From Sedimentisphaerales bacterium (GTDB lineage Bacteria; Planctomycetota; Phycisphaerae; Sedimentisphaerales; SM23-30), in the NCBI GenBank assembly GCA_963666285.1, contig OY762712.1: a stretch of DNA of 64,000 nucleotides. The stretch is one strand, 5' to 3'. The notes beneath the pieces were generated by a model. That model was given only the letters and a program-made list of their open reading frames with translations. It was not told the DNA's origin and made no database searches. The translations under genes were made by a program, and so were the position numbers. Numbering within the stretch: position 1 is the stretch's first letter; the number at the start of each line of letters is the position of its first letter. This document shows, piece after piece, positions 1-64,000 of the stretch.

Positions 1-3000
1 CCCATAGCTTATCGACCAGATAGAATTTCTGCCATTTTTGTTCACCTCTGAACCATCGTTCCAGAGCCTGTTTGGATTCCATCTCAAATGAACCTTTATG
101 AGTACCACCCAAACCAACATATTCCAGGTATGGCTGTGACCGTTCCATATCATCGGTTATTTTATATGATAAAACCTTTTTCCAGGTAAACGGATTTAAG
201 ACGCCAAGCACACCATCGCCATCAACAAAACACTGTGCTGCGATAGTACGCATATGATGAGTCGGCAGAAACAACTTTATACCATTTATAGTATGGACAA
301 TTGTCCGGAAAGTTTTAACTACACCTTTACCGGTAACATTAACACTGTTTAGAGCCGCTGTCGGCCTATACAAGTCAGGATGAAGAATATAGCCGCTAAA
401 GATCGGTTCTTCGGTATCGCTGCCGGGCTGCAAGTAAAGTTTTCGCCAGCCTTTCACCTGGTCAAATTCCGCATCCCCTGCCTTGATAATACCACTGCCA
501 TAATACTTATCAACCAGATAATCACGCCAGCGGATCATAGCGGCCAACCTCCATATTGCAGCGACCTCTCTAAAAGCGTTAAGGGCAGGGTTGGTATCCT
601 GCAATTTTAACCCTAAAGCATGGGCATCAGCTACTGTAGGTATTTTCTTGTTTTTTATCATCTTCTGGGTAGTTGGATAATAACTGCTTAACTGCTCTTT
701 AGCTCGCTGTGGATCCTGATAAGAGCCATAGAAGTAATCGCTATAATACATCGCATCCATACCGAGACTATCCAGCAGTTCAAATGCCTTATCATATAAC
801 TGGCTTATATAACCTGCATATTCTCTTGCCCTGTCGGTAATTTCTTTTCGGGCGATCTCCTGCAATTCTTTTCCGCCATCAGTTTTGGCCTTACCTCGAT
901 AGCGGAATATATGCTCCTGCTGGTCGGGAGGGAGCTGCCCAATTGCCTCTGCCAGCTCCTTAAAGGTCATCTCCATATTCTCAAGCTTGTTCTGGCCAAA
1001 CTTCAGCATACCAACTTCAGGTGTAGATGCTAAACGCACAATTTCAGCGGTCACATCATAACCGAAAGATTTCTGGGCCATCTTATTAGGTTCAAGGACA
1101 TTGATGATCCCCCAATATAATGAAGCAGACTTTTGGAAACCGCCCTTGCCATACTTTTTAACCTGTTTCAAAATAGAGTGATTTGCTTTTGGCTCTGGTT
1201 CTTCATTGCTATTTTCTTGCTGTTTATCTCCCTCTTTCCCAAATAGCTTCTGAACATCCTCTGCTGTGGTATTATCTATACCTTTACCAGTTAGATATGT
1301 TCCGGGCCTGTTATCGGTTTTCTGATACTGGATGTGGCGGCCTTTTTCAATATTGTCAGATTTCTGGTTCCATACCTTACCGGAATACACCCTATTAAAT
1401 ATATCTCCAATATTTGACTTGCCGGTAATAGCAGTCCAAATCCTTCTGAAGAAATCCCTCACCTTCTTAAAATATGGATATCCTTTTGTATCTTGATTTG
1501 CTGCCCATCTGCCATAAGTCTCGGCAGCTTTTTCTTCATCGCCATTAAACCGCTTCAATACAATAGACCGCTCTTTCTCTGAAAGTGCTATATCCATAGC
1601 TGCATGGAACTGTTCGTGTGATAGTGTATCATCAGTAGCATAATAAGATGATAGTTTTATCATACCATCAAAATCTATCTGGCTGCCATTTTCCAAAGTG
1701 ATACTGCCTGGGATATTACTCCATAGGCCACGATAACCGTTTTTTTCACCACGACCGGCTATCTCAAGTTCAGCATTATTAACCTTAATAGTCTGGCCGT
1801 TTGGCAGAATAACTGCATATACTCCCTGCTGATCTGTTTGCGATACCTTATCAGGAGAGATACCAAATGCCTTTGCCAACCTTGCAGCATTTAATTTACT
1901 ACCTGTAAAAGTCTCTGCCAGAGCTATATATTCGCTATTATCAAGTCTGTCTAATGCTTCTGTATTAGCATCTGAACCCGGACCTTGTGACACCGCCCTC
2001 TTATTATCCGGGTTGCTATTTATAGAGCTTCTACGCATCTTGAACTCTCTGATAAGAGCCTCTGCATCCTTCCTGACAAAGCCTTCCTCTTCTAATGCTT
2101 TTTCCAGTTTATAGAGCAAATTATCAACAGTATCAGCCTTAAAGCTCCCCTCATTATTAAAGAAACAACCTACCCCTTTACCTTCCCGGTCACATTTAGT
2201 GCAGGTCCAGCCAGAATTAGTACCCCTTCCGGCGAGTTTCTTTTTACCGGAATCAACCGGACAGACATAAGGCTGTAAATTATCAGGTATGTTCTCCAGT
2301 TGATCTTCAGATAATAGCTTACTGCCAAGTTTTACCGGCAGAATAACCTGTATCCGGTCTGCATATTTTACCAGGTTATCGAGATCATCTTCCCCTTGAT
2401 AGGTAAAAGCAATAGGCAGATCATTATTATCTGCAATATGGGTATTAGTCCTGTCAATAGATAACAGCCTGACATTCCTCTTATCTACTTTAGCAAGCAA
2501 TTCCGGCCTTTTAGAGAACACCTGGCATCTGATACCATTGCGGTTAACCTCGTTTATCACCTCCACCCAATCTTCGCTCAGATCGCCGATATCGTTAAAC
2601 CTGAGAGCCTTATTGGCATCATGGTTAGCGGTAGGCTTATACTGGTTACTTATCATACGGCCCAGACGCTGTGGGTCCAGCGAAGCGGCAATATCAATAA
2701 TCTCACTTTTTATCATCGGCCCGGAATAACTGTAATTACCGCCGGTAGCATAACAGAAACGGGCGCAATCATCAGAAGGGCTGCAATGTGCCAGCGAACT
2801 GTTTACCGCCAGTGTCGGTTTAGCAGCCTTGCCGATAACACCGGTATCAACTATATAGGAAAATACACCTTCGATCCCATTTTCCTGCAACTGGCGATAT
2901 AGCTTCTCATTTTTAGTTTCTACAATATCAGTTTCCGGTATCTTATTATTCAGGATATCGATTATCTCATTACGCACTACCGCTCTTTTAGCAACTGCCC

Positions 3001-6000
3001 TGCCCCAATTGGTATCTTTCAGCTTTTCATATGAATCAAAGGTAGATTCAGGCAATACCTCAATATCACCGTAACTGCGTTTACGCAGCTGATAAGTGAT
3101 TTCAGGATTGTCTATATCGATAGGCTTATCCTGTATGGTATCGCTATTTAGAATTGACTCTGCCAGCGTCAGATCAACAGTATCTGGATTATCATAGATA
3201 TACTCTCTTAATATAGAAGCTCTATTAACAGCATTCTTGAACCATTCAATAATCTTGGCAAATAGTCTTGCCAGGGAACTATTACTTTCGACCTGTTTTT
3301 GCCAGTTATTTACTGCATCGGTTAGCCCTGCATTGGTATTTTTCCCCAGCCCTGCCAGCAGATAATCTGTCAGAAAATCACTGAGCCATTCGAGATTAGA
3401 CTTATCGTTTGTATAGCCGTCCAGATGCGATTCTTCAATCTGCTTTCTGAAGGCTTTAATCTCACTGTTCCTTTCGATATAGCTGACATCACCGAAATGT
3501 ATCTTTATTCTGGATTCAACCGCTTCATGGATTGCTGTAGTAGGATCAGAATTAGTAATAGCAAGCGAGATAACCGCTTTTTCATCGGCGATATAATTAC
3601 TACCTGAAACATCCACATCTTCTGGATTGACACCTTCTAAACCAGCTTCTTTTAATTTTTGCTCGATAAAACTCTCACGCTGATCGGCGGCAAGTTTACC
3701 TTCTGCAATAAGCTTATCAACATCTTGGGCCAGTGACCGGACCGCTTTTTCCAGTTTAATACCGGCATCAGGATTGACAGCTTTAATAATCTGCTCTAAA
3801 CTATCGCCGATAGCACTTAAATCAGGTTTATTTGCATCTTCCAGTAATATCTCTACATACCGGCGCTCATTTTTATTTACCTCCCAGGAATCGCTATCAG
3901 ACTTATCACCTGCCTTTTTAAGATGGTATCTGTTGACCGCCCCAACTTTCCTGCGAACGATCTCGGTATAACCATCATCTACCAACTCTTCTAGCCATTT
4001 GTGGGTAGTTATATTCTTACCCTTATAGCTGACATATTCACTTTCGAGGGTATCTATCAGATCTTCACGTTCTTTGGCTTTTCGGGCTTCTGCCTGTATC
4101 ATCTCCTGCTCATGCAGGTGTCTTTCATATTTATTTACCGCTTCCGATCCTGCCCACTCTCTTAGATGCTCGACAGTCCTTTTGGCTGTTTTAGGTAGTT
4201 TAGTACCGGTTAGCACCTCAAAGGCTTTTCTACTGGCCTTATTATGGATTGTAACATGACTTATAAGATTATTTAGGTCTTTATCCTGAATATACCCATT
4301 GATACGCCCTGCAATCTGATATGCCAGTTTGGCATTATGGCCTTTATAAGCTTTCTCAACCAGCTGCTGGTCATGCACTATCCTGTTGTGCCTTTCAATA
4401 TCATCACCTGTGGTATTGCGCTGCAGAACTTTGAATATCTCCATCGCCACCTTATCACTATCATTTTCGCCGGATTCCATCTGCCTGATAATATCTTCAG
4501 ATTCATCGATATTTTTCTGTAAGAGCTTGCGGCCATCATCTCTACGTTTAACCTGGTCATCTGACAGTTTTTCCTCTGGTTCAGGCTTTTTCTCTGCTGC
4601 TACTGAAGGTTTGGCCTGTTTTTGACTGCTGAGATATTCACCTTCCAGAACATCACTCCATTGCGGGATAGCCTTCTTTTCACCGGCTATATTTATTGGC
4701 ATGATAATAACCTTACCCACTGATTTACCGGAACTATCAATACCGCTTAGTAAGAAAGGACCATGATTATCTTTAGTGGTGTTGGCAGCTATTGCTAATG
4801 ACAATTTATCACTGCCAAGCTGACGCAATACCTTAACAGCATCCCTGAGATATGCTAGGTTGATACCAACATGAAAGTCTTTTACCGGTATCTTAATAGC
4901 ACGTTCAACTACATAGCCATCTGCTACAAAGGCGTTTGGATTGGCCTTTTCAGTAGCATTGGCAACTGCAACGATTCTATCTGCCTGGTCAGCTGATATC
5001 TCTTTTTCGATAGTTATTGTCTTACCCGGTACTACATCTGTCCAGCGGGGATATTTGCCCTTATGGGTAATAGAATAGCCATTTGCAGCTTTTTTATCTC
5101 TTTCATATATCTGCTCTGATTCTACTTCAGGGAATCGCTCTGCCAAACCTTCAGCTATCAGCATCCTTCTGCCGTCAGTTGCAACTACCTCACCGGTACC
5201 AGCAACAAAGAAAGTATCATTTATAACATACCTGCTCTGTTCAGTACCAGAATGGGTTAAGACAGTAGATACAAGCTGTTTGGTAGTATTAACTTTACCT
5301 ATTCTACTTACTTTTTTAGGTACAATAACAGTAAGGCCGTTCCTGGTATGCAGGGCATCTGATGCAACTTTGCGATGTTTTAGTGAAAATGCCTTACCGG
5401 ATTTTACCATCATCCATAAAAAATCATCCCCTGCTTTTTCCAACAGCCCGGCAGCTTCGGGCAATTCCAGTAATTTTATTTCAGAATTGTTAAGCTTTCT
5501 GCCTAATAGCTCTGATATCTCAGCTGCATACCGCTTGCGGTCAGTATTAGTTACTGACCTGTGACCGATTACCTTACCGCCATACCATTCGGGTGCATTG
5601 GCATGATCCTGGGCAGGATTATGCTTATCAGCTTTTTTTTCTTCCAGAGGTTCTGGCTTCTTATCTGGAACGGGAGCAGAAGATGACTTATTAACTGATT
5701 TTACTTTTTTTTCTTTTCCTGTTTTAATTTCATTCGATTTAGGTGCCGCTTCAGAATCAATTTCGTTTCGTTCATCTTCTGTAATCTCTCTGAAACGTGG
5801 ATTATTCAAGGCATTATATGGTCTGGTAGTACCAGGTGAATAATTCTTTTTCATCTGTTCTTCAGTATATGGTATATTAGAGATACTTCTTTCCGGTCGA
5901 GCCTTGATAACTTCCATTTCGGCAACACCATTCTTTTTGGTTCTACCTACTTTATAGATAGTTCCGGAATTTACATCAGCTACATAATCACCTACCGCAA

Positions 6001-9000
6001 ATGCTGCCGGGTTTTTTCCATTAGCCTTTTGAGGCTGTTCTATCCCTTTGTCTTTGAGATATTCACTCTGGGCTTCTATTACTTCAGCTTCGGTTTTATG
6101 CCATCTGTCGTTAATCTGATGCGGCGTATCACCTCTGAAATAGTAACCAGGTTTTCCAGAACGGGAATGAACATATATATCACCATCATTCAATCTATCA
6201 CTATAGTCAGGATATTTATCAGATAATCTCTCCCCTGATGGTTTCTTGCCTTTAACATCGACAATACCATCTATCCCCATAGTATTATCATTTCCAACAA
6301 CTATAGTATCATGGCCATGATCTACCTTTTTAATAGTTTTATATGTCTTTGAACCGGATACACGAACCTTATCGCCCACTTCAATATCGGTTATCTGCCA
6401 GCCATTTGCTGTTGTAGGCGTATATGGCTTAATTCCTGTTTTTTCAAACTCATCTAACTTATCAAAAGCAGCAAAAGTCTTTTTAAGGTTATCATAGGCA
6501 GAAGGTAGAATATCGGTATCAACTGAACCATCCTCAATATGTCTCAGGGAAACACCGGGTACATAAGGGGTAACATCACGTACATCCAGTTTACGGCCCT
6601 GTTTTTTGGCCTGTTCGATAATATCTTCGATCTGACCATCAGCTATATTTACGGTATTCTGCCTTAAACGCTCCAGCATGGTATTAACGGTCTTGATCTC
6701 TTTATCATACATTGATACAGGTATCTCAACTGTTTTACCTTTATCTGGACCGGCTACTACTTCTGCTTCAGCATAATCACCATAATAATCATCCTCACGA
6801 ATATTACCGGTTAGTTTATGTAATTGGGGGTCATACTTGATACGAGCATTATTCTCTGGCTCTTGCTTTTCTTCTGCCTTTACCTTTTTGGCAGATTTCT
6901 TCTTTTTGGCATTCGCTTTTTTACGTTTTTTATTGTCAACAGGTTTTGGCTTCTGTTTTTTATCGACAACACCATCACCACTATTATCTGGTTTATCCGG
7001 CAGTTTTGCAGGACTGCCACCTGCTTCATTATCATTATCGCCTTTTTGCTGTTGCTTCAGCTCGCGCAGACGATCATTAAGTTCCCTAATGATCTCTCGT
7101 TGTGTATCCGTTTGACGGTCCTGCATATCAAACTGCCAGAGCCTGTCTTCAATATCCTTGATCTCTTGTAATAGGGCATCAGTTGTTTTCTCGGATTGTT
7201 CCTGTTTTTTAATATCAGGTTCAGAATCTACGGTTTCAGTTGTTTCTTCCTGCTGACGGTTCTCTGGTTCTGTATCTTTCTGATCTTTTAATTCTTTATT
7301 TTCAGTTTGTTTTTGCGGTTCAACCACTAAATACGGAGTATCATCTAGCGGTTTATCTTTGCCCAGAACAGGCTTGTTATTTTTATTTAAGCGAACATAC
7401 AAGGTCTGGCCTTTTTCATTTGCCTTATCCTGGATACGGGAATATTCATCCACACTCAATTCTACGCCCAATTCCCCTTCACCTACAAACTTCCCGGAGC
7501 CTCCGTTGCTGACACCTTCAAAATTCTCCGGGATATGCTGATCGGTTGAATTAACCGTCTCAAATTCCGGCTGAACATATTTTCCTTCATTACCAATTAC
7601 AGTACCGACAGGATTAGTCTGGGCTTGAAGATATTCCTTGGCTACCTGGTTATTAGAAGATTCGATCTTGGCCTTGATAAACTGCTGCTGATTTTCATTA
7701 CCAAAATCATCCATGGTCAGGCCAAGCTCAAATAATCGCTGGATATCGTCACTGGAAGCTGAATTAGTCAGAACATCTTCCAGAGCAACTTCAGACATGG
7801 AATCTATACTTTCAGCATCGAATCTCCGGTTCTTTTCCGGGTCTATCTGCCGGGCGATAATCTGCCATCTTTTGCCCTTCGGTTCGATCTGGACATCGAT
7901 ATCATCAAATGCGCGATACAGCATACCTGCAATAGTATTAGCTGCTTCCTTAGTTTTAGCAGTCATTTTATAGCCGTCTTTACCCGGCTTGAGCCGCTTT
8001 GCCAGCGGTGTTGAGACTAGATCAGACCGCTGTCTTTGTGCGGTATAAGCCTCATTCATCTTGCGAGAGTTACCGGCAAGCTGTGAATCCTGCTCATATC
8101 CTTCCATATCTGGTATATCATACGGCTCCTGCCCGGCAACTTGCGGCAGTTCATCTTCCAGTGACTCTGCTGTCTTAAATGCCCTGTCATCCTGATACTT
8201 ATTATACTGACCTTCAATGACACTACCGGCTTTGCGAGCCGCTGCCGGGACCATTAGCACACCGGCTGTTGTCAAAAACTCTCTACCATCGGTCATATTT
8301 TCAATTGCCGCAAGCATCCGAGGCCCTAAACCAGCATCTTCACCAGCTCCGTAATCCTCAACTCCAGTTGCAGCACGGAGGATAGTGCCTAATTCTTCCT
8401 CCGACAGCTCCTCAATAAAACTGCCGACCTTGAGATTATCCCGCACAAAATCTGTAAACGGCCCCTGTTTAGCACCTAATTTATTATATACCTTCTCCAG
8501 ACCGGACAGTATTCTACCGGCAAACTGTGAACCAGGCAGCTTTTCCCCTATTTTGCCTATTATACCGCCTATCTTTTTACCGGCTGCGGTTATACCCTTA
8601 CCGGATATTTCGGTAAGGTTCTCGATATACATATCACCGGCAGCCTTGATAATTGACCTGCTGAAATCTTCAGGCCTCTGGATAAGTTCAAAACCGGTAT
8701 CAGTTAATTTATACTGGCCACTGTCAACGTAACGCTCTCCTGCATTTGCCATAATATCCGGTGTCATCTGGGCGGTTCTGGCTGTGGCATCAATACCAGC
8801 TCCAAGCAGTTTACCTCCTAATTGGACACTTTTATTTTTTAGAAACTTCTCAGCAGCATTCTTGCCTAAAATCTTTGTAATCAGCTTAACTGTGCTTTTT
8901 TCAGCACCTTCTTTGACTATTGATGCTCCCGGACCTGTTAAAGCAAATGTAGCAATAAAATCTGGTAATTCTAGCAGCCCCTGGATAATATCATTTGTGA

Positions 9001-9919
9001 TAGTGGTACCTCTAACCTCCAGTTCAGCCCGCTTATGGAGATATTCACTAACGATAGCAATATCCTTCTGCATCAGTTCAAGCTTCTGCTGTTCGGTCGC
9101 TTCTTCTTCACCTTCGTTATATGGATTTTTCCCCAGCATTTTATCAAAGACAGTTCGGCCCATACCGATAGGCATAGTCCTTTTAACCTTCAGGTTCTGA
9201 TATCGAACTGGATCACTGAGCCTGTCAACAGCAAGTTTCAGATCGGTACTGTTTTGAAGTGATACCAGAGTACCGACAACCGGAAACTTCTCTTTTATCT
9301 CCTTTTCAGACATTTTCTCCAGACCTTCTATCGCTCCTACTGGACCGGAATTCTCCCATTGATATATCTGCTCCGGCGTGAAATTCTCAGTCACCTGCGG
9401 GCTATACAGCATTTTCTGCATGGTCGGGTCTGGTTTTGAGAAAGGACCACCCTGTGGGATATTCTCTGCCCCTGCCATTGCATTTTTATACATATCATAG
9501 ACAGTCGGATTATCCAGGTTTCCGCTCATAACCTTGTCGTATCTGCGTGCGTGCTCTAGCTGCTCCGGTTTCATCGCTGCTCTGATTGAATCCGGTACAC
9601 CGGCCAAAGGATCATATTGCGGCCTATCTACAGGTTCTGTCATAACATCAGTTGCAAACTGCTCCAGAATAGGCTTGGCACTTATTTTCGCGACGGGTAA
9701 GCTACGCTCTTTTGCCCGATTCAATAGAAAACCGTCAGGAATATCCACCGCCGCCATTGCCGACGATAATCTATCCTGAACAATTGGGTTTACAGGTTTT
9801 TGCTGCGGTCCTTGCGCATTTCCTTCGAGGTTGGCCAGAACAGAATCAACATCAAAACTAATATTATTTTCAGGCTGGTCATCTTCAAGATTGGCCAGAA
9901 CATCATTTACATCTACCAT
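1..9919 (-). CDS. giant multidomain virion-associated (polyvalent-type) protein, N-terminal 3306 codons; stop lies left of the window
   Basis: ATG at 9919-9917 (MVDVNDVLANLEDD...). I translated the minus frame and codon-checked 5021-5188, 2744-2794 and 1604-1618 without meeting a stop. The track shows only short low-complexity antisense ORFs here, which fits an ORF omitted for lack of an in-window stop. It is the last gene of the structural operon. Confidence 0.8.
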   Translation of the reverse strand, partial: MVDVNDVLANLEDDQPENNISFDVDSVLANLEGNAQGPQQKPVNPIVQDRLSSAMAAVDIPDGFLLNRAKERSLPVAKISAKPILEQFATDVMTEPVDRPQYDPLAGVPDSIRAAMKPEQLEHARRYDKVMSGNLDNPTVYDMYKNAMAGAENIPQGGPFSKPDPTMQKMLYSPQVTENFTPEQIYQWENSGPVGAIEGLEKMSEKEIKEKFPVVGTLVSLQNSTDLKLAVDRLSDPVRYQNLKVKRTMPIGMGRTVFDKMLGKNPYNEGEEEATEQQKLELMQKDIAIVSEYLHKRAELEVRGTTITNDIIQGLLELPDFIATFALTGPGASIVKEGAEKSTVKLITKILGKNAAEKFLKNKSVQLGGKLLGAGIDATARTAQMTPDIMANAGERYVDSGQYKLTDTGFELIQRPEDFSRSIIKAAGDMYIENLTEISGKGITAAGKKIGGIIGKIGEKLPGSQFAGRILSGLEKVYNKLGAKQGPFTDFVRDNLKVGSFIEELSEEELGTILRAATGVEDYGAGEDAGLGPRMLAAIENMTDGREFLTTAGVLMVPAAARKAGSVIEGQYNKYQDDRAFKTAESLEDELPQVAGQEPYDIPDMEGYEQDSQLAGNSRKMNEAYTAQRQRSDLVSTPLAKRLKPGKDGYKMTAKTKEAANTIAGMLYRAFDDIDVQIEPKGKRWQIIARQIDPEKNRRFDAESIDSMSEVALEDVLTNSASSDDIQRLFELGLTMDDFGNENQQQFIKAKIESSNNQVAKEYLQAQTNPVGTVIGNEGKYVQPEFETVNSTDQHIPENFEGVSNGGSGKFVGEGELGVELSVDEYSRIQDKANEKGQTLYVRLNKNNKPVLGKDKPLDDTPYLVVEPQKQTENKELKDQKDTEPENRQQEETTETVDSEPDIKKQEQSEKTTDALLQEIKDIEDRLWQFDMQDRQTDTQREIIRELNDRLRELKQQQKGDNDNEAGGSPAKLPDKPDNSGDGVVDKKQKPKPVDNKKRKKANAKKKKSAKKVKAEEKQEPENNARIKYDPQLHKLTGNIREDDYYGDYAEAEVVAGPDKGKTVEIPVSMYDKEIKTVNTMLERLRQNTVNIADGQIEDIIEQAKKQGRKLDVRDVTPYVPGVSLRHIEDGSVDTDILPSAYDNLKKTFAAFDKLDEFEKTGIKPYTPTTANGWQITDIEVGDKVRVSGSKTYKTIKKVDHGHDTIVVGNDNTMGIDGIVDVKGKKPSGERLSDKYPDYSDRLNDGDIYVHSRSGKPGYYFRGDTPHQINDRWHKTEAEVIEAQSEYLKDKGIEQPQKANGKNPAAFAVGDYVADVNSGTIYKVGRTKKNGVAEMEVIKARPERSISNIPYTEEQMKKNYSPGTTRPYNALNNPRFREITEDERNEIDSEAAPKSNEIKTGKEKKVKSVNKSSSAPVPDKKPEPLEEKKADKHNPAQDHANAPEWYGGKVIGHRSVTNTDRKRYAAEISELLGRKLNNSEIKLLELPEAAGLLEKAGDDFLWMMVKSGKAFSLKHRKVASDALHTRNGLTVIVPKKVSRIGKVNTTKQLVSTVLTHSGTEQSRYVINDTFFVAGTGEVVATDGRRMLIAEGLAERFPEVESEQIYERDKKAANGYSITHKGKYPRWTDVVPGKTITIEKEISADQADRIVAVANATEKANPNAFVADGYVVERAIKIPVKDFHVGINLAYLRDAVKVLRQLGSDKLSLAIAANTTKDNHGPFLLSGIDSSGKSVGKVIIMPINIAGEKKAIPQWSDVLEGEYLSSQKQAKPSVAAEKKPEPEEKLSDDQVKRRDDGRKLLQKNIDESEDIIRQMESGENDSDKVAMEIFKVLQRNTTGDDIERHNRIVHDQQLVEKAYKGHNAKLAYQIAGRINGYIQDKDLNNLISHVTIHNKASRKAFEVLTGTKLPKTAKRTVEHLREWAGSEAVNKYERHLHEQEMIQAEARKAKEREDLIDTLESEYVSYKGKNITTHKWLEELVDDGYTEIVRRKVGAVNRYHLKKAGDKSDSDSWEVNKNERRYVEILLEDANKPDLSAIGDSLEQIIKAVNPDAGIKLEKAVRSLAQDVDKLIAEGKLAADQRESFIEQKLKEAGLEGVNPEDVDVSGSNYIADEKAVISLAITNSDPTTAIHEAVESRIKIHFGDVSYIERNSEIKAFRKQIEESHLDGYTNDKSNLEWLSDFLTDYLLAGLGKNTNAGLTDAVNNWQKQVESNSSLARLFAKIIEWFKNAVNRASILREYIYDNPDTVDLTLAESILNSDTIQDKPIDIDNPEITYQLRKRSYGDIEVLPESTFDSYEKLKDTNWGRAVAKRAVVRNEIIDILNNKIPETDIVETKNEKLYRQLQENGIEGVFSYIVDTGVIGKAAKPTLAVNSSLAHCSPSDDCARFCYATGGNYSYSGPMIKSEIIDIAASLDPQRLGRMISNQYKPTANHDANKALRFNDIGDLSEDWVEVINEVNRNGIRCQVFSKRPELLAKVDKRNVRLLSIDRTNTHIADNNDLPIAFTYQGEDDLDNLVKYADRIQVILPVKLGSKLLSEDQLENIPDNLQPYVCPVDSGKKKLAGRGTNSGWTCTKCDREGKGVGCFFNNEGSFKADTVDNLLYKLEKALEEEGFVRKDAEALIREFKMRRSSINSNPDNKRAVSQGPGSDANTEALDRLDNSEYIALAETFTGSKLNAARLAKAFGISPDKVSQTDQQGVYAVILPNGQTIKVNNAELEIAGRGEKNGYRGLWSNIPGSITLENGSQIDFDGMIKLSSYYATDDTLSHEQFHAAMDIALSEKERSIVLKRFNGDEEKAAETYGRWAANQDTKGYPYFKKVRDFFRRIWTAITGKSNIGDIFNRVYSGKVWNQKSDNIEKGRHIQYQKTDNRPGTYLTGKGIDNTTAEDVQKLFGKEGDKQQENSNEEPEPKANHSILKQVKKYGKGGFQKSASLYWGIINVLEPNKMAQKSFGYDVTAEIVRLASTPEVGMLKFGQNKLENMEMTFKELAEAIGQLPPDQQEHIFRYRGKAKTDGGKELQEIARKEITDRAREYAGYISQLYDKAFELLDSLGMDAMYYSDYFYGSYQDPQRAKEQLSSYYPTTQKMIKNKKIPTVADAHALGLKLQDTNPALNAFREVAAIWRLAAMIRWRDYLVDKYYGSGIIKAGDAEFDQVKGWRKLYLQPGSDTEEPIFSGYILHPDLYRPTAALNSVNVTGKGVVKTFRTIVHTINGIKLFLPTHHMRTIAAQCFVDGDGVLGVLNPFTWKKVLSYKITDDMERSQPYLEYVGLGGTHKGSFEMESKQALERWFRGEQKWQKFYLVDKLW

Positions 9920-9951
9920 TATATATAAATATCCTATCGATAGGGTTTATA

Positions 9952-10812
9952 TTACTGTTTATTTGGACTGGATTGGGTCTTTTTGAACGCTGCTTCAAGC
10001 TGTTCGACGGTTTTACCTTGTGCCTTTGGACTGGTTAAAAATGACTCCCATTTTTTCGTATCACCTTTAAACGGGTCAAAACCAAGCTTTTTGATAAGGT
10101 TGTCTTTAGTAGGTACAGAACCAGGGTCAGGACTTGCCATCTCAACCAGTACATTACCGCTGGTGCGATCATATTTCTGCTGAAATCTATCTACATATTC
10201 ACGCAGCTTAGACCGCTTGGCGGCATAATCTCCGATTTTGTTATATTCATCCAGTGCATCATTATCATAACCATCGAATGTATCGCCAATATCCGGCAGC
10301 CATGAAGTCCATTTATTGCGATTATCTTCTCGAATGGAACTGTGCATTTCTTCATTGAAACTGCCATCTTCGTTATACCATTGATCGGCTGTTCCAGGAC
10401 CGCCCCATCCTTCTGGAACCGCTGCCTGCATCTGAGATTCCACCCCGGCAAGCTGCTCCTGGGCATATTCATACATTGAAAGTTCCGCTTTACTGGGAGT
10501 ACCGCTATTGGAATATTCAAAACCGCTGGTATCAATACCTAACTGAGTTCCCAATGACCTGAAATTCTCGAACTCTTCCGGGCTTCTGGCAGACATAGCT
10601 AACTGGGCAAACTTCATCATACTGTCCTGTTTGGCCTGTTTTTCCTGGAATGCAATTTGTTCCTGCTGTAATTTCTGCTGATCTTTATATCTTTTATCCT
10701 GCTGAGCCTGTCTATCTGCCTGGATAAGCGTATCACCTGCCTTACTCATCCCGGCAGCGAGTGCTGCACTTCTGGGGTCTATCCCCCTATGTATAACCTG
10801 CATCTGTGGCAT
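9952..10812 (-). CDS. hypothetical virion-associated protein (Gln/Lys-rich N-terminal half)
   Basis: 286-aa ORF between the ejection-type protein and the giant gene. Same strand with tight spacing. Confidence 0.6.
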   Translation of the reverse strand: MPQMQVIHRGIDPRSAALAAGMSKAGDTLIQADRQAQQDKRYKDQQKLQQEQIAFQEKQAKQDSMMKFAQLAMSARSPEEFENFRSLGTQLGIDTSGFEYSNSGTPSKAELSMYEYAQEQLAGVESQMQAAVPEGWGGPGTADQWYNEDGSFNEEMHSSIREDNRNKWTSWLPDIGDTFDGYDNDALDEYNKIGDYAAKRSKLREYVDRFQQKYDRTSGNVLVEMASPDPGSVPTKDNLIKKLGFDPFKGDTKKWESFLTSPKAQGKTVEQLEAAFKKTQSSPNKQ

Positions 10813-10840
10813 ATTATATTTCTCCTCAAAATAACTGTGT

Positions 10841-12982
10841 TTATGCTGTTACCGCCGCAACTTGTGTTTCGCCCATATAGCCATTCATCAAACCCAACAG
10901 CGAAGCCATATCCAGACCACCGGTATTACTCTGGAACCAGTTTGCCATAGCCGTATCAAGAGATGCCTGGTCCTGAACCTGCTCCATACCATATAACTGC
11001 CATAAAATCGCCAGAGTATTAGCTTCCTGCATGTCAAGGTCAGCATTCATCATGGCATCAGTCCACTTGGCATTATTAAATACCTGATCTGTCAAAGCCT
11101 GGGTATAGTCAGTTGAAGCCTTCTGGCTACGCAATGTTTCCGGCAATGAAGCGAGCGACATCATACTCTGGGCCGCTGTCAGGCCACGATTGGCATGTGT
11201 CTCTTTCATCTGTGTGATATAATCCGACCGGCTCGATGCAAGTTCATCTTCCAGTTCAGATCGGGCAGCTCCCACTGTTTTAGTTGCCTGAGAGCCAAAC
11301 AGATCATCATCCCCGAACTGCTGATAAACATCTGCTACCGTTTCATTATTGAATTTCTCGATAGTTGGGTCATAGATACTCTTATCGAAACCTTCGTTAG
11401 CCGCATCAGAGTCAAAGGAATCCGTATATTCACTTAACGCCTGTGATATTGTTTCAAGGTAATGGTCACTACCAACTGAAGTATCAATCGGGGTTTCTAC
11501 CTGAGACCAGATACCATCTTCACCCTGACTGTATTTAGATGGGTCAACTATCCAGTTGCCGCTACTGTCACGGGTAAGATCATCGGCTGTAATTTCGGTA
11601 GTTCCCAGACCGGAGAGGTAATCCTGCTGGGACTGCTGATCGGTTAGATAGTCATTTACCGCTGTGTCCATACCAGCGAGAATATCATCACCGGCGGCAA
11701 GTTTCCAATCGCCGGTAGTTGCATCCCAGGACATGCCCTGATTTTTTAATACTCCACTGTTATAACTGTCCAGATAGTCGTTAAAGCCGCTATAGTCACT
11801 GCCAAGCCGTTCCATGATACTGGCTCGCAACTCTTCATTATCACTGGTTTTCTGCTGCTGATTGTTATAATAATTATCAAATTCACTAAAAACAGCATCC
11901 ATCGAGCCATCTGTATATTGGAAGGGATTTTCAAAGCCAAGTTTACCAGTCGCAGTATCATAGCCAAGTGTCTTATTAGAGTCATAATACTTATTTAGAT
12001 CGCTGTCGTTATACCATTTCTCAAAAGCGGCAGATTTATCAGAATCATACTGACCGATAGTATTATCGAGATATGGGTTAGTCTCAGAGGTTTCCAGGCT
12101 ATCCAGCCATTTGCCATACTCATCCATATAGTTTTTAGCTGAACCATAGCCAGGTAATTTCCACACCCCGGAATTTTCCTTATATAACATATTGTCGGAA
12201 CCGCCTTTATTGTTCCATTTTTCATACCAGGACCATTCATTTTTATTTTTCGGCGTTTTTGTCTGGTTGCCACCACGACCGCTTACATTATAGCCACCAG
12301 TTTTATAATCCTCCATATACTGATTATAAGAATCATCCAGATAGCTGTTAAAAGCACCCATAACATCATCATCCGGTTTTACACCGCTGGTATATTGATT
12401 CAACTGGTCCGGGTCATACCACTTATCACCAACCTTATAATGAGGTGTAATTGTGCCACCTGCCGCCATACCAACATCAGCTCCCATCTGCTTTTTAACC
12501 GCCTCAGATTTAGCCTGTGCGGATTCCGGGTCTTTAAGACTGTTTGGGTTAGGCTCTACAACTACAGTACCATCAGCGGCAACATGTAATTTCTCAGGAC
12601 CATCTTCACCTACAACAATAGTATCACCAGGCCCGGCGACAGCTCCCAAAGCGGCATAATGAACCCCCGGAGTCTCTCCCGGTCTGGAATAGCCGCCCAT
12701 CCTTGCACCGATCTGGTCAGCTTTATCTAATATCCCCTTCTGCCGGTCGGTCAAACCCGCTAACTTACGCTGAGGCGCATTTTTCAGCTTATTCATTATC
12801 GGGTCCATACTCTCGATCTTACCACGACTGTTACGGGTAACACCCTGGATAAAATCAAATAGCTGACGATTGATTACTTTTTGCTCCTTCGATAACGTAC
12901 TTGTACGATGTACATCTGCACCTTTCTGTAATAAAGGTGATGCTGCCTGCATCGCTGCACCTGCTAAAGCCATCCAACTCAT
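10841..12982 (-). CDS. internal virion/ejection or tape-measure-like protein
   Basis: 713-aa ORF. It has a VVGEDGPEK motif (nt 12593-12613) of the GE-x-GPE type seen in tape-measure/ejection proteins. The central region is rich in Tyr, Trp, Asp and Asn. Confidence 0.55.
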   Translation of the reverse strand: MSWMALAGAAMQAASPLLQKGADVHRTSTLSKEQKVINRQLFDFIQGVTRNSRGKIESMDPIMNKLKNAPQRKLAGLTDRQKGILDKADQIGARMGGYSRPGETPGVHYAALGAVAGPGDTIVVGEDGPEKLHVAADGTVVVEPNPNSLKDPESAQAKSEAVKKQMGADVGMAAGGTITPHYKVGDKWYDPDQLNQYTSGVKPDDDVMGAFNSYLDDSYNQYMEDYKTGGYNVSGRGGNQTKTPKNKNEWSWYEKWNNKGGSDNMLYKENSGVWKLPGYGSAKNYMDEYGKWLDSLETSETNPYLDNTIGQYDSDKSAAFEKWYNDSDLNKYYDSNKTLGYDTATGKLGFENPFQYTDGSMDAVFSEFDNYYNNQQQKTSDNEELRASIMERLGSDYSGFNDYLDSYNSGVLKNQGMSWDATTGDWKLAAGDDILAGMDTAVNDYLTDQQSQQDYLSGLGTTEITADDLTRDSSGNWIVDPSKYSQGEDGIWSQVETPIDTSVGSDHYLETISQALSEYTDSFDSDAANEGFDKSIYDPTIEKFNNETVADVYQQFGDDDLFGSQATKTVGAARSELEDELASSRSDYITQMKETHANRGLTAAQSMMSLASLPETLRSQKASTDYTQALTDQVFNNAKWTDAMMNADLDMQEANTLAILWQLYGMEQVQDQASLDTAMANWFQSNTGGLDMASLLGLMNGYMGETQVAAVTA

Positions 12983-13048
12983 ATTCTGCTTCCTTTACTA
13001 TACATAGTCCGGTTACTTTACCGGCTCATAAACCCATTTAACAAAAAA

Positions 13049-15289
13049 CTATTTCCAAGCGAAAATCCTGATATCTGACGGATCAGCAACACCACCCCAA
13101 TTACCTGTACTGCCGCCAGGTTCTGTAGAAAACTGATATGTAGGATTACTGCCATCTATACCAAAATATATATACGATGATGTTACCTTATACACCGCTG
13201 CCCCATAATCACCGCCATGCACCGAATTTGCTTCATTTACTATTTCCGGGCTGGCGTGTGATCTTACATACAGCTTAAAATATGTAGGTACTACACCAAG
13301 GCCATGACTTACTTTATATGAATAGTTACTGACTAGCCCTGTACCAGATGCATTTACAGAAGCAATTCCACTGGATGAACTATTAAGCCAGCCACTATCG
13401 AAAAACTTACTGGATACAGAACCGTTCCCGGAAAACTTCAATGCCGCCGGGTGAATTGTATTTGATGATTCTATTGTGCAATTTCTTATGTAGGTTTTAT
13501 TGTAGCCGTCTATATAAGTGTTTCCATTGGTACTGCCACAATATAATAGAAAAGACATCACCCAACTGCCCGTACCATATTTACTACTGACTGATAAACC
13601 ACCAGGCGCCAGCCTTAACAGTGTATCTCTCGATGTTGATGTGCTGGAATTACGTATCTGGGCGGCATCGACAATAGCGGCTGATATCTCTATAATATCC
13701 TTATAACTGCTCTTATCATCTTCCATATACAGTTTACCGTCAGTTACATTGAAGTATGCCGTATTACTGCCTAAGAAACCCTCATCCACCCGTACAACAA
13801 CTCTGGTTGTATAGGCTGAATCTTCATAGACGGTATAACAGTGTATATACCTGTCAGATGCTTCAGTACCACCGGTACCAACGTAGAAATATCCCTTCTG
13901 CTGACCATTTACGGTATTCATCCCTAAAAACGCAGGCCATTGGTTAGCACTCGTATCGAAGAAACCAACGCCATTATGCCAGATATAACAGCCGGTAGAA
14001 TTAGCATCACTCCAGGTCTGACCAATATCGTTTGCGGCGATAATATCGTTTATCTTCTGATAACTACTGACATCCGGGATAGCATTATCAACATAAGTTG
14101 TAGTGGCATATCCTGCCAGACTGGGAATTGCATCATCTACATACGATTCAGTTGCATAACCTGACAAATCTGGGATAGAATCATCCACATAGGTCTCTGT
14201 CGCATACCCAGATAGAGAATTGCTTATCTTGGTATTTACCTCAGAAGCGGTATCATAACTATTTAATGTACTGGAAAGTTCGCTGCCGGTAACATAATCG
14301 GTAAGAGTTATCGATATCTGACCATCGGTAATGGTAGTATTATATACCCTGTCTTTGAGCAACACCCAACCAGAGCCATTAAACTGATACCTCTGGCCCG
14401 TTACATAATTATGGTTATCATAAGTGAAATCATCATTTATATGGACAATATCACCGGTAAGCGGTGTATCGGGCATATCATCGGCACTCTCGGCAATGAA
14501 ATTACTGATCTTATTAGCTATCATCTGCCAGTTGCCACCGTTATATTGATACATTCGACCGGCATCAAAAATATCGAAACTTGTATCAACATAAATGATA
14601 TAGCCATCAGTTGGATTTGCCGGCAATTCAGATATGTCTGATACATTACTGGAAAACTGCTGCTGACCGACAAGCTGCCAGCCGGCAGCGGTATAGCTGT
14701 AAACTGAACCTTTAGTATAGGTATCATCACCAACAGTAAAATCTGATTCAATATACAACATATCGCCAATCTTAGGCTCATCGGGCATATCAGATGCTTC
14801 ATTAGCTATCAGAATATTCTGCCGGTTGCCTATCTCCTGCCAGTTTTCACCATCAAAACTATAAACCTCCCCTTTTTGATAAATACCAAAATCCGCTGTT
14901 ATATAAATTAGATCGCCAATATCAGGATCTTCTGGCATCTCAGCTAAGCTTGCCGCAAAAGTTGATATTATCCCGGTCGCTTCTGTAGTAAATACCAGAG
15001 AGTTATTTTCCGGGTCAATAGTAATTGAACCGGCACCCGAAGATGAAAGTACAAGACTGCCCCCTGTCCCGGCTGATGTGATAACGCTGCCATCTTCTGT
15101 TATCATCTCGGTAAAGCCCAGTTGAGCCTGGATACGACTGCGCCTGCCGAAATCTGCCAGACCATCGTGTATCCGGTTCATTTGAGCTACAATCCTGTCC
15201 AGATATTCTTCCAGCGGTTCACCTGGCTGTCTGTATTCGATCTTAGATGCAGGAAGCATACGATCAATATGTAACCCTAAATCGGCCAT
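13049..15289 (-). CDS. tail fiber protein
   Basis: 746 aa. Four tandem ~45-aa repeats (P-[ED]-x-P-x-x-G-D-[LMI]-x-Y-I ... G-x-W-Q). Three consecutive GYAT-x-x-YVD-x-x-IP repeats typical of phage fibers. Start overlaps the terS stop. Confidence 0.75.
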   Translation of the reverse strand: MADLGLHIDRMLPASKIEYRQPGEPLEEYLDRIVAQMNRIHDGLADFGRRSRIQAQLGFTEMITEDGSVITSAGTGGSLVLSSSGAGSITIDPENNSLVFTTEATGIISTFAASLAEMPEDPDIGDLIYITADFGIYQKGEVYSFDGENWQEIGNRQNILIANEASDMPDEPKIGDMLYIESDFTVGDDTYTKGSVYSYTAAGWQLVGQQQFSSNVSDISELPANPTDGYIIYVDTSFDIFDAGRMYQYNGGNWQMIANKISNFIAESADDMPDTPLTGDIVHINDDFTYDNHNYVTGQRYQFNGSGWVLLKDRVYNTTITDGQISITLTDYVTGSELSSTLNSYDTASEVNTKISNSLSGYATETYVDDSIPDLSGYATESYVDDAIPSLAGYATTTYVDNAIPDVSSYQKINDIIAANDIGQTWSDANSTGCYIWHNGVGFFDTSANQWPAFLGMNTVNGQQKGYFYVGTGGTEASDRYIHCYTVYEDSAYTTRVVVRVDEGFLGSNTAYFNVTDGKLYMEDDKSSYKDIIEISAAIVDAAQIRNSSTSTSRDTLLRLAPGGLSVSSKYGTGSWVMSFLLYCGSTNGNTYIDGYNKTYIRNCTIESSNTIHPAALKFSGNGSVSSKFFDSGWLNSSSSGIASVNASGTGLVSNYSYKVSHGLGVVPTYFKLYVRSHASPEIVNEANSVHGGDYGAAVYKVTSSYIYFGIDGSNPTYQFSTEPGGSTGNWGGVADPSDIRIFAWK

Positions 15290-15861
15290 TATTCGGTGGA
15301 CTCCTCCCCTATCTGCGTTGCCATTTGCAGCATTTCAGTTAGCCGTTTAGCTCTTTCTGCCGGTGTAAGATCGATGATATCATCTCTTATAAGCTGTTTA
15401 CCGCCACTGGTAATATCAACCTTATTACCATAGACATCAGGCATACGTGATTGCAGATACAGTCTCATCGCCGGTACATCAGGTGGACAGTGCATTTTTT
15501 TGGTAACTTTCTTGGTTTTAGTAGTGTCAATAACCTCACCTGTTTTAGTTACCACCTGATCATCGATTGTTTCAGAGTGTTCTTCCTCATAATCGTAGCC
15601 TAAACAGCGGTCGATAAGTTTGCGTTCGATCTTCTCGGTAGCAAACTCACGTTCACCTTTCAATACCGCCTGTCGAAATTCGGGTTTTTCCTTTCTCCAT
15701 CGCATCCAGGTACGATATGAAATACCCATCGCATCACAGGCATCTTTTACCGACCAGCCAAGCTTCAGGAACTTGGTAGCCTGGGAAGGCATAACCTTAT
15801 CACAATATTTCTCATGTGCTACAGGTTCAGTTTTTTTACTTGTCACTTTCTTTTTTGCCAT
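15289..15861 (-). CDS. terS: terminase small subunit
   Basis: 190 aa. HTH region (GWSVKDACDAMGISYRTWMRWRKEKPEFRQAV) and C-terminal PPDVPAMRLYLQSRMPDVYGNK resemble terS families. The gene is coupled 1 nt (TAATG) to terL. Confidence 0.65.
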   Translation of the reverse strand: MAKKKVTSKKTEPVAHEKYCDKVMPSQATKFLKLGWSVKDACDAMGISYRTWMRWRKEKPEFRQAVLKGEREFATEKIERKLIDRCLGYDYEEEHSETIDDQVVTKTGEVIDTTKTKKVTKKMHCPPDVPAMRLYLQSRMPDVYGNKVDITSGGKQLIRDDIIDLTPAERAKRLTEMLQMATQIGEESTE

Positions 15862-17726
15862 TAGTAATAGTCATCCTCATCATCTTCATAGTGATCCGCA
15901 GGATGCCAGCGTCCCTCACAGCCGCCAATTACCATATCAGGTGCAAAACCACTATTATCATCTGTATTAGTTGCCGCTACCGTCCCCCTGTGTGCTGCCA
16001 GATGTAATAACATCTGGATAGCTATAAGCAGACTTATCACATCATCATCATGCTCACCGTCTGGATGGGTTGGCTTACCATTTTTATCAAATCGCCAAGC
16101 CGCTGCCTGTGAAATCGTCTGCCAGCAGTTGATCTTGACCATATTATCACGTATCCAATGCTGACCATCTGACACCATCATGGCACGAGATATCTTATCA
16201 GTACACCATCCTACCTTCTTTGTAGGTTTATCAGTCTCGGTATCATATATTTCACGGGTATATAAATTGGGATATTCCAGTCGCAATAAACCAGACCTCA
16301 CCGCACCACCGGAAGTATTATTAACTTCAAAGCCAAGCAAGGCGTTATTATAGAATCGGCCCAGCATATCCAATTGACAGGCATATAAATCAGGGTCAAA
16401 CCGCCCTTCAAGCTTCGCTACCATTTCACGGGTATCAGCACGCAAAACAGTTGCAGAATGACTATCCGGGTCTTTTGTTTCGGTTGGGTCCAGACCTTCG
16501 GAAGTGTCAGCTCCTATCACATAATCAATACCTATCAGCGGCATTTCCCATATTTTTAGCCACGGATATGGGTTTTCCGGCTGCTGGTCCAGGACAATAT
16601 CAGGTGCGGTCTTGGGCGGCCTTACACCATTAGTAATAGTAGAATCTGTAAACTGACCTTTTTTAAGCAGCGACTTACAACGCTTGTGCATCTGCTGAAG
16701 GATACCGGCATTAAATACCGGCCTGCCGGAAACCAGAAAGGCTTCATTATCACAACTGGGATATTCCTGTTTGAACTTATCCAGATCGCTCTGGCATTTA
16801 CCGGTGATAGTTTCCCTACGCCATTGTAGTTGTTCATCTGTCAGATCGTATAATTCTGCCAGTTCCTGTTCATTACCATAGACCGAATGTTCATAGTTGG
16901 TACGCTTAAAATCAACCGGAATCGGCGATTTATAATCCTCAAAGACATGCCACGGCAGAAATACCGCAATCCATTCTGTTTGGCCTTTGGGAAGTGTTAC
17001 AAACTTATTATCCGGGTCGAAACTGGTAGCACTGCACCACATATCATAAAATGTACCACCCAGACCATTTGCCGTACTTTCCAGAACTACACAAGTATCA
17101 GGTGTCATATTAGCATCCGGTACAGACTGCATAACGGCATTAAGACATTCACCGGCAAAAGGCCAAAAAGCCACCTCAGAGCCATGTATATAGTGGTTAG
17201 TACTTCCACGACCAAGTTCCGGGTTTCCTGCCGTCTGAACGGCGATAAGGGAATTATGCGGGCTTTGATATTCTATTTCCCGGCGGTTATTATACTTCTC
17301 GCTCCTGCGATACGGGTTAGCATCCTGCATCTGCTTAACCCTGCGAAATATATCGATAGAACTTTCCTGTTTATGGGCAACTATCATCGCCCGGCGATTG
17401 GCTTTTGTATTTATATCACAGAAGGAATCGGCAGAAGCTTCGGTTGTTATACCCATCTGCCTGGCTTTAAGAATAATCATCTTAATAGGCAGTCCAGCCG
17501 ACCGGAGCCTGTGCTTTACCTTCTGTACGATAATCTGGGCCTTATTAAGACGTAAAGGTATTTGCTTGCCCTCTTTATCGGTTATCAGGCAATGCACAGG
17601 AATCCAGTTAGCCGGTTCTGCCAATAACAGTTCTTCCAGCCGGGCCGCCATTGTGGGGTCTTTGGCAATCTCCTCAATTGCTTCCGGGTTTATCTGGGAG
17701 CTGATTTTGTCGGTTAAAGCTACCAA
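15861..17726 (-). CDS. terL: terminase large subunit
   Basis: 621 aa. ILKARQMGITT Walker-A-like motif and a C-terminal nuclease-type acidic motif (GEHDDDVISLLIA). TTG start preceded by AAGAGG. Confidence 0.85.
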   Translation of the reverse strand: MVALTDKISSQINPEAIEEIAKDPTMAARLEELLLAEPANWIPVHCLITDKEGKQIPLRLNKAQIIVQKVKHRLRSAGLPIKMIILKARQMGITTEASADSFCDINTKANRRAMIVAHKQESSIDIFRRVKQMQDANPYRRSEKYNNRREIEYQSPHNSLIAVQTAGNPELGRGSTNHYIHGSEVAFWPFAGECLNAVMQSVPDANMTPDTCVVLESTANGLGGTFYDMWCSATSFDPDNKFVTLPKGQTEWIAVFLPWHVFEDYKSPIPVDFKRTNYEHSVYGNEQELAELYDLTDEQLQWRRETITGKCQSDLDKFKQEYPSCDNEAFLVSGRPVFNAGILQQMHKRCKSLLKKGQFTDSTITNGVRPPKTAPDIVLDQQPENPYPWLKIWEMPLIGIDYVIGADTSEGLDPTETKDPDSHSATVLRADTREMVAKLEGRFDPDLYACQLDMLGRFYNNALLGFEVNNTSGGAVRSGLLRLEYPNLYTREIYDTETDKPTKKVGWCTDKISRAMMVSDGQHWIRDNMVKINCWQTISQAAAWRFDKNGKPTHPDGEHDDDVISLLIAIQMLLHLAAHRGTVAATNTDDNSGFAPDMVIGGCEGRWHPADHYEDDEDDYY

Positions 17727-17865
17727 CTCTCTTATCTATCCTCTTTCGCTGCTGAATACAGTCATAACATTCGTAATACACCTGGCCGGTTATCCGTTCG
17801 ATTTTCGACCACCATCCATACCTGCCGCAATAGCGGCAAGGGTATTTTGAAACTGAAAAATTCAT
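17674..17865 (-). CDS. small zinc-ribbon protein (CxxC...CxxC)
   Basis: 63 aa with CRYCG and CYDC pairs. It overlaps the terL start by 53 nt, so one of the two boundaries is uncertain. Confidence 0.4.
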   Translation of the reverse strand: MNFSVSKYPCRYCGRYGWWSKIERITGQVYYECYDCIQQRKRIDKRVGSFNRQNQLPDKPGSN

Positions 17866-17923
17866 TATAAATTAATATTTCAAGGTCATTAAAAATAGCA
17901 CCAATTAAAAGTACCAAGGGTAC

Positions 17924-19471
17924 TCAGGTAATCTCTGTCCAAATCCGGCCAAGTTTGATCTGGCCGTTATAAGTTTTACATTGAAACAAAAAGCGAACCT
18001 TGTATTGATGACCGGTATCAAGGTTCAACTCATACCGGTTCCAGCCTTCGGTAACAGTTACCGGAGTAATATCATTAAAATCACCGTATTGTTCTGTACT
18101 ATCAGCAGACCATCCAACCTGCAACTGGACATTACCATCCGACCAGGCTTCAAAAAACATCTTTCTAACTCGCTGGGTACTGGAAATATCTGATATATAA
18201 TCACCGGTAACAGCATAAGCGTTGATATATTCACCAATATCACTGTTAGCCTCTCTGTCAAATGTCAGTACCAGATTTTGAGATCCAAATACCCGTCCCT
18301 CTCTATCACAACAGCAGATAGAATGACCAGGCTTCCAGACCTGCCAGACATCGGTTCGGTAAAAATAAACATACATCGTCCTGGGCCATTGTTCCGAACC
18401 GGTCGGTACGGCAAAGAAAACAGCGTCCAGTTCCCGAATTTCACCGGCAAAGATACGTTCTTTATATGGGATGTTAATAGTCCCAAATAGATTAGACTCT
18501 ATCTTTTTGCCAATCCAATCAGGTTCTACCCCGCCTCTATTAACATAAATTCGATTATCAGCACCCAGATAGAAATGACCGGTATCAGTAACAGCAAGTG
18601 CATTTGCAGCATACAGGCCACGACCATTAACATCAATGAACCGTATAGGTGCTGTCACACTCTGGGTAGCATATCCTGCCCGGATACCATTATCGCAATA
18701 GATATACAAGGTATCACCCAATACCGCCATATTCATAATTATACTGGAATCGGCGATTGTATGGTCATAACCGGCTGTACTATTGAAATCTGCATCATTC
18801 CAATCATCAGGACTATCGAATTTTCTTCGCTGCGACCAGCGTAATCTGTAAGGTAATGCGGTCCACTGCCCTGCCGAGGTCATTTCATACGTACCACCGA
18901 GGAACACCCTGCCGTCAAATACACACATACACTTGGTTCTATGCTGATTCTGCGGGCTTGCCAAAGCCGCTGCATAATGGCTTGCATCAAATACACCATC
19001 TTCCAACGAATATGGATACTCACTGTTTGGGTCATAATAGGCAAAATTATAGCCTAAAGCCCCGCCAAGCGGTGCCGGACTGGATAGAACATTACCGGAA
19101 TCAACCTGCATATACAGGACAACATCATCACTTTCAGCCGATGTTATCACCCGGTCATGGCCGGTCAACTGATAGAGATAATATCTCTGGTAGTCACTGG
19201 CTGTTATCTGTTCAGAGATAATACGGCGATCATCACCAGCGGTAAGCTCTATTGACACCTGACCACCCGATTTACGATCTATCAGTTCATCAACAGCAGC
19301 GACCCGACCGGAAATGCCATTAGCTGTATAGCCATGTCTGCGAGTTAATATCCCGTCAGAACCGACAATCCAATCTCTTCCGGCTGCCATCTCTATTGTT
19401 GATAACTGATCTCTCGGCCTACCGTAGTTAACACCGCCAACCAGCCCTAATATGTTAATAGCACTGGTCAT
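17924..19471 (-). CDS. virion structural protein (tail/adsorption apparatus candidate)
   Basis: 515-aa ORF whose start overlaps the stop of the tailspike gene by 1 nt (both at 19471). No motif recognised. Confidence 0.55.
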   Translation of the reverse strand: MTSAINILGLVGGVNYGRPRDQLSTIEMAAGRDWIVGSDGILTRRHGYTANGISGRVAAVDELIDRKSGGQVSIELTAGDDRRIISEQITASDYQRYYLYQLTGHDRVITSAESDDVVLYMQVDSGNVLSSPAPLGGALGYNFAYYDPNSEYPYSLEDGVFDASHYAAALASPQNQHRTKCMCVFDGRVFLGGTYEMTSAGQWTALPYRLRWSQRRKFDSPDDWNDADFNSTAGYDHTIADSSIIMNMAVLGDTLYIYCDNGIRAGYATQSVTAPIRFIDVNGRGLYAANALAVTDTGHFYLGADNRIYVNRGGVEPDWIGKKIESNLFGTINIPYKERIFAGEIRELDAVFFAVPTGSEQWPRTMYVYFYRTDVWQVWKPGHSICCCDREGRVFGSQNLVLTFDREANSDIGEYINAYAVTGDYISDISSTQRVRKMFFEAWSDGNVQLQVGWSADSTEQYGDFNDITPVTVTEGWNRYELNLDTGHQYKVRFLFQCKTYNGQIKLGRIWTEIT

Positions 19472-21180
19472 TAAATTCTCTCACGCATCTTATCAACACA
19501 GCCAGCCGGTGCCAGATAGCCGATAAACCTGCCATTACCAAGGTCACAAACTCCGTCAATCTGCGGTCTGTAGTCAAGGTCAAGAAGCGGGTTTACTATC
19601 CTGTTATTGCGTTCCAGCACCAGGTTAACAGGATAGCCCTGATGTGATTCTTCGGTTGTATCACCCATAGGATCATCTTGATTGAGACCACCGTAAGCCT
19701 GATAGTTCTCTCCTATTCTGTTATAATCCCAAACGATATTATCTTCGAGTGCAACAGGACCATACCCTCTGCCAACACCAATACCACGTCCCAGTACCTT
19801 ACAAACAATATTTCTGGCTATTACAATCGGTCCAACCTGACCAGACCCAGGAGTATCAACCGGCAAAGTAAAAATACCCTGATCGCAATCGAAAACAGTA
19901 TTATTGGTTACACTAACATTTGTATGACACTGACGTGCTGTTATAATCCCATGCCCTCGGCAATTATATACCAGGTTATTATGGCACTCTGTTACCCAAC
20001 ATAAAGCATTAGACATTGTATCGTTTATAACACAATCCTTAATGGAATACTCAGCTCTCGGTAATATTACCGGCCCGCCTGTACCTTCCCAGGAAACAAG
20101 CCCGTTACCGCCGTTTAAGATACATCGATAGAAACTTACCTTACCGGCCCATTCATCATCGTTTGCCTGATTATCAAGACATATCGCTGCACGCTGGTAT
20201 TCGCCAAGGTCAAATTCACATTCGATTATCTGGATATCCTGTGTGTCCCTGAACTGGAACGGATACCAATATGTCTGCTGTAAGGTAGCCTTAAAGACCA
20301 GGCCACGAAATACCGGCTGAGCGAAACCATAATTATTTGTATTGGTATGGAAAAGGTTTGACGTTGCCATATTCTCATTATCAATGGTAGCGCCAAAAGC
20401 GGAATATTCACCATTGGTATCAACAGCCATATATAGAAGATGATCTGCCACCCCATATACAGAACCGTTGGACGATTGCGGGTAAGGCTTGATATGACCC
20501 TCTATCAATATCTGCGAATAGTCCGGGAAAGCGGTACTATGGATTTCAGTTCCATCCCAATGACCGCCAATATTAAGCTCTATAATACTATAACTGATAA
20601 GATTTAGACCGGTATCGCCGTAAACAACAATAGTTAATACTTCCTGTTCTTCACCATCTACACTACTGACATAACCCCAGAAATCCTGACCGGATAAATC
20701 AATATGACAACCACACCCTCTTGGGATAGTTGGCCCTATCGGATTACAGTTCACACGAAACTCAGTTACATAAGAGTGAACGTATATACTTGATGTATTC
20801 TTACTGGTTGATGATCCGTAAACATAAAAAGATGAATAATCATCAGGTCTAAGATCATCGTCAAGAAGAACTTCAATATAATTCAAGGATGTATTGATAG
20901 CCTGGACATAACCATAGTAATAATCATATCCGCCATTATAAGCACTTATCGTTACATATTCATAACTATTAAAATCATCAGTGGAAAGTGATGAAAAACT
21001 TATACGTATATACCTTCCTGCAACACCTTCTATGCCATAAAATGTAGTAAGATTGGCAAGTGCAGCACCATTATTATGTATATTGGAAGCGTTAGCTTCC
21101 ATACCAGGCATCCAGTTACCGCCGTTATACATACTGGCACCGGGCCGGTCTGACATATAAAACTTAGCAGCGCCGTTCAT
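19471..21180 (-). CDS. tailspike / depolymerase-like right-handed beta-helix protein
   Basis: 569 aa. The C-terminal half shows periodic beta-helix-type rungs (NNLVYNC, NNTVFDC, ARNIVC, EDNIVWD, ERNNRIVN). Confidence 0.6.
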   Translation of the reverse strand: MNGAAKFYMSDRPGASMYNGGNWMPGMEANASNIHNNGAALANLTTFYGIEGVAGRYIRISFSSLSTDDFNSYEYVTISAYNGGYDYYYGYVQAINTSLNYIEVLLDDDLRPDDYSSFYVYGSSTSKNTSSIYVHSYVTEFRVNCNPIGPTIPRGCGCHIDLSGQDFWGYVSSVDGEEQEVLTIVVYGDTGLNLISYSIIELNIGGHWDGTEIHSTAFPDYSQILIEGHIKPYPQSSNGSVYGVADHLLYMAVDTNGEYSAFGATIDNENMATSNLFHTNTNNYGFAQPVFRGLVFKATLQQTYWYPFQFRDTQDIQIIECEFDLGEYQRAAICLDNQANDDEWAGKVSFYRCILNGGNGLVSWEGTGGPVILPRAEYSIKDCVINDTMSNALCWVTECHNNLVYNCRGHGIITARQCHTNVSVTNNTVFDCDQGIFTLPVDTPGSGQVGPIVIARNIVCKVLGRGIGVGRGYGPVALEDNIVWDYNRIGENYQAYGGLNQDDPMGDTTEESHQGYPVNLVLERNNRIVNPLLDLDYRPQIDGVCDLGNGRFIGYLAPAGCVDKMRERI

Positions 21181-21183
21181 TGA

Positions 21184-21663
21184 TTATTCTCCTGAAGATA
21201 GTTGTACCTTTGCCAGAGACGCCAGAGCCGTTCCACTCATCGCTTCACGCTGGTAAGGCTGCCCTTCTGTCCCTTCAACGATCATCTGCCAGACCTCAAG
21301 ACATGCAGCTCCTATTTTGAACAGTTCCAGGGCATCAACAGCGTTTACTTTCTTGCGAAGATCGATTCTAATATCCGGCCCTATCAACTCACCCTGCTCA
21401 TCTGCAATTACTTCCAGAACCTCAATAGCATTCAATAATGCCTTCATATTCGGGTCTGTCTCAGAATCTCCCGCCGTTGGCGTATAACCACTTTCTGCTG
21501 CCAGACGCAACAGCATAGCCACAACCTCAGCCTGCCGGTCTTTAACCGCTGTCATTATCCGCTTTATACTGGTCATAAAATCAGCGATATTACGGCTATG
21601 GGCCGTTAGTTTCTGCTGTTCGATCTTTTCCAGGGTAATTGTATTACTTGTTTCTGCTGCCAT
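21184..21663 (-). CDS. hypothetical phage protein
   Basis: 159-aa ORF in the operon. Overlaps its upstream neighbour by 20 nt. Confidence 0.55.
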   Translation of the reverse strand: MAAETSNTITLEKIEQQKLTAHSRNIADFMTSIKRIMTAVKDRQAEVVAMLLRLAAESGYTPTAGDSETDPNMKALLNAIEVLEVIADEQGELIGPDIRIDLRKKVNAVDALELFKIGAACLEVWQMIVEGTEGQPYQREAMSGTALASLAKVQLSSGE

Positions 21664-21889
21664 GCTTTATTCCTCTTTTCCTAAACTCATCCAGCAAAAT
21701 AACCGGATATGTACGTGGTTCATATTTCAGTAATTTCATAACATCCTGCTTATTTCGATACCCTTCAGAAAATATCAGGATATTGCCGTTAGCGGCAACT
21801 TTACGCATGCGCCACTGACCACGGCCATCACGATATATCTCGATTTTGGCCTTGGGATATCGAAACCGGTCAATTAACTTCTTTATCAT
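21644..21889 (-). CDS. DUF1508 / YegP-like domain protein
   Basis: KIEIYRDGRGQWRMRKVAANGNILIFSEGYRNKQD matches the YegP repeat pattern (F/IE-x-Y-x-x-x-x-G-x-W/F-R-x-x-x-x-A-x-NG-x-I-x-x-S-E-x-Y). Confidence 0.6.
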   Translation of the reverse strand: MIKKLIDRFRYPKAKIEIYRDGRGQWRMRKVAANGNILIFSEGYRNKQDVMKLLKYEPRTYPVILLDEFRKRGIKHGSRNK

Positions 21890-21961
21890 TGAAAAACCCT
21901 TTTATAGTAAAGCCTGCCCTGCCGATTTACGGCAGGACAGACGACAATCCACCAAATTAAA

Positions 21962-22693
21962 CTATAGCTGTGCCTTGATCTCTGCAATCTTAGCCGGGGT
22001 AGTTGGCGACTTCTGTTTCTCACGAAGAGAATCTTTAAGTACCTGCAATGCCCCGGTATCGCTATTGATACTGTCTTTGGCCTTCTGGACACCCTGAATA
22101 GTCTCTTTTAAGGCTGTCCTGGTCTCATGCAGTTCAGCTTCTGCCTCACTTAGCATTTGTTCAGACTCATCCAGATCATCTTTGATAAGCCACTTATCAA
22201 ACTCGACCTGCTCTTTTTCCTTAGTAACAGCCTTAACCTGCTTACCTTTCTTACGGGCAATTACAGATGCGATACCGGTTATTGCCAGTAGAATAGCATC
22301 TATAGTGCCGGAAAACGGATTGAATGCAGAAGTCCATCGATTGATCGTTCGGGCGGTATCAATCATCCCAACAGTACCATCTTCATACTGATAATCTGCC
22401 ATCTGGTCAGTTACAGTCTTGATATTGCCCTGGACGACATCTATCTCACCGGATACTTTCGAGACCTGCTGAACTACCTTATCATCTACAACACCCTGTT
22501 CATTTAGATTTTGAACAAGCGGCACCACAGCTTCCTGTAGAGATTCGACAGTTTCGTTAAGCATTTCGGTATAACTGACAATATCCTGACCGGTCTGGGC
22601 TTTATAGCTACTGCAACCGGTGGTAAAAAAGCACAAGGCCAGCATAGCCGCCAGAGTGCAAAGTAATATCCCACTAATCTGTTTATTAGACAT
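21962..22693 (-). CDS. lipoprotein with an internal TM helix and C-terminal coiled coil
   Basis: Signal peptide with lipobox (LCFFTTGC-S), a hydrophobic helix (GTIDAILLAITGIASVIA) mid-protein, and a charged helical tail. Confidence 0.6.
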   Translation of the reverse strand: MSNKQISGILLCTLAAMLALCFFTTGCSSYKAQTGQDIVSYTEMLNETVESLQEAVVPLVQNLNEQGVVDDKVVQQVSKVSGEIDVVQGNIKTVTDQMADYQYEDGTVGMIDTARTINRWTSAFNPFSGTIDAILLAITGIASVIARKKGKQVKAVTKEKEQVEFDKWLIKDDLDESEQMLSEAEAELHETRTALKETIQGVQKAKDSINSDTGALQVLKDSLREKQKSPTTPAKIAEIKAQL

Positions 22694-22731
22694 TTTTATT
22701 TTCTTTCTTCCTTTTGGATTATTTGAGTGTG

Positions 22732-22929
22732 TTATTGAGTGTTATTAGATTTATGTGTCGTTTCACAGTGCATCTGAAACTGGGCCGCGATAACCGCAAT
22801 TGCCTTCTGATTCTCAGATATCGATTTCTGATTCTCGGTTGTGACTTTGAAAAACCAACCTAAAACCACAATCAAAACTGTAAGAAGCGGCACACTTATC
22901 ATTGTATTTTTATTTACGGGTTCTGGCAT
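22732..22929 (-). CDS. small single-TM protein (holin-like or exclusion candidate)
   Basis: 65 aa with one TM helix (ISVPLLTVLIVVLGWFF) and a polar C-terminus. Lies directly upstream of the lipoprotein gene. Confidence 0.45.
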   Translation of the reverse strand: MPEPVNKNTMISVPLLTVLIVVLGWFFKVTTENQKSISENQKAIAVIAAQFQMHCETTHKSNNTQ

Positions 22930-23040
22930 TACAGTCCCCTTTCCAATATTTACTATCTAATTTGCACGCCAGAGCGTGAAACATAATTAACCATCCCCTA
23001 TCATGTCTCCCTGCGATCAAAGTTAAACACACAAGGTGTG

Positions 23041-23697
23041 CTATAAGAAACTAAGTTCAACATCATATTCATCCTGCTGAGATGCAATTTCAGCGGCAAG
23101 GGCCATACCCTGACTGATATATAACTCACTTACCCCGGATAATTGTGGTTTCTCATTAACTTCAAGGCGCAAGGCATAACCGGCTGTAATCTGGGTTAAT
23201 GCCTGATAGAAGTCCTGTAAGATAAGATTATCACCAGATACAGGGTCAGCCGGTGATATGCTGTACCAGAGATGAAGCGGTATATCGCTATACTGCGGTT
23301 GCGGGAACAGGATGATAGTTTTGTCACGTCGGGCATAAAATTCAGGTATGCTGCTACCATAATCTGCAATATCAGGGACATGGTTATCCAACAATACCGC
23401 ACCACCGGGAAACGGAGATAATGTCCTGGGCGAATAAGAATCCATGTATTTAAGGGTAATGATTTTACCCAGACCGCCCTCAACCGATGAGAAATCATAC
23501 TCATTCTGATCGGCGACAGTTGTAAATGAACTCTTATCAACCTTTGAACAGCCGTCGAGAGTAGGGTTAGCGGCAATAATCGCACGCTGGGCCGCACCGA
23601 CAAACCGCAGTAGTCTCGCTTCAGTTACCACGGCAGTATCATATTTTCTGCCAAGCTCAACCTGGACATCCTGAACAATATCACCAGCGGTCAACAT
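23041..23697 (-). CDS. virion structural protein (possible head-tail adaptor)
   Basis: 218 aa, coupled (1-nt overlap) to the upstream gene. Assignment rests on position downstream of the capsid genes only. Confidence 0.45.
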   Translation of the reverse strand: MLTAGDIVQDVQVELGRKYDTAVVTEARLLRFVGAAQRAIIAANPTLDGCSKVDKSSFTTVADQNEYDFSSVEGGLGKIITLKYMDSYSPRTLSPFPGGAVLLDNHVPDIADYGSSIPEFYARRDKTIILFPQPQYSDIPLHLWYSISPADPVSGDNLILQDFYQALTQITAGYALRLEVNEKPQLSGVSELYISQGMALAAEIASQQDEYDVELSFL

Positions 23698-24371
23698 TAA
23701 ACTGCCCCAAACGCAACATACTGAACCTGCTGATCGGGTACTTCAGGGATAAGTTCAACTTCAACCTTCAACTGGGAAGGACTGGAAGTGCCACCGGAAG
23801 AACCAAAGACCAGGTAATCACCGGCGGCAACCTGCGGACCGGCACCATCGGCATAGACCTTATCAGTTACCCCGTCAGCTGAAATACTAACAGCGTCAGC
23901 AGCGGCGATATAGGCATCTGCATCTGCTGTATTGCCAAGCAACGCAACAGGCGCACCGCCAGGTGCATTAGCCTGATATACCGTTACCCGTCCTATACGG
24001 GCATCTACCGGGCATATCCCAATCGGAACACCCGACCAGTTATTAGCCGAGACATGATCGCCATCATCAGCATCTGCAAACTTAAAGACAGGACGTGGCA
24101 CTCGTTTTGCCGAGACAATATGGTTACGGTCCCCGCTCCGGGAAATCTCGACATGTTCATTTACATATCTACCGCCCTGCTGCATGGCACCTGCAACTAT
24201 CGATACCTGCTCTAAAGCAAGCGGTGTATCAACCTGCATTTTATCTGTATGGTCTGGGTCTGTCGGGTTGCCATCTGAATCAGCAAACGGTATCTGACGT
24301 ATCACCAGAAACGGTCCACCCATCACACGGCCCCACAGCTCTTTACCGACCTGTAATATCTGTTTAATCAT
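23697..24371 (-). CDS. virion structural protein, function unknown
   Basis: 224 aa, GGAGG RBS 7 nt upstream, located in the capsid-proximal block. Confidence 0.55.
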   Translation of the reverse strand: MIKQILQVGKELWGRVMGGPFLVIRQIPFADSDGNPTDPDHTDKMQVDTPLALEQVSIVAGAMQQGGRYVNEHVEISRSGDRNHIVSAKRVPRPVFKFADADDGDHVSANNWSGVPIGICPVDARIGRVTVYQANAPGGAPVALLGNTADADAYIAAADAVSISADGVTDKVYADGAGPQVAAGDYLVFGSSGGTSSPSQLKVEVELIPEVPDQQVQYVAFGAV

Positions 24372-24427
24372 CGATTATCCTCCAAAATGATATGATTAAG
24401 GGCGGAGAACCCGCCCTGGAAATGAAA

Positions 24428-24967
24428 TTAGCTCGCTGCCTTGACATAGCCGACAACCGGCTTATCTGACATTGAAGCGTTACTAATGGCAATTTCACCG
24501 GATAAACCATGAAGCTGCATACTGTCACCTGCATCCAGTGAAAGAGTTACAGTAACACTTTTATCACTGAGACCGGGAACAAGCCCGATTGGACACTTAC
24601 CACCGGTCCAGAACCAGCCGAATTTGCCATCTTCCATTGCCGTAAGTGCAACTGCCGGTAACGCTCCTGTACTGATATTATCGCCATCCGGTGTAACTTC
24701 AGTATCCTTACCCTTGACAGTACCACACATCTGACCGGCAGCAGTTGCCGCAGCTCCACCTTTATTAAATTTAAGGTAGGTAAACTGGGTATAACCACCT
24801 GCTTCACGATCATAGATATTGACAGTAGTACCTAAATCTTCGGTAGGTTTTTCAACATTTGTCACATGACCGCTGGCGAAGGTATCGCCGTCACGGTCGA
24901 TTGAGATATCAGCCTGTTTGATAATACCGCAGATACGGCCCAAAAAGGTTATATTCACTAAATCCAT
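24428..24967 (-). CDS. capsid-associated protein (decoration/cement candidate)
   Basis: 179 aa immediately after the major capsid gene. Followed by a stem-loop at 24399-24417. Function is assigned by position only. Confidence 0.45.
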   Translation of the reverse strand: MDLVNITFLGRICGIIKQADISIDRDGDTFASGHVTNVEKPTEDLGTTVNIYDREAGGYTQFTYLKFNKGGAAATAAGQMCGTVKGKDTEVTPDGDNISTGALPAVALTAMEDGKFGWFWTGGKCPIGLVPGLSDKSVTVTLSLDAGDSMQLHGLSGEIAISNASMSDKPVVGYVKAAS

Positions 24968-25050
24968 CGTTATCCTCTTTTCGATGTTAGTTGTTTAAGT
25001 TAAATAATGGTGCCTGCCGGATGAACCGACAGACACACTAAATTTATGTG

Positions 25051-26244
25051 CTATGCACACAATACATTTGCACGCATCATGTTATTAACCGGGCTTTCAC
25101 AAGTGAAATTACCACGGAACTTAACATGTGCGAGATCCTCTTCCACACCACCTTTAACCTGGCTCTGGTCGAAGAAATCAGTAACCTCAAACGGCCCTTC
25201 ACTACTCTGTTGAGCGTCCGGGTCAGCCCAGTAACGAATACGCCAGGTCTTCAGATTCAAAATGAACAGGAAGTTATCACCGTTTGTTCCGTCAACTGTC
25301 AGCTCACCACAAAGGCCCTGCGCCCTGCCGTTGGAATCCTTAATGGAATTGTCATTGCGGTTTTTGCTGTCAAGTCCCCATTTAGTCATGTGAGACAGGT
25401 ATGGGTCTTTGATAATTTCCACATCGTTATAGATCATGCGGTCGAAACCTTGATTTATAACTTTTTCAGAACCGGTTACGGTCTGAATCTGTGACATCTC
25501 CAGGATACGTTTTAGCCCGTTAAACAGCTTATAACCGACGATAATGACTAGATCACCGTTAGATGTTTCGCTGTTTTCATTACAGGCATCTATCCATTCA
25601 TCCAGAATAGTCTTATTGAGAACAACCTCGCTAAAGATATTCTCATCATCAGCACTGAGCCACATTCTATTGCGGTCGATACCACGATCCAGCCCGCCGT
25701 AATAGTACAGATTATGTTCTGTATCACGACTGACAGCCGGGTTATCAGGATGTCTGGCAATTGCCCTCGGACTCAATAGAGCAGAACACAATCCCTGCAC
25801 ATTTGTATGGCCTTCATCCCACTCTCTATCACCGGCGCAAGAATATGTCCTTGCGATCAGTTTCTTTTTGAGTGCATCCAGAGCCATTCGGCTGTGCAAC
25901 CCTGCCAGATTGATAAGCTGATGGTCCCCCTTTGGCTTATTCTTGATCTTTTCATCGATCTTGGTTTCAATCGGCACCCTGATAAACGCAACATTCCAAC
26001 CTGCTTTAGCCAGGAAGTCCTTACGACCGCCGACAGTTGGGGTATTAGGCCCGTATTCCTGTGCCAGAGCATAGTAATCGTCCATCTGGTTTATCTGTTC
26101 GAATTTCAGACCGGCAGTAAACTGGGTCCGTTCCAGCAACCTGGTATATAATCCATTCTTCATTGCGAGTTGGGCTTTCCAACTCTTTTCCAATGCTTCG
26201 CGGGTTGCAATCGCGAGATTGGATTCTCCTTGTGTAACAGCCAT
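25051..26244 (-). CDS. major capsid protein (candidate)
   Basis: 397 aa, GGAGAGGA RBS, directly downstream of a coiled-coil scaffold-like gene. Size and synteny are typical. No motif-level proof. Confidence 0.6.
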   Translation of the reverse strand: MAVTQGESNLAIATREALEKSWKAQLAMKNGLYTRLLERTQFTAGLKFEQINQMDDYYALAQEYGPNTPTVGGRKDFLAKAGWNVAFIRVPIETKIDEKIKNKPKGDHQLINLAGLHSRMALDALKKKLIARTYSCAGDREWDEGHTNVQGLCSALLSPRAIARHPDNPAVSRDTEHNLYYYGGLDRGIDRNRMWLSADDENIFSEVVLNKTILDEWIDACNENSETSNGDLVIIVGYKLFNGLKRILEMSQIQTVTGSEKVINQGFDRMIYNDVEIIKDPYLSHMTKWGLDSKNRNDNSIKDSNGRAQGLCGELTVDGTNGDNFLFILNLKTWRIRYWADPDAQQSSEGPFEVTDFFDQSQVKGGVEEDLAHVKFRGNFTCESPVNNMMRANVLCA

Positions 26245-26312
26245 TTACGCTATCCTCTCCGGGTAGCTGGCTTATGACTGTCAGATCAAATCAAATAACC
26301 GGTTTTATGGCA

Positions 26313-27185
26313 TTAGCCACTACCTCCGGCCCTCATTTGCTCTAACACCTCATCCAGCGTCCCTTCTTTGATCGCTGGTTGGCCATAATCGCCACTGGCT
26401 GAGTCAAGAATAGCGTTATTAGTAACCTGGCTGTTGTTCTGATTACCAGAACCATCGCCATTTTGTCGGTCAAGTGTCATATAACTAAGCCTGGCCTGCT
26501 TTTTCATAATGTCACGTCTGGTCTCAAGCGGCATCTTACCGAAGCCTTTTGTACCTGTTACCGTCTGCTCGATCTCTTGCAGTACCTTATTACGATAGCC
26601 CTTGCTAAAGCCTTCCTTTTCGAGTTCGGTACACATATCGTTCAGCCATTTCTCGCCGTTCTGGGCGGCCTGCTGACGATGTGTTGTATGCAGCATTTCC
26701 TGGAGCTTTTGAGTTTGACTCTTCAAACTGCTGTTCTCCTGCTCCATCCTTGTCATCTTCTCGTTTAGCTCTACAATGACCTCGGTAGCCTTGTTATAAT
26801 CTTCCAAATCTTCAGCGGATAACTTCGATTTATTACCACCTGACTGACTTTCCAATTCGGCTATACGCACCTGGGCCTGCTCATGCTGGCTTGCCAGATC
26901 ATCATAATCTGTCTGTAATTCCCAAACCTTCTTATTGAGCCCTTTAACCTCGTTTTTATGCTGACGGTCCATATCCCACTGTTTGGAATCGCTGCCGTCT
27001 TTATTTGCCGAATCGCTATTATCGCCGTTGTCAGTGTTATCTGACTGCTCGTTGTTATTACCTGAGCCGCCACCGCCGCCGTCTTGTTCAGCGAACCGAT
27101 GACATGAAACACCGCCAATACCACTTAAAATGCTATACCTGCCCCGCAGTTTTGATTTTGTCCAATAGCTTTCAAAATTAAACAT
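26313..27185 (-). CDS. capsid scaffolding protein (candidate)
   Basis: 290 aa with a low-complexity G/N/D/S-rich N-terminal region and a long helical, charged core. Lies between the portal-side genes and the capsid gene. Confidence 0.55.
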   Translation of the reverse strand: MFNFESYWTKSKLRGRYSILSGIGGVSCHRFAEQDGGGGGSGNNNEQSDNTDNGDNSDSANKDGSDSKQWDMDRQHKNEVKGLNKKVWELQTDYDDLASQHEQAQVRIAELESQSGGNKSKLSAEDLEDYNKATEVIVELNEKMTRMEQENSSLKSQTQKLQEMLHTTHRQQAAQNGEKWLNDMCTELEKEGFSKGYRNKVLQEIEQTVTGTKGFGKMPLETRRDIMKKQARLSYMTLDRQNGDGSGNQNNSQVTNNAILDSASGDYGQPAIKEGTLDEVLEQMRAGGSG

Positions 27186-27335
27186 ACTTTCTCCTTCCCC
27201 GGCTGGTAAGCACGTAGCCCGCCATCGGCGATTAAAAGAACATAATTACAACACACCTTCTGCTGGTCTCAGCTCCCATCGGAAAGCACATGGCCCGCCA
27301 TAGGGTTACTTCAACTGCTCTGGTGTAACAATAAA

Positions 27336-28028
27336 CTAAACATTAATATTCAACAGCGTGCGCAGCTCTACTATACGCCTGCGGACCTTAATACTGGCCT
27401 TCGCTGTGAATGCTCCATCTTTCTTGAGCCATTTTGCTGTAAGATGTTCATATTCCTGCTGCATCGCAGCTTTCTTTTCTGCCCCTTTATCAACAGGTTC
27501 CGATTCTTCTTCCTGTTCGACTTCTTCATCAGAAATGCAGGAACCATCATCTTCGTTGCACTCTTCAGCCTCGCTCGTAGCTTTCTCTGGCTGTTTCGAT
27601 GTTGGTTTAGTGTCGTTTGATGTGGCCCCTGCAATATTCCGATATGTCTTGTGTACTTGCAATATAGTATCTTTTGACAGGTTCAAAGCTTCTATTACCG
27701 CTTCGATACTGCCAGCATTTTCAACCTGTGGTACGATAAAATCTGCAAAAGCTGTCTCATCATCCAATAGCGATAAGATCATCGCATCGTTACTGGTAAG
27801 CTTTGCAGCATCATCCGGGCTGATACAATCTGCAATATTCCTTGGTATCAATGATATATCCAGAACAATGTCCGGGAACTGCTCGTTAAACTGTGCTATA
27901 GCCAGTTTCCGGGCAGATTTCATGTTATGACCGGTTATCATATTACGCCGCCATAACGTAATAAAATCCTGCGGTACAATTGTCGGTTTTACTAGCGATA
28001 CTGTCGGTGGTTGTGTACTATCTTGCAT
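27336..28028 (-). CDS. hypothetical acidic phage protein
   Basis: 230-aa ORF with an acidic tract (EEECNEDDGSCISDEEVEQEEESE). In the operon. Confidence 0.55.
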   Translation of the reverse strand: MQDSTQPPTVSLVKPTIVPQDFITLWRRNMITGHNMKSARKLAIAQFNEQFPDIVLDISLIPRNIADCISPDDAAKLTSNDAMILSLLDDETAFADFIVPQVENAGSIEAVIEALNLSKDTILQVHKTYRNIAGATSNDTKPTSKQPEKATSEAEECNEDDGSCISDEEVEQEEESEPVDKGAEKKAAMQQEYEHLTAKWLKKDGAFTAKASIKVRRRIVELRTLLNINV

Positions 28029-28220
28029 TTATTTAACCTCTCGCTGCCTTTTAGGGTGAGTTTTATACACTTCTACCCTTGCAGCTATCTCTTTCCTTGC
28101 TTTATTAAGAGCGTGGCAGGTGTGCATATCAGGGTTTTCTACCTGTAGAATTGCCAATCGCTCCTGAAACTCGTAACTGTTTTCATCAACCTGCGGATAC
28201 CGGCTCTTTTTGCTTTTCAT
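28029..28220 (-). CDS. small hypothetical protein
   Basis: 63 aa. Overlaps the end of the portal candidate by 35 nt and abuts the next gene. Confidence 0.4.
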   Translation of the reverse strand: MKSKKSRYPQVDENSYEFQERLAILQVENPDMHTCHALNKARKEIAARVEVYKTHPKRQREVK

Positions 28221-30555
28221 TTGCGTTATTTCCCTGCTGCTGTTGAGCCATAGCTTCAGCCTGCATCTGCATATTAACCTCCTGGACCTTCTGTACTAAT
28301 GCCTGCATAAGCACTTCTTTCGGGATTCCCATCTCTTTTGACATCTCGATAAGCTGATGCAGTGGTCCTAACATTTCATGCCGCTGTAAAATCTCATCTG
28401 AATTAGCGATTTTCAGCTTTTCCAGTATCTCTTTTGCCATCAGACCGCCGCCGGAAACAATGTCATTTGCCATTAGAAGCTTTTGAACTTCCCGTTCATC
28501 ATCGTATGGCATGGTAGATGTCGGCTTGATCTGGACATCATAACGAGCCTTTTGCATCGCTTGTGACCATATCAATACCGCTTCTTCCTGATCTTCCAGA
28601 TCATCCGAAACATATTCCAGGTAATCACCGGGCTTATTGAAAGTTGCCATGAACTCGACAATGTTACGGGCTATCTCTGTCAGCCACATATCAAGCGAAA
28701 TACCCTGCATGGCGATTCGTTGACGACTATTGCGGTCCAGAGCCTGTATCTCACCCAGAGTCTGATCACCATCTGAAGCTCTGCCACGGCTGACATCGTG
28801 AACTCCGTTGGTATCCTGCTGCCGGTCGTGCATAGTTGACAGAAAATGCAATACCTCACCCGGTATTGATGGCGGTTCAAACGGCTTAATACCATCCATA
28901 CGCCCTTTTGTAACTGGTATTACAGCTCCCGGCCCTCTTGGTATTATCCCCTGCCCTCTGCTGTTTGTTTTGGCATGTTTTGACAGTGCGCCATCCTCGA
29001 TCATGGTACGTGGGTTACCGTAACCCTCGATATAATTGGCCATGATCCGGGCCATATCATTCTGATAGTCCTGATATTCCCGTACCAGCTCCACGCAGTT
29101 AAGGCCATGCCATGTATGCGGCAATAAATAGCCAGGTGCAACTGCATAAGGCCAGCGTTTCATCTCCCAGGGCTGATCCTGTACTATGACCATACGGTCC
29201 AATCTGGTAATTAGTCTGCCATAAGGATATTTTGGACGCTTCTGGGCTGGTTTAGTCTCTCTCCTGGGCCAATCTCCGCTAAACGGTTCATATCCGCCAC
29301 TTTCGACCGGTTTATTACGGTCATAAAAGGCCGGATCACCTTCATTCTGGAAGATATGCTCTGCACCTGCTTCACCAAACGGTATTTCCTCGGTCTCGGC
29401 TGGTATCTCATCCAAAGCGCCATCCCTTACGAAAAACTCTTCGACAAGGACTGTCTGATCGGTTGCCTTGGCGGTTTCGGCTGCATTTACATCTATCCCC
29501 GGAAAATTACCCAGAAGCAAATCAGCTAATCTCTGCTGTAACTCCCGGTCAGATGCCCTTCTCCTGTCACTCTCACGCCCCCCATAACGGCTGTCAGCGG
29601 CGAAACCGGCATAAACACTACCCGGAACACCAACCGGCTTACCATTCTTGTCTATGAGAACCTCGCTGGCTTCATCATATCTGCCATTTTCAATTAAAAA
29701 TCGCTTATACGCCGGATAGCGGAACAAGGCATACTTGGTATCTACCCACCTTCTCGACCAGACAAATGTTGCATCCTGCTGCATATCAAAGGCATTTGTC
29801 AGGTTTGGGTCCATACCAAAATTACATGGATTCATAATTCTTGTGCGAATCTCATGTTTCCAGCCGTATCCGGTCTGCCTGAACTTATCCTCATCCCATT
29901 GTGCAAAGGGTTCTACGTAGGTTTTGGCAATTTTCACACCCCAGATATGGTCATCAAGCAAAGCCTGGATAATACGCATCCGCATTCGGTTATGTACCAT
30001 ATTGCGGCGTATCGCCGTACCACACCTTTGGGCTGTCTCTGGATCGGTCCCTTCCCACGGTTGGGCCGCTATTGTAGGATTATTTGCAGATAATAAGGCG
30101 ATTTCCTGTATCATATCGCCGAAGATTTGATTTAATACCGGCTGACGGGTCTTTTTATCCTGGGCCTTACGGAAATTCTGATCGCCATAGATATATCGAA
30201 GTGCATCACGGCCCATCTGCCAGAATTGACGGGCCGAACCTTCCCCGGCTGTAATTAGCTGGTCCAGCATCTCATTTAATTTATCATCTTCCCGGTAAGT
30301 ATGCTTCTTAACCGAGGCAAACTTGTCCATACTGGCACGCAACGCTTCACGACCGGCACCGGCAAAGTTCTTTAACGATGATAGAATACGCCCCCTCTGG
30401 CCCATTAGCGACGCTCTCCATGCTGAATGAGCCATATCTGATAGAATGGCAAAGATATATTTATTTGTCGATCCTTTTCGGTCATAGTTGTGTTGGTCAG
30501 TGCTGTATAAGAAAGCATGACGGCTATCGCCCTCCTTGAAAACGATAACCGGCAT
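28186..30555 (-). CDS. portal protein (candidate)
   Basis: 789 aa, the largest head-module ORF, upstream of scaffold and capsid. Assigned by size and synteny. The RBS at the annotated start is poorly spaced. Confidence 0.5.
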   Translation of the reverse strand: MPVIVFKEGDSRHAFLYSTDQHNYDRKGSTNKYIFAILSDMAHSAWRASLMGQRGRILSSLKNFAGAGREALRASMDKFASVKKHTYREDDKLNEMLDQLITAGEGSARQFWQMGRDALRYIYGDQNFRKAQDKKTRQPVLNQIFGDMIQEIALLSANNPTIAAQPWEGTDPETAQRCGTAIRRNMVHNRMRMRIIQALLDDHIWGVKIAKTYVEPFAQWDEDKFRQTGYGWKHEIRTRIMNPCNFGMDPNLTNAFDMQQDATFVWSRRWVDTKYALFRYPAYKRFLIENGRYDEASEVLIDKNGKPVGVPGSVYAGFAADSRYGGRESDRRRASDRELQQRLADLLLGNFPGIDVNAAETAKATDQTVLVEEFFVRDGALDEIPAETEEIPFGEAGAEHIFQNEGDPAFYDRNKPVESGGYEPFSGDWPRRETKPAQKRPKYPYGRLITRLDRMVIVQDQPWEMKRWPYAVAPGYLLPHTWHGLNCVELVREYQDYQNDMARIMANYIEGYGNPRTMIEDGALSKHAKTNSRGQGIIPRGPGAVIPVTKGRMDGIKPFEPPSIPGEVLHFLSTMHDRQQDTNGVHDVSRGRASDGDQTLGEIQALDRNSRQRIAMQGISLDMWLTEIARNIVEFMATFNKPGDYLEYVSDDLEDQEEAVLIWSQAMQKARYDVQIKPTSTMPYDDEREVQKLLMANDIVSGGGLMAKEILEKLKIANSDEILQRHEMLGPLHQLIEMSKEMGIPKEVLMQALVQKVQEVNMQMQAEAMAQQQQGNNANEKQKEPVSAG

Positions 30556-30600
30556 ACCCTCAAGGACATAAAATGAACACCATTGTGTTAAGATTTATGA

Positions 30601-31161
30601 TTACCAGAAGCGAATGCGAAGCTTTGCATCTTCACAATTGCCATCTGTTAGTTTGTATTCCGGGTAGAGCTGTTGTGCGCCCTGCACATCGATTGTTGCC
30701 TCTGCGGTCGCTCCCTCGATGACTGTATCCCCATAGCAGCCATTGACCTCGATCTTACGCTCACAGAACTTCTGCAACACTTTAACCTTATTGCAGGCGT
30801 ACCATTTTGAGCCATCCTGTTCACCCTGGACTGCAGCGCCGAGAGTGAACCTGGCTTCAAATAATGGGACAAACCCGCTGCCGGATGACCTGGAATAGAA
30901 CATCACATCAAAATATTTATCAGTGATATCTGCACCGGCCAGATCGCCCGGAATTTTCCCCATCCCCTGTAAGGTTATTCGATTTGCTCCGTTGTCATTA
31001 CCCATAATTGCAGGGATACCCTCTTGGATATCGCCAGCTTTTAATGCAGCTCCAGGATAGATCGCCCCCTCGATGCCGGGGTTATAGTTCTGTAATTTCG
31101 TGGTCTGTTGGCTTGCTGCGAACAACTCTTTGAAACTTGCTTTAAGTGTATCCTGGTACAA
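30601..31161 (-). CDS. hypothetical phage protein, first gene of the structural operon (start revised)
   Basis: The track ORF runs to 31281. However, a TTG at 31161 sits 6 nt after a perfect AGGAGG (31168-31173, minus strand), and the upstream 40 codons look non-coding. Confidence 0.5.
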   Translation of the reverse strand: MYQDTLKASFKELFAASQQTTKLQNYNPGIEGAIYPGAALKAGDIQEGIPAIMGNDNGANRITLQGMGKIPGDLAGADITDKYFDVMFYSRSSGSGFVPLFEARFTLGAAVQGEQDGSKWYACNKVKVLQKFCERKIEVNGCYGDTVIEGATAEATIDVQGAQQLYPEYKLTDGNCEDAKLRIRFW

Positions 31162-31596
31162 ATTTATCCTCCTATAATGTAATTCACGGTTTTGGGCTTT
31201 TAGCTCTACCCATACTCCAGAGATACAACATGAATTTACCAAAGGCGAACATTTCGGGTCTATCAAAGACCACAATTGCACCTGGAGCCAAAATAATGGA
31301 AAATCCCGCCGCTATGACACCGCCAACACCCCCTGCAAACCCAAAAGTACCTCCCTGCCCGTCGAAATTTCAATATTAACGACGTATGACCACGTTTAAA
31401 AAGCACTTGCTCTCGTGGCAAACCATTACAGAATAACACTTTGAATAAAAATGGGTATAATTCAGGGTTTAAAGTGAGAATAAAGGCAAAATATAACGTA
31501 ACTTCATACTATAAAGCTATTTACACAAATCAATCACAAATATAAGAAAATATGGAGACTAAATTGAACAGAAATGGTCTGACCGCGCATAAAAAT

Positions 31597-31621
31597 AACC
31601 GCCTAAGATTGTTAAGCGGTT
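31597..31621 (-). terminator. stem-loop followed by ATTTTTAT on the minus strand, between the rep gene and the structural operon
   Basis: aaccgc(c)taa / tta(a)gcggtt stem. T-rich run on the minus strand at 31590-31596. Confidence 0.45.
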
Positions 31622-31640
31622 CCAGGACATTATATTCAAA

Positions 31641-31735
31641 AAAAAAGCCGGTATGATCCTGCCCTTATGATGTTATGGTCGGGATTCAGAAGGGAAAAAT
31701 TAAAGACAAAACCACACCAGCCAAAATTGAGTGTC
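31641..31735. repeat. left copy of a 95-nt direct repeat (att-like)
   Basis: aaaaaagccggtaTgatcCtgccc...aaaaccAcaccagccaaaattgagtgtc. Differs from 42694-42788 at 3 positions. Followed by an extra partial duplication, aaaattgagtatt. Confidence 0.9.
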
Positions 31736-31899
31736 AAAATTGAGTATTATTTAATTGTCTGTATAGTTGGAAAATCTCCAAATCACAATGTTAATTGTAA
31801 CATATAGAAATATGAATTTCAATACCCCCCCAGTAAAAAAACTCAACCTGGCTGATGATATAGCACAATCTCAAAATTAGCAAATATTGTCAAAACCAC

Positions 31900-33228
31900 T
31901 TAACTCCCCTGCTCCTCCAGTTCGGCTAATTCTCTTTCCAGACGATTGACACTTGACTGCCATATACGACTCATCGGCCCGCCATCTTTCAGCTTGGCGC
32001 GATAGTCAATTATCAACTCTCGTTTGGTAGCGATCTGATCGACAATTGGAATTTCAGGTTCCGGTTGTTCAAGCCTTGTTTGATTTGGAATATCTGGTTT
32101 CTGGGAAAATCGTTTTTGTTTCATCCAGGCCAGAGATTCTATACACCCGTCAAGACGACTAATTGCAAAAAGTTCTTTATTATCAGCGCATGTCACCACA
32201 TGTTTAACAAGGCCATAACCATATTCTTTTACTCGTTCAGATAGCCACTGAATACCTGCTGCCGGTTTAAGTCCCATACGTTTTGGATTGGCATTGTAAA
32301 ATTGAGTCAACAAGTCTTCTATTTTTTCCTTATCAATATTACGCTCACCGTCAGAAGAACTGGTAGTATTAATACGGGAATTAATGTTAGTGTTAATTTT
32401 TCGGACATCTTGGGATGTCTGATTATTTAACTTCCGGATGTCCGATATATTACCTTCTGGATGTCCGGTTTTTTTACTCTTAGATGTCCGGTTTTTTAAC
32501 CCATCGCTGTAAGTTCTTGATGAAACAGGCCATATATAATAGCCATTAGCGATATTTCCTTTGGAAGTTCTGCGTTTAGCAACTTCAACTAAGCTTACAT
32601 TTTCTAGCAATTTTAATGATTTAATAATTGTCGGCTTGGATATCATGCAGTCTTTTTCAATAGTAGAGATTTGCGGAAACGCAAAGCCGTCTTCAAAGTC
32701 AGCTCTATATAGAAGACCACAATAAATTTTCCATGCTGCGTGGTTCCGACCAAGAGATTGGAAGAAACCACTATCAAATAATTCACGACTAAGTCTCACA
32801 TGACCAGGTGTAGATGTCTGGTCAGCAATTGTAATTTCGATAGGTTTATTTGAAAGAACCTGCCCAGCGTATATAGGATCTGTTTCTGGCGGGTTGGTTT
32901 CAGGAATACTCAGATGATATATACTTGGTTGTTTACCTGATCTTGTTATTTGTTTTTGGCATATCAACAGGCGGTTGAGTTCAAGCTCTCGTATCAGTTC
33001 AGGAATACCTTGTCTTCGGATTCCACAATCTTTTGAAAGTTCAGAATGACTAATTTTGCATCGAAAGGTTTGGAAGTCTGCTGCATATAATAATCGGCAA
33101 TATATCCGCCAAGCTGAAGGCCGAACAAGTGCAAAAAAACCTTCATGAAAATGGCTAAGCCATAGTTTAAGATACCCTGGATTGGCTGGTCCCTGCCCAC
33201 TAAAATTGTAAACGTGCTTTTCGGTCAT
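31900..33228 (-). CDS. replication-initiator-like protein with two HTH_36-type winged-helix domains
   Basis: Internal duplication: WRIYCRLLYAADFQTFRCKISHSELSKDCGIRRQGIPELIRELELNRLL and WKIYCGLLYRADFEDGFAFPQISTIEKDCMISKPTIIKSLKLLENVSLV. Overlaps the upstream gene by 4 nt. Confidence 0.6.
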   Translation of the reverse strand: MTEKHVYNFSGQGPANPGYLKLWLSHFHEGFFALVRPSAWRIYCRLLYAADFQTFRCKISHSELSKDCGIRRQGIPELIRELELNRLLICQKQITRSGKQPSIYHLSIPETNPPETDPIYAGQVLSNKPIEITIADQTSTPGHVRLSRELFDSGFFQSLGRNHAAWKIYCGLLYRADFEDGFAFPQISTIEKDCMISKPTIIKSLKLLENVSLVEVAKRRTSKGNIANGYYIWPVSSRTYSDGLKNRTSKSKKTGHPEGNISDIRKLNNQTSQDVRKINTNINSRINTTSSSDGERNIDKEKIEDLLTQFYNANPKRMGLKPAAGIQWLSERVKEYGYGLVKHVVTCADNKELFAISRLDGCIESLAWMKQKRFSQKPDIPNQTRLEQPEPEIPIVDQIATKRELIIDYRAKLKDGGPMSRIWQSSVNRLERELAELEEQGS

Positions 33229-34172
33229 TTTCCATCCATGTGACTGACATTCGGATCAGCTTCCTTGCTATCCGATTTATCTATTTTAACTTGATTTATT
33301 TCTTCATGCAAGAGAAGATTTTCAGCTTCCCTTGCATTAATTTGCTGCGTTAGGTCTTCAATCTTACTTTCAAGTTGTGATTTTTCTAAGTCAATTTTGG
33401 ATAACTCAGTTTGCAATTGCTTTTTCTCTGCCTCAGTTGCCCTTTCTAATAGTTTGATCTTTTCCTCTCCATTTTTTGCTATTTGTTCTTTTTCCAATTT
33501 GAGACGTGATATTTCTTCAATATTATCTGTAATTGATTTTTCTGCCTGGTTTGCTCTTAATTGTTCTGTATTTGCTCTACCTGTCTCTATAATTTTACTA
33601 CTGTAAAGAAACCAAGATATTCCTATAGATACCGATATGATAAATAAAATTGAAGCTATATAGTAGTAGTTAAGTTTGCGACATTGTTTTTCTAGCTCTT
33701 GACATTCTTGTTCATATTGCCTAATTTCTTTTGTTTTGCTAGTTGCTAAAGCAGTTGTTTTCGCTAATGTTTCATTATCTACTTTAATGCTGTTTATAGT
33801 TCTTTGCAGCAATTCATTAACATCTTTCATATTAAGTGCTGGTTCAGTATTAGATGGTGGCTTATGAGCGTCACCGCCCTGCCCTTTCTCATAAGTGTCT
33901 TCAATATCGGTGTTTATACTGTGAGCGTTATCTTGAGCGTTATAAGAAACTGGATTTGGATTAGGTAAATCATTATCTGCTGCCACTATTCTTTTTTCTA
34001 ATAAAAACTCTCTGAGTTGTTCAATATCAAAGTATGTTATTTTTCCAACCTTAAAGCTCTCTGGGTCTCCCATACGTCTCCAGCGTCTTAAAGTGGCTTC
34101 GCTCACACCTAATATTGCACACCCTTCTTTTATGGTCTTGAATCGCTCTCTATCGATACTCATGTCGCTCAT
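33225..34172 (-). CDS. membrane-tethered MerR/excisionase-type HTH protein with a C-terminal coiled coil
   Basis: N-terminal KEGCAILGVSEATLRRWRRMG HTH. TM helix YYYIASILFIISVSIGISWFLY. About 125 aa of heptad-like charged sequence after the TM. Confidence 0.65.
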   Translation of the reverse strand: MSDMSIDRERFKTIKEGCAILGVSEATLRRWRRMGDPESFKVGKITYFDIEQLREFLLEKRIVAADNDLPNPNPVSYNAQDNAHSINTDIEDTYEKGQGGDAHKPPSNTEPALNMKDVNELLQRTINSIKVDNETLAKTTALATSKTKEIRQYEQECQELEKQCRKLNYYYIASILFIISVSIGISWFLYSSKIIETGRANTEQLRANQAEKSITDNIEEISRLKLEKEQIAKNGEEKIKLLERATEAEKKQLQTELSKIDLEKSQLESKIEDLTQQINAREAENLLLHEEINQVKIDKSDSKEADPNVSHMDGK

Positions 34173-34217
34173 CGTAAAGCCTTTCTATATAATATATTGC
34201 TATAACATTATCGACAA

Positions 34218-34400
34218 GTTACGCTTATTTTGATTATATATTACGCTTATTTTCGCTTATAATGCAATAAGAAATTTGAGCGATATTAAGCGTTATTGTC
34301 GCTCGTGTAAGCGTTATTAAGCGATATGATCGATTATAAGCGATACTTGAGCGAAATTGAGTGATTATGAGCGAAATTGATTAAAGATTATCGCTTATGA
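34218..34400. repeat. iteron/operator array with a TAAGCG (CGCTTA) core
   Basis: (G/A)TTACGCTTATTTT x2 (34218, 34240). TAAGCGTTATT x2 (34287, 34308). TAAGCGATA x2 (34318, 34337). TGAGCGAAATTGA x2 (34348, 34368). Further TGAGCGAT and CGCTTAT copies. Confidence 0.8.
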
Positions 34401-34468
34401 TCGCCGATAGTCAAGGTGAGGGTTGAAAACTTACTGTATCCTGGAAATGGTTTCCAGGCGCATAAAAA

Positions 34469-34491
34469 AACCGGCTCTGGTACAGCCGGTT
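34469..34491 (-). terminator. intrinsic terminator (minus strand)
   Basis: aaccggct-ctggtac-agccggtt stem preceded on the plus strand by a 7-A run (a T-run on the minus strand). A second perfect 8-bp hairpin lies at 34440-34458. Confidence 0.55.
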
Positions 34492-34529
34492 AGATATCAA
34501 CAGCCCAAGATGGGCAGTAAGGTTTCAAT

Positions 34530-34655
34530 ATGAATACTTTGGTAACTATTATCGGTCACGGAGTAATAATAACTTTAGGAGTTCTGATAATTGGCGGTGT
34601 GATGTTTATGCCAATGTTGACCGAACATCCGGCGTGTCGGCCTGATGAGAAGTAG
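34530..34655 (+). CDS. 41-aa hydrophobic peptide (candidate)
   Basis: MNTLVTIIGHGVIITLGVLIIGGVMFMPMLTEHPACRPDEK. AAGG lies 8 nt upstream, and a strong terminator lies 30 nt downstream. Confidence 0.3.
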   Translation: MNTLVTIIGHGVIITLGVLIIGGVMFMPMLTEHPACRPDEK

Positions 34656-34683
34656 GGCGGTAAGGTACAACGGATTGAATTTT

Positions 34684-34711
34684 AGCAGCCACGGAAGGCT
34701 GCTTTTTTTTT
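34684..34711 (+). terminator. intrinsic terminator (plus strand)
   Basis: agcagcc-acggaa-ggctgct stem followed by nine T. Confidence 0.7.
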
Positions 34712-35216
34712 GAGTTTTTGGATTTTCAGGATAAATTATTATATAATTCTGAGTTATTATTTCCATATTGCTCAATTATTATTAACAAATAATTGGCAAT
34801 ATTTTGAATTTCTATTCTATATTTTGGTCTCTGTTTCATATTACTGATTTCCGCTAAAATATCTATTTTGCCAAATTTTAGGCAGGGCAGGGTCTTATAA
34901 TTATTCATTGATAATTGAGTTTGTATGTTAATTTTAAGTTTTTCGGTATGTAAAATTAATTTTGGTTTTTTGATTTTGGCTAGTTATAATTTACAACCTT
35001 TACACAGGATGAAGCAAATATTGAGGTTTAGCTGACAGAAAGGATTGGTTTAATGTCAGAAAATAAGAGTGAGGAGAAAAGCCAAAATCAACCACACCTT
35101 AACGACGATTATATCAAGGCAAAGGAATATTATACGGCATTAGGAGAATCGTTTTCACAAGAAGAAATGATAAATGTCGTGGCATTTATAAAAGCGATCC
35201 GGTTGAGAGATTCAGA

Positions 35217-36194
35217 TTAGAAAAGTTTTCCAGATAGGGCGAAAGCAAAAAGTTCGATCATTTCCTGCTCATCATCAGCTATGACTTCAAAGGTATAATT
35301 ATCTTTTGAGTATGTCTTTTTAATATATTTTGCTATTTCGTTATCTTTTGAGTCCATCAGCATGAGTAAAGCTGATGCTAAAAATGTACCTTTGCTGATG
35401 ACAATATTTTCATTTTTCAGCTTCTTGAAAGCTATTTTACCAGTCTCGCAAACCCATTTCAGGTTAATGTAGTTAGGGATTATGGCATGGATGTTTTTAG
35501 TTTCATCATCGTGATTTAATACTTTTTCAATATATTCCCAGATCAGTTTTTCTTTTGAATCCATGAATATGGATAGGGCGGTAGAAGCCAAAGTGCCTTT
35601 GGAGAGGTCAAAATGAACTATATTTACATTGCACCACTGGTCCCACCGGTCGGCAACTCTTTTTGGTATTCTGGCCGCAATTTCGCTGGTTTTAATTTTA
35701 TCACATAGAGTTTTTTCTATATACTTTGACACGATATCATCTTTGGTACTCATTAGCATGGCAAAAGCCGCCGCCATGAAATTCCCTTTATTGATGTCGT
35801 CGTTTTTATCGTACTGTTCACACCAGGCCAACCATTGGTCAGCTATTTTCTTTGGTATTTTGGTAGAAACCTGCTTAGATGTTCCATTTTTTACCGAAGT
35901 TTTTTTAAGGAAATGGTCAATATTTTTTTTGGCAGATTCCATAAAAAAAAGAAATGCTGCTGAAGCAAAATTACCCTTACTTAGACTTGTATCCAGAGCA
36001 AGTAAACTATGGTTTTTATACCAAATATTCCATTGTCCGGCTATTTCTGCCGGTATTCTGGCTGATATTTGTTCGGACTCAATAGCGGGCTGATGTAAGT
36101 TCTGCATGTGTGTTATTCTATCAGTGACATCAAAAAAAAACCAGATTTTTCTATTGAAATTAACAATAAAAGTTGTTATCTTTTCGCCATTCAT
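35217..36194 (-). CDS. single-chain protein with four tandem ribbon-helix-helix-like repeats (repressor candidate)
   Basis: Four ~65-aa repeats, each with a beta-strand (ISARIP / VSTKIP / IAARIP / IHAIIP), a helix (..QW..W..), an SKG(N/T)F turn and a second helix. Divergent from the plus-strand early genes. Confidence 0.65.
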   Translation of the reverse strand: MNGEKITTFIVNFNRKIWFFFDVTDRITHMQNLHQPAIESEQISARIPAEIAGQWNIWYKNHSLLALDTSLSKGNFASAAFLFFMESAKKNIDHFLKKTSVKNGTSKQVSTKIPKKIADQWLAWCEQYDKNDDINKGNFMAAAFAMLMSTKDDIVSKYIEKTLCDKIKTSEIAARIPKRVADRWDQWCNVNIVHFDLSKGTLASTALSIFMDSKEKLIWEYIEKVLNHDDETKNIHAIIPNYINLKWVCETGKIAFKKLKNENIVISKGTFLASALLMLMDSKDNEIAKYIKKTYSKDNYTFEVIADDEQEMIELFAFALSGKLF

Positions 36195-36271
36195 GTTACT
36201 CTTTTATGTAACATTTTATTTTGCATGATGATACAACAGCTTTGAAATTCCGACATTGCAGAGGATAAAAA

Positions 36272-36424
36272 ATGACTAAATTTTTTGAAGGTGGTGCATT
36301 TCTTTGGACCATCATAGTATTGTTTTTTCTTGGGGCAATAGCTTACTTACTCTCAGGTAAACCGTTAAAGGCATTGTATATGACCGGGGCTGGTCTTGTC
36401 AATATTGCTGTAGTTCTGCAATAG
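36272..36424 (+). CDS. 50-aa two-TM small membrane protein (candidate)
   Basis: MTKFFEGGAFLWTIIVLFFLGAIAYLLSGKPLKALYMTGAGLVNIAVVLQ. GAGGA lies 6 nt upstream. Below the track size cutoff. Confidence 0.35.
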   Translation: MTKFFEGGAFLWTIIVLFFLGAIAYLLSGKPLKALYMTGAGLVNIAVVLQ

Positions 36425-36440
36425 TATATGGGAGAGGTAT

Positions 36441-37127
36441 ATGCCGTCAGTAATTAAATCAAATAATTACCCTGAACTTGAAGGTATTGCAATGGCTACT
36501 GAAATGATTGCGCTATTTGGCAATCAGATCCACATCTTCAGCCAAAAGCAGCAAAGCTACGCAGATCCCGATGATTGCTTTGAGAACTTTAGATTAGCTG
36601 GCAAATTGTCCAAACAGTCCCCGGAATGTGCATTGTATGGGATGGTCTTAAAACACGCTGTCGCATGGGAAAGGGCGTATTTGCTTTTAGCAAATGAAGA
36701 GAAGCTTTATCCACCGGAATTTTACCTTGATAAACTGGGCGATATACTTGTTTATGCTGATTTTTGGCGTTGTATGGCTCATGCCAGACTGGACCAAAAA
36801 GCCTATGAGCCTGATGAATTACCGAAAGTTAAACGAGCAGATCAGGCTTTAAGTGCTGCTTCCAGATATAAGTCTATTACAGAATGGATGGGGCAGGAGT
36901 GGGGTATATCCAGGGATTTCTGGCCTACAGTTAAAGCCCAATATGCAGAGTTAAGCGATGCTTTCGATCAGTGTCGCTATCATATATTCCAGGATAAACC
37001 TGATATTTCCAATAGTCGTCAGTTAGTGATAGAAGCCGAACGTTGTCAACAAAGTTCAGCTATTCTTTATGCTGCAATGATTCTGGCATGGAACGCAAAT
37101 AATGGACAGGGGAGTGCTTATAGATAG
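36441..37127 (+). CDS. hypothetical early protein
   Basis: 228 aa with a GGGAGAGG RBS. No secure motif. Confidence 0.6.
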   Translation: MPSVIKSNNYPELEGIAMATEMIALFGNQIHIFSQKQQSYADPDDCFENFRLAGKLSKQSPECALYGMVLKHAVAWERAYLLLANEEKLYPPEFYLDKLGDILVYADFWRCMAHARLDQKAYEPDELPKVKRADQALSAASRYKSITEWMGQEWGISRDFWPTVKAQYAELSDAFDQCRYHIFQDKPDISNSRQLVIEAERCQQSSAILYAAMILAWNANNGQGSAYR

Positions 37128-37311
37128 ATCACAGTTAATCACAGTGGGTATGTTTGTTGTGCCATTCATACTTACAGCGGTCGTTAGCAGCTATCTGACT
37201 TACAGAGTCTTAAAGGCAGGCATTGAGATAGGCAGGGCGGTCAGGGATGATCGATCACTGTCAAATCAGGCTGATGGTCTTGATGCCGCTATTGATAGCG
37301 ATAACGATTAA
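37102..37311 (+). CDS. small TM protein
   Basis: 69 aa with TM helix ITVGMFVVPFILTAVVSSYL. Followed by a terminator. Confidence 0.45.
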   Translation: MDRGVLIDRSQLITVGMFVVPFILTAVVSSYLTYRVLKAGIEIGRAVRDDRSLSNQADGLDAAIDSDND

Positions 37312-37400
37312 ACCAGCCGGGGTAAGGAAACCCCGGCCCAAGATCAATCGTCCAGCCCGGCAAAGCGGACGTTTTTATATAGAGTTATATCGTATTAACC

Positions 37401-37428
37401 TCCCTGCTGCGGGCGGCAGGGATTTTTT
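37401..37428 (+). terminator. intrinsic terminator
   Basis: tccctgctgc-ggg-cggcaggga stem followed by TTTTTT. Confidence 0.65.
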
Positions 37429-37534
37429 ATATCATTGTCGCTGCTTCGGTCATAGAGAATTCAGCTTGAGTAACAGCATGTCCGCAGCAGCTTATATATT
37501 ATATTAACCTAATCATTACAAAGGAAAAGATGAG

Positions 37535-37951
37535 ATGGTAGGTATAAACCGTTCAGAACAGTTATTTGGCAAGGATGGGCAAAAGCAGGAGGGAAAGGAA
37601 GTTCACCCCTTTTTTAAGCTACTGGAAGATTTGAAAAATAATCTTGATGGCAGTAGTGCTTTTGAGGATATGGCGGAAAAGTCAAAAGTAAGTAGTTTTT
37701 TGGAAGAATTAACAAATCAGATCAAAGCAAATGAAATACTTACCAAAAAGTCAATGACTTTTATTGCATGTGAAGTGGATCGGCTTGAAGGTAATTGCAG
37801 TTTTAAGACAAGCGTTTTGGTTTCAGTTTCCAGTTCGGTCTTATTTAATATTTTAGGCGGCCTTTCTGATTTGGGAATGCCTAATGAGGTACGAGGAAAA
37901 GTTATTGATACTTTAATAGAGCAGTTAATAAAGATAAAAAGGGGAGGGTAA
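37535..37951 (+). CDS. hypothetical protein
   Basis: 138 aa with an AAAGGA RBS. Confidence 0.55.
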   Translation: MVGINRSEQLFGKDGQKQEGKEVHPFFKLLEDLKNNLDGSSAFEDMAEKSKVSSFLEELTNQIKANEILTKKSMTFIACEVDRLEGNCSFKTSVLVSVSSSVLFNILGGLSDLGMPNEVRGKVIDTLIEQLIKIKRGG

Positions 37952-38226
37952 TGAGTAATTTTTTAGTAATAACTGAAATTGACGATGGCTGCGAGTACGA
38001 GCATTTAATCAATATAAATTGTATAGATGATATTAGCATTTCAGAAAATCATATAGACCAATGCCAGTATGAAACAACTGAGACAGACGGCAGAGCGGAA
38101 ATATGGATATCAAATATAGCTAATATCCATACAGGTGAGCCTGAAGGGTTTCGGCCTTCATTTAGAGTTAAGGAAACTTATCAGAATATAAAAGCCAGGC
38201 TTGAGAAAGCCGGGGCATTAATTTAA
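37951..38226 (+). CDS. hypothetical protein
   Basis: 91 aa, start coupled (TAATG) to the previous gene. Confidence 0.55.
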   Translation: MSNFLVITEIDDGCEYEHLININCIDDISISENHIDQCQYETTETDGRAEIWISNIANIHTGEPEGFRPSFRVKETYQNIKARLEKAGALI

Positions 38227-38253
38227 TAACAACTAACCGAAAGGCAAACAGCA

Positions 38254-38835
38254 ATGAATACACAACAATGTTCAAATCCGGTGCCTGCAACCTTAAAGCC
38301 GTATATGGCTGTTAAGATGGTATCGGCAGGGCCGCTAACGAGAGGTGCCTATGATGAATGGAGAGGGCAGGACACTCCAAAATCATACGAACCAGGCGAT
38401 AATGGATACCTGGTCCAGTATTATGGAGGGTATATTTCCTGGTGTCCTAAAGAGGAATTTGAAAAGTTCAATCTGCCATTAACGGAATATGGCTGCATAA
38501 CCGATCAGGAAGTTGATCTTATGTTAGGTCAGGTCTCTATTGAAACTCGTGAGCCTAAAACTACGTTTGCAGAAGTTAATATGCTGACCGGGTTTTATGA
38601 TATGGACCATTCCAGTTGTGTCAGACCAGACAACTATGATGAAAAAATAGGTGCTGACAACGCTGTCAGGAAGATTCGTAACAGATTGTGGGGACATTTA
38701 GGCTTTATGCTTCAATGGGCTATAAGCGGCCTTACAGGGAATATGTTGCCGGAAATAGATGAGACGGATAGTGAGCCGCCATATATCAATGAAAAAGACA
38801 ATGCGGAGGTATCTATATCGAATAATCAGTTGTAA
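38254..38835 (+). CDS. Gp49/Gp66-family-like phage protein
   Basis: The C-terminal SSCVRPDNYDEKIGADNAVRKIRNRLWGHLGF resembles the conserved end of the N4 Gp49 / Sf6 Gp66 family. The N-terminal DNGYLVQYYGGYISWCPKEEFE motif is also seen there (from memory). Confidence 0.5.
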   Translation: MNTQQCSNPVPATLKPYMAVKMVSAGPLTRGAYDEWRGQDTPKSYEPGDNGYLVQYYGGYISWCPKEEFEKFNLPLTEYGCITDQEVDLMLGQVSIETREPKTTFAEVNMLTGFYDMDHSSCVRPDNYDEKIGADNAVRKIRNRLWGHLGFMLQWAISGLTGNMLPEIDETDSEPPYINEKDNAEVSISNNQL

Positions 38836-38896
38836 TCTCTTCACTGTATTGGGCCGTACTTATGTGTCGGCCCATATTTTTTGTTCACGGATCGAT

Positions 38897-39634
38897 ATGG
38901 CAAAGAAACAGATATATTGGATAAGTATGGACCCGTCAGATTTTCTGAAAGATAATGACTGGGTTTATAATTTTTCCGCTGAACAACGGGGAGTATATTG
39001 GCATTTGTATGTAGAAGTTGCTGATGCCGGTGGCGGTGTCGATTATCTCATAGAAGAGATATCGGTACGGTGTAAAGCTCCTCCAGATGTGGTGGATTAT
39101 ATTATCAGGAAAAAGTTTTATTTAGTGAAACATAAAGGAAGGAATAGTAAAAATAAACCGCTTCAAATCAGACATAAAACCATTGATTTAAAAATAAAGG
39201 AGGCAAAAAAACGCGTAAGTGACGCTCAGAAAGCAATTAACAAACGTTGGCAAAATGATACGCCCGTATTACCGGGGGAACAACGAGGGAATTACTATAA
39301 GAATAGAATAGACAATAATAGAAAAGAATTTTTAAAAAAATATAATAAAAAAGAAATTTCAGACTTTCACAAAGCCTTGAAATCGTGGTCTGTGCGCCGG
39401 GGGATACCTCCCGATTCGATACCGGAACGTGAATGCAACCAGCTCCTGGAACTGCTTGTCCAGATGCCGGTTGACCGTATCTGCGAAATGATCGAAAGCG
39501 ATGTGGTTGCGTTTACTCCCAAGAGCCTGGTAGTCGAATGGAGCAAGCGCCAGCAGCCGGAGAAGCAGAGTATGGCCGAACAATTGCGGCAATATCGACA
39601 GCAGAATAAGCGTGATAGGGGAGCTGACCGGTGA
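38897..39634 (+). CDS. DUF1376 (YdaU)-like replication-associated protein (start revised)
   Basis: MAKKQIYWISMDPSDFLKDNDWVYNFSAEQRGVYWHLY fits the DUF1376 N-terminal pattern. The track start at 38759 would overlap the previous gene by 77 nt. Confidence 0.45.
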   Translation: MAKKQIYWISMDPSDFLKDNDWVYNFSAEQRGVYWHLYVEVADAGGGVDYLIEEISVRCKAPPDVVDYIIRKKFYLVKHKGRNSKNKPLQIRHKTIDLKIKEAKKRVSDAQKAINKRWQNDTPVLPGEQRGNYYKNRIDNNRKEFLKKYNKKEISDFHKALKSWSVRRGIPPDSIPERECNQLLELLVQMPVDRICEMIESDVVAFTPKSLVVEWSKRQQPEKQSMAEQLRQYRQQNKRDRGADR

Positions 39635-40332
39635 GCGAGATTTCCGATCATGTGACCAGGGTATTCGAGGGCTACGGCTATGATTATTCCGGCTGTATGG
39701 CGATTGTTGATGAGATCATCCATGCTTGCGAAACTGTCGGTATGACACCCGAAGAGTTCGATAATACCCACGCTAATTATCGCACACAATACACAATCAA
39801 ACCGTCCGGTTGGCGTGTGTTTGCGAAATTTCGTCCCAGGCGATCCAGTGGCGAAAATGTCGATCAGCAGGCCCGTAACCACATCTTTCACTGGATTGAA
39901 CGTGAAGGCTGGCGAGCCGGTTTGAAGATCATTTACGACGGTGTTTGCGGCGATAAACCCAGGAAGCTTGCCGAATTGTGGGGCTTGGATATTGAAGACC
40001 CGGAGTATGCTGGATTGCCTGAAAACTGGCAGCGGTATTTTGAACTGCTGCATAGCGGCAATATGTATGCAGCCTATATTTTTATGGCACAAAGCATGAT
40101 CGGTGATAGTGATCGATGGCAGAGATTAGCAGACCAGGCAGAAGCAAATCCTGCACTGGCTCTCAACAGTCAGCCATACTTGAAACGGCTGGTGGAAGAT
40201 GGTGAAGTTGCACTCGTCAGCCTACCTTGTGAAAAGCGAAATAAGCGTAAATGGATAGTACCATCTCGAAATGAAAGAGGTAAAAAACATGATGATGAAC
40301 CAGCAAGAGGACCAGGTGAGTTTTTGTTCTAG
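39631..40332 (+). CDS. hypothetical protein (locally GC-richer segment)
   Basis: 233 aa, GTG start overlapping the previous stop. Confidence 0.5.
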   Translation: MSEISDHVTRVFEGYGYDYSGCMAIVDEIIHACETVGMTPEEFDNTHANYRTQYTIKPSGWRVFAKFRPRRSSGENVDQQARNHIFHWIEREGWRAGLKIIYDGVCGDKPRKLAELWGLDIEDPEYAGLPENWQRYFELLHSGNMYAAYIFMAQSMIGDSDRWQRLADQAEANPALALNSQPYLKRLVEDGEVALVSLPCEKRNKRKWIVPSRNERGKKHDDEPARGPGEFLF

Positions 40333-40452
40333 CGAACAGGATTACTCGATGTTGTCGGCAGAACAACTATTGGCGTTGTTGCAGATAGGGCTGATAAACG
40401 AAGAAGATATATGTTGTTGAGATAAACCCTAAAATTGTAGAAAGGACAAATA

Positions 40453-40587
40453 ATGGCAAAATGGTGTAACTTCTTTGATATGTGGTGCAGAGAGGTCAGA
40501 AAAGAACATGGCGAAGATTATAAAGATATCTGCGGTGGCGAAGGATGTAATGACAATTGTAATGAATTTGAAGAGGTAGAATCGTGA
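40453..40587 (+). CDS. 44-aa Cys-rich mini-protein (candidate)
   Basis: MAKWCNFFDMWCREVRKEHGEDYKDICGGEGCNDNCNEFEEVES. AAAGGA lies 6 nt upstream. The stop overlaps the next start (GTGA). Confidence 0.3.
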   Translation: MAKWCNFFDMWCREVRKEHGEDYKDICGGEGCNDNCNEFEEVES

Positions 40588-40820
40588 TAAATAATATGCC
40601 GGGACTTCTGGTTAGCCGTATAACCGGCAAAGCAGAGGTTTTAAGAGTAAAGGATATTGCTGATATAAGACCTGACAGTTCACCGGCAGGGGGAAGCTGG
40701 ATCACGCTTATAACCGGCAATGAGATTTGGGTTAGCCAGTCATCAGAAATGTTGAACTACCTCACCGGTTATCATTTGGAAAAACGGAAAGTTGATAAAA
40801 TGCTGAAGGGGGGAATATAG
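40584..40820 (+). CDS. hypothetical protein
   Basis: 78-aa ORF followed by a terminator. Confidence 0.45.
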   Translation: MINNMPGLLVSRITGKAEVLRVKDIADIRPDSSPAGGSWITLITGNEIWVSQSSEMLNYLTGYHLEKRKVDKMLKGGI

Positions 40821-40862
40821 CTTATTTATAATACATAACATCTTTTCCCATATTAAATTTAG

Positions 40863-40888
40863 GCCCGGCCTGGTCCGGGCTGATTTTT
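40863..40888 (+). terminator. intrinsic terminator
   Basis: gcccgg-cctggt-ccgggc stem followed by tgattttt. Confidence 0.6.
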
Positions 40889-40892
40889 ACTG

Positions 40893-40922
40893 TTGACTGG
40901 ATTAGTGGTTGCAGGTTACAAT
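40893..40922 (+). promoter_or_regulatory. sigma70-like promoter for the wHTH-integrase pair
   Basis: TTGACT (40893-40898), an 18-nt spacer, then TACAAT (40917-40922). A GGAGG RBS precedes 40960. Confidence 0.4.
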
Positions 40923-40959
40923 ATTACCCAATGGTTAATACGATAATGGAGGATATCGT

Positions 40960-41238
40960 ATGGGGTGTAATCGTAACACTGCAATTGTTTTGACAGCGTT
41001 AGCTGAAAAAACATGTTCAATTCAAGAACTTACAAAGTTAGTCGGTAATGTTTCCAGTGTCCGTTCAGCTATACACAGGCTGAGAAGATGGGGCTGGCAT
41101 ATTGTTATGTGTCAGTATTCTGTTGGTGTATGTGCATATTATATTGTCGATACCGATCAGAGGATAGCTGCCGGCAAATTATCAAAAGGCGATCTTAACC
41201 GTAAGATGATCTTGCCTTCCAGGAAGGGGGGTAAATAA
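40960..41238 (+). CDS. small winged-helix protein (excisionase/regulator candidate)
   Basis: 92 aa. CSIQELTKLVGNVSSVRSAIHRLRRWGW is HTH-like. Coupled 1 nt (TAATG) to the integrase. Confidence 0.5.
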   Translation: MGCNRNTAIVLTALAEKTCSIQELTKLVGNVSSVRSAIHRLRRWGWHIVMCQYSVGVCAYYIVDTDQRIAAGKLSKGDLNRKMILPSRKGGK

Positions 41239-42272
41239 TGAGAAAGCCTCAACTTCATCATTACAAAAAAAGATTTACTTTTCGCTGGGAAGATAAGTTA
41301 ACGGGAACAAACAGAAGTCGTGTTTTACCCAAAGGGATAGATCGTGAAGAAGCTGAAAGGAGACGAAATGATTTTTGTATCGATCTTGATAATGTAACAT
41401 GGGATCGATGGTGTGAAATTGATATTCAGACACACAGTAGCAAGGTGCGGGAAAGCTCAATAGATAGTATTGACAGAACGTACAGGCATATCTCAAGGCT
41501 ATTAGGTCCAGACTATCTAAGAGATATTGACTCTAATATGGTCTTGGAATATCGCCGTATCCGGTACGAGGAGGGATGCAAGCCTGGTACAATAAATACA
41601 GAACTTGCGGTAATACAGGCCGCATTTAACCGCGCAATAAAACGAGATGTTGTAAATTACAATCCAGTTGATAGCTCGATGAGGTGTAATGTTGATGAAA
41701 AACCAATATCAATTGTGTCGGATTATTATTATCAAATTTTATTAGAAGCTGCACCTACTTTTGACTGGGAACTTATTATAGCTATTGGATATCATGTCGG
41801 ATTGAGGATAGGGGAGATATTAGCATTAAACACCTGGGATATTAATATTGACCATTATGAACTTTATATAACAAATACCAAGGTACATAAACTTAAAAGC
41901 GGCAGAAACAGGGTTGTACCTATACCGCTACCGTTATATGGTTATCTCGTTAAACGGCTTAAAGAAGGTCCAAGAGGTAGGGTTATAGGTTCGGTAAGTA
42001 TGAAGCCCAATAAACATTGCAGCTATAATGTTAATAATGCCAGTCGGAACTTTGCCAGGATATGTGAAAAAGCCGGACTGGTAAATGAATTAGATAAGAA
42101 CGTGTACACGACTCATTCATTACGTAGAACCTGTATAACTGACTGGATCAGGAAAGGTTGTAGCGTTGAAGAAGTAAAGGAGATGGCCGGACATAAGTCC
42201 ATTGTCACAACTCTGAAGTATTATTGCCAGACTGCTGAAATAGAATCTGCCAAAAAGAAACTTGTGCGATAG
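41238..42272 (+). CDS. int: tyrosine recombinase / phage integrase
   Basis: GLRIGEILAL (Arg), HSLRRT (H-x-x-R), GHKSIVTTLKYY (His ... catalytic Tyr). 344 aa. Confidence 0.9.
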   Translation: MRKPQLHHYKKRFTFRWEDKLTGTNRSRVLPKGIDREEAERRRNDFCIDLDNVTWDRWCEIDIQTHSSKVRESSIDSIDRTYRHISRLLGPDYLRDIDSNMVLEYRRIRYEEGCKPGTINTELAVIQAAFNRAIKRDVVNYNPVDSSMRCNVDEKPISIVSDYYYQILLEAAPTFDWELIIAIGYHVGLRIGEILALNTWDINIDHYELYITNTKVHKLKSGRNRVVPIPLPLYGYLVKRLKEGPRGRVIGSVSMKPNKHCSYNVNNASRNFARICEKAGLVNELDKNVYTTHSLRRTCITDWIRKGCSVEEVKEMAGHKSIVTTLKYYCQTAEIESAKKKLVR

Positions 42273-42287
42273 TAGGGGGGCATTAAT

Positions 42288-42695
42288 GTGGGTTATGACA
42301 AACCAACCAAGTATGAACTGCGCCAACGTAGATTAGAAACCATAATGCAGAAGATATTCTATCAATGCTGGCAGAATGCCTTGAAAGAATGCAACGATAA
42401 CAATATAGCATTTTCCAGGGCTGTATCTGACACTATGGCTTTATATCGGAGTAATAGCAAAGATAAACGTGTTTTGGCAATATGTTATCATCGTATGACA
42501 ATGTACCACAAAGTATTTCTAAAGGAAGGAGGTGTCAGAAAATACAGGTTAGCAATCAATGTTTTAAGATATGTCAGGTTGATAGTTCAAATCAAACCTT
42601 CAGTCGCTATCGCGATCAAGGATTACGTGGCAGATATAAAAAAATATCTGGAAATAAATTATCCAGATATTGATATTGGCAGATATTTAAAATAA
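42288..42695 (+). CDS. hypothetical protein, last gene before the right repeat
   Basis: 135-aa ORF. Its stop codon abuts the first base of the repeat. Confidence 0.5.
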   Translation: MGYDKPTKYELRQRRLETIMQKIFYQCWQNALKECNDNNIAFSRAVSDTMALYRSNSKDKRVLAICYHRMTMYHKVFLKEGGVRKYRLAINVLRYVRLIVQIKPSVAIAIKDYVADIKKYLEINYPDIDIGRYLK

Positions 42696-42788
42696 AAAAG
42701 CCGGTACGATCTTGCCCTTATGATGTTATGGTCGGGATTCAGAAGGGAAAAATTAAAGACAAAACCGCACCAGCCAAAATTGAGTGTC
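42694..42788. repeat. right copy of the 95-nt direct repeat (att-like)
   Basis: Fills the whole gap between convergent genes 42288..42695 and 42799..46185. Confidence 0.9.
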
Positions 42789-42798
42789 TATTTAATTG

Positions 42799-45700
42799 TT
42801 ATTTAGAAGACTCTAATAACTGAGTCTTCATATACATTATATACAAATCCTTCTTAGCTTCAAGGATTTCCTTGAGAAGTTTCTTGTATTCCTTCTCAGG
42901 TATCTGGTCTTTGATTTCTTCGATGAAATTCTCTAGCTGAGTTAGCTGTAAAGCCATGATCTCAATAGTTGGATTCTGGCTATCAACTTTCCGCTTAGTA
43001 TCAATAAGATTTGAACGTGATAGCTTTCTGGTCACGATCTCATCAGATACAACCGGATCATGTTCTGTTGATGTAAGATCAAATACACTCATACTAGCGA
43101 TTGAAACCTCTGTTGTAACAGGTTCGACGTATGATGTGCTTTCAAGGCTCATTGTCATCGGTGAAGCCATAGCCATTGCAGCAACCATATCACTCATGGA
43201 ACTATTAGTTATATAGCAAGGTCGCCATAGCCAGTTATCAGCCAGGATTGAGAAATCATCCATATCAATGATATTGGCACTTGAACCGGTATCAGCCCAG
43301 TTATAATCTGGATTCCAGTCAGTTGGTCCATTTAGTAACCAGGTTGCTGCCATACCTGCAAATTCATACATATTAATTCTGCTGTCCAGATTAATATCGT
43401 ATATCGAGAATGTATCCCAGCATGAAATCTCATCAGCACCCATATCAACATCATCATCTTCTAACCTGTACGAACCGTCAATATCAAGCTCGTTGACTAT
43501 ATCCACAGCAGAGGTCAAACCAAGTTCTTTACAAGGTGATTCGATTGACAAATGAAGATCATAGAAGTCTGAATAATTAGGGTCATACGGATAAGCAAAT
43601 AGCGGATCACACTTGATATTACTGTTCGGGTCAGCTTCACATTCAAAAAGATTATTAGGGTCTAAATTTTGAATACAGTTATATGTTATATCTAATGGTC
43701 CGCTAATCTGGTTGTCATTTTTCCAGATGATATTGTTTGTAACTTTTACTTCACCATCAGCAGAAATACCATATCTATCATTTAGTGCTATTGTATTTCC
43801 CCTGATTTCATCAGAAGAATCAGCACCACTAAGATAAACACCGCCGTCATTTTTATGTATAAAACTATTCAAAATGGTAATGTCACCGTTGTTATCTGTG
43901 TGGATAGCACGGGAATCATTATTATAGATATTGCAATTGGCAATAGTAGCTGAAGAATTAGCGATATCAATACCATAGGTTCCACTATCTGTAATAGCAC
44001 AGAATGAAATCTCAGGGGCATTGCCTGTTGTGCTGGTATTGTCAATCTTAATTCCAGCCTGGCCACTGCCTTTTATGACAAAACCATTCAAAACAGTATC
44101 GTTACCAGTAATTGTTATTACGTTTGACTTATCAGCAGCACCATCTTCATCAGGATCGCCAGTCAGTATGGTTTTGTTCAAAACGATATTTCGCTGGTCC
44201 AAAGATGATTCATTACCTGCAAACCCTCCGTACATAGATAGTCCTTCATAGATAACAAAAGAGTCATCAGTTAAATCACAATATGATATTGGTGCATACG
44301 CGCCTGTAGCTACCCATATAGAGTCGTAATCGTAGTAGCTATCCTCGATAAACATCATTGCTTGGTTAATATCGGTGAATGCATTGCGCCAGGAAGTTCC
44401 CGATGTATAGCCTGTGGCATTCTGGTCCACATATACTACGCCTTGAACAGCACCGGTAGAGGTCCAATATCCTACCTCAAGATGATAGTGCCTTAAAACT
44501 CTATTCTGGTCGCTCTCATATTTAACGTGAAAATTGATTGATGTCCCAGGCTTTGCCAGTTCGCTAATGGTAAGAGTGAGTGTTTGGTTAACTACCGCTG
44601 GCATATCTCCGAGAGAAAAAGTATAGGCATGTAGCTTATCATCATAATTACCACTCATTGCTGTAGCAAAATCAATATTCATCTCAGGTGCGAGATATAA
44701 TTTAACGGTCAGGTTGGTGTCTGTGCCGCCAAAAGTGTCATTAACATTTATGTCTATTTCATCTCCGGGTAGAATGTCATAGTGAAAATCAGTATCATTT
44801 GGGTCTGTACTAAATCCACCTTGTGATAAATCAATTAGATTGTCCTCATTGTCATATACGAATAGATTGTTAGGGTCAATATTAGTAGGTTTGATTATAT
44901 CGAATCCTAATGGCATAAACTCAGCATACCAATCTAACGTAAAACCATAATAAACTGTGACTAAATCATCAGAATCTACCTCCACATCATAGTCATAATC
45001 GTAGGTACATCCAATGTCAACTCCTCCATTTGTTAGTTCAACGCTTTCCTTTATATCGAGTAAAGCTGGAAAAATATCATCTGCGGTGCTTCCACTATCA
45101 GCAGATAAGCCATTGGCAGAATTGTATAAATTAACAGTTGTATTATTAGTGTGTGAAAGTATGTATAATTTATCATCACCATTAAGCATATTAAGTAGCA
45201 TGTAGTTATCCAAGCTACCAAAACCACTGCCATCTTCCCCAGGGGTATATACCAATCTGTTGTTAGTGTTATAAACAGATACGGAGATATTATTGCTTGA
45301 GGCAACTTCATAATAATGACCGAAGTCTTGACGAGTGTCTGAATATTCGTACATTTTATGTTCGTAAACTTGTCCTTTATCTAAGGTAAAATCTAAAAAA
45401 CTATTTCCTTCCTGGGTTACAGTCACTTGTGTGTTATCTGTGTATCCAACAAAAACAAAGTATTTTTCGCTGCCATGAGAGGGGAAGTAAGTATAAAATT
45501 CCTGCCCGCTGAATGTTCCATTGCTTGCGGGGACATAGTATCCAGAATCTGTCATACAAAGTGCAGAAACCCCTTTGTTGGCGGTAATGCGTAACTTCTT
45601 TTCCCAAATTGAGTAAAAATCATCGGTGGTATTCCATTCCAGGTGTTCTCCTTTATTAATATAATTAGGATCAGATGGTCGCATGATAGATGAAAACTCT

Positions 45701-46185
45701 GGGTATCCGGGATTATTAGGGTCATCCTGGCCTGTATATTGACTAACTTCTATGTACGTTTCATCTTCATGGGCAAATACTACAAATTTGCCGCCAGCTT
45801 TTGGAAATGAGGTGTATAATTCTGTGCTTACACCTTTGTCATAAGGGTCTAAGGCGTAATACCCACTTATAGTGTTTATGTCGCCACCATCACCATCATC
45901 ACCATTTAGTAGCGTAAATCTACCATTTCCTGTAACTGTATGTACTTTCTTTTTCTCGGTGGAATTTGTGATATAGCGACCAGATTCTCCTTTCATCAAG
46001 GTGTCTGACCAAAGCAAGGTATTAGCTCTGTTTCGTATTTCCAAGTAATTGTTGTCTTCATAACTGAAGACTTCAAGACTGCCAAAGTTAATTACACTTG
46101 CTTGATAATCAGCCAATGCTAAATTGACCGTAAATAAGGTAAAAATAAGCGCAAATAATCCCCGTAGATTTGAATCTTTCATCAT
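42799..46185 (-). CDS. large secreted beta-helix surface protein with a dockerin-like C-terminal module
   Basis: 1128 aa. Signal peptide (LFALIFTLFTVNLALA). VVYVDQNATGYTSGTSWRNAFTDINQA ... YGGFAG cap motif followed by beta-helix rungs. The C-terminal module is shared with 49681.. and 57830... AAGGAG RBS. Confidence 0.8.
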   Translation of the reverse strand: MMKDSNLRGLFALIFTLFTVNLALADYQASVINFGSLEVFSYEDNNYLEIRNRANTLLWSDTLMKGESGRYITNSTEKKKVHTVTGNGRFTLLNGDDGDGGDINTISGYYALDPYDKGVSTELYTSFPKAGGKFVVFAHEDETYIEVSQYTGQDDPNNPGYPEFSSIMRPSDPNYINKGEHLEWNTTDDFYSIWEKKLRITANKGVSALCMTDSGYYVPASNGTFSGQEFYTYFPSHGSEKYFVFVGYTDNTQVTVTQEGNSFLDFTLDKGQVYEHKMYEYSDTRQDFGHYYEVASSNNISVSVYNTNNRLVYTPGEDGSGFGSLDNYMLLNMLNGDDKLYILSHTNNTTVNLYNSANGLSADSGSTADDIFPALLDIKESVELTNGGVDIGCTYDYDYDVEVDSDDLVTVYYGFTLDWYAEFMPLGFDIIKPTNIDPNNLFVYDNEDNLIDLSQGGFSTDPNDTDFHYDILPGDEIDINVNDTFGGTDTNLTVKLYLAPEMNIDFATAMSGNYDDKLHAYTFSLGDMPAVVNQTLTLTISELAKPGTSINFHVKYESDQNRVLRHYHLEVGYWTSTGAVQGVVYVDQNATGYTSGTSWRNAFTDINQAMMFIEDSYYDYDSIWVATGAYAPISYCDLTDDSFVIYEGLSMYGGFAGNESSLDQRNIVLNKTILTGDPDEDGAADKSNVITITGNDTVLNGFVIKGSGQAGIKIDNTSTTGNAPEISFCAITDSGTYGIDIANSSATIANCNIYNNDSRAIHTDNNGDITILNSFIHKNDGGVYLSGADSSDEIRGNTIALNDRYGISADGEVKVTNNIIWKNDNQISGPLDITYNCIQNLDPNNLFECEADPNSNIKCDPLFAYPYDPNYSDFYDLHLSIESPCKELGLTSAVDIVNELDIDGSYRLEDDDVDMGADEISCWDTFSIYDINLDSRINMYEFAGMAATWLLNGPTDWNPDYNWADTGSSANIIDMDDFSILADNWLWRPCYITNSSMSDMVAAMAMASPMTMSLESTSYVEPVTTEVSIASMSVFDLTSTEHDPVVSDEIVTRKLSRSNLIDTKRKVDSQNPTIEIMALQLTQLENFIEEIKDQIPEKEYKKLLKEILEAKKDLYIMYMKTQLLESSK

Positions 46186-46205
46186 AAAACTCCTTTTTCG
46201 TTATA

Positions 46206-46772
46206 TTATTTTCTTCTCTTTATGGTTAATAAACCGCCCAGGCTAAGCAAACATAGTGATATTGGTTCTGGAACAATTTCAATATTTGAAAAGTGATCTA
46301 CTCCTTGCGAGTAAGGTCGCAGTATATGGAAATCAAATTCAATTGATGTCCCATCGTCAAGAATACCCGAAATAGAACCTCTCCACTCATCGACTTCAGT
46401 TTGAAGATATGATAAAGCACCTAAGTCGGTTAAGCTTTGAAGGTCAAGATTTCCAATACCAACAGGAATATTACCCACCATAAAATCTGAACCAGAAAGT
46501 TGAATTAGAGCATCAGACCTAACAAATACGTGACCCAATATATTTCCACCAGATATTGTCATTATTGAGTCATTATCAATTTCTGAATAGTAATCAAAAT
46601 CAATAGTTCCCCCTAAAACAGTAGCTTTTGAATTATCTTTCATAAATACTTCAACATAACTATCTCCCGGATTTACAGTTAATGTTTCATCACCAGACAA
46701 GTCTATTATTGTTGCCTGCAATTGGGACGCAAAACCTAAAAACAACATTAACAATACAAATTTCATTTTCAT
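46206..46772 (-). CDS. small PEP-CTERM protein
   Basis: Signal peptide, x-S-x-L-x-I-x-GG-x-I repeats, C-terminal VPEPISLCLLSLGGLLTIKRRK. Confidence 0.85.
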   Translation of the reverse strand: MKMKFVLLMLFLGFASQLQATIIDLSGDETLTVNPGDSYVEVFMKDNSKATVLGGTIDFDYYSEIDNDSIMTISGGNILGHVFVRSDALIQLSGSDFMVGNIPVGIGNLDLQSLTDLGALSYLQTEVDEWRGSISGILDDGTSIEFDFHILRPYSQGVDHFSNIEIVPEPISLCLLSLGGLLTIKRRK

Positions 46773-46831
46773 ACCATATTCTCCTAAAAAATATCATTTA
46801 GTTTTCCCCGAAGCATTTCGATACTTCAGCG

Positions 46832-47602
46832 TTAGTTTATTTTTTTTATTGTTATTAGACTGCCAAAACCAAGTAAGCAGAGTGAAAATGGTTCTGGTAT
46901 AATTATTACGTTCATTGTATTAAAAAAACTATAAACTGAAGCAAGTCTGACATTAATGTTAATGTCATTTCCATCAGCTAAAGTTCCATTTAAGTCGCCT
47001 TCTAATATAAAATAATCGCCATATCTGTATGAGGTTAAAGCTCCTTTATCAACTAACATATCAAGATCAAGTTCTCCTAAATCAAGTGCGATTCCGCCAA
47101 GGCTAAAGTTATTTCCTGATAGTATTAAATGGGAGTTCCCACCGATAAAAAAATTGGATGATACATTTCCACCTTGTATGAGAAATTGTCCGTTTACTCC
47201 CATATTTAAATTACCACCTAATGTTCCGCTAAGCATAGTAGCGTGTCCAGCTAAGTGAGAATAGTTGTTAAGGTTAACTGTACCGCCATTTATTATCATA
47301 TTGCTAATTGAATCGATACTATCAACAATGCCGCCAGTAATGTTTAATATAGAATCATCATCAACTGTAACTTTTGAAACTCTTCCACCTGTAATATTGA
47401 TTTTAGAGGAATTGATTGCCATAATTGACACTGATTGGCAGTTTGCAATTGTTACGGTTGCTGAATCTCTTGTATAGATAGTACCAATATTTTCATCGGG
47501 AGAATCTATTAAAATGGAATCATTACCTGATAGAAACAATGATGCTTTTGATTGACATACTATACTACTAATAAATATTATGACTATAAATATTTTTTTC
47601 AT
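46832..47602 (-). CDS. small PEP-CTERM protein
   Basis: Signal peptide, many GG-containing short repeats, C-terminal IPEPFSLCLLGFGSLITIKKIN. Confidence 0.8.
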   Translation of the reverse strand: MKKIFIVIIFISSIVCQSKASLFLSGNDSILIDSPDENIGTIYTRDSATVTIANCQSVSIMAINSSKINITGGRVSKVTVDDDSILNITGGIVDSIDSISNMIINGGTVNLNNYSHLAGHATMLSGTLGGNLNMGVNGQFLIQGGNVSSNFFIGGNSHLILSGNNFSLGGIALDLGELDLDMLVDKGALTSYRYGDYFILEGDLNGTLADGNDININVRLASVYSFFNTMNVIIIPEPFSLCLLGFGSLITIKKIN

Positions 47603-48342
47603 AGATAAACCCTTGCTATGTTTTTCTTACGAACGATAATTCCACCCAGACTGAGAAGTAAAATTGAAATTGGTTCAGGAACAATAGTGAAGTCTATTTG
47701 GTCAATTAATCTATAGACATCACCATTGGCCCATTTAGTGTCAATCAATCTGATACTAAATACTGAATCGTCAGCCCAATAGCCACTTAAGATATTATTA
47801 TCCTCATCCCAATCCCAAGTCTTGCATAGAATATTGAAAGAAATTTTTTCATCTAATGGGACAAATTGGTTGTTGAGAATATCATTGATAGTACCGCCAG
47901 ATAAGATGGTTGAAGAATTACCTAAAACATACAGGGTGCTAGCTTTTCCTCCTGACATTGAAACAGTACTATATTCATCTGAAATTAAAGTGTACATTTT
48001 TCCACCATATACATTTATATAACTGGAACCATAAGCCCATACACTTGCACCAACTTGCCCACCACAAAAATCTAAGCTACTTGAATCGTGTATTTGAACA
48101 CTGTTTATACCGCTTGTGTTACGAATATATTTGTCTGTGCTGTTAATCTTTACATAACTATCCTGATATGCTTCTATTCTTTCTACTCCACCACCTTCAA
48201 CCAATAACGATTGATTGTTCAGCTTAAATATGTCGCTAGAATAACCACTTGAAATAGTATAATCAAAAGTGGAAGATAATACTGTGCTAGCACATACTAC
48301 CATTACGCATAAGACTATTCTAATCATAATGTTTTTCTCCAA
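47599..48342 (-). CDS. small PEP-CTERM protein
   Basis: Signal peptide, C-terminal VPEPISILLLSLGGIIVRKKN. 4-nt overlap with the next gene. Confidence 0.8.
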   Translation of the reverse strand: MEKNIMIRIVLCVMVVCASTVLSSTFDYTISSGYSSDIFKLNNQSLLVEGGGVERIEAYQDSYVKINSTDKYIRNTSGINSVQIHDSSSLDFCGGQVGASVWAYGSSYINVYGGKMYTLISDEYSTVSMSGGKASTLYVLGNSSTILSGGTINDILNNQFVPLDEKISFNILCKTWDWDEDNNILSGYWADDSVFSIRLIDTKWANGDVYRLIDQIDFTIVPEPISILLLSLGGIIVRKKNIARVYL

Positions 48343-48348
48343 GGAATA

Positions 48349-48377
48349 GGCTTCCAGTCCAAGTCGAACCGGAAGCC
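48349..48377 (-). promoter_or_regulatory. intercistronic stem-loop (copy 1, one mismatch)
   Basis: ggcttccag-N11-ccggaagcc, between the stop of 48388.. and the start of 47599..48342. Confidence 0.6.
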
Positions 48378-48387
48378 TTAGAATAAC

Positions 48388-49008
48388 TTATTTTTTTCTT
48401 CTGACAATTAAGCCACCAACACCCAATAAAACTAAAGAAATCGGTTCAGGGACAATAGTAAACTTGATATTATCAAGTACAGGGTCGTAACCTGACTGAT
48501 TTTCCAAATTGATAGAAAAAGTGTCATAGGAGCCATTACCATCATTGTCAACATCCCAAACGCCCGTGACTAAACTGCTGTTTGCTGTATATTCACGGCA
48601 GATAATTTCAATATGTGGTGGAAGTGGGTTAGGTAAATTAAGATTTTGATAGCTAAAAATCTTACTGATACTTCCACCTGATAAAGTTGCGGAAGCAATG
48701 CTATATATTCGCAAATTGCCAATCTCACCTCCAGAAACTTCAAGTACACTACTATCATTTAATAGAATTGAAGCTATCCCTCCTACATTCACTTGCAGAG
48801 GTGCAGTGTTTTGGATTTCTATGGTACTAAAATTTTGAGCATCAATACGATACGCGCCACCACCAGCAACTAATAAAGAATCATTATTTTCTATTAGTGT
48901 TACTCCATTTCTATATTCACCGTCAGAGATTACATAAGCAGCAGCATTAGCAAAGCAGGCAAACAGCAGCAATAAACATAACATCTTTTCCATAATAAGA
49001 TTCTCCAT
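48388..49008 (-). CDS. small PEP-CTERM protein (tandem paralog A)
   Basis: C-terminal VPEPISLVLLGVGGLIVRRKK. The likely true start is the MEKMLCLLLLF Met at 48993, by comparison with paralog B. Confidence 0.85.
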   Translation of the reverse strand: MENLIMEKMLCLLLLFACFANAAAYVISDGEYRNGVTLIENNDSLLVAGGGAYRIDAQNFSTIEIQNTAPLQVNVGGIASILLNDSSVLEVSGGEIGNLRIYSIASATLSGGSISKIFSYQNLNLPNPLPPHIEIICREYTANSSLVTGVWDVDNDGNGSYDTFSINLENQSGYDPVLDNIKFTIVPEPISLVLLGVGGLIVRRKK

Positions 49009-49013
49009 AAATA

Positions 49014-49042
49014 GGCTTCCAGTCCAAGTCGAACTGGAAGCC
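49014..49042 (-). promoter_or_regulatory. intercistronic stem-loop (copy 2, perfect 9 bp)
   Basis: ggcttccag-tccaagtcgaa-ctggaagcc, between the paralogs. Confidence 0.6.
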
Positions 49043-49052
49043 TAGAAATAAC

Positions 49053-49658
49053 TTATCTTTTTCTTCTGACAACTAAGCCACCAACACCTAATAGAACTAA
49101 AGAAATCGGTTCAGGGACAATAGTGAACTTTATATTGTCAAGTACAGGGTCGTAACCTGACTGATTTTCCAAATTGATAGAAAAAGTGTCATAGAAACCA
49201 TCGTTATCATTATCAACGTCCCAAATACCTGTGACTAAACTGCTGTTTGCAGTATATTCACGACAGATGATTTCAATATGTGGTGGAAGTGGGTTTGGTA
49301 AATTAAGTCTTTGATAACTAAAAATTTTACTGATACTTCCACCTGATAAAGTAGTGGTACTGTGGCTATATGTACGTAGATGCCCAACTTCTCCACCAAA
49401 AATTTCAAGTGAACTCCAACCATTTAATGAGATATCAGCTATACCACCAATATCAACTTGTAGAGGTGCTGTATTTTGAACTACAATTGAACTATAGTCA
49501 GAAGCATCTATCTGATAAGCGCCACCACCTGTAACCAAAAGAGTATCATAGTTTTCTATTTTCAATAATCCGTGGTCATAATCACCATCTGAAATTACAT
49601 AAGCGGCAGCATTAGCAAAGCTTGCAAACAGCAGCAATAAACATAACATCTTTTTCAT
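49053..49658 (-). CDS. small PEP-CTERM protein (tandem paralog B)
   Basis: C-terminal VPEPISLVLLGVGGLVVRRKR. The C-terminal half is nearly identical to paralog A. Confidence 0.85.
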   Translation of the reverse strand: MKKMLCLLLLFASFANAAAYVISDGDYDHGLLKIENYDTLLVTGGGAYQIDASDYSSIVVQNTAPLQVDIGGIADISLNGWSSLEIFGGEVGHLRTYSHSTTTLSGGSISKIFSYQRLNLPNPLPPHIEIICREYTANSSLVTGIWDVDNDNDGFYDTFSINLENQSGYDPVLDNIKFTIVPEPISLVLLGVGGLVVRRKR

Positions 49659-49680
49659 TTTTTTAGTCTCCTAAAATGGG

Positions 49681-52647
49681 TTATTTTGTTTTATATTTCT
49701 TGGTCTTTTTATCTATAGAATAGTAATCATCATACATTTCCCAGAGAATTTCTTCCAGTTTTTCTATCTCTGCATCCACATCATCAATTGCCAGTTCAGA
49801 AGTTGCATTGTACTTGGATTCTTCCATTAAATCCATTATCTGATATATACCTAATACCAACATTGCAAGATTTTCCCGTTCTGCCTGTTCATCAATGCTT
49901 ACCTCTTCAACACTAGCTAAACTTACAGTTGATTCAAGTGGCATTGACATAGGGGCCATCATCATTGTTTCTCCGCCAAGTGGAGCTGCAATATTATCAA
50001 ATCTACTGTCCAGGCTGTCTTTCCAACAGGCCGTCCAAAGCCATTCATCTGTGAATAGCTCAAAATCTTGTATGTCTATGGTGTAGTCAACATACAAATT
50101 ACAAGTTTCATTCCAGTTATCTACAAAATTCGGGTCATAGTTATTTGGGTCAGCCACATAACCCGGAGTATCTGGGCTATTAGTCAGCCACGCAGCAGAC
50201 ATCAAAGAAAATTCTTTTAGATTGACTATGCCATCGTTATTCCAGTCCCTTACATTATAGATATCATCTTCGCTTAGGTCGCTGTCACAAGTATTTACTT
50301 CATCAGCTCCAATATCTAACCAGTAATCATCTATTCTGGCTTCGTTATCTATATCTACAGAGCCGATTTCTGCACTGGTTAAGTCTGAATCACCTCTATC
50401 TATCAGCAAAGAATCATGAGCCAGGTGAATATTATTAGGATCTCCAAGATATGCAAACATTGGCTTACCTGTGATATTATAAAAATAATCAGGGTCAAGA
50501 TAGTTTAACCCGTTAGGGTCATTAACCGAGTCTTGAATACAGCAGTATTCAGTATATTCTATGCCATACATCTGCTCATTATCATCATTGTTATAGTATA
50601 GGATACATCCATTAACATCAGGCTCTGAAGCGTTTGGGTCTGATTGAATGTATGAAATTCCCATATTATAGTTATAAGCAATTGTGTTATGATACAAAAC
50701 AGGTGGTTCATTTGGGTCAATAATTCTTATACCATAGGATGATTCATCACCATTTTTAGTAATAACACTGTTTTTTAGAGTTAGCGAAGAATTATCAGCA
50801 AAAATACCATTTTCACCGTTAAAAGATGAAAAACAATGTGATATTACTATATTTTTTTCAACTCCCATATGGTGAATACCGTTTTTCTCATTATACCTAA
50901 CCTTGTTCCAATTAAGATTTACATTTCCATTTTCAAAAAATAGACCATATTGCTGAGATTTCAAAATCTGACAATTATTGACTTCACAATCAGCATTTTC
51001 GCCATAAACGACATAGACATTTGCATTTTCAACAACAAATCCATCGAGAATACAGTCATCGCCCATTGAAACTATAGTGTTATTTAAAGTTGTATCATTT
51101 ATTTTTCCGTTTAACACTGTAATGTATTTGTCAGGGTTTCTATCTTCAAAAGCACAGCCGCCACGTTTGAAACCACCATACATTTCAGTGCCATATGGTA
51201 ATTCAAAGTCATTCATTATAAAATTACCAGGGCTGTAACGGCCTTCAGCTACATATATCTTATAGCCAGAAGCCGAACAAACTGCTTCTCTTGCTCTTGT
51301 CAGGGCTTTTTGAAGGTCTGTATAGGCATGTTCCCATGATGTTCCTGTATTAAAACCTGTGGCGTTTTTATCAACCAGAATTAAATCAGCATCTTCAGTT
51401 TCCCAGCAGCAAACAGGAGTGTCTGCTGTTGCTACCCCAATTAAAACGTCTCCGTTATAGATATATGCTTCATTATGGAGGAACATCCCGGCTTCTGCGT
51501 GTTCATTTACTGTTACAGTTAATGAAACGCAACCTGTGATAATATTTGGATCAATAGTTCCAATATGCCACGTATAAGTATGGTTCAGGATATCGTAGTT
51601 TGGGTCAGGGTTAAACGGGTCAACAGCAAAATCGTAATCTACCCCATAAGGCAAGACATCTACTATTGTAACATCATCAAAAATTCTATTGCTGACATTG
51701 CTCCAACAAATAGTATATTCGATATCATCATCAGGATCACAACAGTCAGTACCTGTACCATCATTATCTATTATAAGGTCTTCTTTTGATAGTTCTAGTT
51801 GTTCATAAGGATTAATATCTGCTGCAATTGTTATGGCATATTCAATGTCTGTCGTATCGCTAATGTATTTTATCTCAAAAGGAGAGAAAGAGTCTGATGT
51901 ATTTACTACATCAAATGAATTATGATAAGATTGAACCCAATTGGACATATGCTCCGGTTCTAACCCATCATAAACACCGCTATTATAGGCTTCTGTTGTG
52001 AAGTCTGAAACTTCCTCTCCGCCTCCTGAAACGACATCTGTTACTACTCCCCAAGTAGTAGGAATCCATTGAAAGCCTTGTGAGTCACCTAGGGCAATTA
52101 AACCGGTTCCTGAGCCATTTAACACGTATTCAATTGCTTGGGAGAAGAATATGTCTGCCGGTTGAAATGCTCCATCATCATGGTTTCCAGCCGCTTTAAC
52201 AGTGTGATAATCTGCGTCATGGCCTGAGAGCAGGACTCTCCCGGTAATACCATAATCAATTATAGTATTAGTCAGGCCGCTCGTATTTCCGCCAGAATTC
52301 CATCCGACGATAAGAATATCATTGTTATTTAGATCATAAGCTGTAACTGGATTGGAGCTACTCCTATAAGTGAAATTTTCACCAAGGTACTTATTTTCTC
52401 CAAACAGTTCTTTCATAGCAGCAACAATATCAGTTAAATCTGAGCTTGCACCTGTAGTTCCGCAATCATAAATAAGAAAATTGTAGTTATCAGGATTAAA
52501 ACCAAGAGGGACAGAGCTACTTGAGCCGACTGATAATGTTTGTATAGGTAAATCTGCCCATACACTTGGCGTTAGTATTGCCAATAATCCTATAACCAAA
52601 TACCATGTAATAACCTTTTTTAACTTAAACCTTCTTTTCCACATCAT
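49681..52647 (-). CDS. large secreted DUF11-like plus beta-helix surface protein with a dockerin-like C-terminal module (start revised)
   Basis: The likely start is MMWKRRFKLKK at 52647 (AAAGGA upstream, then a signal peptide). DUF11-like segment (VTIVDVLPYGVDY...TWHIGTI...LTVTVN). LILVDKNATGFNTGTSWEHAYTDLQKAL...YGGF cap and beta-helix rungs. Confidence 0.8.
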   Translation of the reverse strand: MMWKRRFKLKKVITWYLVIGLLAILTPSVWADLPIQTLSVGSSSSVPLGFNPDNYNFLIYDCGTTGASSDLTDIVAAMKELFGENKYLGENFTYRSSSNPVTAYDLNNNDILIVGWNSGGNTSGLTNTIIDYGITGRVLLSGHDADYHTVKAAGNHDDGAFQPADIFFSQAIEYVLNGSGTGLIALGDSQGFQWIPTTWGVVTDVVSGGGEEVSDFTTEAYNSGVYDGLEPEHMSNWVQSYHNSFDVVNTSDSFSPFEIKYISDTTDIEYAITIAADINPYEQLELSKEDLIIDNDGTGTDCCDPDDDIEYTICWSNVSNRIFDDVTIVDVLPYGVDYDFAVDPFNPDPNYDILNHTYTWHIGTIDPNIITGCVSLTVTVNEHAEAGMFLHNEAYIYNGDVLIGVATADTPVCCWETEDADLILVDKNATGFNTGTSWEHAYTDLQKALTRAREAVCSASGYKIYVAEGRYSPGNFIMNDFELPYGTEMYGGFKRGGCAFEDRNPDKYITVLNGKINDTTLNNTIVSMGDDCILDGFVVENANVYVVYGENADCEVNNCQILKSQQYGLFFENGNVNLNWNKVRYNEKNGIHHMGVEKNIVISHCFSSFNGENGIFADNSSLTLKNSVITKNGDESSYGIRIIDPNEPPVLYHNTIAYNYNMGISYIQSDPNASEPDVNGCILYYNNDDNEQMYGIEYTEYCCIQDSVNDPNGLNYLDPDYFYNITGKPMFAYLGDPNNIHLAHDSLLIDRGDSDLTSAEIGSVDIDNEARIDDYWLDIGADEVNTCDSDLSEDDIYNVRDWNNDGIVNLKEFSLMSAAWLTNSPDTPGYVADPNNYDPNFVDNWNETCNLYVDYTIDIQDFELFTDEWLWTACWKDSLDSRFDNIAAPLGGETMMMAPMSMPLESTVSLASVEEVSIDEQAERENLAMLVLGIYQIMDLMEESKYNATSELAIDDVDAEIEKLEEILWEMYDDYYSIDKKTKKYKTK

Positions 52648-53754
52648 AGTATAGCATCCTTTCAGTTTTGCTACATCAACTTCTATCCTCAACTGTTCAC
52701 GTTGAACAGTTTTCTCATAAGGCTGAAAAAACTCACTCTATACAGTTCAACTAACTCAATCACACTCTTTGTTTGCTGGAAATGCCCATAAAAAAGGGGC
52801 ACCACCTACACATTTCACTGAGGTCCGGCAAAGAACCCTAGAAGATATGTAAAGCAGTACCCGTTCCGGGTACTGTCTCTTTTACACACTTCTATATAAA
52901 ATTTTGCCGATTTCAGTGAATGCGATAAAAGATCAGTGATCTTGTAATATTCAATTGTCACGAAGTCACAGCAGGGAATTAAAGAAGATAAATCCCTTGT
53001 ATGCCAGCTCCGCAGTATTTTAATCCTAAGCCATACGATTATGTATGTCAAAGAATAATAGGTTGGTTTCATTATTCTTTCCTTCTGACTCCATCATAAG
53101 TGTAATATATTTCCTACATTTACATTCCATTGATAATCATCAGGCCAACGCAATAGACAAACTCTAAATTACCATAAATGCCCTATCTAAATCAAGTAGA
53201 AAATCAGTATAAAAAAATACTAAAAATTCACTATCTATATAATTTCTAATAATTTATGAAAAGCCGACCAGCTTTCGCCTGCCATTTCCCAGATACACTC
53301 TGAAACACTCATTAAGTTTTCAGCATTGAATCATGTGCTACTTTATATAAATTATTTATTTCACGCAACTTATAGTGTTTTTAGCATGGCAGGCGGCGCA
53401 CAAAAAAACAGAAGCCATTAAGGGCGCTACACAGTCATGCTCACTAGAGGCCCGCTAAAGCCCTTGCAGAAACACAACATTTATAGCACCCTCAGCAACC
53501 TCTGTATGAAATCAGGGTTTCTGAGAGTGCCGTTGCTGACATTTCTGCAATAAAAATTTAGCGATTTCTAGTGAAACATCTAAACGGTACATCCAAATTG
53601 TCAAAATGTATTATGCCATCCTTTTGGGGCTATTTCAATATCTTTTTCCAGTAGGATGGTTTTTGTTTCATAATTCTTGATAAATTTCGTTAGAATATGT
53701 AATATAGGAAAATTGAATGATTTATGTTACTTATGATATATTTATGGAGTGTTT

Positions 53755-54094
53755 GATGGTTGAGATCACTGAAATAGATATGACATTTGTTGATGGTTCA
53801 GCAAGTGATTTTAAGAAAGGTTCTATTCCAGCCCTGGATGGTCTTGTCACCGATTTGGAAAGCAAATTGGCAAATCCGGGCGATTTTCCAGGGAAAAAAA
53901 TTCCACTTGTTGAATTAACCGGCGGATTTTTCTCAGGTGAGAATCTAATACATAACATTATAAGTGACGATTTTGCAGCTCCGCCCAGGGGCTTGTACTT
54001 TACAGGCAATATTGATGGTAAGGGTTTTACTGTGGGAATACCGTATTCTGACGACTCTTATTGTTTTTTTGGTATAGAAGATGAGGTGAATTGA
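53755..54094 (+). CDS. hypothetical protein (start revised); 5-prime part duplicated at 61459
   Basis: MVEITEIDMTFVDGSASDFKKGSIPALDGLVTDLESKL. GGAG lies 6 nt upstream. The paralog remnant begins at the equivalent Met. Confidence 0.55.
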
Positions 54095-54095
54095 T

Positions 54096-54389
54096 ATGTC
54101 TAAAGATGCTGAAGCAAAACATATTTTGGTTAAGTTTGAAAAAGGGGTTGAAGTTGGCGAACCGGAAAAGTTTGATAAGCAAAAGGATGCTATCGCAAAA
54201 GCTGGTGAATATATTGGAGATAATTTGGGTAAAAAGCCCGGAGTATTTACGTATATTTATGACAGGGAAGAAAGAATTAAATGGGAAAATGCAAGTGCCA
54301 CTCAAAACCTTGACTTTTTTGAGTATTTTACAGGCTACAGAGTCCATAGAGAACCACCTTTGAAAAAAAGATCGCAGCCAGCAGAATAG
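54096..54389 (+). CDS. hypothetical protein
   Basis: 97 aa. Starts 1 nt after the previous stop codon (stop ends 54094, ATG at 54096). Confidence 0.5.
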   Translation: MSKDAEAKHILVKFEKGVEVGEPEKFDKQKDAIAKAGEYIGDNLGKKPGVFTYIYDREERIKWENASATQNLDFFEYFTGYRVHREPPLKKRSQPAE

Positions 54390-54514
54390 CCTGCCGCCCT
54401 GCCGCTGTATAATCTCCAATGAAACATAAGACCCATTATCGGACGTTTGTAATGTATGCCCTTTTAAGGACTTATGGCAAAATAATACATAATGAATGAT
54501 ATAGGAATGAGTAT

Positions 54515-54799
54515 ATGAAACCAATGGTAATTTCATTAACAAAGCATTACGAGAAAAACGATGAGAACTTGAAACTTGAATTGGAATTACTGAGAAATGG
54601 CATATTCAAAAAATGCTCAGATGGCGCATGGAAGCTATATTGCCACCTTGCTAATGTTGCCGATAATGACGGTAATTGTTGGCGTGGGACATCAACAATA
54701 GCCAACGATCTTGATATGAGTCGCCATAAAGTTTTTAGTTCGATCAAAGAGCTGGAACAGCTTGGCATGATAATAATAACAAGAGATATGAAAGTTTGA
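54515..54799 (+). CDS. HTH_36-type winged-helix protein
   Basis: WKLYCHLANVADNDGNCWRGTSTIANDLDMSRHKVFSSIKELEQLGMII. Same pattern as the two domains of 31900..33228. Confidence 0.6.
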   Translation: MKPMVISLTKHYEKNDENLKLELELLRNGIFKKCSDGAWKLYCHLANVADNDGNCWRGTSTIANDLDMSRHKVFSSIKELEQLGMIIITRDMKV

Positions 54800-54881
54800 T
54801 TAAAGGCAAAGCTAAAAGATAGGTTTGCTAAGAAATTAATACCGAGGAAGTCTGAAAAACAAAAATTGAAAGGATGAGGAA

Positions 54882-55748
54882 ATGAAGAAATATGGGTTGA
54901 TTTGTTTGTGTTTAATTGTTATGAGTGGCAGTGTATGGGCAAAAGTCATCAGAGGTATCGATATTGATTTTGTATCTATCGGTAATGCAGGTAATACGGC
55001 TGACAGTAGCGGTTTTGGTGCAGTAGATTATGCTTACCAGATCGGCAGGTATGAAATTACTAATAACCAGTGGAACGCATTTGTATCAGCAGCAGGAAAA
55101 CCTACAGGTAGTAGTGAAAACTTCATTCGTAATCCTTATGATGAGAGTGCTAAATGGACAAGAGACTTATTTCCAACGAATGGGGTAAGCTGGCCTGAAG
55201 CTGCTCAATTCTGTAATTACCTTACCAGCGGAGATAAGTATTCGGGGGCATATAATTTTGACTCAAGTGGTGTTTATCTAGGTGCTGATCGCACTTCTGC
55301 AATTTCGACCTATGGGACCACTTATGTCATTCCTAACAATGATGAATGGTACAAGGCAGCTTATTATACCGGTAGCGGATACTCACTGTATGCCAATGGT
55401 TCAATTACAGCTCCAATCGAAGACATTGATTCAAATTATGGTTATGAGGATGGTACTTACCCTTGGAATGTTGGAACCGGTACAATGGAACAAAACGGTA
55501 CTTTTGATATGATGGGCAATGTATGGGAATGGAGTGAGTCAATAGTCGATAGCCGTTCCTTTCGTCGTCTCTGGGGTGGCTCCTATTACGGTCAAGGTAT
55601 TCACCTCAGTTCATCCACCTATGCCAGCATTAATCCGGGCAGTGAGTTTGACTATATAGGTTTTCGTATTGCCTCTGTCCCTGAACCAGCCAGTATGGTT
55701 TTGATTGGGTTGGGGGGTGTATTGCTAAAGTGTAAGAGATTTTGTTAA
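54882..55748 (+). CDS. FGE-sulfatase (SUMF1/C-type-lectin-fold) domain protein with a PEP-CTERM anchor
   Basis: Signal peptide. YEITNNQWNAFV, NGVSWPEAAQFCNYL, IPNNDEWYKAAYY, MGNVWEWSES, WGGSY and IGFRIASVPEPASMVLIGLGGVLLKCKRFC. Confidence 0.75.
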   Translation: MKKYGLICLCLIVMSGSVWAKVIRGIDIDFVSIGNAGNTADSSGFGAVDYAYQIGRYEITNNQWNAFVSAAGKPTGSSENFIRNPYDESAKWTRDLFPTNGVSWPEAAQFCNYLTSGDKYSGAYNFDSSGVYLGADRTSAISTYGTTYVIPNNDEWYKAAYYTGSGYSLYANGSITAPIEDIDSNYGYEDGTYPWNVGTGTMEQNGTFDMMGNVWEWSESIVDSRSFRRLWGGSYYGQGIHLSSSTYASINPGSEFDYIGFRIASVPEPASMVLIGLGGVLLKCKRFC

Positions 55749-55813
55749 ATCGCTTAAAATATGTTTACATAATTATGGAGATAAGTTTTAATACAAAGGA
55801 GTAATTATCGATA

Positions 55814-56059
55814 ATGTTAACATTTGAACAATTCAAACAAGACAAAGAAGTATTGTATCAGAATGGCGATTATGGAGTATGGCGCACTGTGAACGGTTCT
55901 GGCAATACAATCTATATGTTGTATGAGATAATGGGTGAGGACGAGATAAAAGATGTTTTTCTTCCAGTATTTAGCGCTGATAGTTTTGGTATCGCAGTTG
56001 ACGAGGCTAACAATTTAGCAACTTACGGAACCAGAAAACATAAAAATCTATATATGTGA
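55814..56059 (+). CDS. hypothetical protein
   Basis: 81-aa ORF with AAGGAG upstream. Confidence 0.5.
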   Translation: MLTFEQFKQDKEVLYQNGDYGVWRTVNGSGNTIYMLYEIMGEDEIKDVFLPVFSADSFGIAVDEANNLATYGTRKHKNLYM

Positions 56060-56093
56060 TTTTAATAAGTTTATCTAATGAGGTTAGAGTGAA

Positions 56094-56573
56094 ATGACCA
56101 ATAAAAAAATGCTTGTTATCAATGCTGACGAAGCAACTGACGATATGTTTCTTCCAGCGATCCTCAAGAACCCAGACGGTACATGTGTTGCGATTACTCC
56201 TGATGGTGAAAGGCAGGACTGTAAAGATTTTGACCAGGCATCGCGCATTATATATAATGATTCCTGGGTAAGAGATTTTGAGGGAAATGGCACGATCAGG
56301 AATGGCGAGTTAGCTTGTCGTTATACGTTTGAAAAGATCGATAATATTGGTTTTGATTTGTTAATAGGTAAATATTTTAATGAAGATGGTGCAGAAATAG
56401 ATTATGCGATATATGATTCCAACAGTATGACTGCTTATCCCAGAGATAGTGAAGTAGAAATGTTTCTTGGAAACAAGAAAAGTAGTAAAGAGTATGCTCT
56501 CAGCAAGGCTTTACCAGAACTGGGGATGATGACTAAAGAAGGGTTGATAGCCCTTATAAAGTTTATTGCCTAA
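56094..56573 (+). CDS. hypothetical protein
   Basis: 159-aa ORF with GAGG upstream. Confidence 0.5.
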   Translation: MTNKKMLVINADEATDDMFLPAILKNPDGTCVAITPDGERQDCKDFDQASRIIYNDSWVRDFEGNGTIRNGELACRYTFEKIDNIGFDLLIGKYFNEDGAEIDYAIYDSNSMTAYPRDSEVEMFLGNKKSSKEYALSKALPELGMMTKEGLIALIKFIA

Positions 56574-56777
56574 TTATCATCTTCTATGTAGTGTAATGAA
56601 AAATACTAAATATTATAAAATTACTCTTGATTTGATCGTCAGGATTTGGTACTAATAAATTAACACTCAACTTTGGTGGTCAGTTTGTTCTTATTTTCAG
56701 ACTGATCGCACTCAACTGTTCGATTTTAATCGAACCCAGATTTTGGCGGGCTATACTCACTCGCCAATCCTTTCATA

Positions 56778-56804
56778 GGCGGGCCACTCAACCCGCCTTA
56801 TTTT
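56778..56804 (+). terminator. stem-loop followed by TTATTTT
   Basis: ggcggg-ccactcaa-cccgcc. Confidence 0.45.
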
Positions 56805-56847
56805 GTACAATTGCTATGGAATTCTAACTGTTATATATTCAAAAAAA

Positions 56848-56877
56848 GCGACTGTCAGAAGTGGTTCAGACAGTCGC
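56848..56877 (-). terminator. intrinsic terminator for the 57123..57749 transcript
   Basis: gcgactgtc-N12-gacagtcgc, with a 7-A run on the plus side (a T-run on the minus strand). Confidence 0.65.
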
Positions 56878-57122
56878 CTATTGTTATAGTATTTGAATTA
56901 AGCCAGCATAGCTTTCAGGTCTTTATTAGCATCAGTAGTAGGTTTAATGTCGAAATACCAGTACATTCAATACCTTTGGACTGATAAACGCTGGTAATGA
57001 TGGACCAATTCTCATATTTTTGATGCCAAGATGTAGTAAAGTCAGCAAGATACAAACGGCTTTTTGTTCATACCAGCAATAACATCATTTGTAAACATTT
57101 CTCTCCTGTAACTAAGAGAAAG

Positions 57123-57749
57123 TTACACTCTTTTTTTCAATAACAAACCACCCAACCCAAGTAGCAACATTGATGCTGGTTCGGGTACAACATCAACATG
57201 CGTCCATGTTTTAGTGATAAATGGAGCATCTATATCGATAAATTTAATGGAAAAATCATCGCCATTTTTCCATTTTCCTGTAATACCTGTATAGGCATCT
57301 TCTTCACCAACCCAGGACCAACTGTTTGGCATACAATCAATAGTGATTGTCTTACCGGCAGATTCATATTGGGCTGTTTTAAGTAGATTTATCTGTCCGC
57401 CATTGAGTAAAACAGTAGAATTTTTTAACGCATAAATATGGTTAACAATTCCGCCAGAGACAGTTAAAGTACTAACTTCAGCACTACTAACAGTAATGTC
57501 AGATATCCCGCTCTCATTGCTGATGAGAGGCATAGATGTAGCAACAACTTCCACATGTGCAATATCGTAAATTTCTATATCATTTGCACCACCACCATTA
57601 ATTGTTAAAACACTATTGTCTCTAACTTTGACTAACCCGCCATATTCGTTTTCTGACAATAATCCATCTTCTGCATAATTGTGAGAGTCAAAGATACTTG
57701 CCAGGGAAGTTGATACACAAACCATCAATAACACCGCTATTATTTTCAT
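57123..57749 (-). CDS. small PEP-CTERM protein
   Basis: Signal peptide, GG repeats, C-terminal VPEPASMLLLGLGGLLLKKRV. Confidence 0.85.
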   Translation of the reverse strand: MKIIAVLLMVCVSTSLASIFDSHNYAEDGLLSENEYGGLVKVRDNSVLTINGGGANDIEIYDIAHVEVVATSMPLISNESGISDITVSSAEVSTLTVSGGIVNHIYALKNSTVLLNGGQINLLKTAQYESAGKTITIDCMPNSWSWVGEEDAYTGITGKWKNGDDFSIKFIDIDAPFITKTWTHVDVVPEPASMLLLGLGGLLLKKRV

Positions 57750-57829
57750 TATTTCTCTCCTGTAACTTTTGTTAAAATATAACCTTACCTGCCGCTATTG
57801 TACCAAATAGCAGCAGGTAAGTTCAATAT

Positions 57830-60508
57830 TTATTGTAAAGATTCCTTTATTTTGGCCAGTTCATCATCGAAAAAGACCAGTATTTCCTGCAAATCTTTCT
57901 TATCTTTACGTTTAAGATCATCGTTTAACATATCTGAGACACAATCCTGAAGATAGTAAATATCCCTGAGTATTATGGCAACCTCGTTATTTGTCATGGT
58001 TTCATACATATTTAGAACTTCTTTTTCAGCGTCCAGATCGAGATTAGAAACTGAAACAGTTCTGGCAACAGACTCAACTGTCATCAGAGAATCACCTGCG
58101 GGAACAGACATCATTACCATTTCACCACCTGTAACAGCCATATAATTATCATACCAACAGGCTTTCCACAGCCACGGAACATCACTGACAAATGCTGCCA
58201 GATCAGCCAGGTCAATACTGTATTGGCTGCTGCCGGTATCATCTAAATTGCATATTTCGTTCCAGTTATCATCTGAATTCGGATCAGCAAGAGCTGCGGG
58301 GCTGTTAGGCTCATTTGTAAGCCATGCTCCGGCTATTATTGAAAACTCTTCAAGGTTAACAATACCATCTGCACTCCAATCGTATTCATTAGCAAAATCA
58401 TCTTCGGTATAATCACCATCACAGGAATACAGTTCATCTGCACCTCTGTCAACATTAGTGCCTGCGACACGAACCTCATTATCATAGTCAACCTGACCGG
58501 TATAATCCAAACTTGGATTGCCACTATCTTTACATAAAGAGTCATGGGCCAGGTGATAATTTTCCGGATCAGGCGCACCCAGAGGGTCAACTGTATAGGC
58601 GAATTTTGGGATATCATTGATATTATTATTTAGCTCTGCACAGTTTTGTACACAACTGTATGATACATAGGTATTCGGATCAAAGCCCGCCATCTGTCTT
58701 GCATTATTGTTATTATAGTAAACAATGCAATTCTGTATATCAGGGTAATCCAGTGCCATACTATTCGGATCACTGCTTTCATTATCCTCAAAATATATTC
58801 CCCTTGATTTATTATTTGAGACAGTAAGATTGTGCAATACGGGACGACTAAATGGGTTTTCTATGTGAATACCATCTTTTCCTTCTTCTGCTAGATCACT
58901 TTCGGAGATAATGGAATTTTTAATAACAGGTGTGGAGTTTAGACTAAACACACCATATTTATCGTTTCTCATAATCCAGGAATTAGAAACATTTAGATTT
59001 TGCCCAATACTCTCATGGTAAATACCATCCTCACTATTATTTTTTACCAAACAAGATTTGACAGTCATATTACCATATTCTGCATAAATACCATAACGTA
59101 ATCCATCAGTAATTTCGCAGTTATTAACTTCAAAATCAACACCATAGCCTACAATATTATAGTCAACACCATAATTTACCGTTACGCCGTCAAGTAGTGA
59201 TTCATGGCCCATTTCAACTACGGAATAGGCAAGGCTGGCATCCAGCCAACCGCTTAGAATAGTCTCATATTTCTTTGGATTTCTATATGCGAAATCACAG
59301 CCGCCGGTTGGGAATCCACCGTAAATTTCTGTTTCATCTGGTAGTTCAAAAGTTTCGGTTGCACTTATGCCAGGCAGGTATGTTCCCTGGGCTATATATA
59401 TTGTAAACGGTCCGGTACAGGTAGAGAATCTTGCTCTATGTAGAGCCTTTTTCAGACCATATTTTGTATTATAAGCATTTTGCCAGTCAACACCGGTATT
59501 ATTGCCTGTAGCATTCAAATCTACAAATAGGGTGTTTGGATAATCTCCCCAGCAGCAAATTGGCGTTTCTTCGATAGCTCGTGCTATAATACCGTAATCA
59601 TTAGGATCATTTGAATCACCGCTATAAAGCTCAGCTATATTTGTCTGGTCAAAACCCGGTTCTGCGTGTTCATTTACAACTACTTCCAACTCTACACAAC
59701 CTGAATCGCCTGGCCCAATATCGCCTAAATACCAATAATAGCTGTGCGAATTTGGATCGTAGGCTGGGTCTGGCGGTATTGGTATCATGTTAGGGTCAAC
59801 GGTCCAGTCTCCTCCCGGATATGTCATACCATATGGGAGAAGGTCTATTATATAACAATCCGGCAGTGTTACATCATCATTATTCTCATAACAAATTGTA
59901 TAAACTACTGTGTCATCTAATGTTGCACAGCTTCCTTCTTCGACATCATCTTCTTTGGTAAAAGATAAATCAAAGAGAGTGCTTTGCAGCATAATAACAT
60001 CATGTTCATTGTAGCCGGTGTTACTTATCGTAAGAGTTCCAGCCTCAACAACTCGATGGATAGACCAGTTTAATATATCATTCTGGTCATTTGTTCTTAC
60101 CCTGATATACGGGCAGTTAGGATCAACCACTATAGTTCCAGTAAAATCATAATCTCCTTCCGGAGGTGTTTCACCATGTGTAGCGTCCTCATCCCAGACA
60201 ATCATTATATCATTCTCGTTAAGTTCAACTGGCACTGGATTTGAACCTTGCTTTATAGTATATACTTGATAAGAAGGGACTATACAGCCATCTATGTCAA
60301 CATACAGATACAATTCAGTATGAGCATCTGTACTGGGCCTGTTAAATACCTCTACCCAGCAACTACTGTTAGGGTCTGCTCCTTCAGAAAGTCCAATGTA
60401 ACTTTCTGTTTGTGTTGTAAAAGACATTGTTTCTGCAACTTGTGCAGATACGACACCTGTCAGCAACATTGATAAAATAATACAGAAACCGATAAAATAC
60501 TTTTTCAT
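57830..60508 (-). CDS. large secreted DUF11-like plus beta-helix surface protein with a dockerin-like C-terminal module (start revised)
   Basis: MKKYFIGFCIILSMLLTGVVSA start at 60508, with AAGGAG 7 nt upstream. Paralog of 49681..52647 from the DUF11-like segment onward. Confidence 0.8.
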   Translation of the reverse strand: MKKYFIGFCIILSMLLTGVVSAQVAETMSFTTQTESYIGLSEGADPNSSCWVEVFNRPSTDAHTELYLYVDIDGCIVPSYQVYTIKQGSNPVPVELNENDIMIVWDEDATHGETPPEGDYDFTGTIVVDPNCPYIRVRTNDQNDILNWSIHRVVEAGTLTISNTGYNEHDVIMLQSTLFDLSFTKEDDVEEGSCATLDDTVVYTICYENNDDVTLPDCYIIDLLPYGMTYPGGDWTVDPNMIPIPPDPAYDPNSHSYYWYLGDIGPGDSGCVELEVVVNEHAEPGFDQTNIAELYSGDSNDPNDYGIIARAIEETPICCWGDYPNTLFVDLNATGNNTGVDWQNAYNTKYGLKKALHRARFSTCTGPFTIYIAQGTYLPGISATETFELPDETEIYGGFPTGGCDFAYRNPKKYETILSGWLDASLAYSVVEMGHESLLDGVTVNYGVDYNIVGYGVDFEVNNCEITDGLRYGIYAEYGNMTVKSCLVKNNSEDGIYHESIGQNLNVSNSWIMRNDKYGVFSLNSTPVIKNSIISESDLAEEGKDGIHIENPFSRPVLHNLTVSNNKSRGIYFEDNESSDPNSMALDYPDIQNCIVYYNNNNARQMAGFDPNTYVSYSCVQNCAELNNNINDIPKFAYTVDPLGAPDPENYHLAHDSLCKDSGNPSLDYTGQVDYDNEVRVAGTNVDRGADELYSCDGDYTEDDFANEYDWSADGIVNLEEFSIIAGAWLTNEPNSPAALADPNSDDNWNEICNLDDTGSSQYSIDLADLAAFVSDVPWLWKACWYDNYMAVTGGEMVMMSVPAGDSLMTVESVARTVSVSNLDLDAEKEVLNMYETMTNNEVAIILRDIYYLQDCVSDMLNDDLKRKDKKDLQEILVFFDDELAKIKESLQ

Positions 60509-61458
60509 AAGAGATCTCCTTAATTTTTGTAGATATAAGTCTGTCTCCAGCAATATTAATTGTAGGTGAAACAGCTATAGACATATAAATAGACTTTTAC
60601 TATACTGCAACAACCATAGCAACAAATGCAGTTAGTAATAAACAATTACAAATAAAGGGAAATATACCAAATTAGTTTTTCGTCTCAATTATTCCCTTCT
60701 GGCAATTAAGCCAACATTATAGTTTCGCATACCTTATAGCAATATATAATATTGATTAATCAGGCAAAAACGTAAATATAATAAATATCCGCAATCCATT
60801 TACCCTTATGATAACTCAAGGGTTAAGTCCTTACAAAACCTCCTTTCCAGAAATAACCAGTGTGGCCTGCAAGCGCAACTAAAAGTTCTTACATAGTTAG
60901 CTATTAACTAAAAATAGACCAACACCAGCTAGTTTTTATTAAGGAAATGACCATTATCCCAAGCTGTAAACCACCCAGATAATATCAAAATTCCTCATCC
61001 TTCCGATATATATTTAACCAGGATAAACCTGAATTATAGCAAGTAAAAGGAATAGGAAATTGAATAATTTTCCCTGTTGTAACCAACCCAATTTAATAAA
61101 AAAATTGGGGACTGGCACAACTATCGCACAAGCGGGCTCGCCAGAACCCAGAAAGAGATATAGCCGACCAGTACCCCTTATCAAGGGTACTGACTAGCCA
61201 ATAACATCTAATTCTTACAAACTGGCGATCTGCTTATGCGGTTATCGGTTCAGTATTATTTACTGTTTTTATTCAATTTTCACTACATTTTTATCATATT
61301 CTTTATCAAATACTTTGCAAGCATAAACCATATTTGTTTTTTTATAAAATTATGTTTAAATGTTCTGATTATTAGTATATCTTATAGGTGATTTATGCGA
61401 TAATAAAATGCGTAACTTGATGTTGTCGCAAGATTTAAGGTTTTTGATAAAGGTAATT

Positions 61459-61580
61459 ATGGTTAAAGTTACAGCTATTGATATGATATTTGAGGATGAC
61501 TCATTTAGCATTTTTTAGCGAGGTTCTATCCCGGCCCTGGATGGGCTAGTTACCAACCTTGAAAGTAAATTGGAAAATAC
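61459..61580 (+). pseudogene. truncated, stop-interrupted remnant of a 53755..54094 paralog
   Basis: MVKVTAIDMIFEDDSFSIF*RGSIPALDGLVTNLESKLEN aligns codon for codon with MVEITEIDMTFVDGSASDFKKGSIPALDGLVTDLESKLAN. In-frame TAG at 61516-61518. Similarity is lost after about 40 codons. Confidence 0.7.
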
Positions 61581-61769
61581 TCTAGTGAAACTGGTGTTGA
61601 GGTTGGCTTATACAACCCATTTTTTATGCTTTTTTGAAAAGTATTGTTTTGCTAGTTATGGGACGTGATTTTGATTGTTTAATATAATATTCTATAATTC
61701 ATGTTTATGTTGCCAGCGAATAGGTCTTAAAATAATTGCTGAGATTATTTTGAACAATATCAGAAAGGA

Positions 61770-64000
61770 ATGAAAGTGAAGAATGTTGGTTTGATTGGGC
61801 TCGTTGTTCTTTTGTTACCGTGTGTGATATATGCCGTTAATGGTGATATGGGATCAAATAAGGGAGCGAGTGGTTCAGAAAGCAATCCCTGGCTAATTGA
61901 GGATTTCGATGATTTTAAGGCTTTTTGCAATGACACCAGCAAATGGGAAAATGGAGAATATGCAAGGCTTGAATGTGACCTTGATCTTGATCCGGCATTA
62001 TCAGATAGAGAAATCTATAGTAAAGCTCCTATAGCGGCAAATACCCGCTATAGTGGATATTTCGATGGGAATTATCATTTAATAAATAACTTGGCTATAA
62101 ACGGTTCAAATTATTGTGCATTATTTGGCCAAATCAATTATGAAGCAATTATAGAAAATCTCGGTGTTACTAATGTTGCTATTATAGCTGCTTACAATTA
62201 TGCAGCAGCTATTGCTGGGTACAATGCCGGTCATATTAAGCAATGCTTTTCCAACGGTACAGTTGAAAGTAACTACAATGTCGGAGGTTTAGCTGGATAT
62301 AATGACGGTCATATCACCAATTGCTATTCGCTTTGCTCTTTGAGCGGTAGAAGTACTGTTGGTAATATAGTGGGCTATAATGGGGAAAAAGTATCTAACT
62401 GTTATTCAGCAGGATTTGTCGATGGTGTCAGCAGAGTTGGCAGTGTTTGCGGCTTTAACGGTAATGGTAACGTTCAGAATTGTTTTTATTATGTTTATGG
62501 TGGCCCTTTAAGTAAGTTTGGTATGGCACTAGATGATCAAGGGCTGCTTGAAAAAGTGAATTTTATTGGTTTTGATTTTGAAGGTAATAGTTCTGATGGA
62601 ACTGAAGATATTTGGGCTATTGACTCAAGCTGTATGCCGAGATTATCATGGCAAAAAACACCAGGTTTTGAACCACCATATATTCTTGATACCATAAATA
62701 CAACATTGTCCGGTTATGGAAGTATAAGCGACCCATTTGTAATATTTGATAAGACAGACTTACTGGAGTTTCGGAATAATACTGCTTTACGAATAGGTTA
62801 TTATAAAATGACTGGCAGTATAGACCTTAACGGAATAACTTACCCAGATGCGTTTATTTCTCAGAATTATTTTGGCAATTTTGATGGAAACAATAATACA
62901 ATCTATAATATGGTTATTGAGGGTGATTCTAATCTTGGTTTATTTGCAAAATTCTCTGGTAACATAAAAGATCTTGAATTAAAGAATGTCAATATAAATG
63001 GTACAGGTGATTACATTGGAGCTTTGGCAGGTGAGGTGGTAGATGGTTCAGTTAGAAATTGTAAATCATCAGGTAGTGTTAATGGAAGAAGTTACGTTGG
63101 CGGTTTAGTTGGATATAACTCAGGAAATTTGATTAGTTGCGGTTCTTCTACAAATACTAGCGGCACTAATTCAGGTATAGGTGGTTTGGTAGGTTACAAT
63201 GAAGGAGATTGTATAAAATGTTTCTCAGATTGCACTGTTATAGGTAGTTTTTCTGTTGGGGGATTTGCTGGAGAAAGCTATGGCCCGGTTTCAATGTGTT
63301 TTTCTTCTGGGAATGTCTCAGGCACTTATAATGTTGGCGGTTTTTGTGGTATGAGCCAGGCAGGTTATAGCATAATAAGTAATTGTTATTCATTGTCCAA
63401 TGTCTCTGGAGAAGACTATATAGGCGGGTTTACTGGTTATTGTTTCGGATATTTTAAGAATTGTTATGCGACAGGTTTAGTTGAAGGAGATCGGTTTGTT
63501 GGTGGCTTCGTACCTGGTGACGAGGATACGCTATCAAACATAGTATTATTAGGGTGTTTTTGGGACACAGAAACATCTAACCTGAAAGAAAGCGTTGGTG
63601 GGGTAGGATTAGATACTATCAGTATGCAATATGCGACACCGTATTTGAATTCATACTGGGATTTCTTTGATGAAACTGCAAATGGCAAAGATGATATTTG
63701 GTTTATTAGACCTGGTGAATACCCCACTCTAATGTGGCAGATAGATACAAGTACACAACCAAAAGGGGATTTCTTCAGTATGCCTTTGACTGTTAATTGT
63801 GGTTTTGCATATTTTGGTAATAACGTTGGTACATGTGGTCTGGACCTAACGGCATACGGCTATAAAGACTATTCAGACATCTGGTACAAATTTGATTCAA
63901 ATAGTAATACTACTTATGATATTGACCTATCCGGCAGTGATTTTGACACAACATTGGCTGTATTTGACAAAGATCAGATTGAAGTAGTATTTAATGATGA
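61770..64000 (+). CDS. secreted GLUG-repeat protein, C-terminus beyond the window
   Basis: ATG at 61770 (MKVKNVGLIGLVVLLLPCVIYA signal peptide). Repeated VGGLAGYN / VGGLVGYN / IGGLVGYN / VGGFAGES motifs. No stop through 64000. Absent from the track because it runs off the edge. Confidence 0.8.
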   Translation, partial: MKVKNVGLIGLVVLLLPCVIYAVNGDMGSNKGASGSESNPWLIEDFDDFKAFCNDTSKWENGEYARLECDLDLDPALSDREIYSKAPIAANTRYSGYFDGNYHLINNLAINGSNYCALFGQINYEAIIENLGVTNVAIIAAYNYAAAIAGYNAGHIKQCFSNGTVESNYNVGGLAGYNDGHITNCYSLCSLSGRSTVGNIVGYNGEKVSNCYSAGFVDGVSRVGSVCGFNGNGNVQNCFYYVYGGPLSKFGMALDDQGLLEKVNFIGFDFEGNSSDGTEDIWAIDSSCMPRLSWQKTPGFEPPYILDTINTTLSGYGSISDPFVIFDKTDLLEFRNNTALRIGYYKMTGSIDLNGITYPDAFISQNYFGNFDGNNNTIYNMVIEGDSNLGLFAKFSGNIKDLELKNVNINGTGDYIGALAGEVVDGSVRNCKSSGSVNGRSYVGGLVGYNSGNLISCGSSTNTSGTNSGIGGLVGYNEGDCIKCFSDCTVIGSFSVGGFAGESYGPVSMCFSSGNVSGTYNVGGFCGMSQAGYSIISNCYSLSNVSGEDYIGGFTGYCFGYFKNCYATGLVEGDRFVGGFVPGDEDTLSNIVLLGCFWDTETSNLKESVGGVGLDTISMQYATPYLNSYWDFFDETANGKDDIWFIRPGEYPTLMWQIDTSTQPKGDFFSMPLTVNCGFAYFGNNVGTCGLDLTAYGYKDYSDIWYKFDSNSNTTYDIDLSGSDFDTTLAVFDKDQIEVVFND

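Follow-up and report, generated by a model that had tools for sequence, protein, structure and literature searches.

A giant late gene in a Sedimentisphaerales contig probably encodes a polyvalent phage virion protein with a common frame and variable inserts

Phage proteins that are injected together with the DNA decide the first minutes of an infection, and few of them have been characterised. The P1 DarB-type antirestriction proteins, which combine a methylase and a helicase, are packaged in the head. The polyvalent proteins of phages and conjugative elements were catalogued by Iyer, Burroughs, Anand, de Souza and Aravind in 2017, and a zincin-like region with an HExxH motif is the commonest hub domain among them (PMC5512222). 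In gp50 of phage N4, the N-terminus serves injection, the middle is the enzyme and the C-terminus, which has an HExxH motif, serves encapsidation (PMC5512222). Another giant protein, gp47 of phi24B (vb_24B_48, 2807-2811 aa), has LPD domains and a metallopeptidase; it was detected in virions by proteomics and was proposed to be an encapsidated ejection protein with a conduit role (bioRxiv 10.64898/2026.04.10.717836). Here we compare with these proteins the product of a giant gene at the left edge of a 64,000-nucleotide stretch of contig OY762712.1 (the window), assigned to a Sedimentisphaerales bacterium.

An earlier note on this DNA had claimed a minus-strand frame of at least 3306 codons, open from the ATG at 9919 to the edge, with only short antisense ORFs across the 9.9 kb, and both claims were borne out by the translation of positions 1-9919. 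The frame has 3306 stop-free codons and exits at the left edge, nt 1 of the window being the first base of codon 3307; the in-frame stop that the note had named in advance as evidence against it is absent. The probability that such a frame stays open by chance is ~1e-99 with the base composition of the ORF itself (stop probability per codon 0.067) and ~1e-97 with the minus-strand composition of the window. The other five frames contain 94-440 stops over the same 9.9 kb, the ORFs on the plus strand across the gene are just 81-138 aa long, and the end of the next gene upstream, also on the minus strand, is at 9952.

Independent confirmation of the frame comes from an orthologue of 3527 aa, P0001, which is encoded by one gene on an ENA contig of 64,891 bp (locus L001) and is 80% identical to the window protein over aa 7-960 and 90% identical over aa 1403-3306. 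Because window residue 3306 aligns to residue 3098 of the 3527 residues of P0001, about 429 codons are expected beyond the left edge, which gives a full length of ~3735 aa. The pN/pS ratio was 0.07-0.27 in all eight tiles of the gene, indicating purifying selection, with the maximum (0.27) at aa 1-330 and the minimum (0.07) at the GP88 domain. The giant ORF is thus a real, selectively maintained single phage gene of ~3,700 codons. That it is an artefact, either an assembly chimera or several genes joined by sequencing errors, is extremely unlikely: nothing specific speaks for it beyond the unusual length and the cut of the gene by the window, whereas in an independent assembly (ENA contig_4) the orthologue of 3527 aa is likewise one gene with matching synteny, P0005 (3258 aa) and P0002 (5491 aa) retain the same ends, selection is uniform over the tiles, and the chance probability is as small as given above.

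Table 1 Coordinates of the giant gene, its parts and the genes directly upstream of it in the window
Feature	Residues (aa)	Nucleotides	Strand	Basis or remark
Giant ORF	1-3306 of an estimated ~3735	1..9919	-	Open frame, single-gene orthologue, pN/pS
N-terminal leader	1-150	9472..9919	-	Least conserved part common to P0001 and P0002 (BLASTP, phmmer)
Conserved N-terminal module	151-680	7882..9469	-	Alignment A3
Variable insert 1	700-1400	5722..7822	-	BLASTP maps, tile searches
Putative diverged DnaN-like (beta-sliding-clamp) domain	1451-1745	4687..5569	-	Collinear alignment, DnaN HMM
Region between clamp-like domain and GP88	1770-2289	3055..4612	-	
GP88 (PF17338)	2290-2600	2122..3052	-	A1 alignment, Pfam, AF2, Foldseek
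HExxH region	2690-2830	1432..1852	-	Motif conservation, A2 profile
C-terminal module, first half	2920-3306	2..1162	-	Motifs YFYGxY, PTxADA, NPxxNxxRE
Three genes directly upstream		9952..15289	-	286 aa (9952-10812), 713 aa (10841-12982), 746 aa (13049-15289)

The giant protein contains at least five separable modules, each with its own set of relatives (Table 1). Six relatives of 1864-5491 aa (P0001, P0002, P0005, P0007, P0008 and P0090) have common N- and C-terminal modules and differing middles, and a 1368-aa protein of locus L006 has the two modules alone, as judged with the A3 HMM. In P0002 (5491 aa), helicase domains (PF13871/PF13872) and visible methylase motifs lie between the same ends; P0139 gave a short match to a DarB-like PHROG. 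The N-terminal module, aligned in seven proteins of 1864-5491 aa (A3), shows Gly-rich hydrophobic stretches and an invariant acidic E..EE..G helix. The alignment of the C-terminal part (A2) comprises 12 proteins and has 53 invariant columns. The second half of the C-terminal module lies beyond the window edge; read from P0001, it has the motifs QNFYGEMNERLFGRS and PGFxEGN and one hydrophobic helix. This module was found in 29 of the best 150 of 449 representatives, always 450-500 aa from the C-terminus, and in 23 IMG/VR and 5 MAG loci. Judged from these alignments, the N-terminal module and the C-terminal part (the HExxH region and ~800 aa) form a frame around ~2000 aa of variable domains.

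Neither end resembles a described family in our searches. The N-terminal module had no match in Pfam, PDB or NCBIfam, the C-terminal module none in Pfam or PDB by sequence or profile, and the end modules none in PHROGs or NCBIfam. The AF2 model of the C-terminal module was weak (pLDDT 62), and Foldseek returned generic helical repeats only, with nothing in the PDB at E<=1e-3. No part of the giant protein matched 50,697 GenBank phage records by megablast or tblastn, and the whole protein gave nothing usable against Pfam, PHROGs, PDB and NCBIfam beyond a sub-threshold match to GP88. The kind of protein is known; the family defined by these N- and C-terminal modules is undescribed.

Insert 1 differs among relatives. 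It is 64% identical to part of P0002, and the orthologue P0001 has unrelated sequence instead of aa 960-1400. A Lys-rich tract (aa 987-1019, nt 6865-6961) lies among charged linkers of this insert, and by eye some parts of it look like small beta-rich units.

The next insert had been called a clamp-like segment in the earlier note, and the segment does match DnaN, weakly but collinearly and above the random level. Its motifs are RYVIN..F..GE..VATDGRRM (to aa 1586) and GKYPRW..VVP (1621-1631), followed by VGINLAYLRDAVKVL (1684-1698) and IIMPINI (1738-1744). The collinear alignment with E. coli DnaN scored 128.8, as compared with 73.6 +/- 10.2 in shuffles (z 5.4), and 0 of 400 shuffles reached 128.8. 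An HMM built from nine DnaN sequences gave 16.2 bits in two collinear stretches, with a shuffle maximum of 7.6 bits (n=2000); among 152 relatives, its sole further match was the orthologue P0001. The segment matched neither the Pfam clamp families nor the PDB (phmmer), and P0005 is without it. The hallmark motifs ATDGxR, G(R/K)(F/Y)P..xxV.P, G(F/I)N..Y..D and the C-terminal MP.(R/N)(L/I) occur in the same order as in DnaN, but the domain of the giant protein is embedded and is ~295 aa long rather than 366 aa, and much of domain II is missing from the alignment. The weak similarity suggests a diverged beta-clamp (DnaN)-like domain.

Between this putative domain and GP88 lies a region whose last ~285 aa accompany the GP88 module in P0005 (8e-77). 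Residues ~1880-2024 have a weak likeness to the C-terminal end of a 2026-aa pND6-2-type plasmid protein (six records, E ~1e-4).

The Cys cluster of the earlier note turned out to be a Pfam GP88 domain in which seven cysteines are invariant. The tile covering aa 2290-2600 scored 27.1 bits against the Pfam cut-off of 24.4, the whole protein 22.9 bits, and 25 of the 26 homologues aligned in A1 match Pfam GP88. In this alignment the invariant residues are C2379-x5-C2385-x3-C2389, C2553, C2573, C2576 and C2585, and eight of the nine cysteines of the giant protein fall in the module. The AF2 model is a partial beta/alpha barrel (pLDDT 85, pTM 0.87), and its best Foldseek match in BFVD is a GP88 protein (E 7e-28, TM 0.89). 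No match to the PDB was found by Foldseek at E<=1e-3, and the profile search gave nothing significant. The domain probably binds a metal or an Fe-S cluster. We rejected a radical SAM enzyme, since the motif is Cx5Cx3C and not CX3CX2C or an accepted variant of it, and no Radical_SAM family was found in Pfam; Foldseek comparisons of GP88 with TIM barrels, QueE, PFL-activase and phage proteins annotated as 'Radical_SAM' were non-significant (E 0.2-1.6).

The GP88 module was detected in 125 of the best 150 of 449 clusters (E<=1e-3). Its carriers are mostly 2000-7058 aa long, and some are shorter or stand-alone, including a stand-alone phage protein. Among the carriers are P0003, with LPD37 and RadC, and P0004, with LPD23 and ART-PolyVal. 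The suggestion of the earlier note that the product is a multi-domain protein rather than a single enzyme is therefore supported by one gene within the polyvalent network, GP88 being common to the LPD37-RadC and the LPD23-ART-PolyVal proteins.

The distribution of domains also bears on whether the protein is purely structural, its size serving a trans-envelope conduit or the filling of a capsid core and its domains having no effector activity. The C-terminal module consists largely of helices, one of them hydrophobic, the minimal relatives (1200-1400 aa) have little or no insert, and a conduit role was proposed for gp47 by the phi24B authors; these features would suit such a protein. However, the lowest pN/pS (0.07) falls on GP88, where seven invariant cysteines and a barrel-type fold suit a cofactor-binding enzyme, GP88 also exists as a stand-alone phage protein, and ART, RadC, methylase and helicase domains occupy the equivalent position in relatives. 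We consider a solely structural role unlikely.

Downstream of GP88, the HExxH motif noticed earlier is HEQFH at aa 2768-2772 (nt 1606-1618), and a conserved AAE glutamate stands ~27 aa downstream. The motif is kept in P0001, P0002, P0005, P0008 and P0145. The match of the region to Pfam Tox-MPTase2 is weak (E 0.042), and region 10-235 of the A2 profile matched residues 1199-1437 of phi24B gp47 with 26 bits, around the HExxH of gp47 at 1297, which is annotated as a metallopeptidase. The conserved downstream glutamate and the gp47 match thus strengthen the earlier observation, and the region is probably a zincin-like metallopeptidase. Neither this peptidase-like region nor the clamp-like domain nor the Cys-rich barrel significantly matched a characterised enzyme.

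The giant gene is preceded by a late block with portal, scaffold, capsid, TerL and TerS genes. The earlier note had placed it after a tail fiber and two ejection-type proteins and had it close the structural operon. Neither description held: the upstream genes are TerL, TerS and the three genes listed in Table 1, and the giant gene of the orthologous contig L001 has two beta-helix tail-spike genes behind it. The window encodes a homologue of these spikes on its minus strand (57830-60553). The 746-, 713- and 286-aa genes precede the giant gene in the same order in L001; their products lack a significant family match, so naming them tail fibre or ejection proteins is not justified. When the neighbour proteins of the window were compared with 28 related loci, no counterparts were found except p515. 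The window TerL has Stx-type phages among its relatives, at <60% identity (28% for GER2). An interpretation of the whole window as one circular phage genome was rejected because an ORF on the plus strand exits the right edge.

In three IMG/VR loci (L021, L022 and L010), an ORF of ~515-613 aa without a match lies immediately upstream of the gene with the C-terminal module, and before this ORF come, in order, genes for a 'tail protein' and an 'internal virion protein', both named from PHROG matches. In L021 a tail-spike gene stands after the C-module gene. The context of an 'ejection cassette' is drawn from these distant relatives only. The order of genes bears on another reading, that the product is a polyprotein made late and kept in the cytoplasm, such as a replication or anti-defence factor, which is left unpackaged and is tied to the structural genes by the operon layout alone. 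The clamp-like and GP88 domains could equally work inside the producing cell. On the other hand, inspection of the flanks in several IMG/VR viral contigs placed the C-module gene among virion genes, the carrier-plus-insert design fits N4 gp50 and phi24B gp47, which are known or proposed to be packaged, and late expression would be poor timing for entry factors. We regard a protein that stays in the producing cell as quite improbable.

Compared with the polyvalent proteins, the giant protein is likewise a single polypeptide of >2000 aa composed of unrelated globular domains, encoded among late or virion genes and containing HExxH; it shares a domain with carriers of ART-PolyVal, RadC, LPD23 and LPD37, and its ends with the helicase-bearing P0002. 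It differs in that no module other than GP88 matches a curated family, the LPDs of Pfam included. The MuF domain is absent from it. The words 'clamp', 'cysteine' and 'GP88' do not occur in the text of PMC5512222, so the clamp-like and GP88 inserts and the family of N- and C-terminal carrier modules probably lie outside that catalogue.

The comparison with phi24B gp47 gave both links and differences. That protein, too, comes from a temperate podovirus, where its giant gene lies in the late block and is the last one annotated in the linear GenBank record. Its C-terminal module of ~900 aa ends 21 of the 125 GP88 carriers, and P0133, which has an A2-type C-terminus, has 550 aa in common with gp47 (5e-75). 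Compared directly by phmmer, gp47 and the window protein showed no similarity (E 0.23), and their N- and C-terminal modules differ; the profile of the gp47 C-terminus matched no protein with an A2-type C-terminus. The giant protein is without LPD5, LPD1 and LPD38, and gp47 is without GP88 (negative with the A1 HMM) and the clamp-like domain.

N4 gp50 resembles the giant protein in its three-part logic, its size (3500 aa as compared with ~3735 aa) and its place after several virion genes, but the giant protein has no RNA polymerase domain and no part with detectable homology to gp50. The A2 HMM did not match gp50, including its C-terminal encapsidation region (aa ~2100-3500), and only the HExxH motif is common to the two. 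Searches by phmmer, HMM and hhalign against N4 gp50-54 and T7 gp12-16 were all negative; hhalign, which has little power with such tiny alignments and no secondary structure, gave probabilities of 0.2% for N4 gp50 and 0.1% for T7 gp16.

These results bear on the likeness in size, pointed out in the earlier note, to an N4-type virion RNA polymerase, in which a T7-like single-subunit centre would drive early transcription after injection. The similar size, the place as last in a row of virion genes (gp53-gp52-gp51-gp50 in N4) and an HExxH in the C-terminal third recall such a protein. Nevertheless, no RNA polymerase family of Pfam was found on the tiles even at E<=10, and there was no sequence match in the PDB, which presumably holds the N4 mini-vRNAP and other phage RNAP structures. 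Moreover, phmmer, the A2 HMM and hhalign failed to detect gp50, and none of the stretches that remain without assignment (440, 340 and 520 aa) could accommodate a polymerase of ~1100 aa. With neither a polymerase domain nor similarity to gp50 found, we rejected the polymerase reading as very unlikely.

The position of the C-module gene in L021, L022 and L010 parallels the T7 order gp12-gp14-gp15-gp16-gp17, with the spike after it in L021, and the C-terminal module is helical with a hydrophobic segment, as is T7 gp16. It lacks sequence or structural similarity to gp16 and a lytic transglycosylase domain, and the T7 core entry 9jyy_G aligned with the C-terminal model only at a Foldseek E of 2.3; the likeness to T7 is one of position and comes from the distant loci only. 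With P1 DarB, the link is the relative P0002, in which helicase and methylase motifs lie between the same N- and C-terminal modules, whereas the window protein has neither a methylase nor a helicase domain.

The sharing of domains, the virion-gene context and the occurrence of the gp47 module on GP88 carriers lead us to the view that the giant is a polyvalent protein that is probably encapsidated and ejected. We therefore favour, with reasonable though not full confidence, a polyvalent virion protein of a temperate phage of the short-tailed type, in which a carrier frame holds interchangeable inserts and is packaged and ejected. Its encapsidation, ejection, processing and every enzymatic activity are inferred. 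Such a protein would be made late and packed inside the capsid, and it would leave by way of the tail, either before the DNA or together with it; this route has been described for N4 gp50 and P1 DarB, and phi24B gp47 was proposed to follow it. Cleavage of the polypeptide by the HExxH domain may come next, and the inserts may act on the DNA metabolism of host or phage during the first minutes of infection.

A further, more speculative reading, which we hold to be rather doubtful, concerns the carrier and its cargo. The N- and C-terminal modules would be an undescribed family of ejection carriers whose members come chiefly from uncultivated lineages (Planctomycetota, Saccharibacteria, other MAGs and IMG/VR contigs). 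One cargo would be a beta-clamp mimic that captures or decoys the clamp-binding replication and repair proteins of the host on the incoming genome, and the other would be GP88, a seven-Cys metallo- or Fe-S enzyme and a widespread, unrecognised polyvalent hub; both types of cargo would be unrecorded for injected proteins.

The same two ends occur bare (1368 aa), with a methylase and helicase (5491 aa) and with the clamp-like and GP88 domains (~3735 aa). Given this carrier-plus-insert design, the carrier family would be a natural catalogue of candidate early effectors, and the design suggests a route to deliver engineered protein cargo with phage particles. GP88, a domain without an assigned function that is present in hundreds of clusters of giant proteins, gains a setting and a role that can be put to the test. 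Should the clamp-like domain bind replication partners of the host, phages would have a novel means of seizing the host replisome, or of protecting themselves from it, at entry.

The minus-strand reading frame that starts at the ATG at 9919 runs through 3306 codons to the left window edge without a single stop on translation, as an earlier note had claimed, and the chance probability of such an open frame is ~1e-99 with the ORF's own base composition or ~1e-97 with that of the window's minus strand. The preceding minus-strand gene ends at 9952. Over the same interval (window 1-9919), the remaining five frames contain 94-440 stops and the + strand holds only ORFs of 81-138 aa. A database search found a 3527-aa orthologue (P0001) in an ENA assembly made independently, with an identity of 80% across aa 7-960 and 90% across aa 1403-3306. 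Its contig (L001, 64,891 bp) has the same order as the window: TerL, TerS, orthologues of the 746-, 713- and 286-aa proteins, and then the giant gene. A codon-level comparison of the window with L001 gave pN/pS values of 0.07-0.27 in all eight tiles, so purifying selection acts on the protein from end to end. These values and the single gene on L001 rule out, for practical purposes, an artefact of assembly or frameshifting; the giant ORF is a real, single gene. Because residue 3306 pairs with residue 3098 of P0001, ~429 residues lie past the window edge, and by this alignment the full-length protein should be ~3735 aa.

Since the window carries an integrase, tail spikes and structural genes, the element is a temperate and probably short-tailed phage. 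The identity of its TerL to that of an uncultured Caudoviricetes, Roseobacter phage CRP-7, Vibrio phages and Escherichia phage GER2 is only ~28-33%; the 452 matching records, many of them Stx2-converting phages, are all below 60% identity. TerL is transcribed before TerS, both lie 3' of the structural genes, portal and capsid included, and the placement of the terminase genes (15289-17726) directly ahead of the three upstream genes and the giant ORF is unusual. On L001, a gene for a 390-aa cytosine-5 DNA methylase (PF00145; 3443-4615) that is absent from the window sits between TerS and the orthologue of the 746-aa protein. The 746-, 713- and 286-aa proteins matched no family in PHROGs, Pfam or NCBIfam, so that their earlier labelling as a tail fibre and two ejection proteins is unsupported. 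The view that the giant gene closes the structural operon did not hold either: two tail-spike genes, with a homologue in the window at 57830-60553, come after it on L001, so it is not the end of the structural block. G+C is 0.41-0.47 in the structural half (window 1-31000) and drops to 0.33-0.43 over 32000-64000, which suggests a mosaic origin or more host-like tail-spike and accessory genes.

The three tail-spike paralogues share 28-41% mutual identity and, with the small paralogous ORFs that sit between or downstream of them, form a duplicated receptor-binding cassette; L001 has two cassettes of the tail-spike type. An Rfam family, a tRNA and a clear repeat family were looked for in the AT-rich stretch that follows, and none was found. 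The + strand ORF beyond it has a signal-peptide-like segment at its N-terminus and multiple G(Y/F)NxGxI / GGLxGxN repeats, as in GLUG-like surface proteins; on a circular element, this ORF and the giant gene would converge. Only ~970 nt separate the giant gene from the first tail spike on L001, so a moron or host DNA next to the element may account for this ORF.

Features of the window (nt) and of the giant protein (aa)
Feature	Position	Strand	Remarks
TerS	15289-15861	minus	
TerL	15861-17726	minus	
746-, 713-, 286-aa proteins	between TerS and giant ORF	minus	
Virion structural protein	17924-19471	minus	
Scaffold and major capsid protein	major capsid protein 25051-26244	minus	
Portal	28186-30555	minus	
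Replication initiator	31900-33228	minus	
Integrase	41238-42272		
Beta-helix tail-spike genes, three, paralogous	42799-60553	minus	1128, 1003, 907 aa
Paralogous ORFs, ~190-260 aa	46206-46772, 46832-47602, 47599-48342, 48388-49008, 49053-49658, 57123-57749		
AT-rich stretch, ~1.2 kb	60554-61769		no sizeable ORF; between tail-spike gene and + strand ORF
ORF past the right edge	61770-64000	plus	at least 743 aa
N-terminal module	aa ~150-680		common to P0001, P0002 (5491 aa), P0005 (3258 aa), P0007, P0008, P0090 (alignment A3)
Variable stretch	aa ~700-1400		includes Lys-rich tract 987-1019
Clamp-like segment	aa 1451-1745		among relatives, in P0001 only
DnaN profile 137-190	aa 1547-1598		
DnaN profile 318-368	aa 1681-1742		
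Region between clamp-like segment and Cys module	aa 1770-2289		last third travels with Cys module in P0005
Cys module	aa 2290-2600		
HExxH region	aa ~2690-2830		
C-terminal module	from aa ~2920		~800 aa, one hydrophobic helix, by P0001

Module boundaries of the giant protein were taken from BLASTP and phmmer maps against its relatives. In 12 aligned proteins (A2) the C-terminal module keeps 53 invariant columns at only 24-61% identity to the first sequence, and its distance from the C-terminus is always 450-500 aa, although the proteins range from 1100 to 5491 aa. A minimal member of 1368 aa, encoded at 8267-12373 of a Planctomycetes MAG contig (L006, NJBM01000005.1, 312,709 bp), is made up of the N module (aa 23-464) and, directly joined to it, the C module; as the contig is large and bacterial, a prophage is the presumed location of the gene, a hint that Planctomycetota are among the host groups. 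ORFs with the C module in 23 IMG/VR viral and 5 MAG contigs are usually 1200-2100 aa, which places the giant protein at the very top of the size range. In P0002, the two ends flank a middle with helicase domains (PF13871/PF13872) and with motifs of cytosine and adenine methylases, a DarB-like combination described for polyvalent proteins (PMC5512222). Close relatives differ too, as aa 960-1400 are replaced in P0001 and P0005 has no clamp-like segment; the variable stretch corresponds to unrelated sequence in P0001, but part of P0002 matches it at 64% identity. The minimal protein, the ORF sizes and the middle of P0002 show the end modules to be a constant frame and the middle to be exchangeable. 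Residues ~1880-2024 weakly resemble (E ~1e-4) the end of a 2026-aa protein from pND6-2-type plasmids. Modules other than GP88 had no match in Pfam, PHROGs, NCBIfam or the PDB, tblastn against GenBank phages found no part of the protein, and the C-terminal part gave a poor structural model with no structural neighbour.

The Cys cluster of the earlier note proved to be a GP88 domain. With aa 2290-3306 as the query, exhaustive HMMER searching returned 449 cluster representatives at E<=1e-3, and 125 of the best 150, mostly of 2000-7058 aa, match the Cys module. Its seven invariant cysteines in alignment A1, a Cx5Cx3C followed by Tyr plus four more, are C2379, C2385, C2389, C2553, C2573, C2576 and C2585; eight of the nine cysteines in the 3306 residues fall inside the module, which also has the lowest pN/pS (0.07). 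The aa 2290-2600 tile matches GP88 (PF17338) at 27.1 bits against a cut-off of 24.4, as do 25 of 26 homologues. A confident AlphaFold model (pLDDT 85, pTM 0.87) predicts a partial beta/alpha barrel whose nearest structural neighbours are phage 'GP88 domain' proteins (E 7e-28). Solved structures gave no significant match, only weak ones to TIM barrels and QueE, and radical-SAM-annotated phage proteins likewise matched weakly; hence we reject radical SAM membership and call the module a probable metal- or Fe-S-binding enzyme.

The HExxH noted before is the HEQFH at aa 2768-2772, with a conserved AAE ~27 residues downstream. The pattern is retained in five relatives (P0001, P0002, P0005, P0008, P0145) and fits the description of zincins in PMC5512222. 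Pfam gave only a weak Tox-MPTase2 match (E 0.042), and the A2 profile matches gp47, the giant protein of Stx phage phi24B, around gp47's own HExxH (26 bits in a two-sequence comparison).

For the segment called clamp-like in the earlier note, Pfam and PDB sequence searches were silent; by eye, the DnaN hallmarks occur in the correct order. A collinear alignment to E. coli DnaN scored 128.8, whereas shuffled sequences scored 73.6 +/- 10.2 and not one of 400 reached that value. A profile of nine DnaN sequences, that of E. coli and those of eight diverse plasmid paralogues, gave 16.2 bits over two collinear stretches, against 7.6 bits for the best of 2000 shuffles, and among 152 other giant proteins it matched P0001 alone. 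The similarity is weak but not random, in a domain that appears shorter than DnaN; DNA encirclement, partner capture or a decoy function are candidate roles. E. coli DnaN matched divergent paralogues in 646 plasmid records, conjugative ones included. Clamps of their own are hence common on mobile elements, a background against which the clamp-like insert of a phage protein should be seen.

The 2811-aa gp47, which carries LPD5, LPD1, LPD38 and a metallopeptidase, was detected in virions by proteomics, is invisible in the cryo-EM map and was proposed by the authors of a 2026 preprint on phi24B to be an encapsidated ejection protein (bioRxiv 10.64898/2026.04.10.717836). Its gene is the last annotated in the linear phi24B GenBank record, 3' of the virion genes. 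The C-terminal ~900-aa module of gp47 terminates 21 of the 125 GP88-carrying giants among the best 150 of the 449 representatives, and P0133, with a C-terminus of the window type, has 550 aa in common with gp47 (5e-75). Although the end modules of the giant protein differ from those of gp47, these matches argue that its inserts and family exchange domains with a protein whose virion association has experimental support.

In three IMG/VR loci (L021, L022, L010), the C-module gene is preceded by PHROG 376 'tail protein', PHROG 418 'internal virion protein' and an adjoining unmatched ORF of ~515-613 aa, and in L021 a tail-spike gene follows. This is the order of T7 gp12-gp14-gp15-gp16-gp17 and resembles N4 gp53-gp52-gp51-gp50. 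In N4 gp50, a central polymerase is flanked by an N-terminal region for injection and a C-terminal one, with an HExxH domain, for encapsidation (PMC5512222), and the giant protein shares this three-part logic. The end modules have no detectable homology to T7 gp16 or N4 gp50, and we reject the alternative of an N4-type virion RNA polymerase. A gp16-like role is therefore suggested by gene position in distant relatives and by analogy.

The reading with the best support, which we consider fairly likely, is that of a multi-domain protein that is packaged and injected, as opposed to a single enzyme. To this extent the earlier multi-effector proposal stands; packaging, ejection or injection, proteolytic processing and all activities are what we infer. 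The giant protein is a polyvalent protein on an undescribed carrier family, and the text of the founding description of polyvalent proteins (PMC5512222) mentions neither a clamp-derived domain nor GP88. The principle is already established, but new leads that lend themselves to testing come from the carrier family, the GP88 hub and the clamp-like insert.

Follow-up and report, generated by a model that had tools for sequence, protein, structure and literature searches.

A DnaN-derived module within a giant phage protein, with a predicted clamp-binding-motif pocket and without the ring-forming features of DnaN

The module and its relationship to DnaN

A giant phage protein encoded in the window—the whole stretch of DNA analysed here, 64,000 nucleotides in length—contains an internal module that has genuinely evolved from the bacterial sliding clamp DnaN and consists of a truncated domain II and a complete domain III. 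The giant open reading frame (ORF) is located on the minus strand (2..9919), its frame being open over 9946..2 and its ATG lying at 9919, from which all the residue numbers given below are counted. It covers at least 3306 residues, the remainder being cut off by the start of the window; the end of the window copy aligns to residue 3098 of its ortholog (P0001, 92% identical), and since the latter has 3527 residues, about 430 of them are missing here. The module as a whole (4631..5620, minus strand; residues 1434–1763) is positioned between two K/E/P-rich linkers of the same ORF (5621–5716 and 4568–4630). BLAST and phmmer matches to other giant proteins start at about residues 1458–1468 and end at about 1742–1784, the module being essentially the sole region that the window protein has in common with them.

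The initial annotation had pointed to four DnaN-like motifs, and their order and spacing hold, all of them lying in a single minus-strand frame; the strand had not been stated there. The first one, VVATDGRRMLIAEG, starts at residue 1578 (5147..5188) and is followed by YPRWTDVVPGK starting at residue 1623 (5021..5053), GINLAYLRDAVKVL at residue 1685 (4826..4867) and GKVIIMPINI at residue 1735 (4688..4717). It should be pointed out here that four short motifs might resemble those of DnaN by chance, or through an artefact of a wrong frame or strand, and that the searches with the window sequence alone, none of which was significant, would agree with such a reading. The sequence gave no match to the Pfam models of DnaN (PF00712, PF02767 and PF02768) at E≤1, it scored only 12.6 bits (E=0.049) against TIGR00663 with its cutoff of 137.65 bits, and no DnaN was retrieved either by phmmer from the PDB or by a word-indexed protein search, the latter having missed even the 92% identical ortholog.

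The profile search and the fold prediction, both proposed earlier as checks, nevertheless leave that reading practically refuted. A family profile (A1) built from 12 sequences, all of them parts of giant metagenomic phage proteins, retrieved 55 PDB sequences at E≤10, 53 of which are β-clamps (best E 5.6e-12), with the alignment staying in register across some 200 residues, from about DnaN residue 131–139 to the C-terminus. The comparison of A1 with a DnaN alignment by hhalign gave a probability of 99.3% (E 7.1e-21) over DnaN residues 144–363, three of the 12 family members match PF02767 individually, and a profile search among 5.8 billion proteins yielded canonical three-domain DnaN only. Concerning the fold, the AlphaFold2 (AF2) model of the module (pLDDT 75, pTM 0.76) found DnaN in all the top 15 Foldseek matches in the PDB (prob 1.0, E from 8.5e-7 to 2.4e-5), whereas PCNA chains appeared from rank 16 (E≥5.9e-4, TMq around 0.3), behind every DnaN chain. 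One candidate for the family, P0011, was dropped as an unrelated protein with an 85-residue tandem repeat.

The claim of a clamp-like fold inside a giant protein is thus borne out for domains II and III but not for a full clamp, domain I being absent. In its place, there is an N-terminal helical extension (5285..5458, minus strand; residues 1488–1545) with a conserved [DE]D[FY]LxM motif and with helices at residues 2–7, 11–19 and 26–40 of the AF2 model; nothing in DnaN corresponds to this extension, which is conserved in about seven of the 12 family members. The domain II-like half (5054..5284, minus strand; residues 1546–1622), delimited by the AF2 secondary structure and the alignment with DnaN, consists of helix 1 and three strands—including the segments RYVIN and VVATDGRRM—followed by two short strands only, so that it lacks the second helix and is about 25 residues shorter than its DnaN equivalent. 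The domain III-like part (4688..5053, minus strand; residues 1623–1744), running from YPRWTDVVP to IIMPINI, possesses the full topology of two β-α-β3 repeats, albeit with strands 2–4 shortened. DnaN, e.g. that from E. coli (PDB: 1MMI, 2POL), is homologous to the module over residues ~131–366 and shares with it the β-α-β3 repeat fold and the four motifs; the module differs, however, in being an internal part of a phage protein that exceeds 3300 residues and whose chain runs on past the fourth motif, where DnaN terminates, and in passing no curated DnaN threshold.

Genomic context and other carriers

The window contains the genes for a portal, a major capsid protein, the large and small terminase subunits and an integrase, and a replication initiator/helicase loader was also recognised in its 64 kb. 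As no DNA polymerase was recognisable among the large ORFs of the window, the phage probably depends on the host replicase; a clamp loader was not seen in the 64 kb either. In a contig of 64,891 bp, the gene for the ortholog P0001 follows the head and packaging genes and precedes β-helix (tailspike-like) genes. Because the β-helix genes directly follow the giant gene there, the right-hand third of the window probably consists of phage tailspike genes, and a prophage/host junction, considered on the basis of the integrase and a drop in GC content at about 42 kb, was rejected. In a megablast search, 20 kb of the window matched no phage; related loci were found in none of the genome contigs searched, and the viral contigs returned only the own contig of P0003, another protein of the collection.

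The whole giant protein had no match in the PDB and, concerning the polyvalent-protein domains of Pfam, none above the threshold, the sub-threshold matches being GP88 for the window protein (E 8.6e-5) and LPD14 for its ortholog (E 0.017). An HExxH motif is present at residues 2768–2772; the AF2 model of that region (pLDDT 42.8) was unusable with regard to the idea of a zincin/MPTase.

The module itself recurs in polyvalent-type proteins. It was found in at least 11 divergent carriers (20–30% identity), and other carriers than the window protein hold the domains LPD38 (three carriers), LPD5, LPD1, ART-PolyVal and MutS_I; the top match in BFVD is also a polyvalent protein. It is of interest that MutS_I and a MutL-like ATPase co-occur among the domain partners of the family. 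The carriers are located at the distal end of capsid/adaptor/tail modules of a podophage-like structural type, adjoining tailspike-like genes, and in three independent cases the carrier gene is the last large gene of the structural module before these genes. From this position and from the polyvalent domains of the carriers, it seems probable that the giant protein is packaged and delivered together with the DNA. The likeness to the polyvalent proteins (Iyer et al. 2017) consists in a giant multi-domain protein encoded in the late/structural module of a phage; the functions proposed for that group are to 'jump-start replication' and to counter host systems, and the words clamp, DnaN, sliding and PCNA do not occur in the text of that article (PMC5512222). 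The Pfam LPD models gave no match to the module, and no polyvalent relatives came up when GenBank phages and PLSDB plasmids were searched by tblastn with the window module and with two relatives, the module of P0010 being the only query to recover short phage genes for DnaN-like proteins.

Short DnaN-like proteins of phages

These short proteins are encoded by separate small genes (~170–250 residues), end like DnaN in ...MPMRL and are reduced phage derivatives of the clamp that keep the pocket motifs. The protein p08 of Shigella phage EP23, which represents the free-standing mini version occurring in Dhillonvirus phages, has 170 residues corresponding to domain II and the second half of domain III. 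The segments RYYLNG, ASDGHRL, GRFPDWRRV and GFNGAYLSD are retained in it, and its chain terminates in IMPMRL. Its PHROG, phrog_3007, which also includes gp7 of Sodalis phage SO-1 and is mislabelled as 'RusA-like', is matched by nine of the 12 family members (best E 3.3e-14), the window module reaching E 2.2e-5 over 45 of the 190 profile positions only. In addition, BFVD contains many phage proteins of 180–250 residues named as 'PolIII beta-like processivity factor', which exhibit the same fold. The window module differs from all these in being internal to a giant ORF, in its helical N-terminal extension and full domain III, and in continuing past IIMPINI.

With regard to novelty, the initial annotation had regarded the arrangement as undescribed. 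This appears to be right for the fusion context and for the logic of keeping the pocket alone, but not for the short free-standing DnaN-like proteins of phages, which have already been annotated; neither a link between polyvalent proteins and clamps nor a phage clamp mimic was found in the literature searched.

Loss of the features required for a ring

The head-to-tail dimer interface of DnaN involves I78 and F106 of domain I and I272 and L273 of domain III (PMC11139829). In the window protein, the 58 residues upstream of the domain II-like half are helical or linker in the AF2 model, i.e. domain I is absent, and the equivalents of I272 and L273 are E1657 and K1658; most of the 11 family copies have polar residues at these two positions, whereas all eight DnaN sequences compared have hydrophobic ones. 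Judged from the sequences, both requirements of the DnaN ring—domain I and the hydrophobic domain III interface—have therefore been lost, and the module would be expected to be a monomer. It is, furthermore, net basic in nine of the 12 copies, two copies being acidic, while domains II and III of DnaN are mostly acidic, the difference being a modest one.

A genuine encircling clamp, i.e. a trimer of two-domain units like that of PCNA or gp45, acting as a processivity factor or a DNA tether after proteolytic release or trimerisation of the giant protein, is considered unlikely. It would be in agreement with the content of approximately two clamp domains, as in PCNA and T4 gp45, with the fold shared by the processivity factor-like proteins in BFVD, with the two copies of the module in P0009 and with the HExxH motif, which could mean self-processing. 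Apart from the polar interface, it is, however, contradicted by the lack of the inner-ring helix in domain II, by the placement of the module between long linkers in a chain of more than 3300 residues, by the EP23 relative, whose 1.5 domains are unable to build a canonical ring, and by the clamp loader not seen in the window. Among the roles suggested by the initial annotation, ring oligomers or a DNA tether are accordingly disfavoured, since domain I is absent and the domain III interface is polar, and for the same reasons a clamp mimic engaging clamp-binding proteins is the one favoured.

That a clamp fold can function with neither a ring nor a loader has a precedent in the monomeric UL42 of HSV and the C-shaped dimer of UL44 of HCMV, both being two-domain clamp folds that are positively charged and do not encircle DNA; such non-ring viral clamps have been described as basic, and UL42 and UL44 hold their polymerase through a peptide-binding site (PMC9690074). 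They belong, however, to the PCNA-related lineage of eukaryotic viruses and are separate proteins, not modules of an injected giant. No specific sequence relationship of the module to UL42 or UL44 was found, the PCNA-type structures having matched far more weakly than DnaN.

The predicted clamp-binding-motif pocket

All the clamp partners known place their clamp-binding motif (CBM) in a hydrophobic pocket that DnaN has between its domains II and III. When the 18 residues listed for subsites I and II of the E. coli pocket (PMC11139829) are followed in the sequence alignment, 10 of them are identical in the window protein, five are replaced conservatively and three are changed, the last ones being the equivalents of R246, V344 and R365, i.e. 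positions that vary among bona fide DnaN, too. The first motif contributes T1581, G1583, R1584, R1585 and M1586 (T172, G174, H175, R176 and L177 in E. coli), the second one P1624, D1628 and V1629 (P242, R246 and V247), the third one N1687 and Y1690 (N320 and Y323), and the fourth one I1738, M1740, P1741, I1742 and N1743 (V360, M362, P363, M364 and R365). Solvent-exposed residues of DnaN are conserved chiefly at the sites that bind partners or DNA (PMC11139829). Over the 11 family copies, the BLOSUM62 score against DnaN is 3.15 for the pocket columns, while the remaining 161 columns of the alignment reach 0.31 (Mann–Whitney p=2e-7), and the corresponding values within the family are 3.01 and 0.53 (p=1.5e-7), this contrast being inflated by the alignment having been anchored on the conserved motifs; the equivalents of T172, M362 and P363 are invariant in all 11 copies. 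The module thus appears, at the level of sequence, to keep the hydrophobic CBM pocket between domains II and III.

The conservation of the motifs may, at the same time, be in part structural and not driven by a ligand, since they pack the interface of domains II and III as well. Giant virion proteins are known to accumulate many domains of unclear function, and the module could, in principle, be a clamp fold shuffled into such a protein and serving as a spacer or a structural domain, with the conservation explained by the folding core and by the contacts between the two domains. The location of the motifs at the domain II–III junction, where they contribute to packing, and the three changed pocket positions would both fit such a relic. 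This is considered unlikely, however, because the module is the only region common to otherwise unrelated giant proteins, because it has been kept in divergent carriers with T, M and P invariant at surface positions of the pocket, and because the independent reduction in dhillonviruses has preserved exactly the pocket elements.

As regards the ligand, no CBM—either Q-phi-x-[LM]-[FL] or the hexameric form—is present in the giant protein, which led to the rejection of an intramolecular CBM; across 13 relatives, two CBMs were observed for about eight expected, and none of the other window ORFs carries a terminal CBM. Based on these three observations, the predicted ligand probably acts in trans. 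Another possibility taken into account is that the pocket might be plugged by the N-terminal helix bearing the conserved motif [DE]D[FY]LxM. The free C-terminus of DnaN lies at the pocket edge, and the continuation of the chain at this point in the window protein is an argument against the docking function favoured below.

Possible role during phage entry

The explanation preferred here, although tentatively and at somewhat less than even chances, is that the module is a clamp derivative that forms no ring, retains the pocket, docks CBM-bearing host proteins and acts in cis on the incoming phage genome. It would represent a non-ring clamp surrogate, being one part of a giant 'polyvalent'-type protein that enters together with the DNA, by analogy with the monomeric herpesvirus clamp UL42. 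The pocket could dock host proteins such as Pol III α or PolC, the clamp-loader δ 'wrench', translesion polymerases, MutS/MutL and Hda, and the docked enzymes would be brought to the incoming genome, or held at it, without any clamp loading. In other phages, ejected proteins enter in few copies per virion, and action in cis is favoured since both a low copy number and entry together with the DNA would apply here. It is conceivable, if still somewhat less probable than its opposite, that an injected and loader-independent 'portable clamp pocket' of this kind captures host replisome and repair proteins via their CBMs at DNA entry and that it has been miniaturised independently in dhillonviruses.

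The same pocket might, on the other hand, serve as a decoy or an inhibitor, titrating CBM-bearing host proteins off the real clamp and thereby arresting replication, mismatch repair or translesion synthesis; one such target could be the clamp-loader δ, whose binding to monomeric β is about 50-fold tighter than that to the dimer, its preference for the monomeric clamp having been reviewed (PMC11139829). All the evidence for pocket conservation applies equally to a decoy, and nothing in the sequence tells it apart from a recruiter. Moreover, the mini version of EP23 with its 170 residues and no other domains could hardly do anything beyond competing for a ligand, and the clamp hub is a known point of attack for phages, as exemplified by the complex of Gp168 with the β-clamp (PDB: 7EVP, according to the entry title). 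Gp168 and the module would address the same hub with its network of clamp partners; proteins of the Gp168 type are, however, small inhibitors whose binding partner is the host clamp, while the window phage carries instead what appears to be a copy of the clamp docking surface. With few copies delivered, a global titration would be difficult stoichiometrically, except with a very scarce target or with a protein that acts after late expression as well, and the decoy is therefore judged to be rather unlikely, so that recruitment in cis would be preferred to inhibition.

The β-clamp is the hub that coordinates bacterial polymerases, mismatch repair and replication control, its pocket being also an antibiotic target. 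If the proposed role is true, copying the pocket alone would be a new way for a phage to hijack or block the host replisome, and the module would define a previously unrecognised class of host takeover, based on mimicry of the hub at the centre of bacterial DNA metabolism. The catalogue of polyvalent, i.e. injected, proteins would then be joined by a replication-directed domain, and a plausible function would be offered for misannotated phage genes labelled as 'DNA polymerase III beta subunit' or 'RusA-like resolvase'. In addition, such pocket domains, being minimal and monomeric, could be used as baits in the search for CBM proteins or as scaffolds on which inhibitors are screened.

Identification of a DnaN-derived module in the giant protein

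The giant open reading frame on the minus strand is open from 9946 to 2, with the first ATG at 9919, and encodes at least 3306 residues, running past the window start; judging by its metagenomic orthologue P0001 (3527 residues, 92% identical), the window copy lacks the C-terminal ~430 residues. The four peptides in which the initial annotation had recognised the hallmark motifs of DnaN, i.e. VVATDGRRMLIAEG (5188..5147, starting at residue 1578), YPRWTDVVPGK (5053..5021, residue 1623), GINLAYLRDAVKVL (4867..4826, residue 1685) and GKVIIMPINI (4717..4688, residue 1735), were all found in a single minus-strand frame, and their numbering, counted from the ATG at 9919, was confirmed.

The resemblance to DnaN is not demonstrable from the window sequence alone, since this found no DnaN domain in Pfam at E ≤ 1, no DnaN in the PDB by phmmer and no match in a word-indexed protein search, while against TIGR00663 it remained below the threshold (E = 0.049, 12.6 bits, cutoff 137.65). 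An exhaustive phmmer scan over 1.84 billion representatives, however, yielded 12 proteins. P0011 was rejected as a family member, being an unrelated repeat protein; the remaining 11 share a homologous region of ~200–280 residues within proteins of 762–4543 residues. The profile of the 12-sequence family alignment (A1) retrieved 55 sequences from the PDB, 53 of them beta clamps (best E 5.6e-12), with the alignment in register from DnaN residue ~131–139 through the C-terminal MPMRL; profile–profile comparison with a DnaN alignment gave a probability of 99.3% (E 7.1e-21), a search against 5.8 billion proteins found canonical three-domain DnaN only, and three family members matched PF02767 individually. 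When the AlphaFold2 model built from A1 (pLDDT 75.2, pTM 0.76) was compared with the PDB, DnaN chains filled ranks 1–15, at probability 1.0 and E-values between 8.5e-7 and 2.4e-5, and PCNA came next. Both the profile search and the structure prediction, suggested in the initial annotation as the means of checking its proposal, thus uphold it, and the fold of the module is DnaN-derived.

The module is flanked by K/E/P-rich linkers (5621–5716 and 4568–4630 in the minus-strand frame). The place of DnaN domain I is occupied by a helical N-terminal extension (residues 1488–1545) with a conserved [DE]D[FY]LxM motif that has no DnaN counterpart. Domain II (residues 1546–1622) is truncated, being ~25 residues shorter than in DnaN: it keeps helix 1 and then three strands, to which RYVIN and VVATDGRRM belong, but thereafter has just two short strands, and the second inner-ring helix is missing. 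Domain III (residues 1623–1744) has the complete topology, with strands 2–4 shortened and small insertions present. Whereas DnaN ends at its C-terminal motif, the chain of the window protein runs on past IIMPINI.

Several other features of the giant protein deserve mention. Its N-terminus contains a direct peptide repeat, DVNDVLANLE and DVDSVLANLE, spaced 20 residues (residues 3–32, window 9824–9913, minus strand), and an extremely basic stretch, KKRKKANAKKKKSAKKVK, lies at residues 997–1014 (nt 6878–6931) in a long, charged low-complexity region. A Cys-rich region (residues 2369–2474, window 2498–2815, minus strand) contains CSPSDDCARFCYA, with more Cys clusters downstream; it gives a sub-threshold match to GP88 (PF17338; E 8.6e-5, 22.9 bits vs cutoff 24.4), also present in P0001. 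An HExxH motif (SHEQFHAAMD; residues 2768–2772, window 1604–1618, minus strand), with predicted strands before and helices after it, could mark a zincin-type peptidase akin to the self-processing MPTase of polyvalent proteins; the region had no Pfam match and its AlphaFold2 model reached a pLDDT of only 42.8.

Retention of the partner-docking pocket and loss of the ring interface

In the E. coli clamp, the pocket accepting the clamp-binding motif (CBM) consists of subsite I (R152, L155, T172, G174, H175, R176, L177, P242, R246, V247, V360, M362) and subsite II (H175, N320, Y323, V344, M362, P363, M364, R365), and the hydrophobic ring interface involves I78, F106, I272 and L273 (PMC11139829). 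It is exactly the four hallmark motif segments that build this pocket. Ten of its positions are identical to E. coli in the window protein (R1563, T1581, G1583, R1585, P1624, V1629, N1687, Y1690, M1740, P1741), five are conservatively changed (I1566, R1584, M1586, I1738, I1742) and three differ (D1628, T1714, N1743), the last being positions that vary among genuine DnaN, too. Over 11 family copies, the 18 pocket columns reached a mean BLOSUM62 score against DnaN of 3.15, compared with 0.31 in the remaining 161 aligned columns (Mann–Whitney p = 2e-7), with the alignment anchored on the pocket motifs themselves; within the family, the corresponding scores were 3.01 and 0.53 (p = 1.5e-7). Pocket residues account for 11 of the 21 best-conserved columns, the remainder being mostly their immediate neighbours. 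At the level of sequence, the partner-docking pocket is strongly and selectively retained. Since the same motifs also pack the domain II–III junction, some of the difference in conservation may reflect structure and not function. The module as a purely structural relic is a less likely explanation.

Domain I and the hydrophobic ring interface, on the other hand, have been lost. The equivalents of I272/L273 are E1657/K1658 in the window protein and are polar in most family members, whereas they are hydrophobic in all eight DnaN sequences compared. A ring of the PCNA-like, trimeric type is also considered less likely.

Carriers and free-standing relatives

The module is essentially the sole region common to the window protein and the other giant proteins, and it therefore behaves as a shuffled domain. 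These other carriers, all rare metagenomic singletons, contain LPD38 (P0003, P0008 and P0012), LPD5 and LPD1 with GGDEF (P0005), ART-PolyVal with MutS_I (P0009) or a GHKL ATPase (P0012), these being signatures of the polyvalent proteins (Iyer et al. 2017; PMC5512222). In BFVD, the top structural match (E 1.1e-11) was likewise to an entry named 'Large polyvalent protein-associated domain-containing protein'. The carriers fit the polyvalent-protein concept, and the module has spread modularly among such phage proteins. It is matched by no LPD model in Pfam, and clamp, DnaN, sliding and PCNA are not mentioned by Iyer et al. (2017; PMC5512222).

P0009 (2061 residues, JGI metagenome) possesses two module copies (residues ~940–1136 and ~1400–1640) along with MutS domain I and ART-PolyVal, and in P0012 (residues 1363–1500) the MutL/Hsp90-type GHKL ATPase adjoins the module. 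This co-occurrence may be meaningful, since clamp binding is a classical property of MutS and MutL.

Free-standing relatives exist in phages: phrog_3007 was matched by 9 of the 12 family members (best E 3.3e-14) and phrog_947, 'DNA polymerase processivity factor', by 8 of the 12, and BFVD holds many 'PolIII beta-like processivity factors' of 180–250 residues sharing this fold. The phrog_3007 representative, p08 of Shigella phage EP23 (170 residues, annotated 'DNA polymerase III beta subunit'), is encoded on the opposite strand amid structural genes (2983–3495 of the EP23 locus). It consists of domain II and a domain III whose first half is missing, retains RYYLNG, ASDGHRL, GRFPDWRRV and GFNGAYLSD, and ends with IMPMRL; judged from these segments, little beyond the pocket has been retained. 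This mini-DnaN, found also as gp7 of Sodalis phage SO-1, is labelled 'RusA-like Holliday junction resolvase' by RefSeq/PHROG (phrog_3007). This name has probably been passed on in error, since the sequence is that of a reduced DnaN (E 5e-12 in BLASTP with the E. coli protein).

Although homologous to DnaN, the module is not classed as a sliding clamp, because it lacks the full set of three domains, the ring interface and a match above the curated thresholds; it is a clamp-derived domain. Short DnaN-like phage genes are already known, at the annotation level only. In the literature searched, neither a clamp mimic of phages nor an injected or virion protein with a clamp-like domain is described, an absence that is not proof. 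The finding is regarded here as a variation on what is known, adding a type of domain to the polyvalent proteins and, to the clamp, a derivative confined to its pocket.

Gene neighbourhood and phage type

The gene context of three independent carriers likewise favours a protein of the polyvalent kind. The orthologue contig (64,891 bp) contains packaging genes, three mid-size ORFs, the giant gene and then beta-helix genes; in P0003 and P0010 the contig has the giant gene as its last large gene, after those for capsid and SU10-type adaptor, with a beta-helix gene following it in the case of P0010. This location is presumably that of the internal/ejection proteins of podophages (T7 gp14–16/gp17 arrangement). 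The orthologue contig has, moreover, a DNA methylase gene (PF00145; 3443–4615), flanked by the small terminase gene on one side and, on the other, by the three ORFs preceding the giant gene; no ORF of such size occurs at the corresponding place in the window.

Portal, major capsid protein, both terminase subunits, an integrase and a replication initiator/helicase loader are encoded in the window. Among its large ORFs neither a clamp loader nor a DNA polymerase was recognisable, and no tRNA genes were found. The tyrosine integrase (41238–42272, plus strand; phrog_1, E 1.8e-46), together with the DnaD/O-like initiator–helicase loader and the excisionase-like regulator (31900–33228 and 33225–34172, both minus), indicates a temperate phage. 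The large terminase (15861–17726, minus) is transcribed ahead of the small one (15289–15861, minus), and both come after the genes for portal and capsid, an arrangement that is unusual among packaging modules. Three paralogous right-handed beta-helix proteins (42799–46185, 49681–52692 and 57830–60553, all minus; 1128, 1003 and 907 residues), two of them also with DUF11, lie in a part of lower GC content (~36%); since beta-helix genes directly follow the giant gene in the orthologue contig, they probably represent a set of several tailspikes or depolymerases and not proteins of the host. An ORF of at least 752 residues (61743–63998, plus) runs past the window end; it contains a Peptidase_M26_N region and, with E 6e-21, a GLUG motif. 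The GLUG/M26 domains and strong GGAGG-type ribosome-binding sites (25 of the 37 window ORFs) hint at a Bacillota host.

Proposed function

We infer that the module would be a non-ring clamp surrogate, docking host proteins via their clamp-binding motifs. No such motif occurs in cis in the window giant protein or at the termini of the other window ORFs, and only two, against ~8 expected, were seen across 13 proteins. The same pocket could alternatively serve as a decoy or inhibitor; because delta binds monomeric beta with ~50-fold preference (PMC11139829), the clamp loader would be an attractive target. The decoy and the landing-pad role are inseparable by sequence.

Action in cis on the entering phage genome, where the surrogate would offer the host replicase or repair enzymes a landing pad that needs no clamp loader, is favoured since only a few copies of an injected protein can enter and the phage is apparently without its own polymerase. 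It is favoured also by the charge of the module, which is net basic in 9 of the 12 copies, unlike the acidic domains II–III of DnaN, and by the precedent of the herpesvirus proteins UL42 and UL44, basic, non-ring clamp folds that hold the polymerase (PMC9690074).

Follow-up and report, generated by a model that had tools for sequence, protein, structure and literature searches.

A single-chain protein with four predicted ribbon-helix-helix motifs, a putative regulator at a phage switch region

Repressors of the ribbon-helix-helix (RHH) class, such as Arc, Mnt and CopG, are the textbook case of DNA recognition dependent on protein-protein assembly: the monomers dimerise and the dimers then form a tetramer on the operator. 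The Arc and Mnt proteins of phage P22 are chains of 53-82 aa that need to associate in this way, each operator being occupied by a dimer of dimers, and what they control is the antirepressor (immI) and not the main switch. Proteins carrying two RHH motifs per chain are also well known and include TraY, DndE, AvtR and the CRISPR accessory protein WYL1, the latter with the tandem RHH in its N-terminal domain (PMC12117103, PMC10853773, PMC5569661, PMC6547453). TraY binds DNA as a monomer, several copies lining up on adjacent sites (PMC12117103, PMC10853773). The divergent strands of DndE permit asymmetric sites, and TraY and DndE bear analogous C-terminal helices (PMC10853773). AvtR, a two-RHH regulator of Acidianus filamentous virus 6, likewise binds as a monomer, spreads over ~100 bp between divergent promoters and autoregulates (PMC5569661). 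Chains with more than two motifs already exist, unannotated, in the archaeal virus STSV1 (a Sulfolobus virus), where the "hypothetical proteins" ORF21-24 and ORF26 (270-414 aa) contain several RHH motifs each. ORF21-23 and ORF26 are matched by Pfam RHH_1, and ORF24 by a purpose-built profile only; by eye, four motifs can be discerned in ORF23 and up to six in ORF21/22.

The gene described here lies in a 64-kb stretch of DNA (the window) and encodes a protein with four predicted motifs of this kind. A preliminary description of the locus had stressed the unusual single-chain design of this protein. Unusual it is, but not unique, given the familiar two-RHH chains and the multi-RHH proteins of STSV1. 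In our view the protein is probably (at roughly 0.6) a sequence-specific DNA-binding regulator, with four RHH motifs in one chain, of the promoters of a phage switch region. Its role as a regulator is well supported; that it binds DNA, at which sites and with which sign it regulates is inferred from the analyses below.

Four repeat units and their predicted fold

The longest ORF of the gene, identified at 35217..36194 on the minus strand of the window, encodes 325 aa and contains verbatim all four of the peptide stretches quoted in the preliminary description. Four tandem units of 63-69 aa, with boundaries set by profile HMM, make up most of its length (residues 41-106, 107-170, 171-233 and 234-302). 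Local alignments of unit against unit gave scores of 64-121, compared with shuffle means of ~23 (z = 9.9-21), bearing out the initial observation of four repeated units in one chain. The repeat is also seen in the DNA, as a 32-nt block with a spacing of 189/198 nt. All units are encoded on the minus strand: unit 1 at 35877..36074 and unit 2 at 35685..35876, both backed by the profile HMM and the repeat statistics, unit 3 at 35496..35684, modelled by AlphaFold2 (AF2) with a pLDDT of ~89-97, and unit 4, AF2-modelled as well and distinguished by a longer helix A / loop, at 35289..35495. The parts of unit 1 are a strand (QISARIP), helix A (AEIAGQWNIWYKN), helix B (SKGNFASAAFLFFMES) and a linker helix (KKNIDHFLKK). 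Hydrophobic residues alternate with polar or basic ones in the unit strands, a pattern that we take to resemble Q9-N11-R13 of Arc. The strand of unit 1 reads Q/K-x-S/T-x-R-[IV] in all homologues, and the Arg two residues ahead of the Pro is kept in 5/5; the strands of units 2-4 are variable, and in the homologues several of them have no basic residues. Where helix B starts, S/N-K-G is conserved, the classical G-x-S/T/N not being literally there. The chain ends with an acidic tail (residues 303-325; 35220..35288, minus strand) whose net charge is -5, the protein as a whole being weakly basic (net +2 to +3). This tail forms an amphipathic helix (DDEQEMIELFAFALSGK; model residues 139-151, pLDDT 75-86) and is conserved in all homologues, including the one (P0006) that has just two units followed by the tail.

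Searches with the whole protein and with single units matched no RHH family in Pfam, PHROGs or NCBIfam at E <= 10. No RHH chain was returned from the PDB by phmmer or by hmmsearch with the unit profile, and an exhaustive unit-profile search of 1.84 billion representatives recovered the protein's own family only. No sequence similarity to Arc or Mnt was detected in the Pfam and PDB sequence searches. Alignment by hhalign to validated RHH units of STSV1 and TraY gave P = 0.13; the sole alignment obtained was in the expected register, strand to strand and helix B to helix B. A weak match to DUF4286 (21 bits, below the cut-off) was discarded. RNA families and tRNAs were searched for in the region, and none was found.

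Structure prediction was carried out with AF2 on units 3-4 plus the tail (residues 171-325), using an 11-row alignment made of paralogous unit pairs and no templates. The model has a pLDDT of 90.9 and a pTM of 0.86, with pLDDT of 88-91 in all five models. Its topology is a strand followed by three helices, twice over, and then the C-terminal helix: in model numbering, the strand of unit 3 spans residues 2-7 and its helices 8-25, 29-42 and 45-56, while the strand of unit 4 spans 62-67 and its helices 71-92, 98-110 and 114-124. Only two strands are assigned by DSSP, one from each unit's N-terminus, indicating that they pair with each other, presumably in the antiparallel sense. Pairing of the N-terminal strands, on which the preliminary description had let the RHH assignment stand or fall, is thus implied by the model of units 3-4. 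The order strand - helix A - helix B is found in units 3-4 in the model and in units 1-2 by alignment to them, and the combination of two RHH motifs with a C-terminal helical extension, as in TraY and DndE, is found in the model of units 3-4. A full-length model built from a 2-sequence alignment reached a pLDDT of 37, and units 1 and 2 would pair in the same manner as units 3 and 4. The "covalent dimer-of-dimers" of the preliminary description can therefore be seen for one pair, units 3-4, and extends to the rest of the chain by inference.

The best PDB neighbours of this model in Foldseek searches were three TraY chains and two DndE entries. The presence of TraY was confirmed in entries 9f0x-9f12, and the particular chain letters matched are taken to be those of TraY. 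The best viral neighbours, with probabilities of 0.96-1.00, include annotated RHH/CopG proteins of Sulfolobales viruses. The E-values are weak (0.03-8); the top matches in two independent libraries are tandem-RHH proteins. In the viral library (BFVD), the best structural matches are AvtR-sized proteins of ~105 aa, with TM of 0.63-0.67 on the target. When the full length of the model is considered, the best matches in BFVD include Q684F1/E8/A1, which from their lengths appear to be STSV1 ORF23/ORF26/ORF1, and K9MCS1 and K9ME33, which we guess to be STSV2 proteins. Such neighbours, together with the strand-helix-helix(-helix) arrangement occurring twice in the model, support the RHH-like nature originally proposed for the units.

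From the comparison with these proteins, it is apparent that the likeness is one of architecture. F-plasmid TraY (PDB 9f0x-9f12; PF05509), the best PDB neighbour, shares the two-RHH pseudo-dimer and the C-terminal helix; however, it has two motifs instead of four, shows no detectable sequence similarity and differs in its linker, which here is a defined third helix. Moreover, TraY is a relaxosome accessory factor that works at oriT beside the relaxase, whereas no conjugation genes surround the four-RHH gene. DndE (PDB 4lrv, 7x4e), the second structural neighbour, with its tandem RHH and C-terminal helical extension, is the obligate partner of the DndD/CxC ABC ATPase in systems of DNA modification; no such neighbour is found here, and PADLOC gave no match for the four-RHH protein. 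Membership in the TraY or DndE family was rejected on this genomic context (no relaxase/oriT, no DndD/CxC ABC ATPase), and the protein is therefore regarded as an architectural analogue. AvtR, an archaeal virus protein, has two motifs against four here. The STSV1 proteins, archaeal as well, differ in that their units are canonical, ~40 aa long and recognised by Pfam, and they bear no sequence relation to the four-RHH family.

In the structure that we propose, the N-terminal strands of adjacent motifs join in a ribbon of two strands, so that the chain would fold into one covalent pseudo-dimer of units 1+2 and another of units 3+4, each comparable to one TraY or AvtR monomer. The short third helix of each unit would serve as the linker, and the conserved acidic C-terminal helix would be left free for protein contacts. 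As the four strands differ from each other, we propose that a long asymmetric operator could be read by the monomer, which would dispense with the dimerisation and tetramerisation steps of Arc and Mnt. In contrast to these separate chains, the four-RHH protein would be a natural covalent version of the dimer of dimers.

Start codon, putative promoters and candidate operators

The real start of the gene is probably M30 of the longest ORF (ATG, 36107-36105), which would give a coding sequence of 296 aa plus stop (35217..36107, minus strand). Two homologues, P0003 and P0005, begin at the equivalent Met, and a -10-like hexamer lies exactly 7 nt before this ATG in the window and in loci L001 and L003. 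No Shine-Dalgarno sequence is present at the M30 start; neighbouring genes have sites of the GAGG type. A -10 box 7 nt from the initiation codon suggests a leaderless mRNA, and such an mRNA is judged probable for this gene. Residues 1-29 of the longest ORF, corresponding to a 5' extension (36108..36194, minus strand) that carries both of the back-to-back promoters, would then probably be untranslated. A DNA block, AAAAATCTGGTTTTTTTTT, is identical in the window and in L001 but reads KIWFFF in the former and KNLVFF in the latter, owing to a 1-nt length difference ahead of the ATG; in L002 it lies outside the called ORF. From the different frames and its position in L002, it follows that the conservation is that of DNA and not of protein.

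The putative promoter of the gene includes an extended -10-like element, TGATAGAAT (36115..36123, minus strand), 7 nt before the ATG at 36107. The element was not listed by the consensus scan because it has no -35 match. The same geometry recurs as TGATAGAAT-7-ATG in L001 and TGTTAAAAT-7-ATG in L003, with a similar arrangement in L002. On the plus strand, a predicted divergent promoter for the early operon (36154..36182) has the form TTGAAA-17-(TGT)TATCTT, with 9/12 matches and the TG present in the promoter scan; TTGAAA-17-TGnTATTTT is shared by L001 and L003 at this position. The block A9-CCAGATTTTT between the two promoters (36131..36153) is conserved in 4/4 loci and could act as an UP element or bind a factor.

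Two inverted repeats are candidate operators. One, TAACAA-N6-TTGTTA (36161..36178), falls within the divergent promoter, in its spacer and -10; the matching spacer contains AATAGATGA in L001 and L003 and TGTTAG in L002. The other, ATGTTAC-N8-GTAACAT (36193..36214), is located just downstream of the expected start of the divergent promoter and is the repeat to which the preliminary description had drawn attention. Although it is present, perfect inverted repeats with 7-bp arms and a loop of 3-12 nt turned up in 234/1000 dinucleotide shuffles of the intergenic region, and the window contains 13 copies of the heptamer where 10.4 would be expected, which is no enrichment; taken alone, this repeat is therefore no better than chance. 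Its relative position is occupied in L001 by an inverted repeat of another sequence, ATCTAA-N9-TTAGAT. The start codon that the repeat was said to overlap is the ATG of the longest ORF and not the probable real one; with the start at M30, the repeat is ~90 nt upstream, at about -86 to -107.

The pentamer TAACA occurs five times in the 164 nt between 36108 and 36271, where 0.49 would be expected, a 10-fold enrichment (Poisson P = 1.6e-4, with 114 pentamers tested), and this is the densest 164-nt TAACA cluster in the 64-kb window. Two copies are inside the divergent promoter, itself conserved in three loci, and the fifth (36111..36115, minus strand), located after the -10 of the promoter of the four-RHH gene and before the ATG, is a candidate autoregulatory site. 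No regular phasing is evident in the spacings (15, 20, 13 and 50 bp). In L001 and L003 a different motif takes the place of TAACA, and the motif co-varies with the strand of unit 1, Q-S/T-R being accompanied by TAACA (window and L002) and K-T-R by TAGAT (L001 and L003), a comparison of four loci of which two are close relatives. That the TAACA cluster represents the operator set is plausible. The protein, probably translated from M30 of a leaderless mRNA, would bind TAACA-type sites in 36108-36271 and thereby shut off the divergent promoter (36154-36182), the presumed driver of the plus-strand operon that ends in the integrase gene; binding would also autoregulate the gene's own promoter.

Genomic context and alternative roles

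The family is tiny, with five relatives among ~15 billion proteins, all of them encoded at one and the same genomic position in similar phage contigs from metagenomes. Neither the phage nor its host has been cultured. In the four-unit homologues the first unit matches the first unit, and so on, making the units position-specific orthologues. No further loci were found in IMG/VR, GTDB genomes or JGI metagenomes, or in GenBank phages searched by DNA or by protein; for P0003, too, none was found. The four-RHH gene is at a divergent junction in 4/4 loci (window, L001, L002, L003) and, as described initially, is divergent from the plus-strand genes, which in the window start at 36272. It is flanked on one side by the integrase-containing operon (integrase gene at 41238-42272 in the window) and on the other by HTH_17 and replication-initiator genes, an organisation also found in L001, L002 and L003. 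The genes around it are those of a phage (integrase, replication initiator, portal and unknowns), and the integrase and the back-to-back promoter-like elements are features of a temperate-phage switch region between divergent early promoters. A small acidic ORF of 55 aa (35053..35220, plus strand) abuts the stop codon of the four-RHH gene in convergent orientation, and homologous small ORFs occupy the same convergent position in L001, L002 and L003. This ORF has no family match, and its product is a possible partner of the four-RHH protein. A toxin-antitoxin reading was rejected since the 55-aa neighbour is convergent, is not co-transcribed and matches no toxin family.

The preliminary description had gone further and regarded the protein as a strong candidate for the immunity repressor. 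That it maintains lysogeny in this way is plausible from its position in the switch region, from the motif cluster and from the outcome of the search for a CI-type HTH/S24 repressor, none being found among the window ORFs scanned; however, a Cro-like or early regulator fits too, and we retain this assignment as a tentative one, at somewhat less than even odds. The more elaborate version, in which the protein is the CI-equivalent master repressor of an undescribed temperate phage lineage and reads, as a monomer, a long asymmetric composite operator with strand residues and pentamers co-tuned, is rather unlikely.

A lower probability still is assigned to the same fold acting at the same promoters on the lytic side, as a Cro-like or general early regulator, with immunity provided by another protein. 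The gene shares its orientation with the HTH_17, replication-initiator and structural genes and points away from the integrase operon, as would befit the cro side of a lambda-like map, and the window has other DNA-binding candidates, namely the HTH_17 protein (33225-34172), a small HTH_36 protein (54515-54799) and a 92-aa ORF, assigned to no family, ahead of the integrase gene. However, the four-RHH gene looks monocistronic: the convergent ORF comes next, and a terminator-like hairpin (34491-34469) separates it from the replication genes. Furthermore, leaderless initiation, probable here, is characteristic of lambda cI transcribed from PRM, and a high-specificity protein of 296 aa would be large for a Cro-type factor.

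It is improbable that the protein is instead an architectural accessory of the TraY kind, with RHH pseudo-dimers that coat and bend the origin-side DNA and so help the initiator. This reading draws on the closest structures, TraY and DndE, being DNA-handling accessory factors and on an iteron-like array that lies ~800 nt downstream (at 34.2 kb), ahead of the replication genes, in every locus. Yet the repeated unit of the array, AAGCGWTA, bears no relation to the TAACA motif clustered next to the gene, of which the array has one copy only, at its edge. The simplest view of iterons next to an initiator gene is that they are bound by the initiator itself, as with lambda O and plasmid Rep proteins; on both grounds the array was rejected as the target of the four-RHH protein. 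Besides, no relaxase, ABC ATPase or partition ATPase is encoded near the gene.

Very improbable is a role in which the RHH-like scaffold has RNA or another protein as its ligand in place of double-stranded DNA, for instance as an adaptor in anti-defence or regulation. The tandem RHH of WYL1 does bind single-stranded RNA (PMC6547453), and the near-neutral charge, the acidic tail and the conserved small acidic neighbour would suit a protein with such a partner; but the strand of unit 1 has a conserved Arg and polar residues, S/N-K-G stands at the start of helix B, and the gene sits between two promoters in which a short motif is clustered. Lastly, the notion that the RHH assignment is an artefact of a shallow paralogue alignment and that the units are a new helical repeat, which could appeal to the weak Foldseek E-values and to the failure of the sequence searches, is scarcely credible in light of the five template-free models at pLDDT 88-91, the tandem-RHH top matches in two libraries and the register of the sole hhalign alignment.

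Implications for RHH proteins and the phage switch

The four-RHH proteins constitute a new protein family that has no Pfam or PHROG model. The STSV1 chains with their ~4-6 RHH motifs suggest that multi-RHH arrays are an overlooked architectural class. If the four-RHH protein is indeed a DNA-binding regulator of the kind proposed, covalent linkage would here replace the cooperative dimer-tetramer assembly of Arc, Mnt and CopG, and two pseudo-dimers hard-wired in one chain would be the natural counterpart of engineered single-chain Arc. The phage would thus have swapped concentration-dependent cooperativity for a fixed, asymmetric, high-information reader. The locus would also give a starting point for studying the genetic switch in an uncultured lineage of phages, with its back-to-back promoters, probable leaderless mRNA and phage-specific pentamers.

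A fourfold repeat and its relatives

The longest ORF of the four-RHH gene (35217..36194, minus strand; 325 aa) contains all four peptide stretches quoted in the preliminary description. The fourfold repeat is real: a profile built from the ribbon-helix-helix (RHH)-like units finds them four times in tandem, at residues 41-106 (unit 1), 107-170 (unit 2), 171-233 (unit 3) and 234-302 (unit 4), and all six unit-versus-unit comparisons stand out against shuffles (z = 9.9-21). The duplication is still detectable at the DNA level. Unit 4 is followed by an acidic tail of 23 residues.

A word-indexed search of 5.8 billion clusters returned one relative, P0002 (327 aa, 40% identity), and an exhaustive search with the unit profile through 1.84 billion representatives returned four further family proteins, P0003-P0006. 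P0003 has four units; P0004 and P0005 both come from a single frameshifted four-unit gene on contig L003, of which each is a piece; P0006 (171 aa) has two units and the same tail as the four-RHH protein. The remaining three matches are long repetitive proteins, aligned over short stretches only, one of which, P0007, proved unrelated on inspection. No family relatives were found in IMG/VR, one genome per GTDB species, JGI metagenomes or GenBank phages. When the four-unit proteins are compared, every unit is closest to the unit at the same position, so the four-unit layout is older than the divergence of these proteins and each unit has its own identity. The L003 gene (1551-2464) is broken by two frameshifts, reading P0005, a shifted unit 2 and then P0004, and is either a pseudogene or a case of poor assembly; many other genes of this 8.4-kb contig are fragmented too.

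Predicted fold of the units

No sequence method recognises the units as RHH, and profile-profile comparison with validated RHH units was non-significant (P = 0.13), its sole alignment being in the expected register. A full-length AlphaFold2 model from two sequences was unusable (pLDDT 37). Residues 171-325 (units 3-4 and tail) were modelled from an 11-row alignment in which every pair of adjacent units in the homologues was a row; confidence was high for all five models, reaching pLDDT 90.9 and pTM 0.86 in the best. Each modelled unit consists of strand-helix-helix plus a third, linker helix (strand 2-7 and helices 8-25, 29-42 and 45-56 in the first; strand 62-67 and helices 71-92, 98-110 and 114-124 in the second), and the tail forms a helix at 139-151. 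Since a DSSP strand requires a partner and the model has only two, one per unit, these must pair together, as the N-terminal strands of RHH domains had been expected to do; in the model, the pair is an RHH ribbon within a single chain.

In Foldseek searches of the PDB, the only geometrically sensible matches were three F-plasmid relaxosome chains, from entries with three TraY chains apiece, and two DndE entries (TM on target 0.37-0.60, rmsd 4.7-6.4 Å). Against BFVD, the best matches had probabilities of 0.96-1.00; among them were ~105-aa proteins (TM 0.63-0.67, rmsd 3.1-3.8 Å) and Sulfolobales virus proteins annotated as RHH/CopG. E-values were weak (0.03-8), as the small size of the fold would lead one to expect. 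The RHH assignment is well supported by structure prediction and unsupported by sequence statistics. The unit pattern appears to agree with it: a strand [IV]-x-[small]-x-[IV]-P leading into helix A (IAxxWxxWC), a helix B opening with conserved S/N-K-G, and an invariant Ala. The unit-1 strand Arg is kept in every homologue.

Start codon, promoters and candidate operators

The first 29 codons of the longest ORF are probably untranslated. P0003 and P0005 start at the Met equivalent to M30 (ATG 36107). The block AAAAATCTGGTTTTTTTTT is identical in the DNA of the window and of L001, a contig with a homologous locus, and is read in different frames (KIWFFF versus KNLVFF), with a 1-nt length difference after it; in L002, another such contig, it falls outside the ORF, so its conservation appears to be a property of the DNA. 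The sequence TGATAGAAT (36123-36115, minus strand) lies exactly 7 nt upstream of ATG 36107, and the geometry recurs in relatives (TGATAGAAT-7-ATG in L001, TGTTAAAAT-7-ATG in L003). Judged by its sequence, it is an extended -10 at a spacing that would put the mRNA 5' end at the ATG. No Shine-Dalgarno sequence precedes ATG 36107, whereas neighbouring genes carry GAGG-type sites. From the -10 spacing and the absent Shine-Dalgarno sequence, we infer that the mRNA is leaderless. The lambda cI mRNA from PRM is leaderless. A near-consensus promoter, TTGACA-18-TACAAT (11/12), is also found at 36373-36402 (minus strand), inside a 50-aa plus-strand ORF and aimed at the four-RHH gene; it could yield a second, leadered transcript, as from an establishment-type promoter. 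Its position is not conserved, since the 50-aa ORF is absent from L001.

A promoter scan placed a divergent promoter, TTGAAA-17-TATCTT with an upstream TG, at 36154-36182 (plus strand); TTGAAA-17-TGnTATTTT is also present in L001 and L003. It likely drives the plus-strand operon, which runs from 36272 onward through nine or more genes, the last being integrase (41238-42272). Together with the TGATAGAAT -10, this would give two back-to-back promoters within 36108-36271. The inverted repeat ATGTTAC-N8-GTAACAT, singled out in the preliminary description, is present at 36193-36214, but a 7-bp inverted repeat of the same kind arises in 23% of shuffles and, instead of overlapping the start codon, it lies ~90 nt upstream of the probable start M30. 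More telling is a cluster of TAACA, which occurs five times in the 164 nt of 36108-36271, where 0.49 copies would be expected (P = 1.6e-4, uncorrected for the 114 pentamers tested), a count unmatched by any other 164-nt stretch of the window. Two copies are the arms of that repeat; another two make up TAACAA-N6-TTGTTA (36161-36178), a further inverted repeat that falls within the spacer and -10 of the divergent promoter; the fifth (36111-36115) is found in the four-RHH gene's own promoter, between its -10 and the ATG. TAACA is present four times in L002, where the corresponding promoter spacer also has it. That spacer has AATAGATGA in place of TAACA in L001 and L003, and the position of the window's first repeat is taken in L001 by ATCTAA-N9-TTAGAT. 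The unit-1 strand residues split likewise, Q-S/T-R in the window and L002, K-T-R in L001 and L003. Across these four loci, two of them closely related, the split would look like a co-evolving repressor and candidate operator.

A separate block, CCTCTGCAATGT (window 36235-36262, L003 1410-1441), shows conservation between the window, L001 and L003. The L003 copy codes for the N-terminus (..TTLQR) of a 69-aa membrane protein homologue; the window's copy is non-coding and contains the site at which ribosomes would bind for the 50-aa ORF. The block has the appearance of a remnant left when a gene was inserted at the switch.

Genomic setting and other multi-RHH chains

The window covers the greater part of a 65.6-kb contig from a temperate tailed phage, with genes for an integrase, a DnaD/O-like replication initiator with HTH_36, an HTH_17 protein and beta-helix fibre proteins, and one syntenic with the SU10-type portal genes of L001 and L002; 33000-39000 has no DNA match to GenBank phages. 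In L001, L002 and L003 the gene sits at the same spot, the divergent junction of the integrase-side operon versus replication and structural genes. Given this position in all loci, and as none of the window ORFs scanned looked like a CI-type HTH/peptidase repressor, the four-RHH protein most likely binds DNA and regulates both early promoters, repressing the divergent one and autoregulating its own. The earlier label of candidate immunity repressor is reasonable, because the gene looks monocistronic, its start is probably leaderless, and a terminator-like hairpin (34491-34469) lies between the gene and those for replication; against it, the gene faces the way cro does on a lambda-type map. The gene is always followed, in L001, L002 and L003 too, by a small acidic ORF in convergent orientation, which may encode a partner or antagonist of the regulator. 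The window's copy (35053-35220, plus strand; 55 aa) abuts the four-RHH stop codon and has no family match.

A 41-aa hydrophobic ORF (34530-34655, plus strand) lies between terminator-like hairpins on opposite strands, 34491-34469 (minus) and 34684-34703 (plus); 34469-34703 looks like an insulated small membrane-peptide cassette between regulator and replication genes. An iteron-like array at 34219-34396, just upstream of the HTH_17 gene and replication initiator, has nine copies of AAGCG(A/T)TA (<=1 mismatch) in both orientations and holds 5/8 of the window's exact matches. Equivalent arrays with other units occur in L001 (12640-12820, TCGGAA), L002 (11270-11395, TCGGTCA) and L003 (~4130-4300, TCGGAA); the window's is probably an origin or the initiator's operator sites. 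In the product of the HTH_17 gene (33225-34172, minus strand), the excisionase/MerR-like domain shares a chain with a long coiled coil and a single predicted membrane helix (YYYIASILFIISVSIGISWFLYS), an unusual layout directly before a replication initiator. PEP-CTERM sorting signals (Pfam PF07589, above cut-off) end two proteins (54882-55748, plus; 57123-57749, minus), one also carrying an FGE-sulfatase domain, suggesting that the host has an exosortase system; three large beta-helix proteins are encoded in the vicinity (42799-46185, 49681-52692, 57830-60553).

Two RHH motifs per chain are established in TraY, DndE, AvtR and WYL1 (PMC12117103, PMC10853773, PMC5569661, PMC6547453). In TraY and DndE they are followed by a C-terminal helix (PMC12117103, PMC10853773), exactly the layout of the units 3-4 and tail model; the four-RHH protein belongs to neither family, as the defining genomic partners are absent. 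No paper was found on four RHH motifs in one chain. The large BFVD matches pointed to Sulfolobus virus STSV1 (NC_006268), whose ORF21-24 (21128-25361) and ORF26 (26354-27334) are annotated as hypothetical. ORF21-23 and ORF26 (270-361 aa) have Pfam RHH_1 matches (residues 148-185, 315-347) and weaker RHH-type matches elsewhere in the chain (59-91, 206-244); ORF24 (414 aa) is matched by a purpose-built profile only. Visual inspection gives four RHH motifs in ORF23 and up to six in ORF21/22, and no description of these arrays was found in the literature searched. Multi-RHH chains thus occur in nature, unannotated, and the fusion suspected of being unusual belongs to a tiny family but, by these STSV1 chains, is not unique in its design. 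The four-RHH family differs in its longer unit, the third helix being a built-in linker, and its conserved tail. It is a new, sequence-orphan bacterial-phage example of a multi-RHH protein, and would be of greater interest if the four-RHH protein were a monomeric master repressor.
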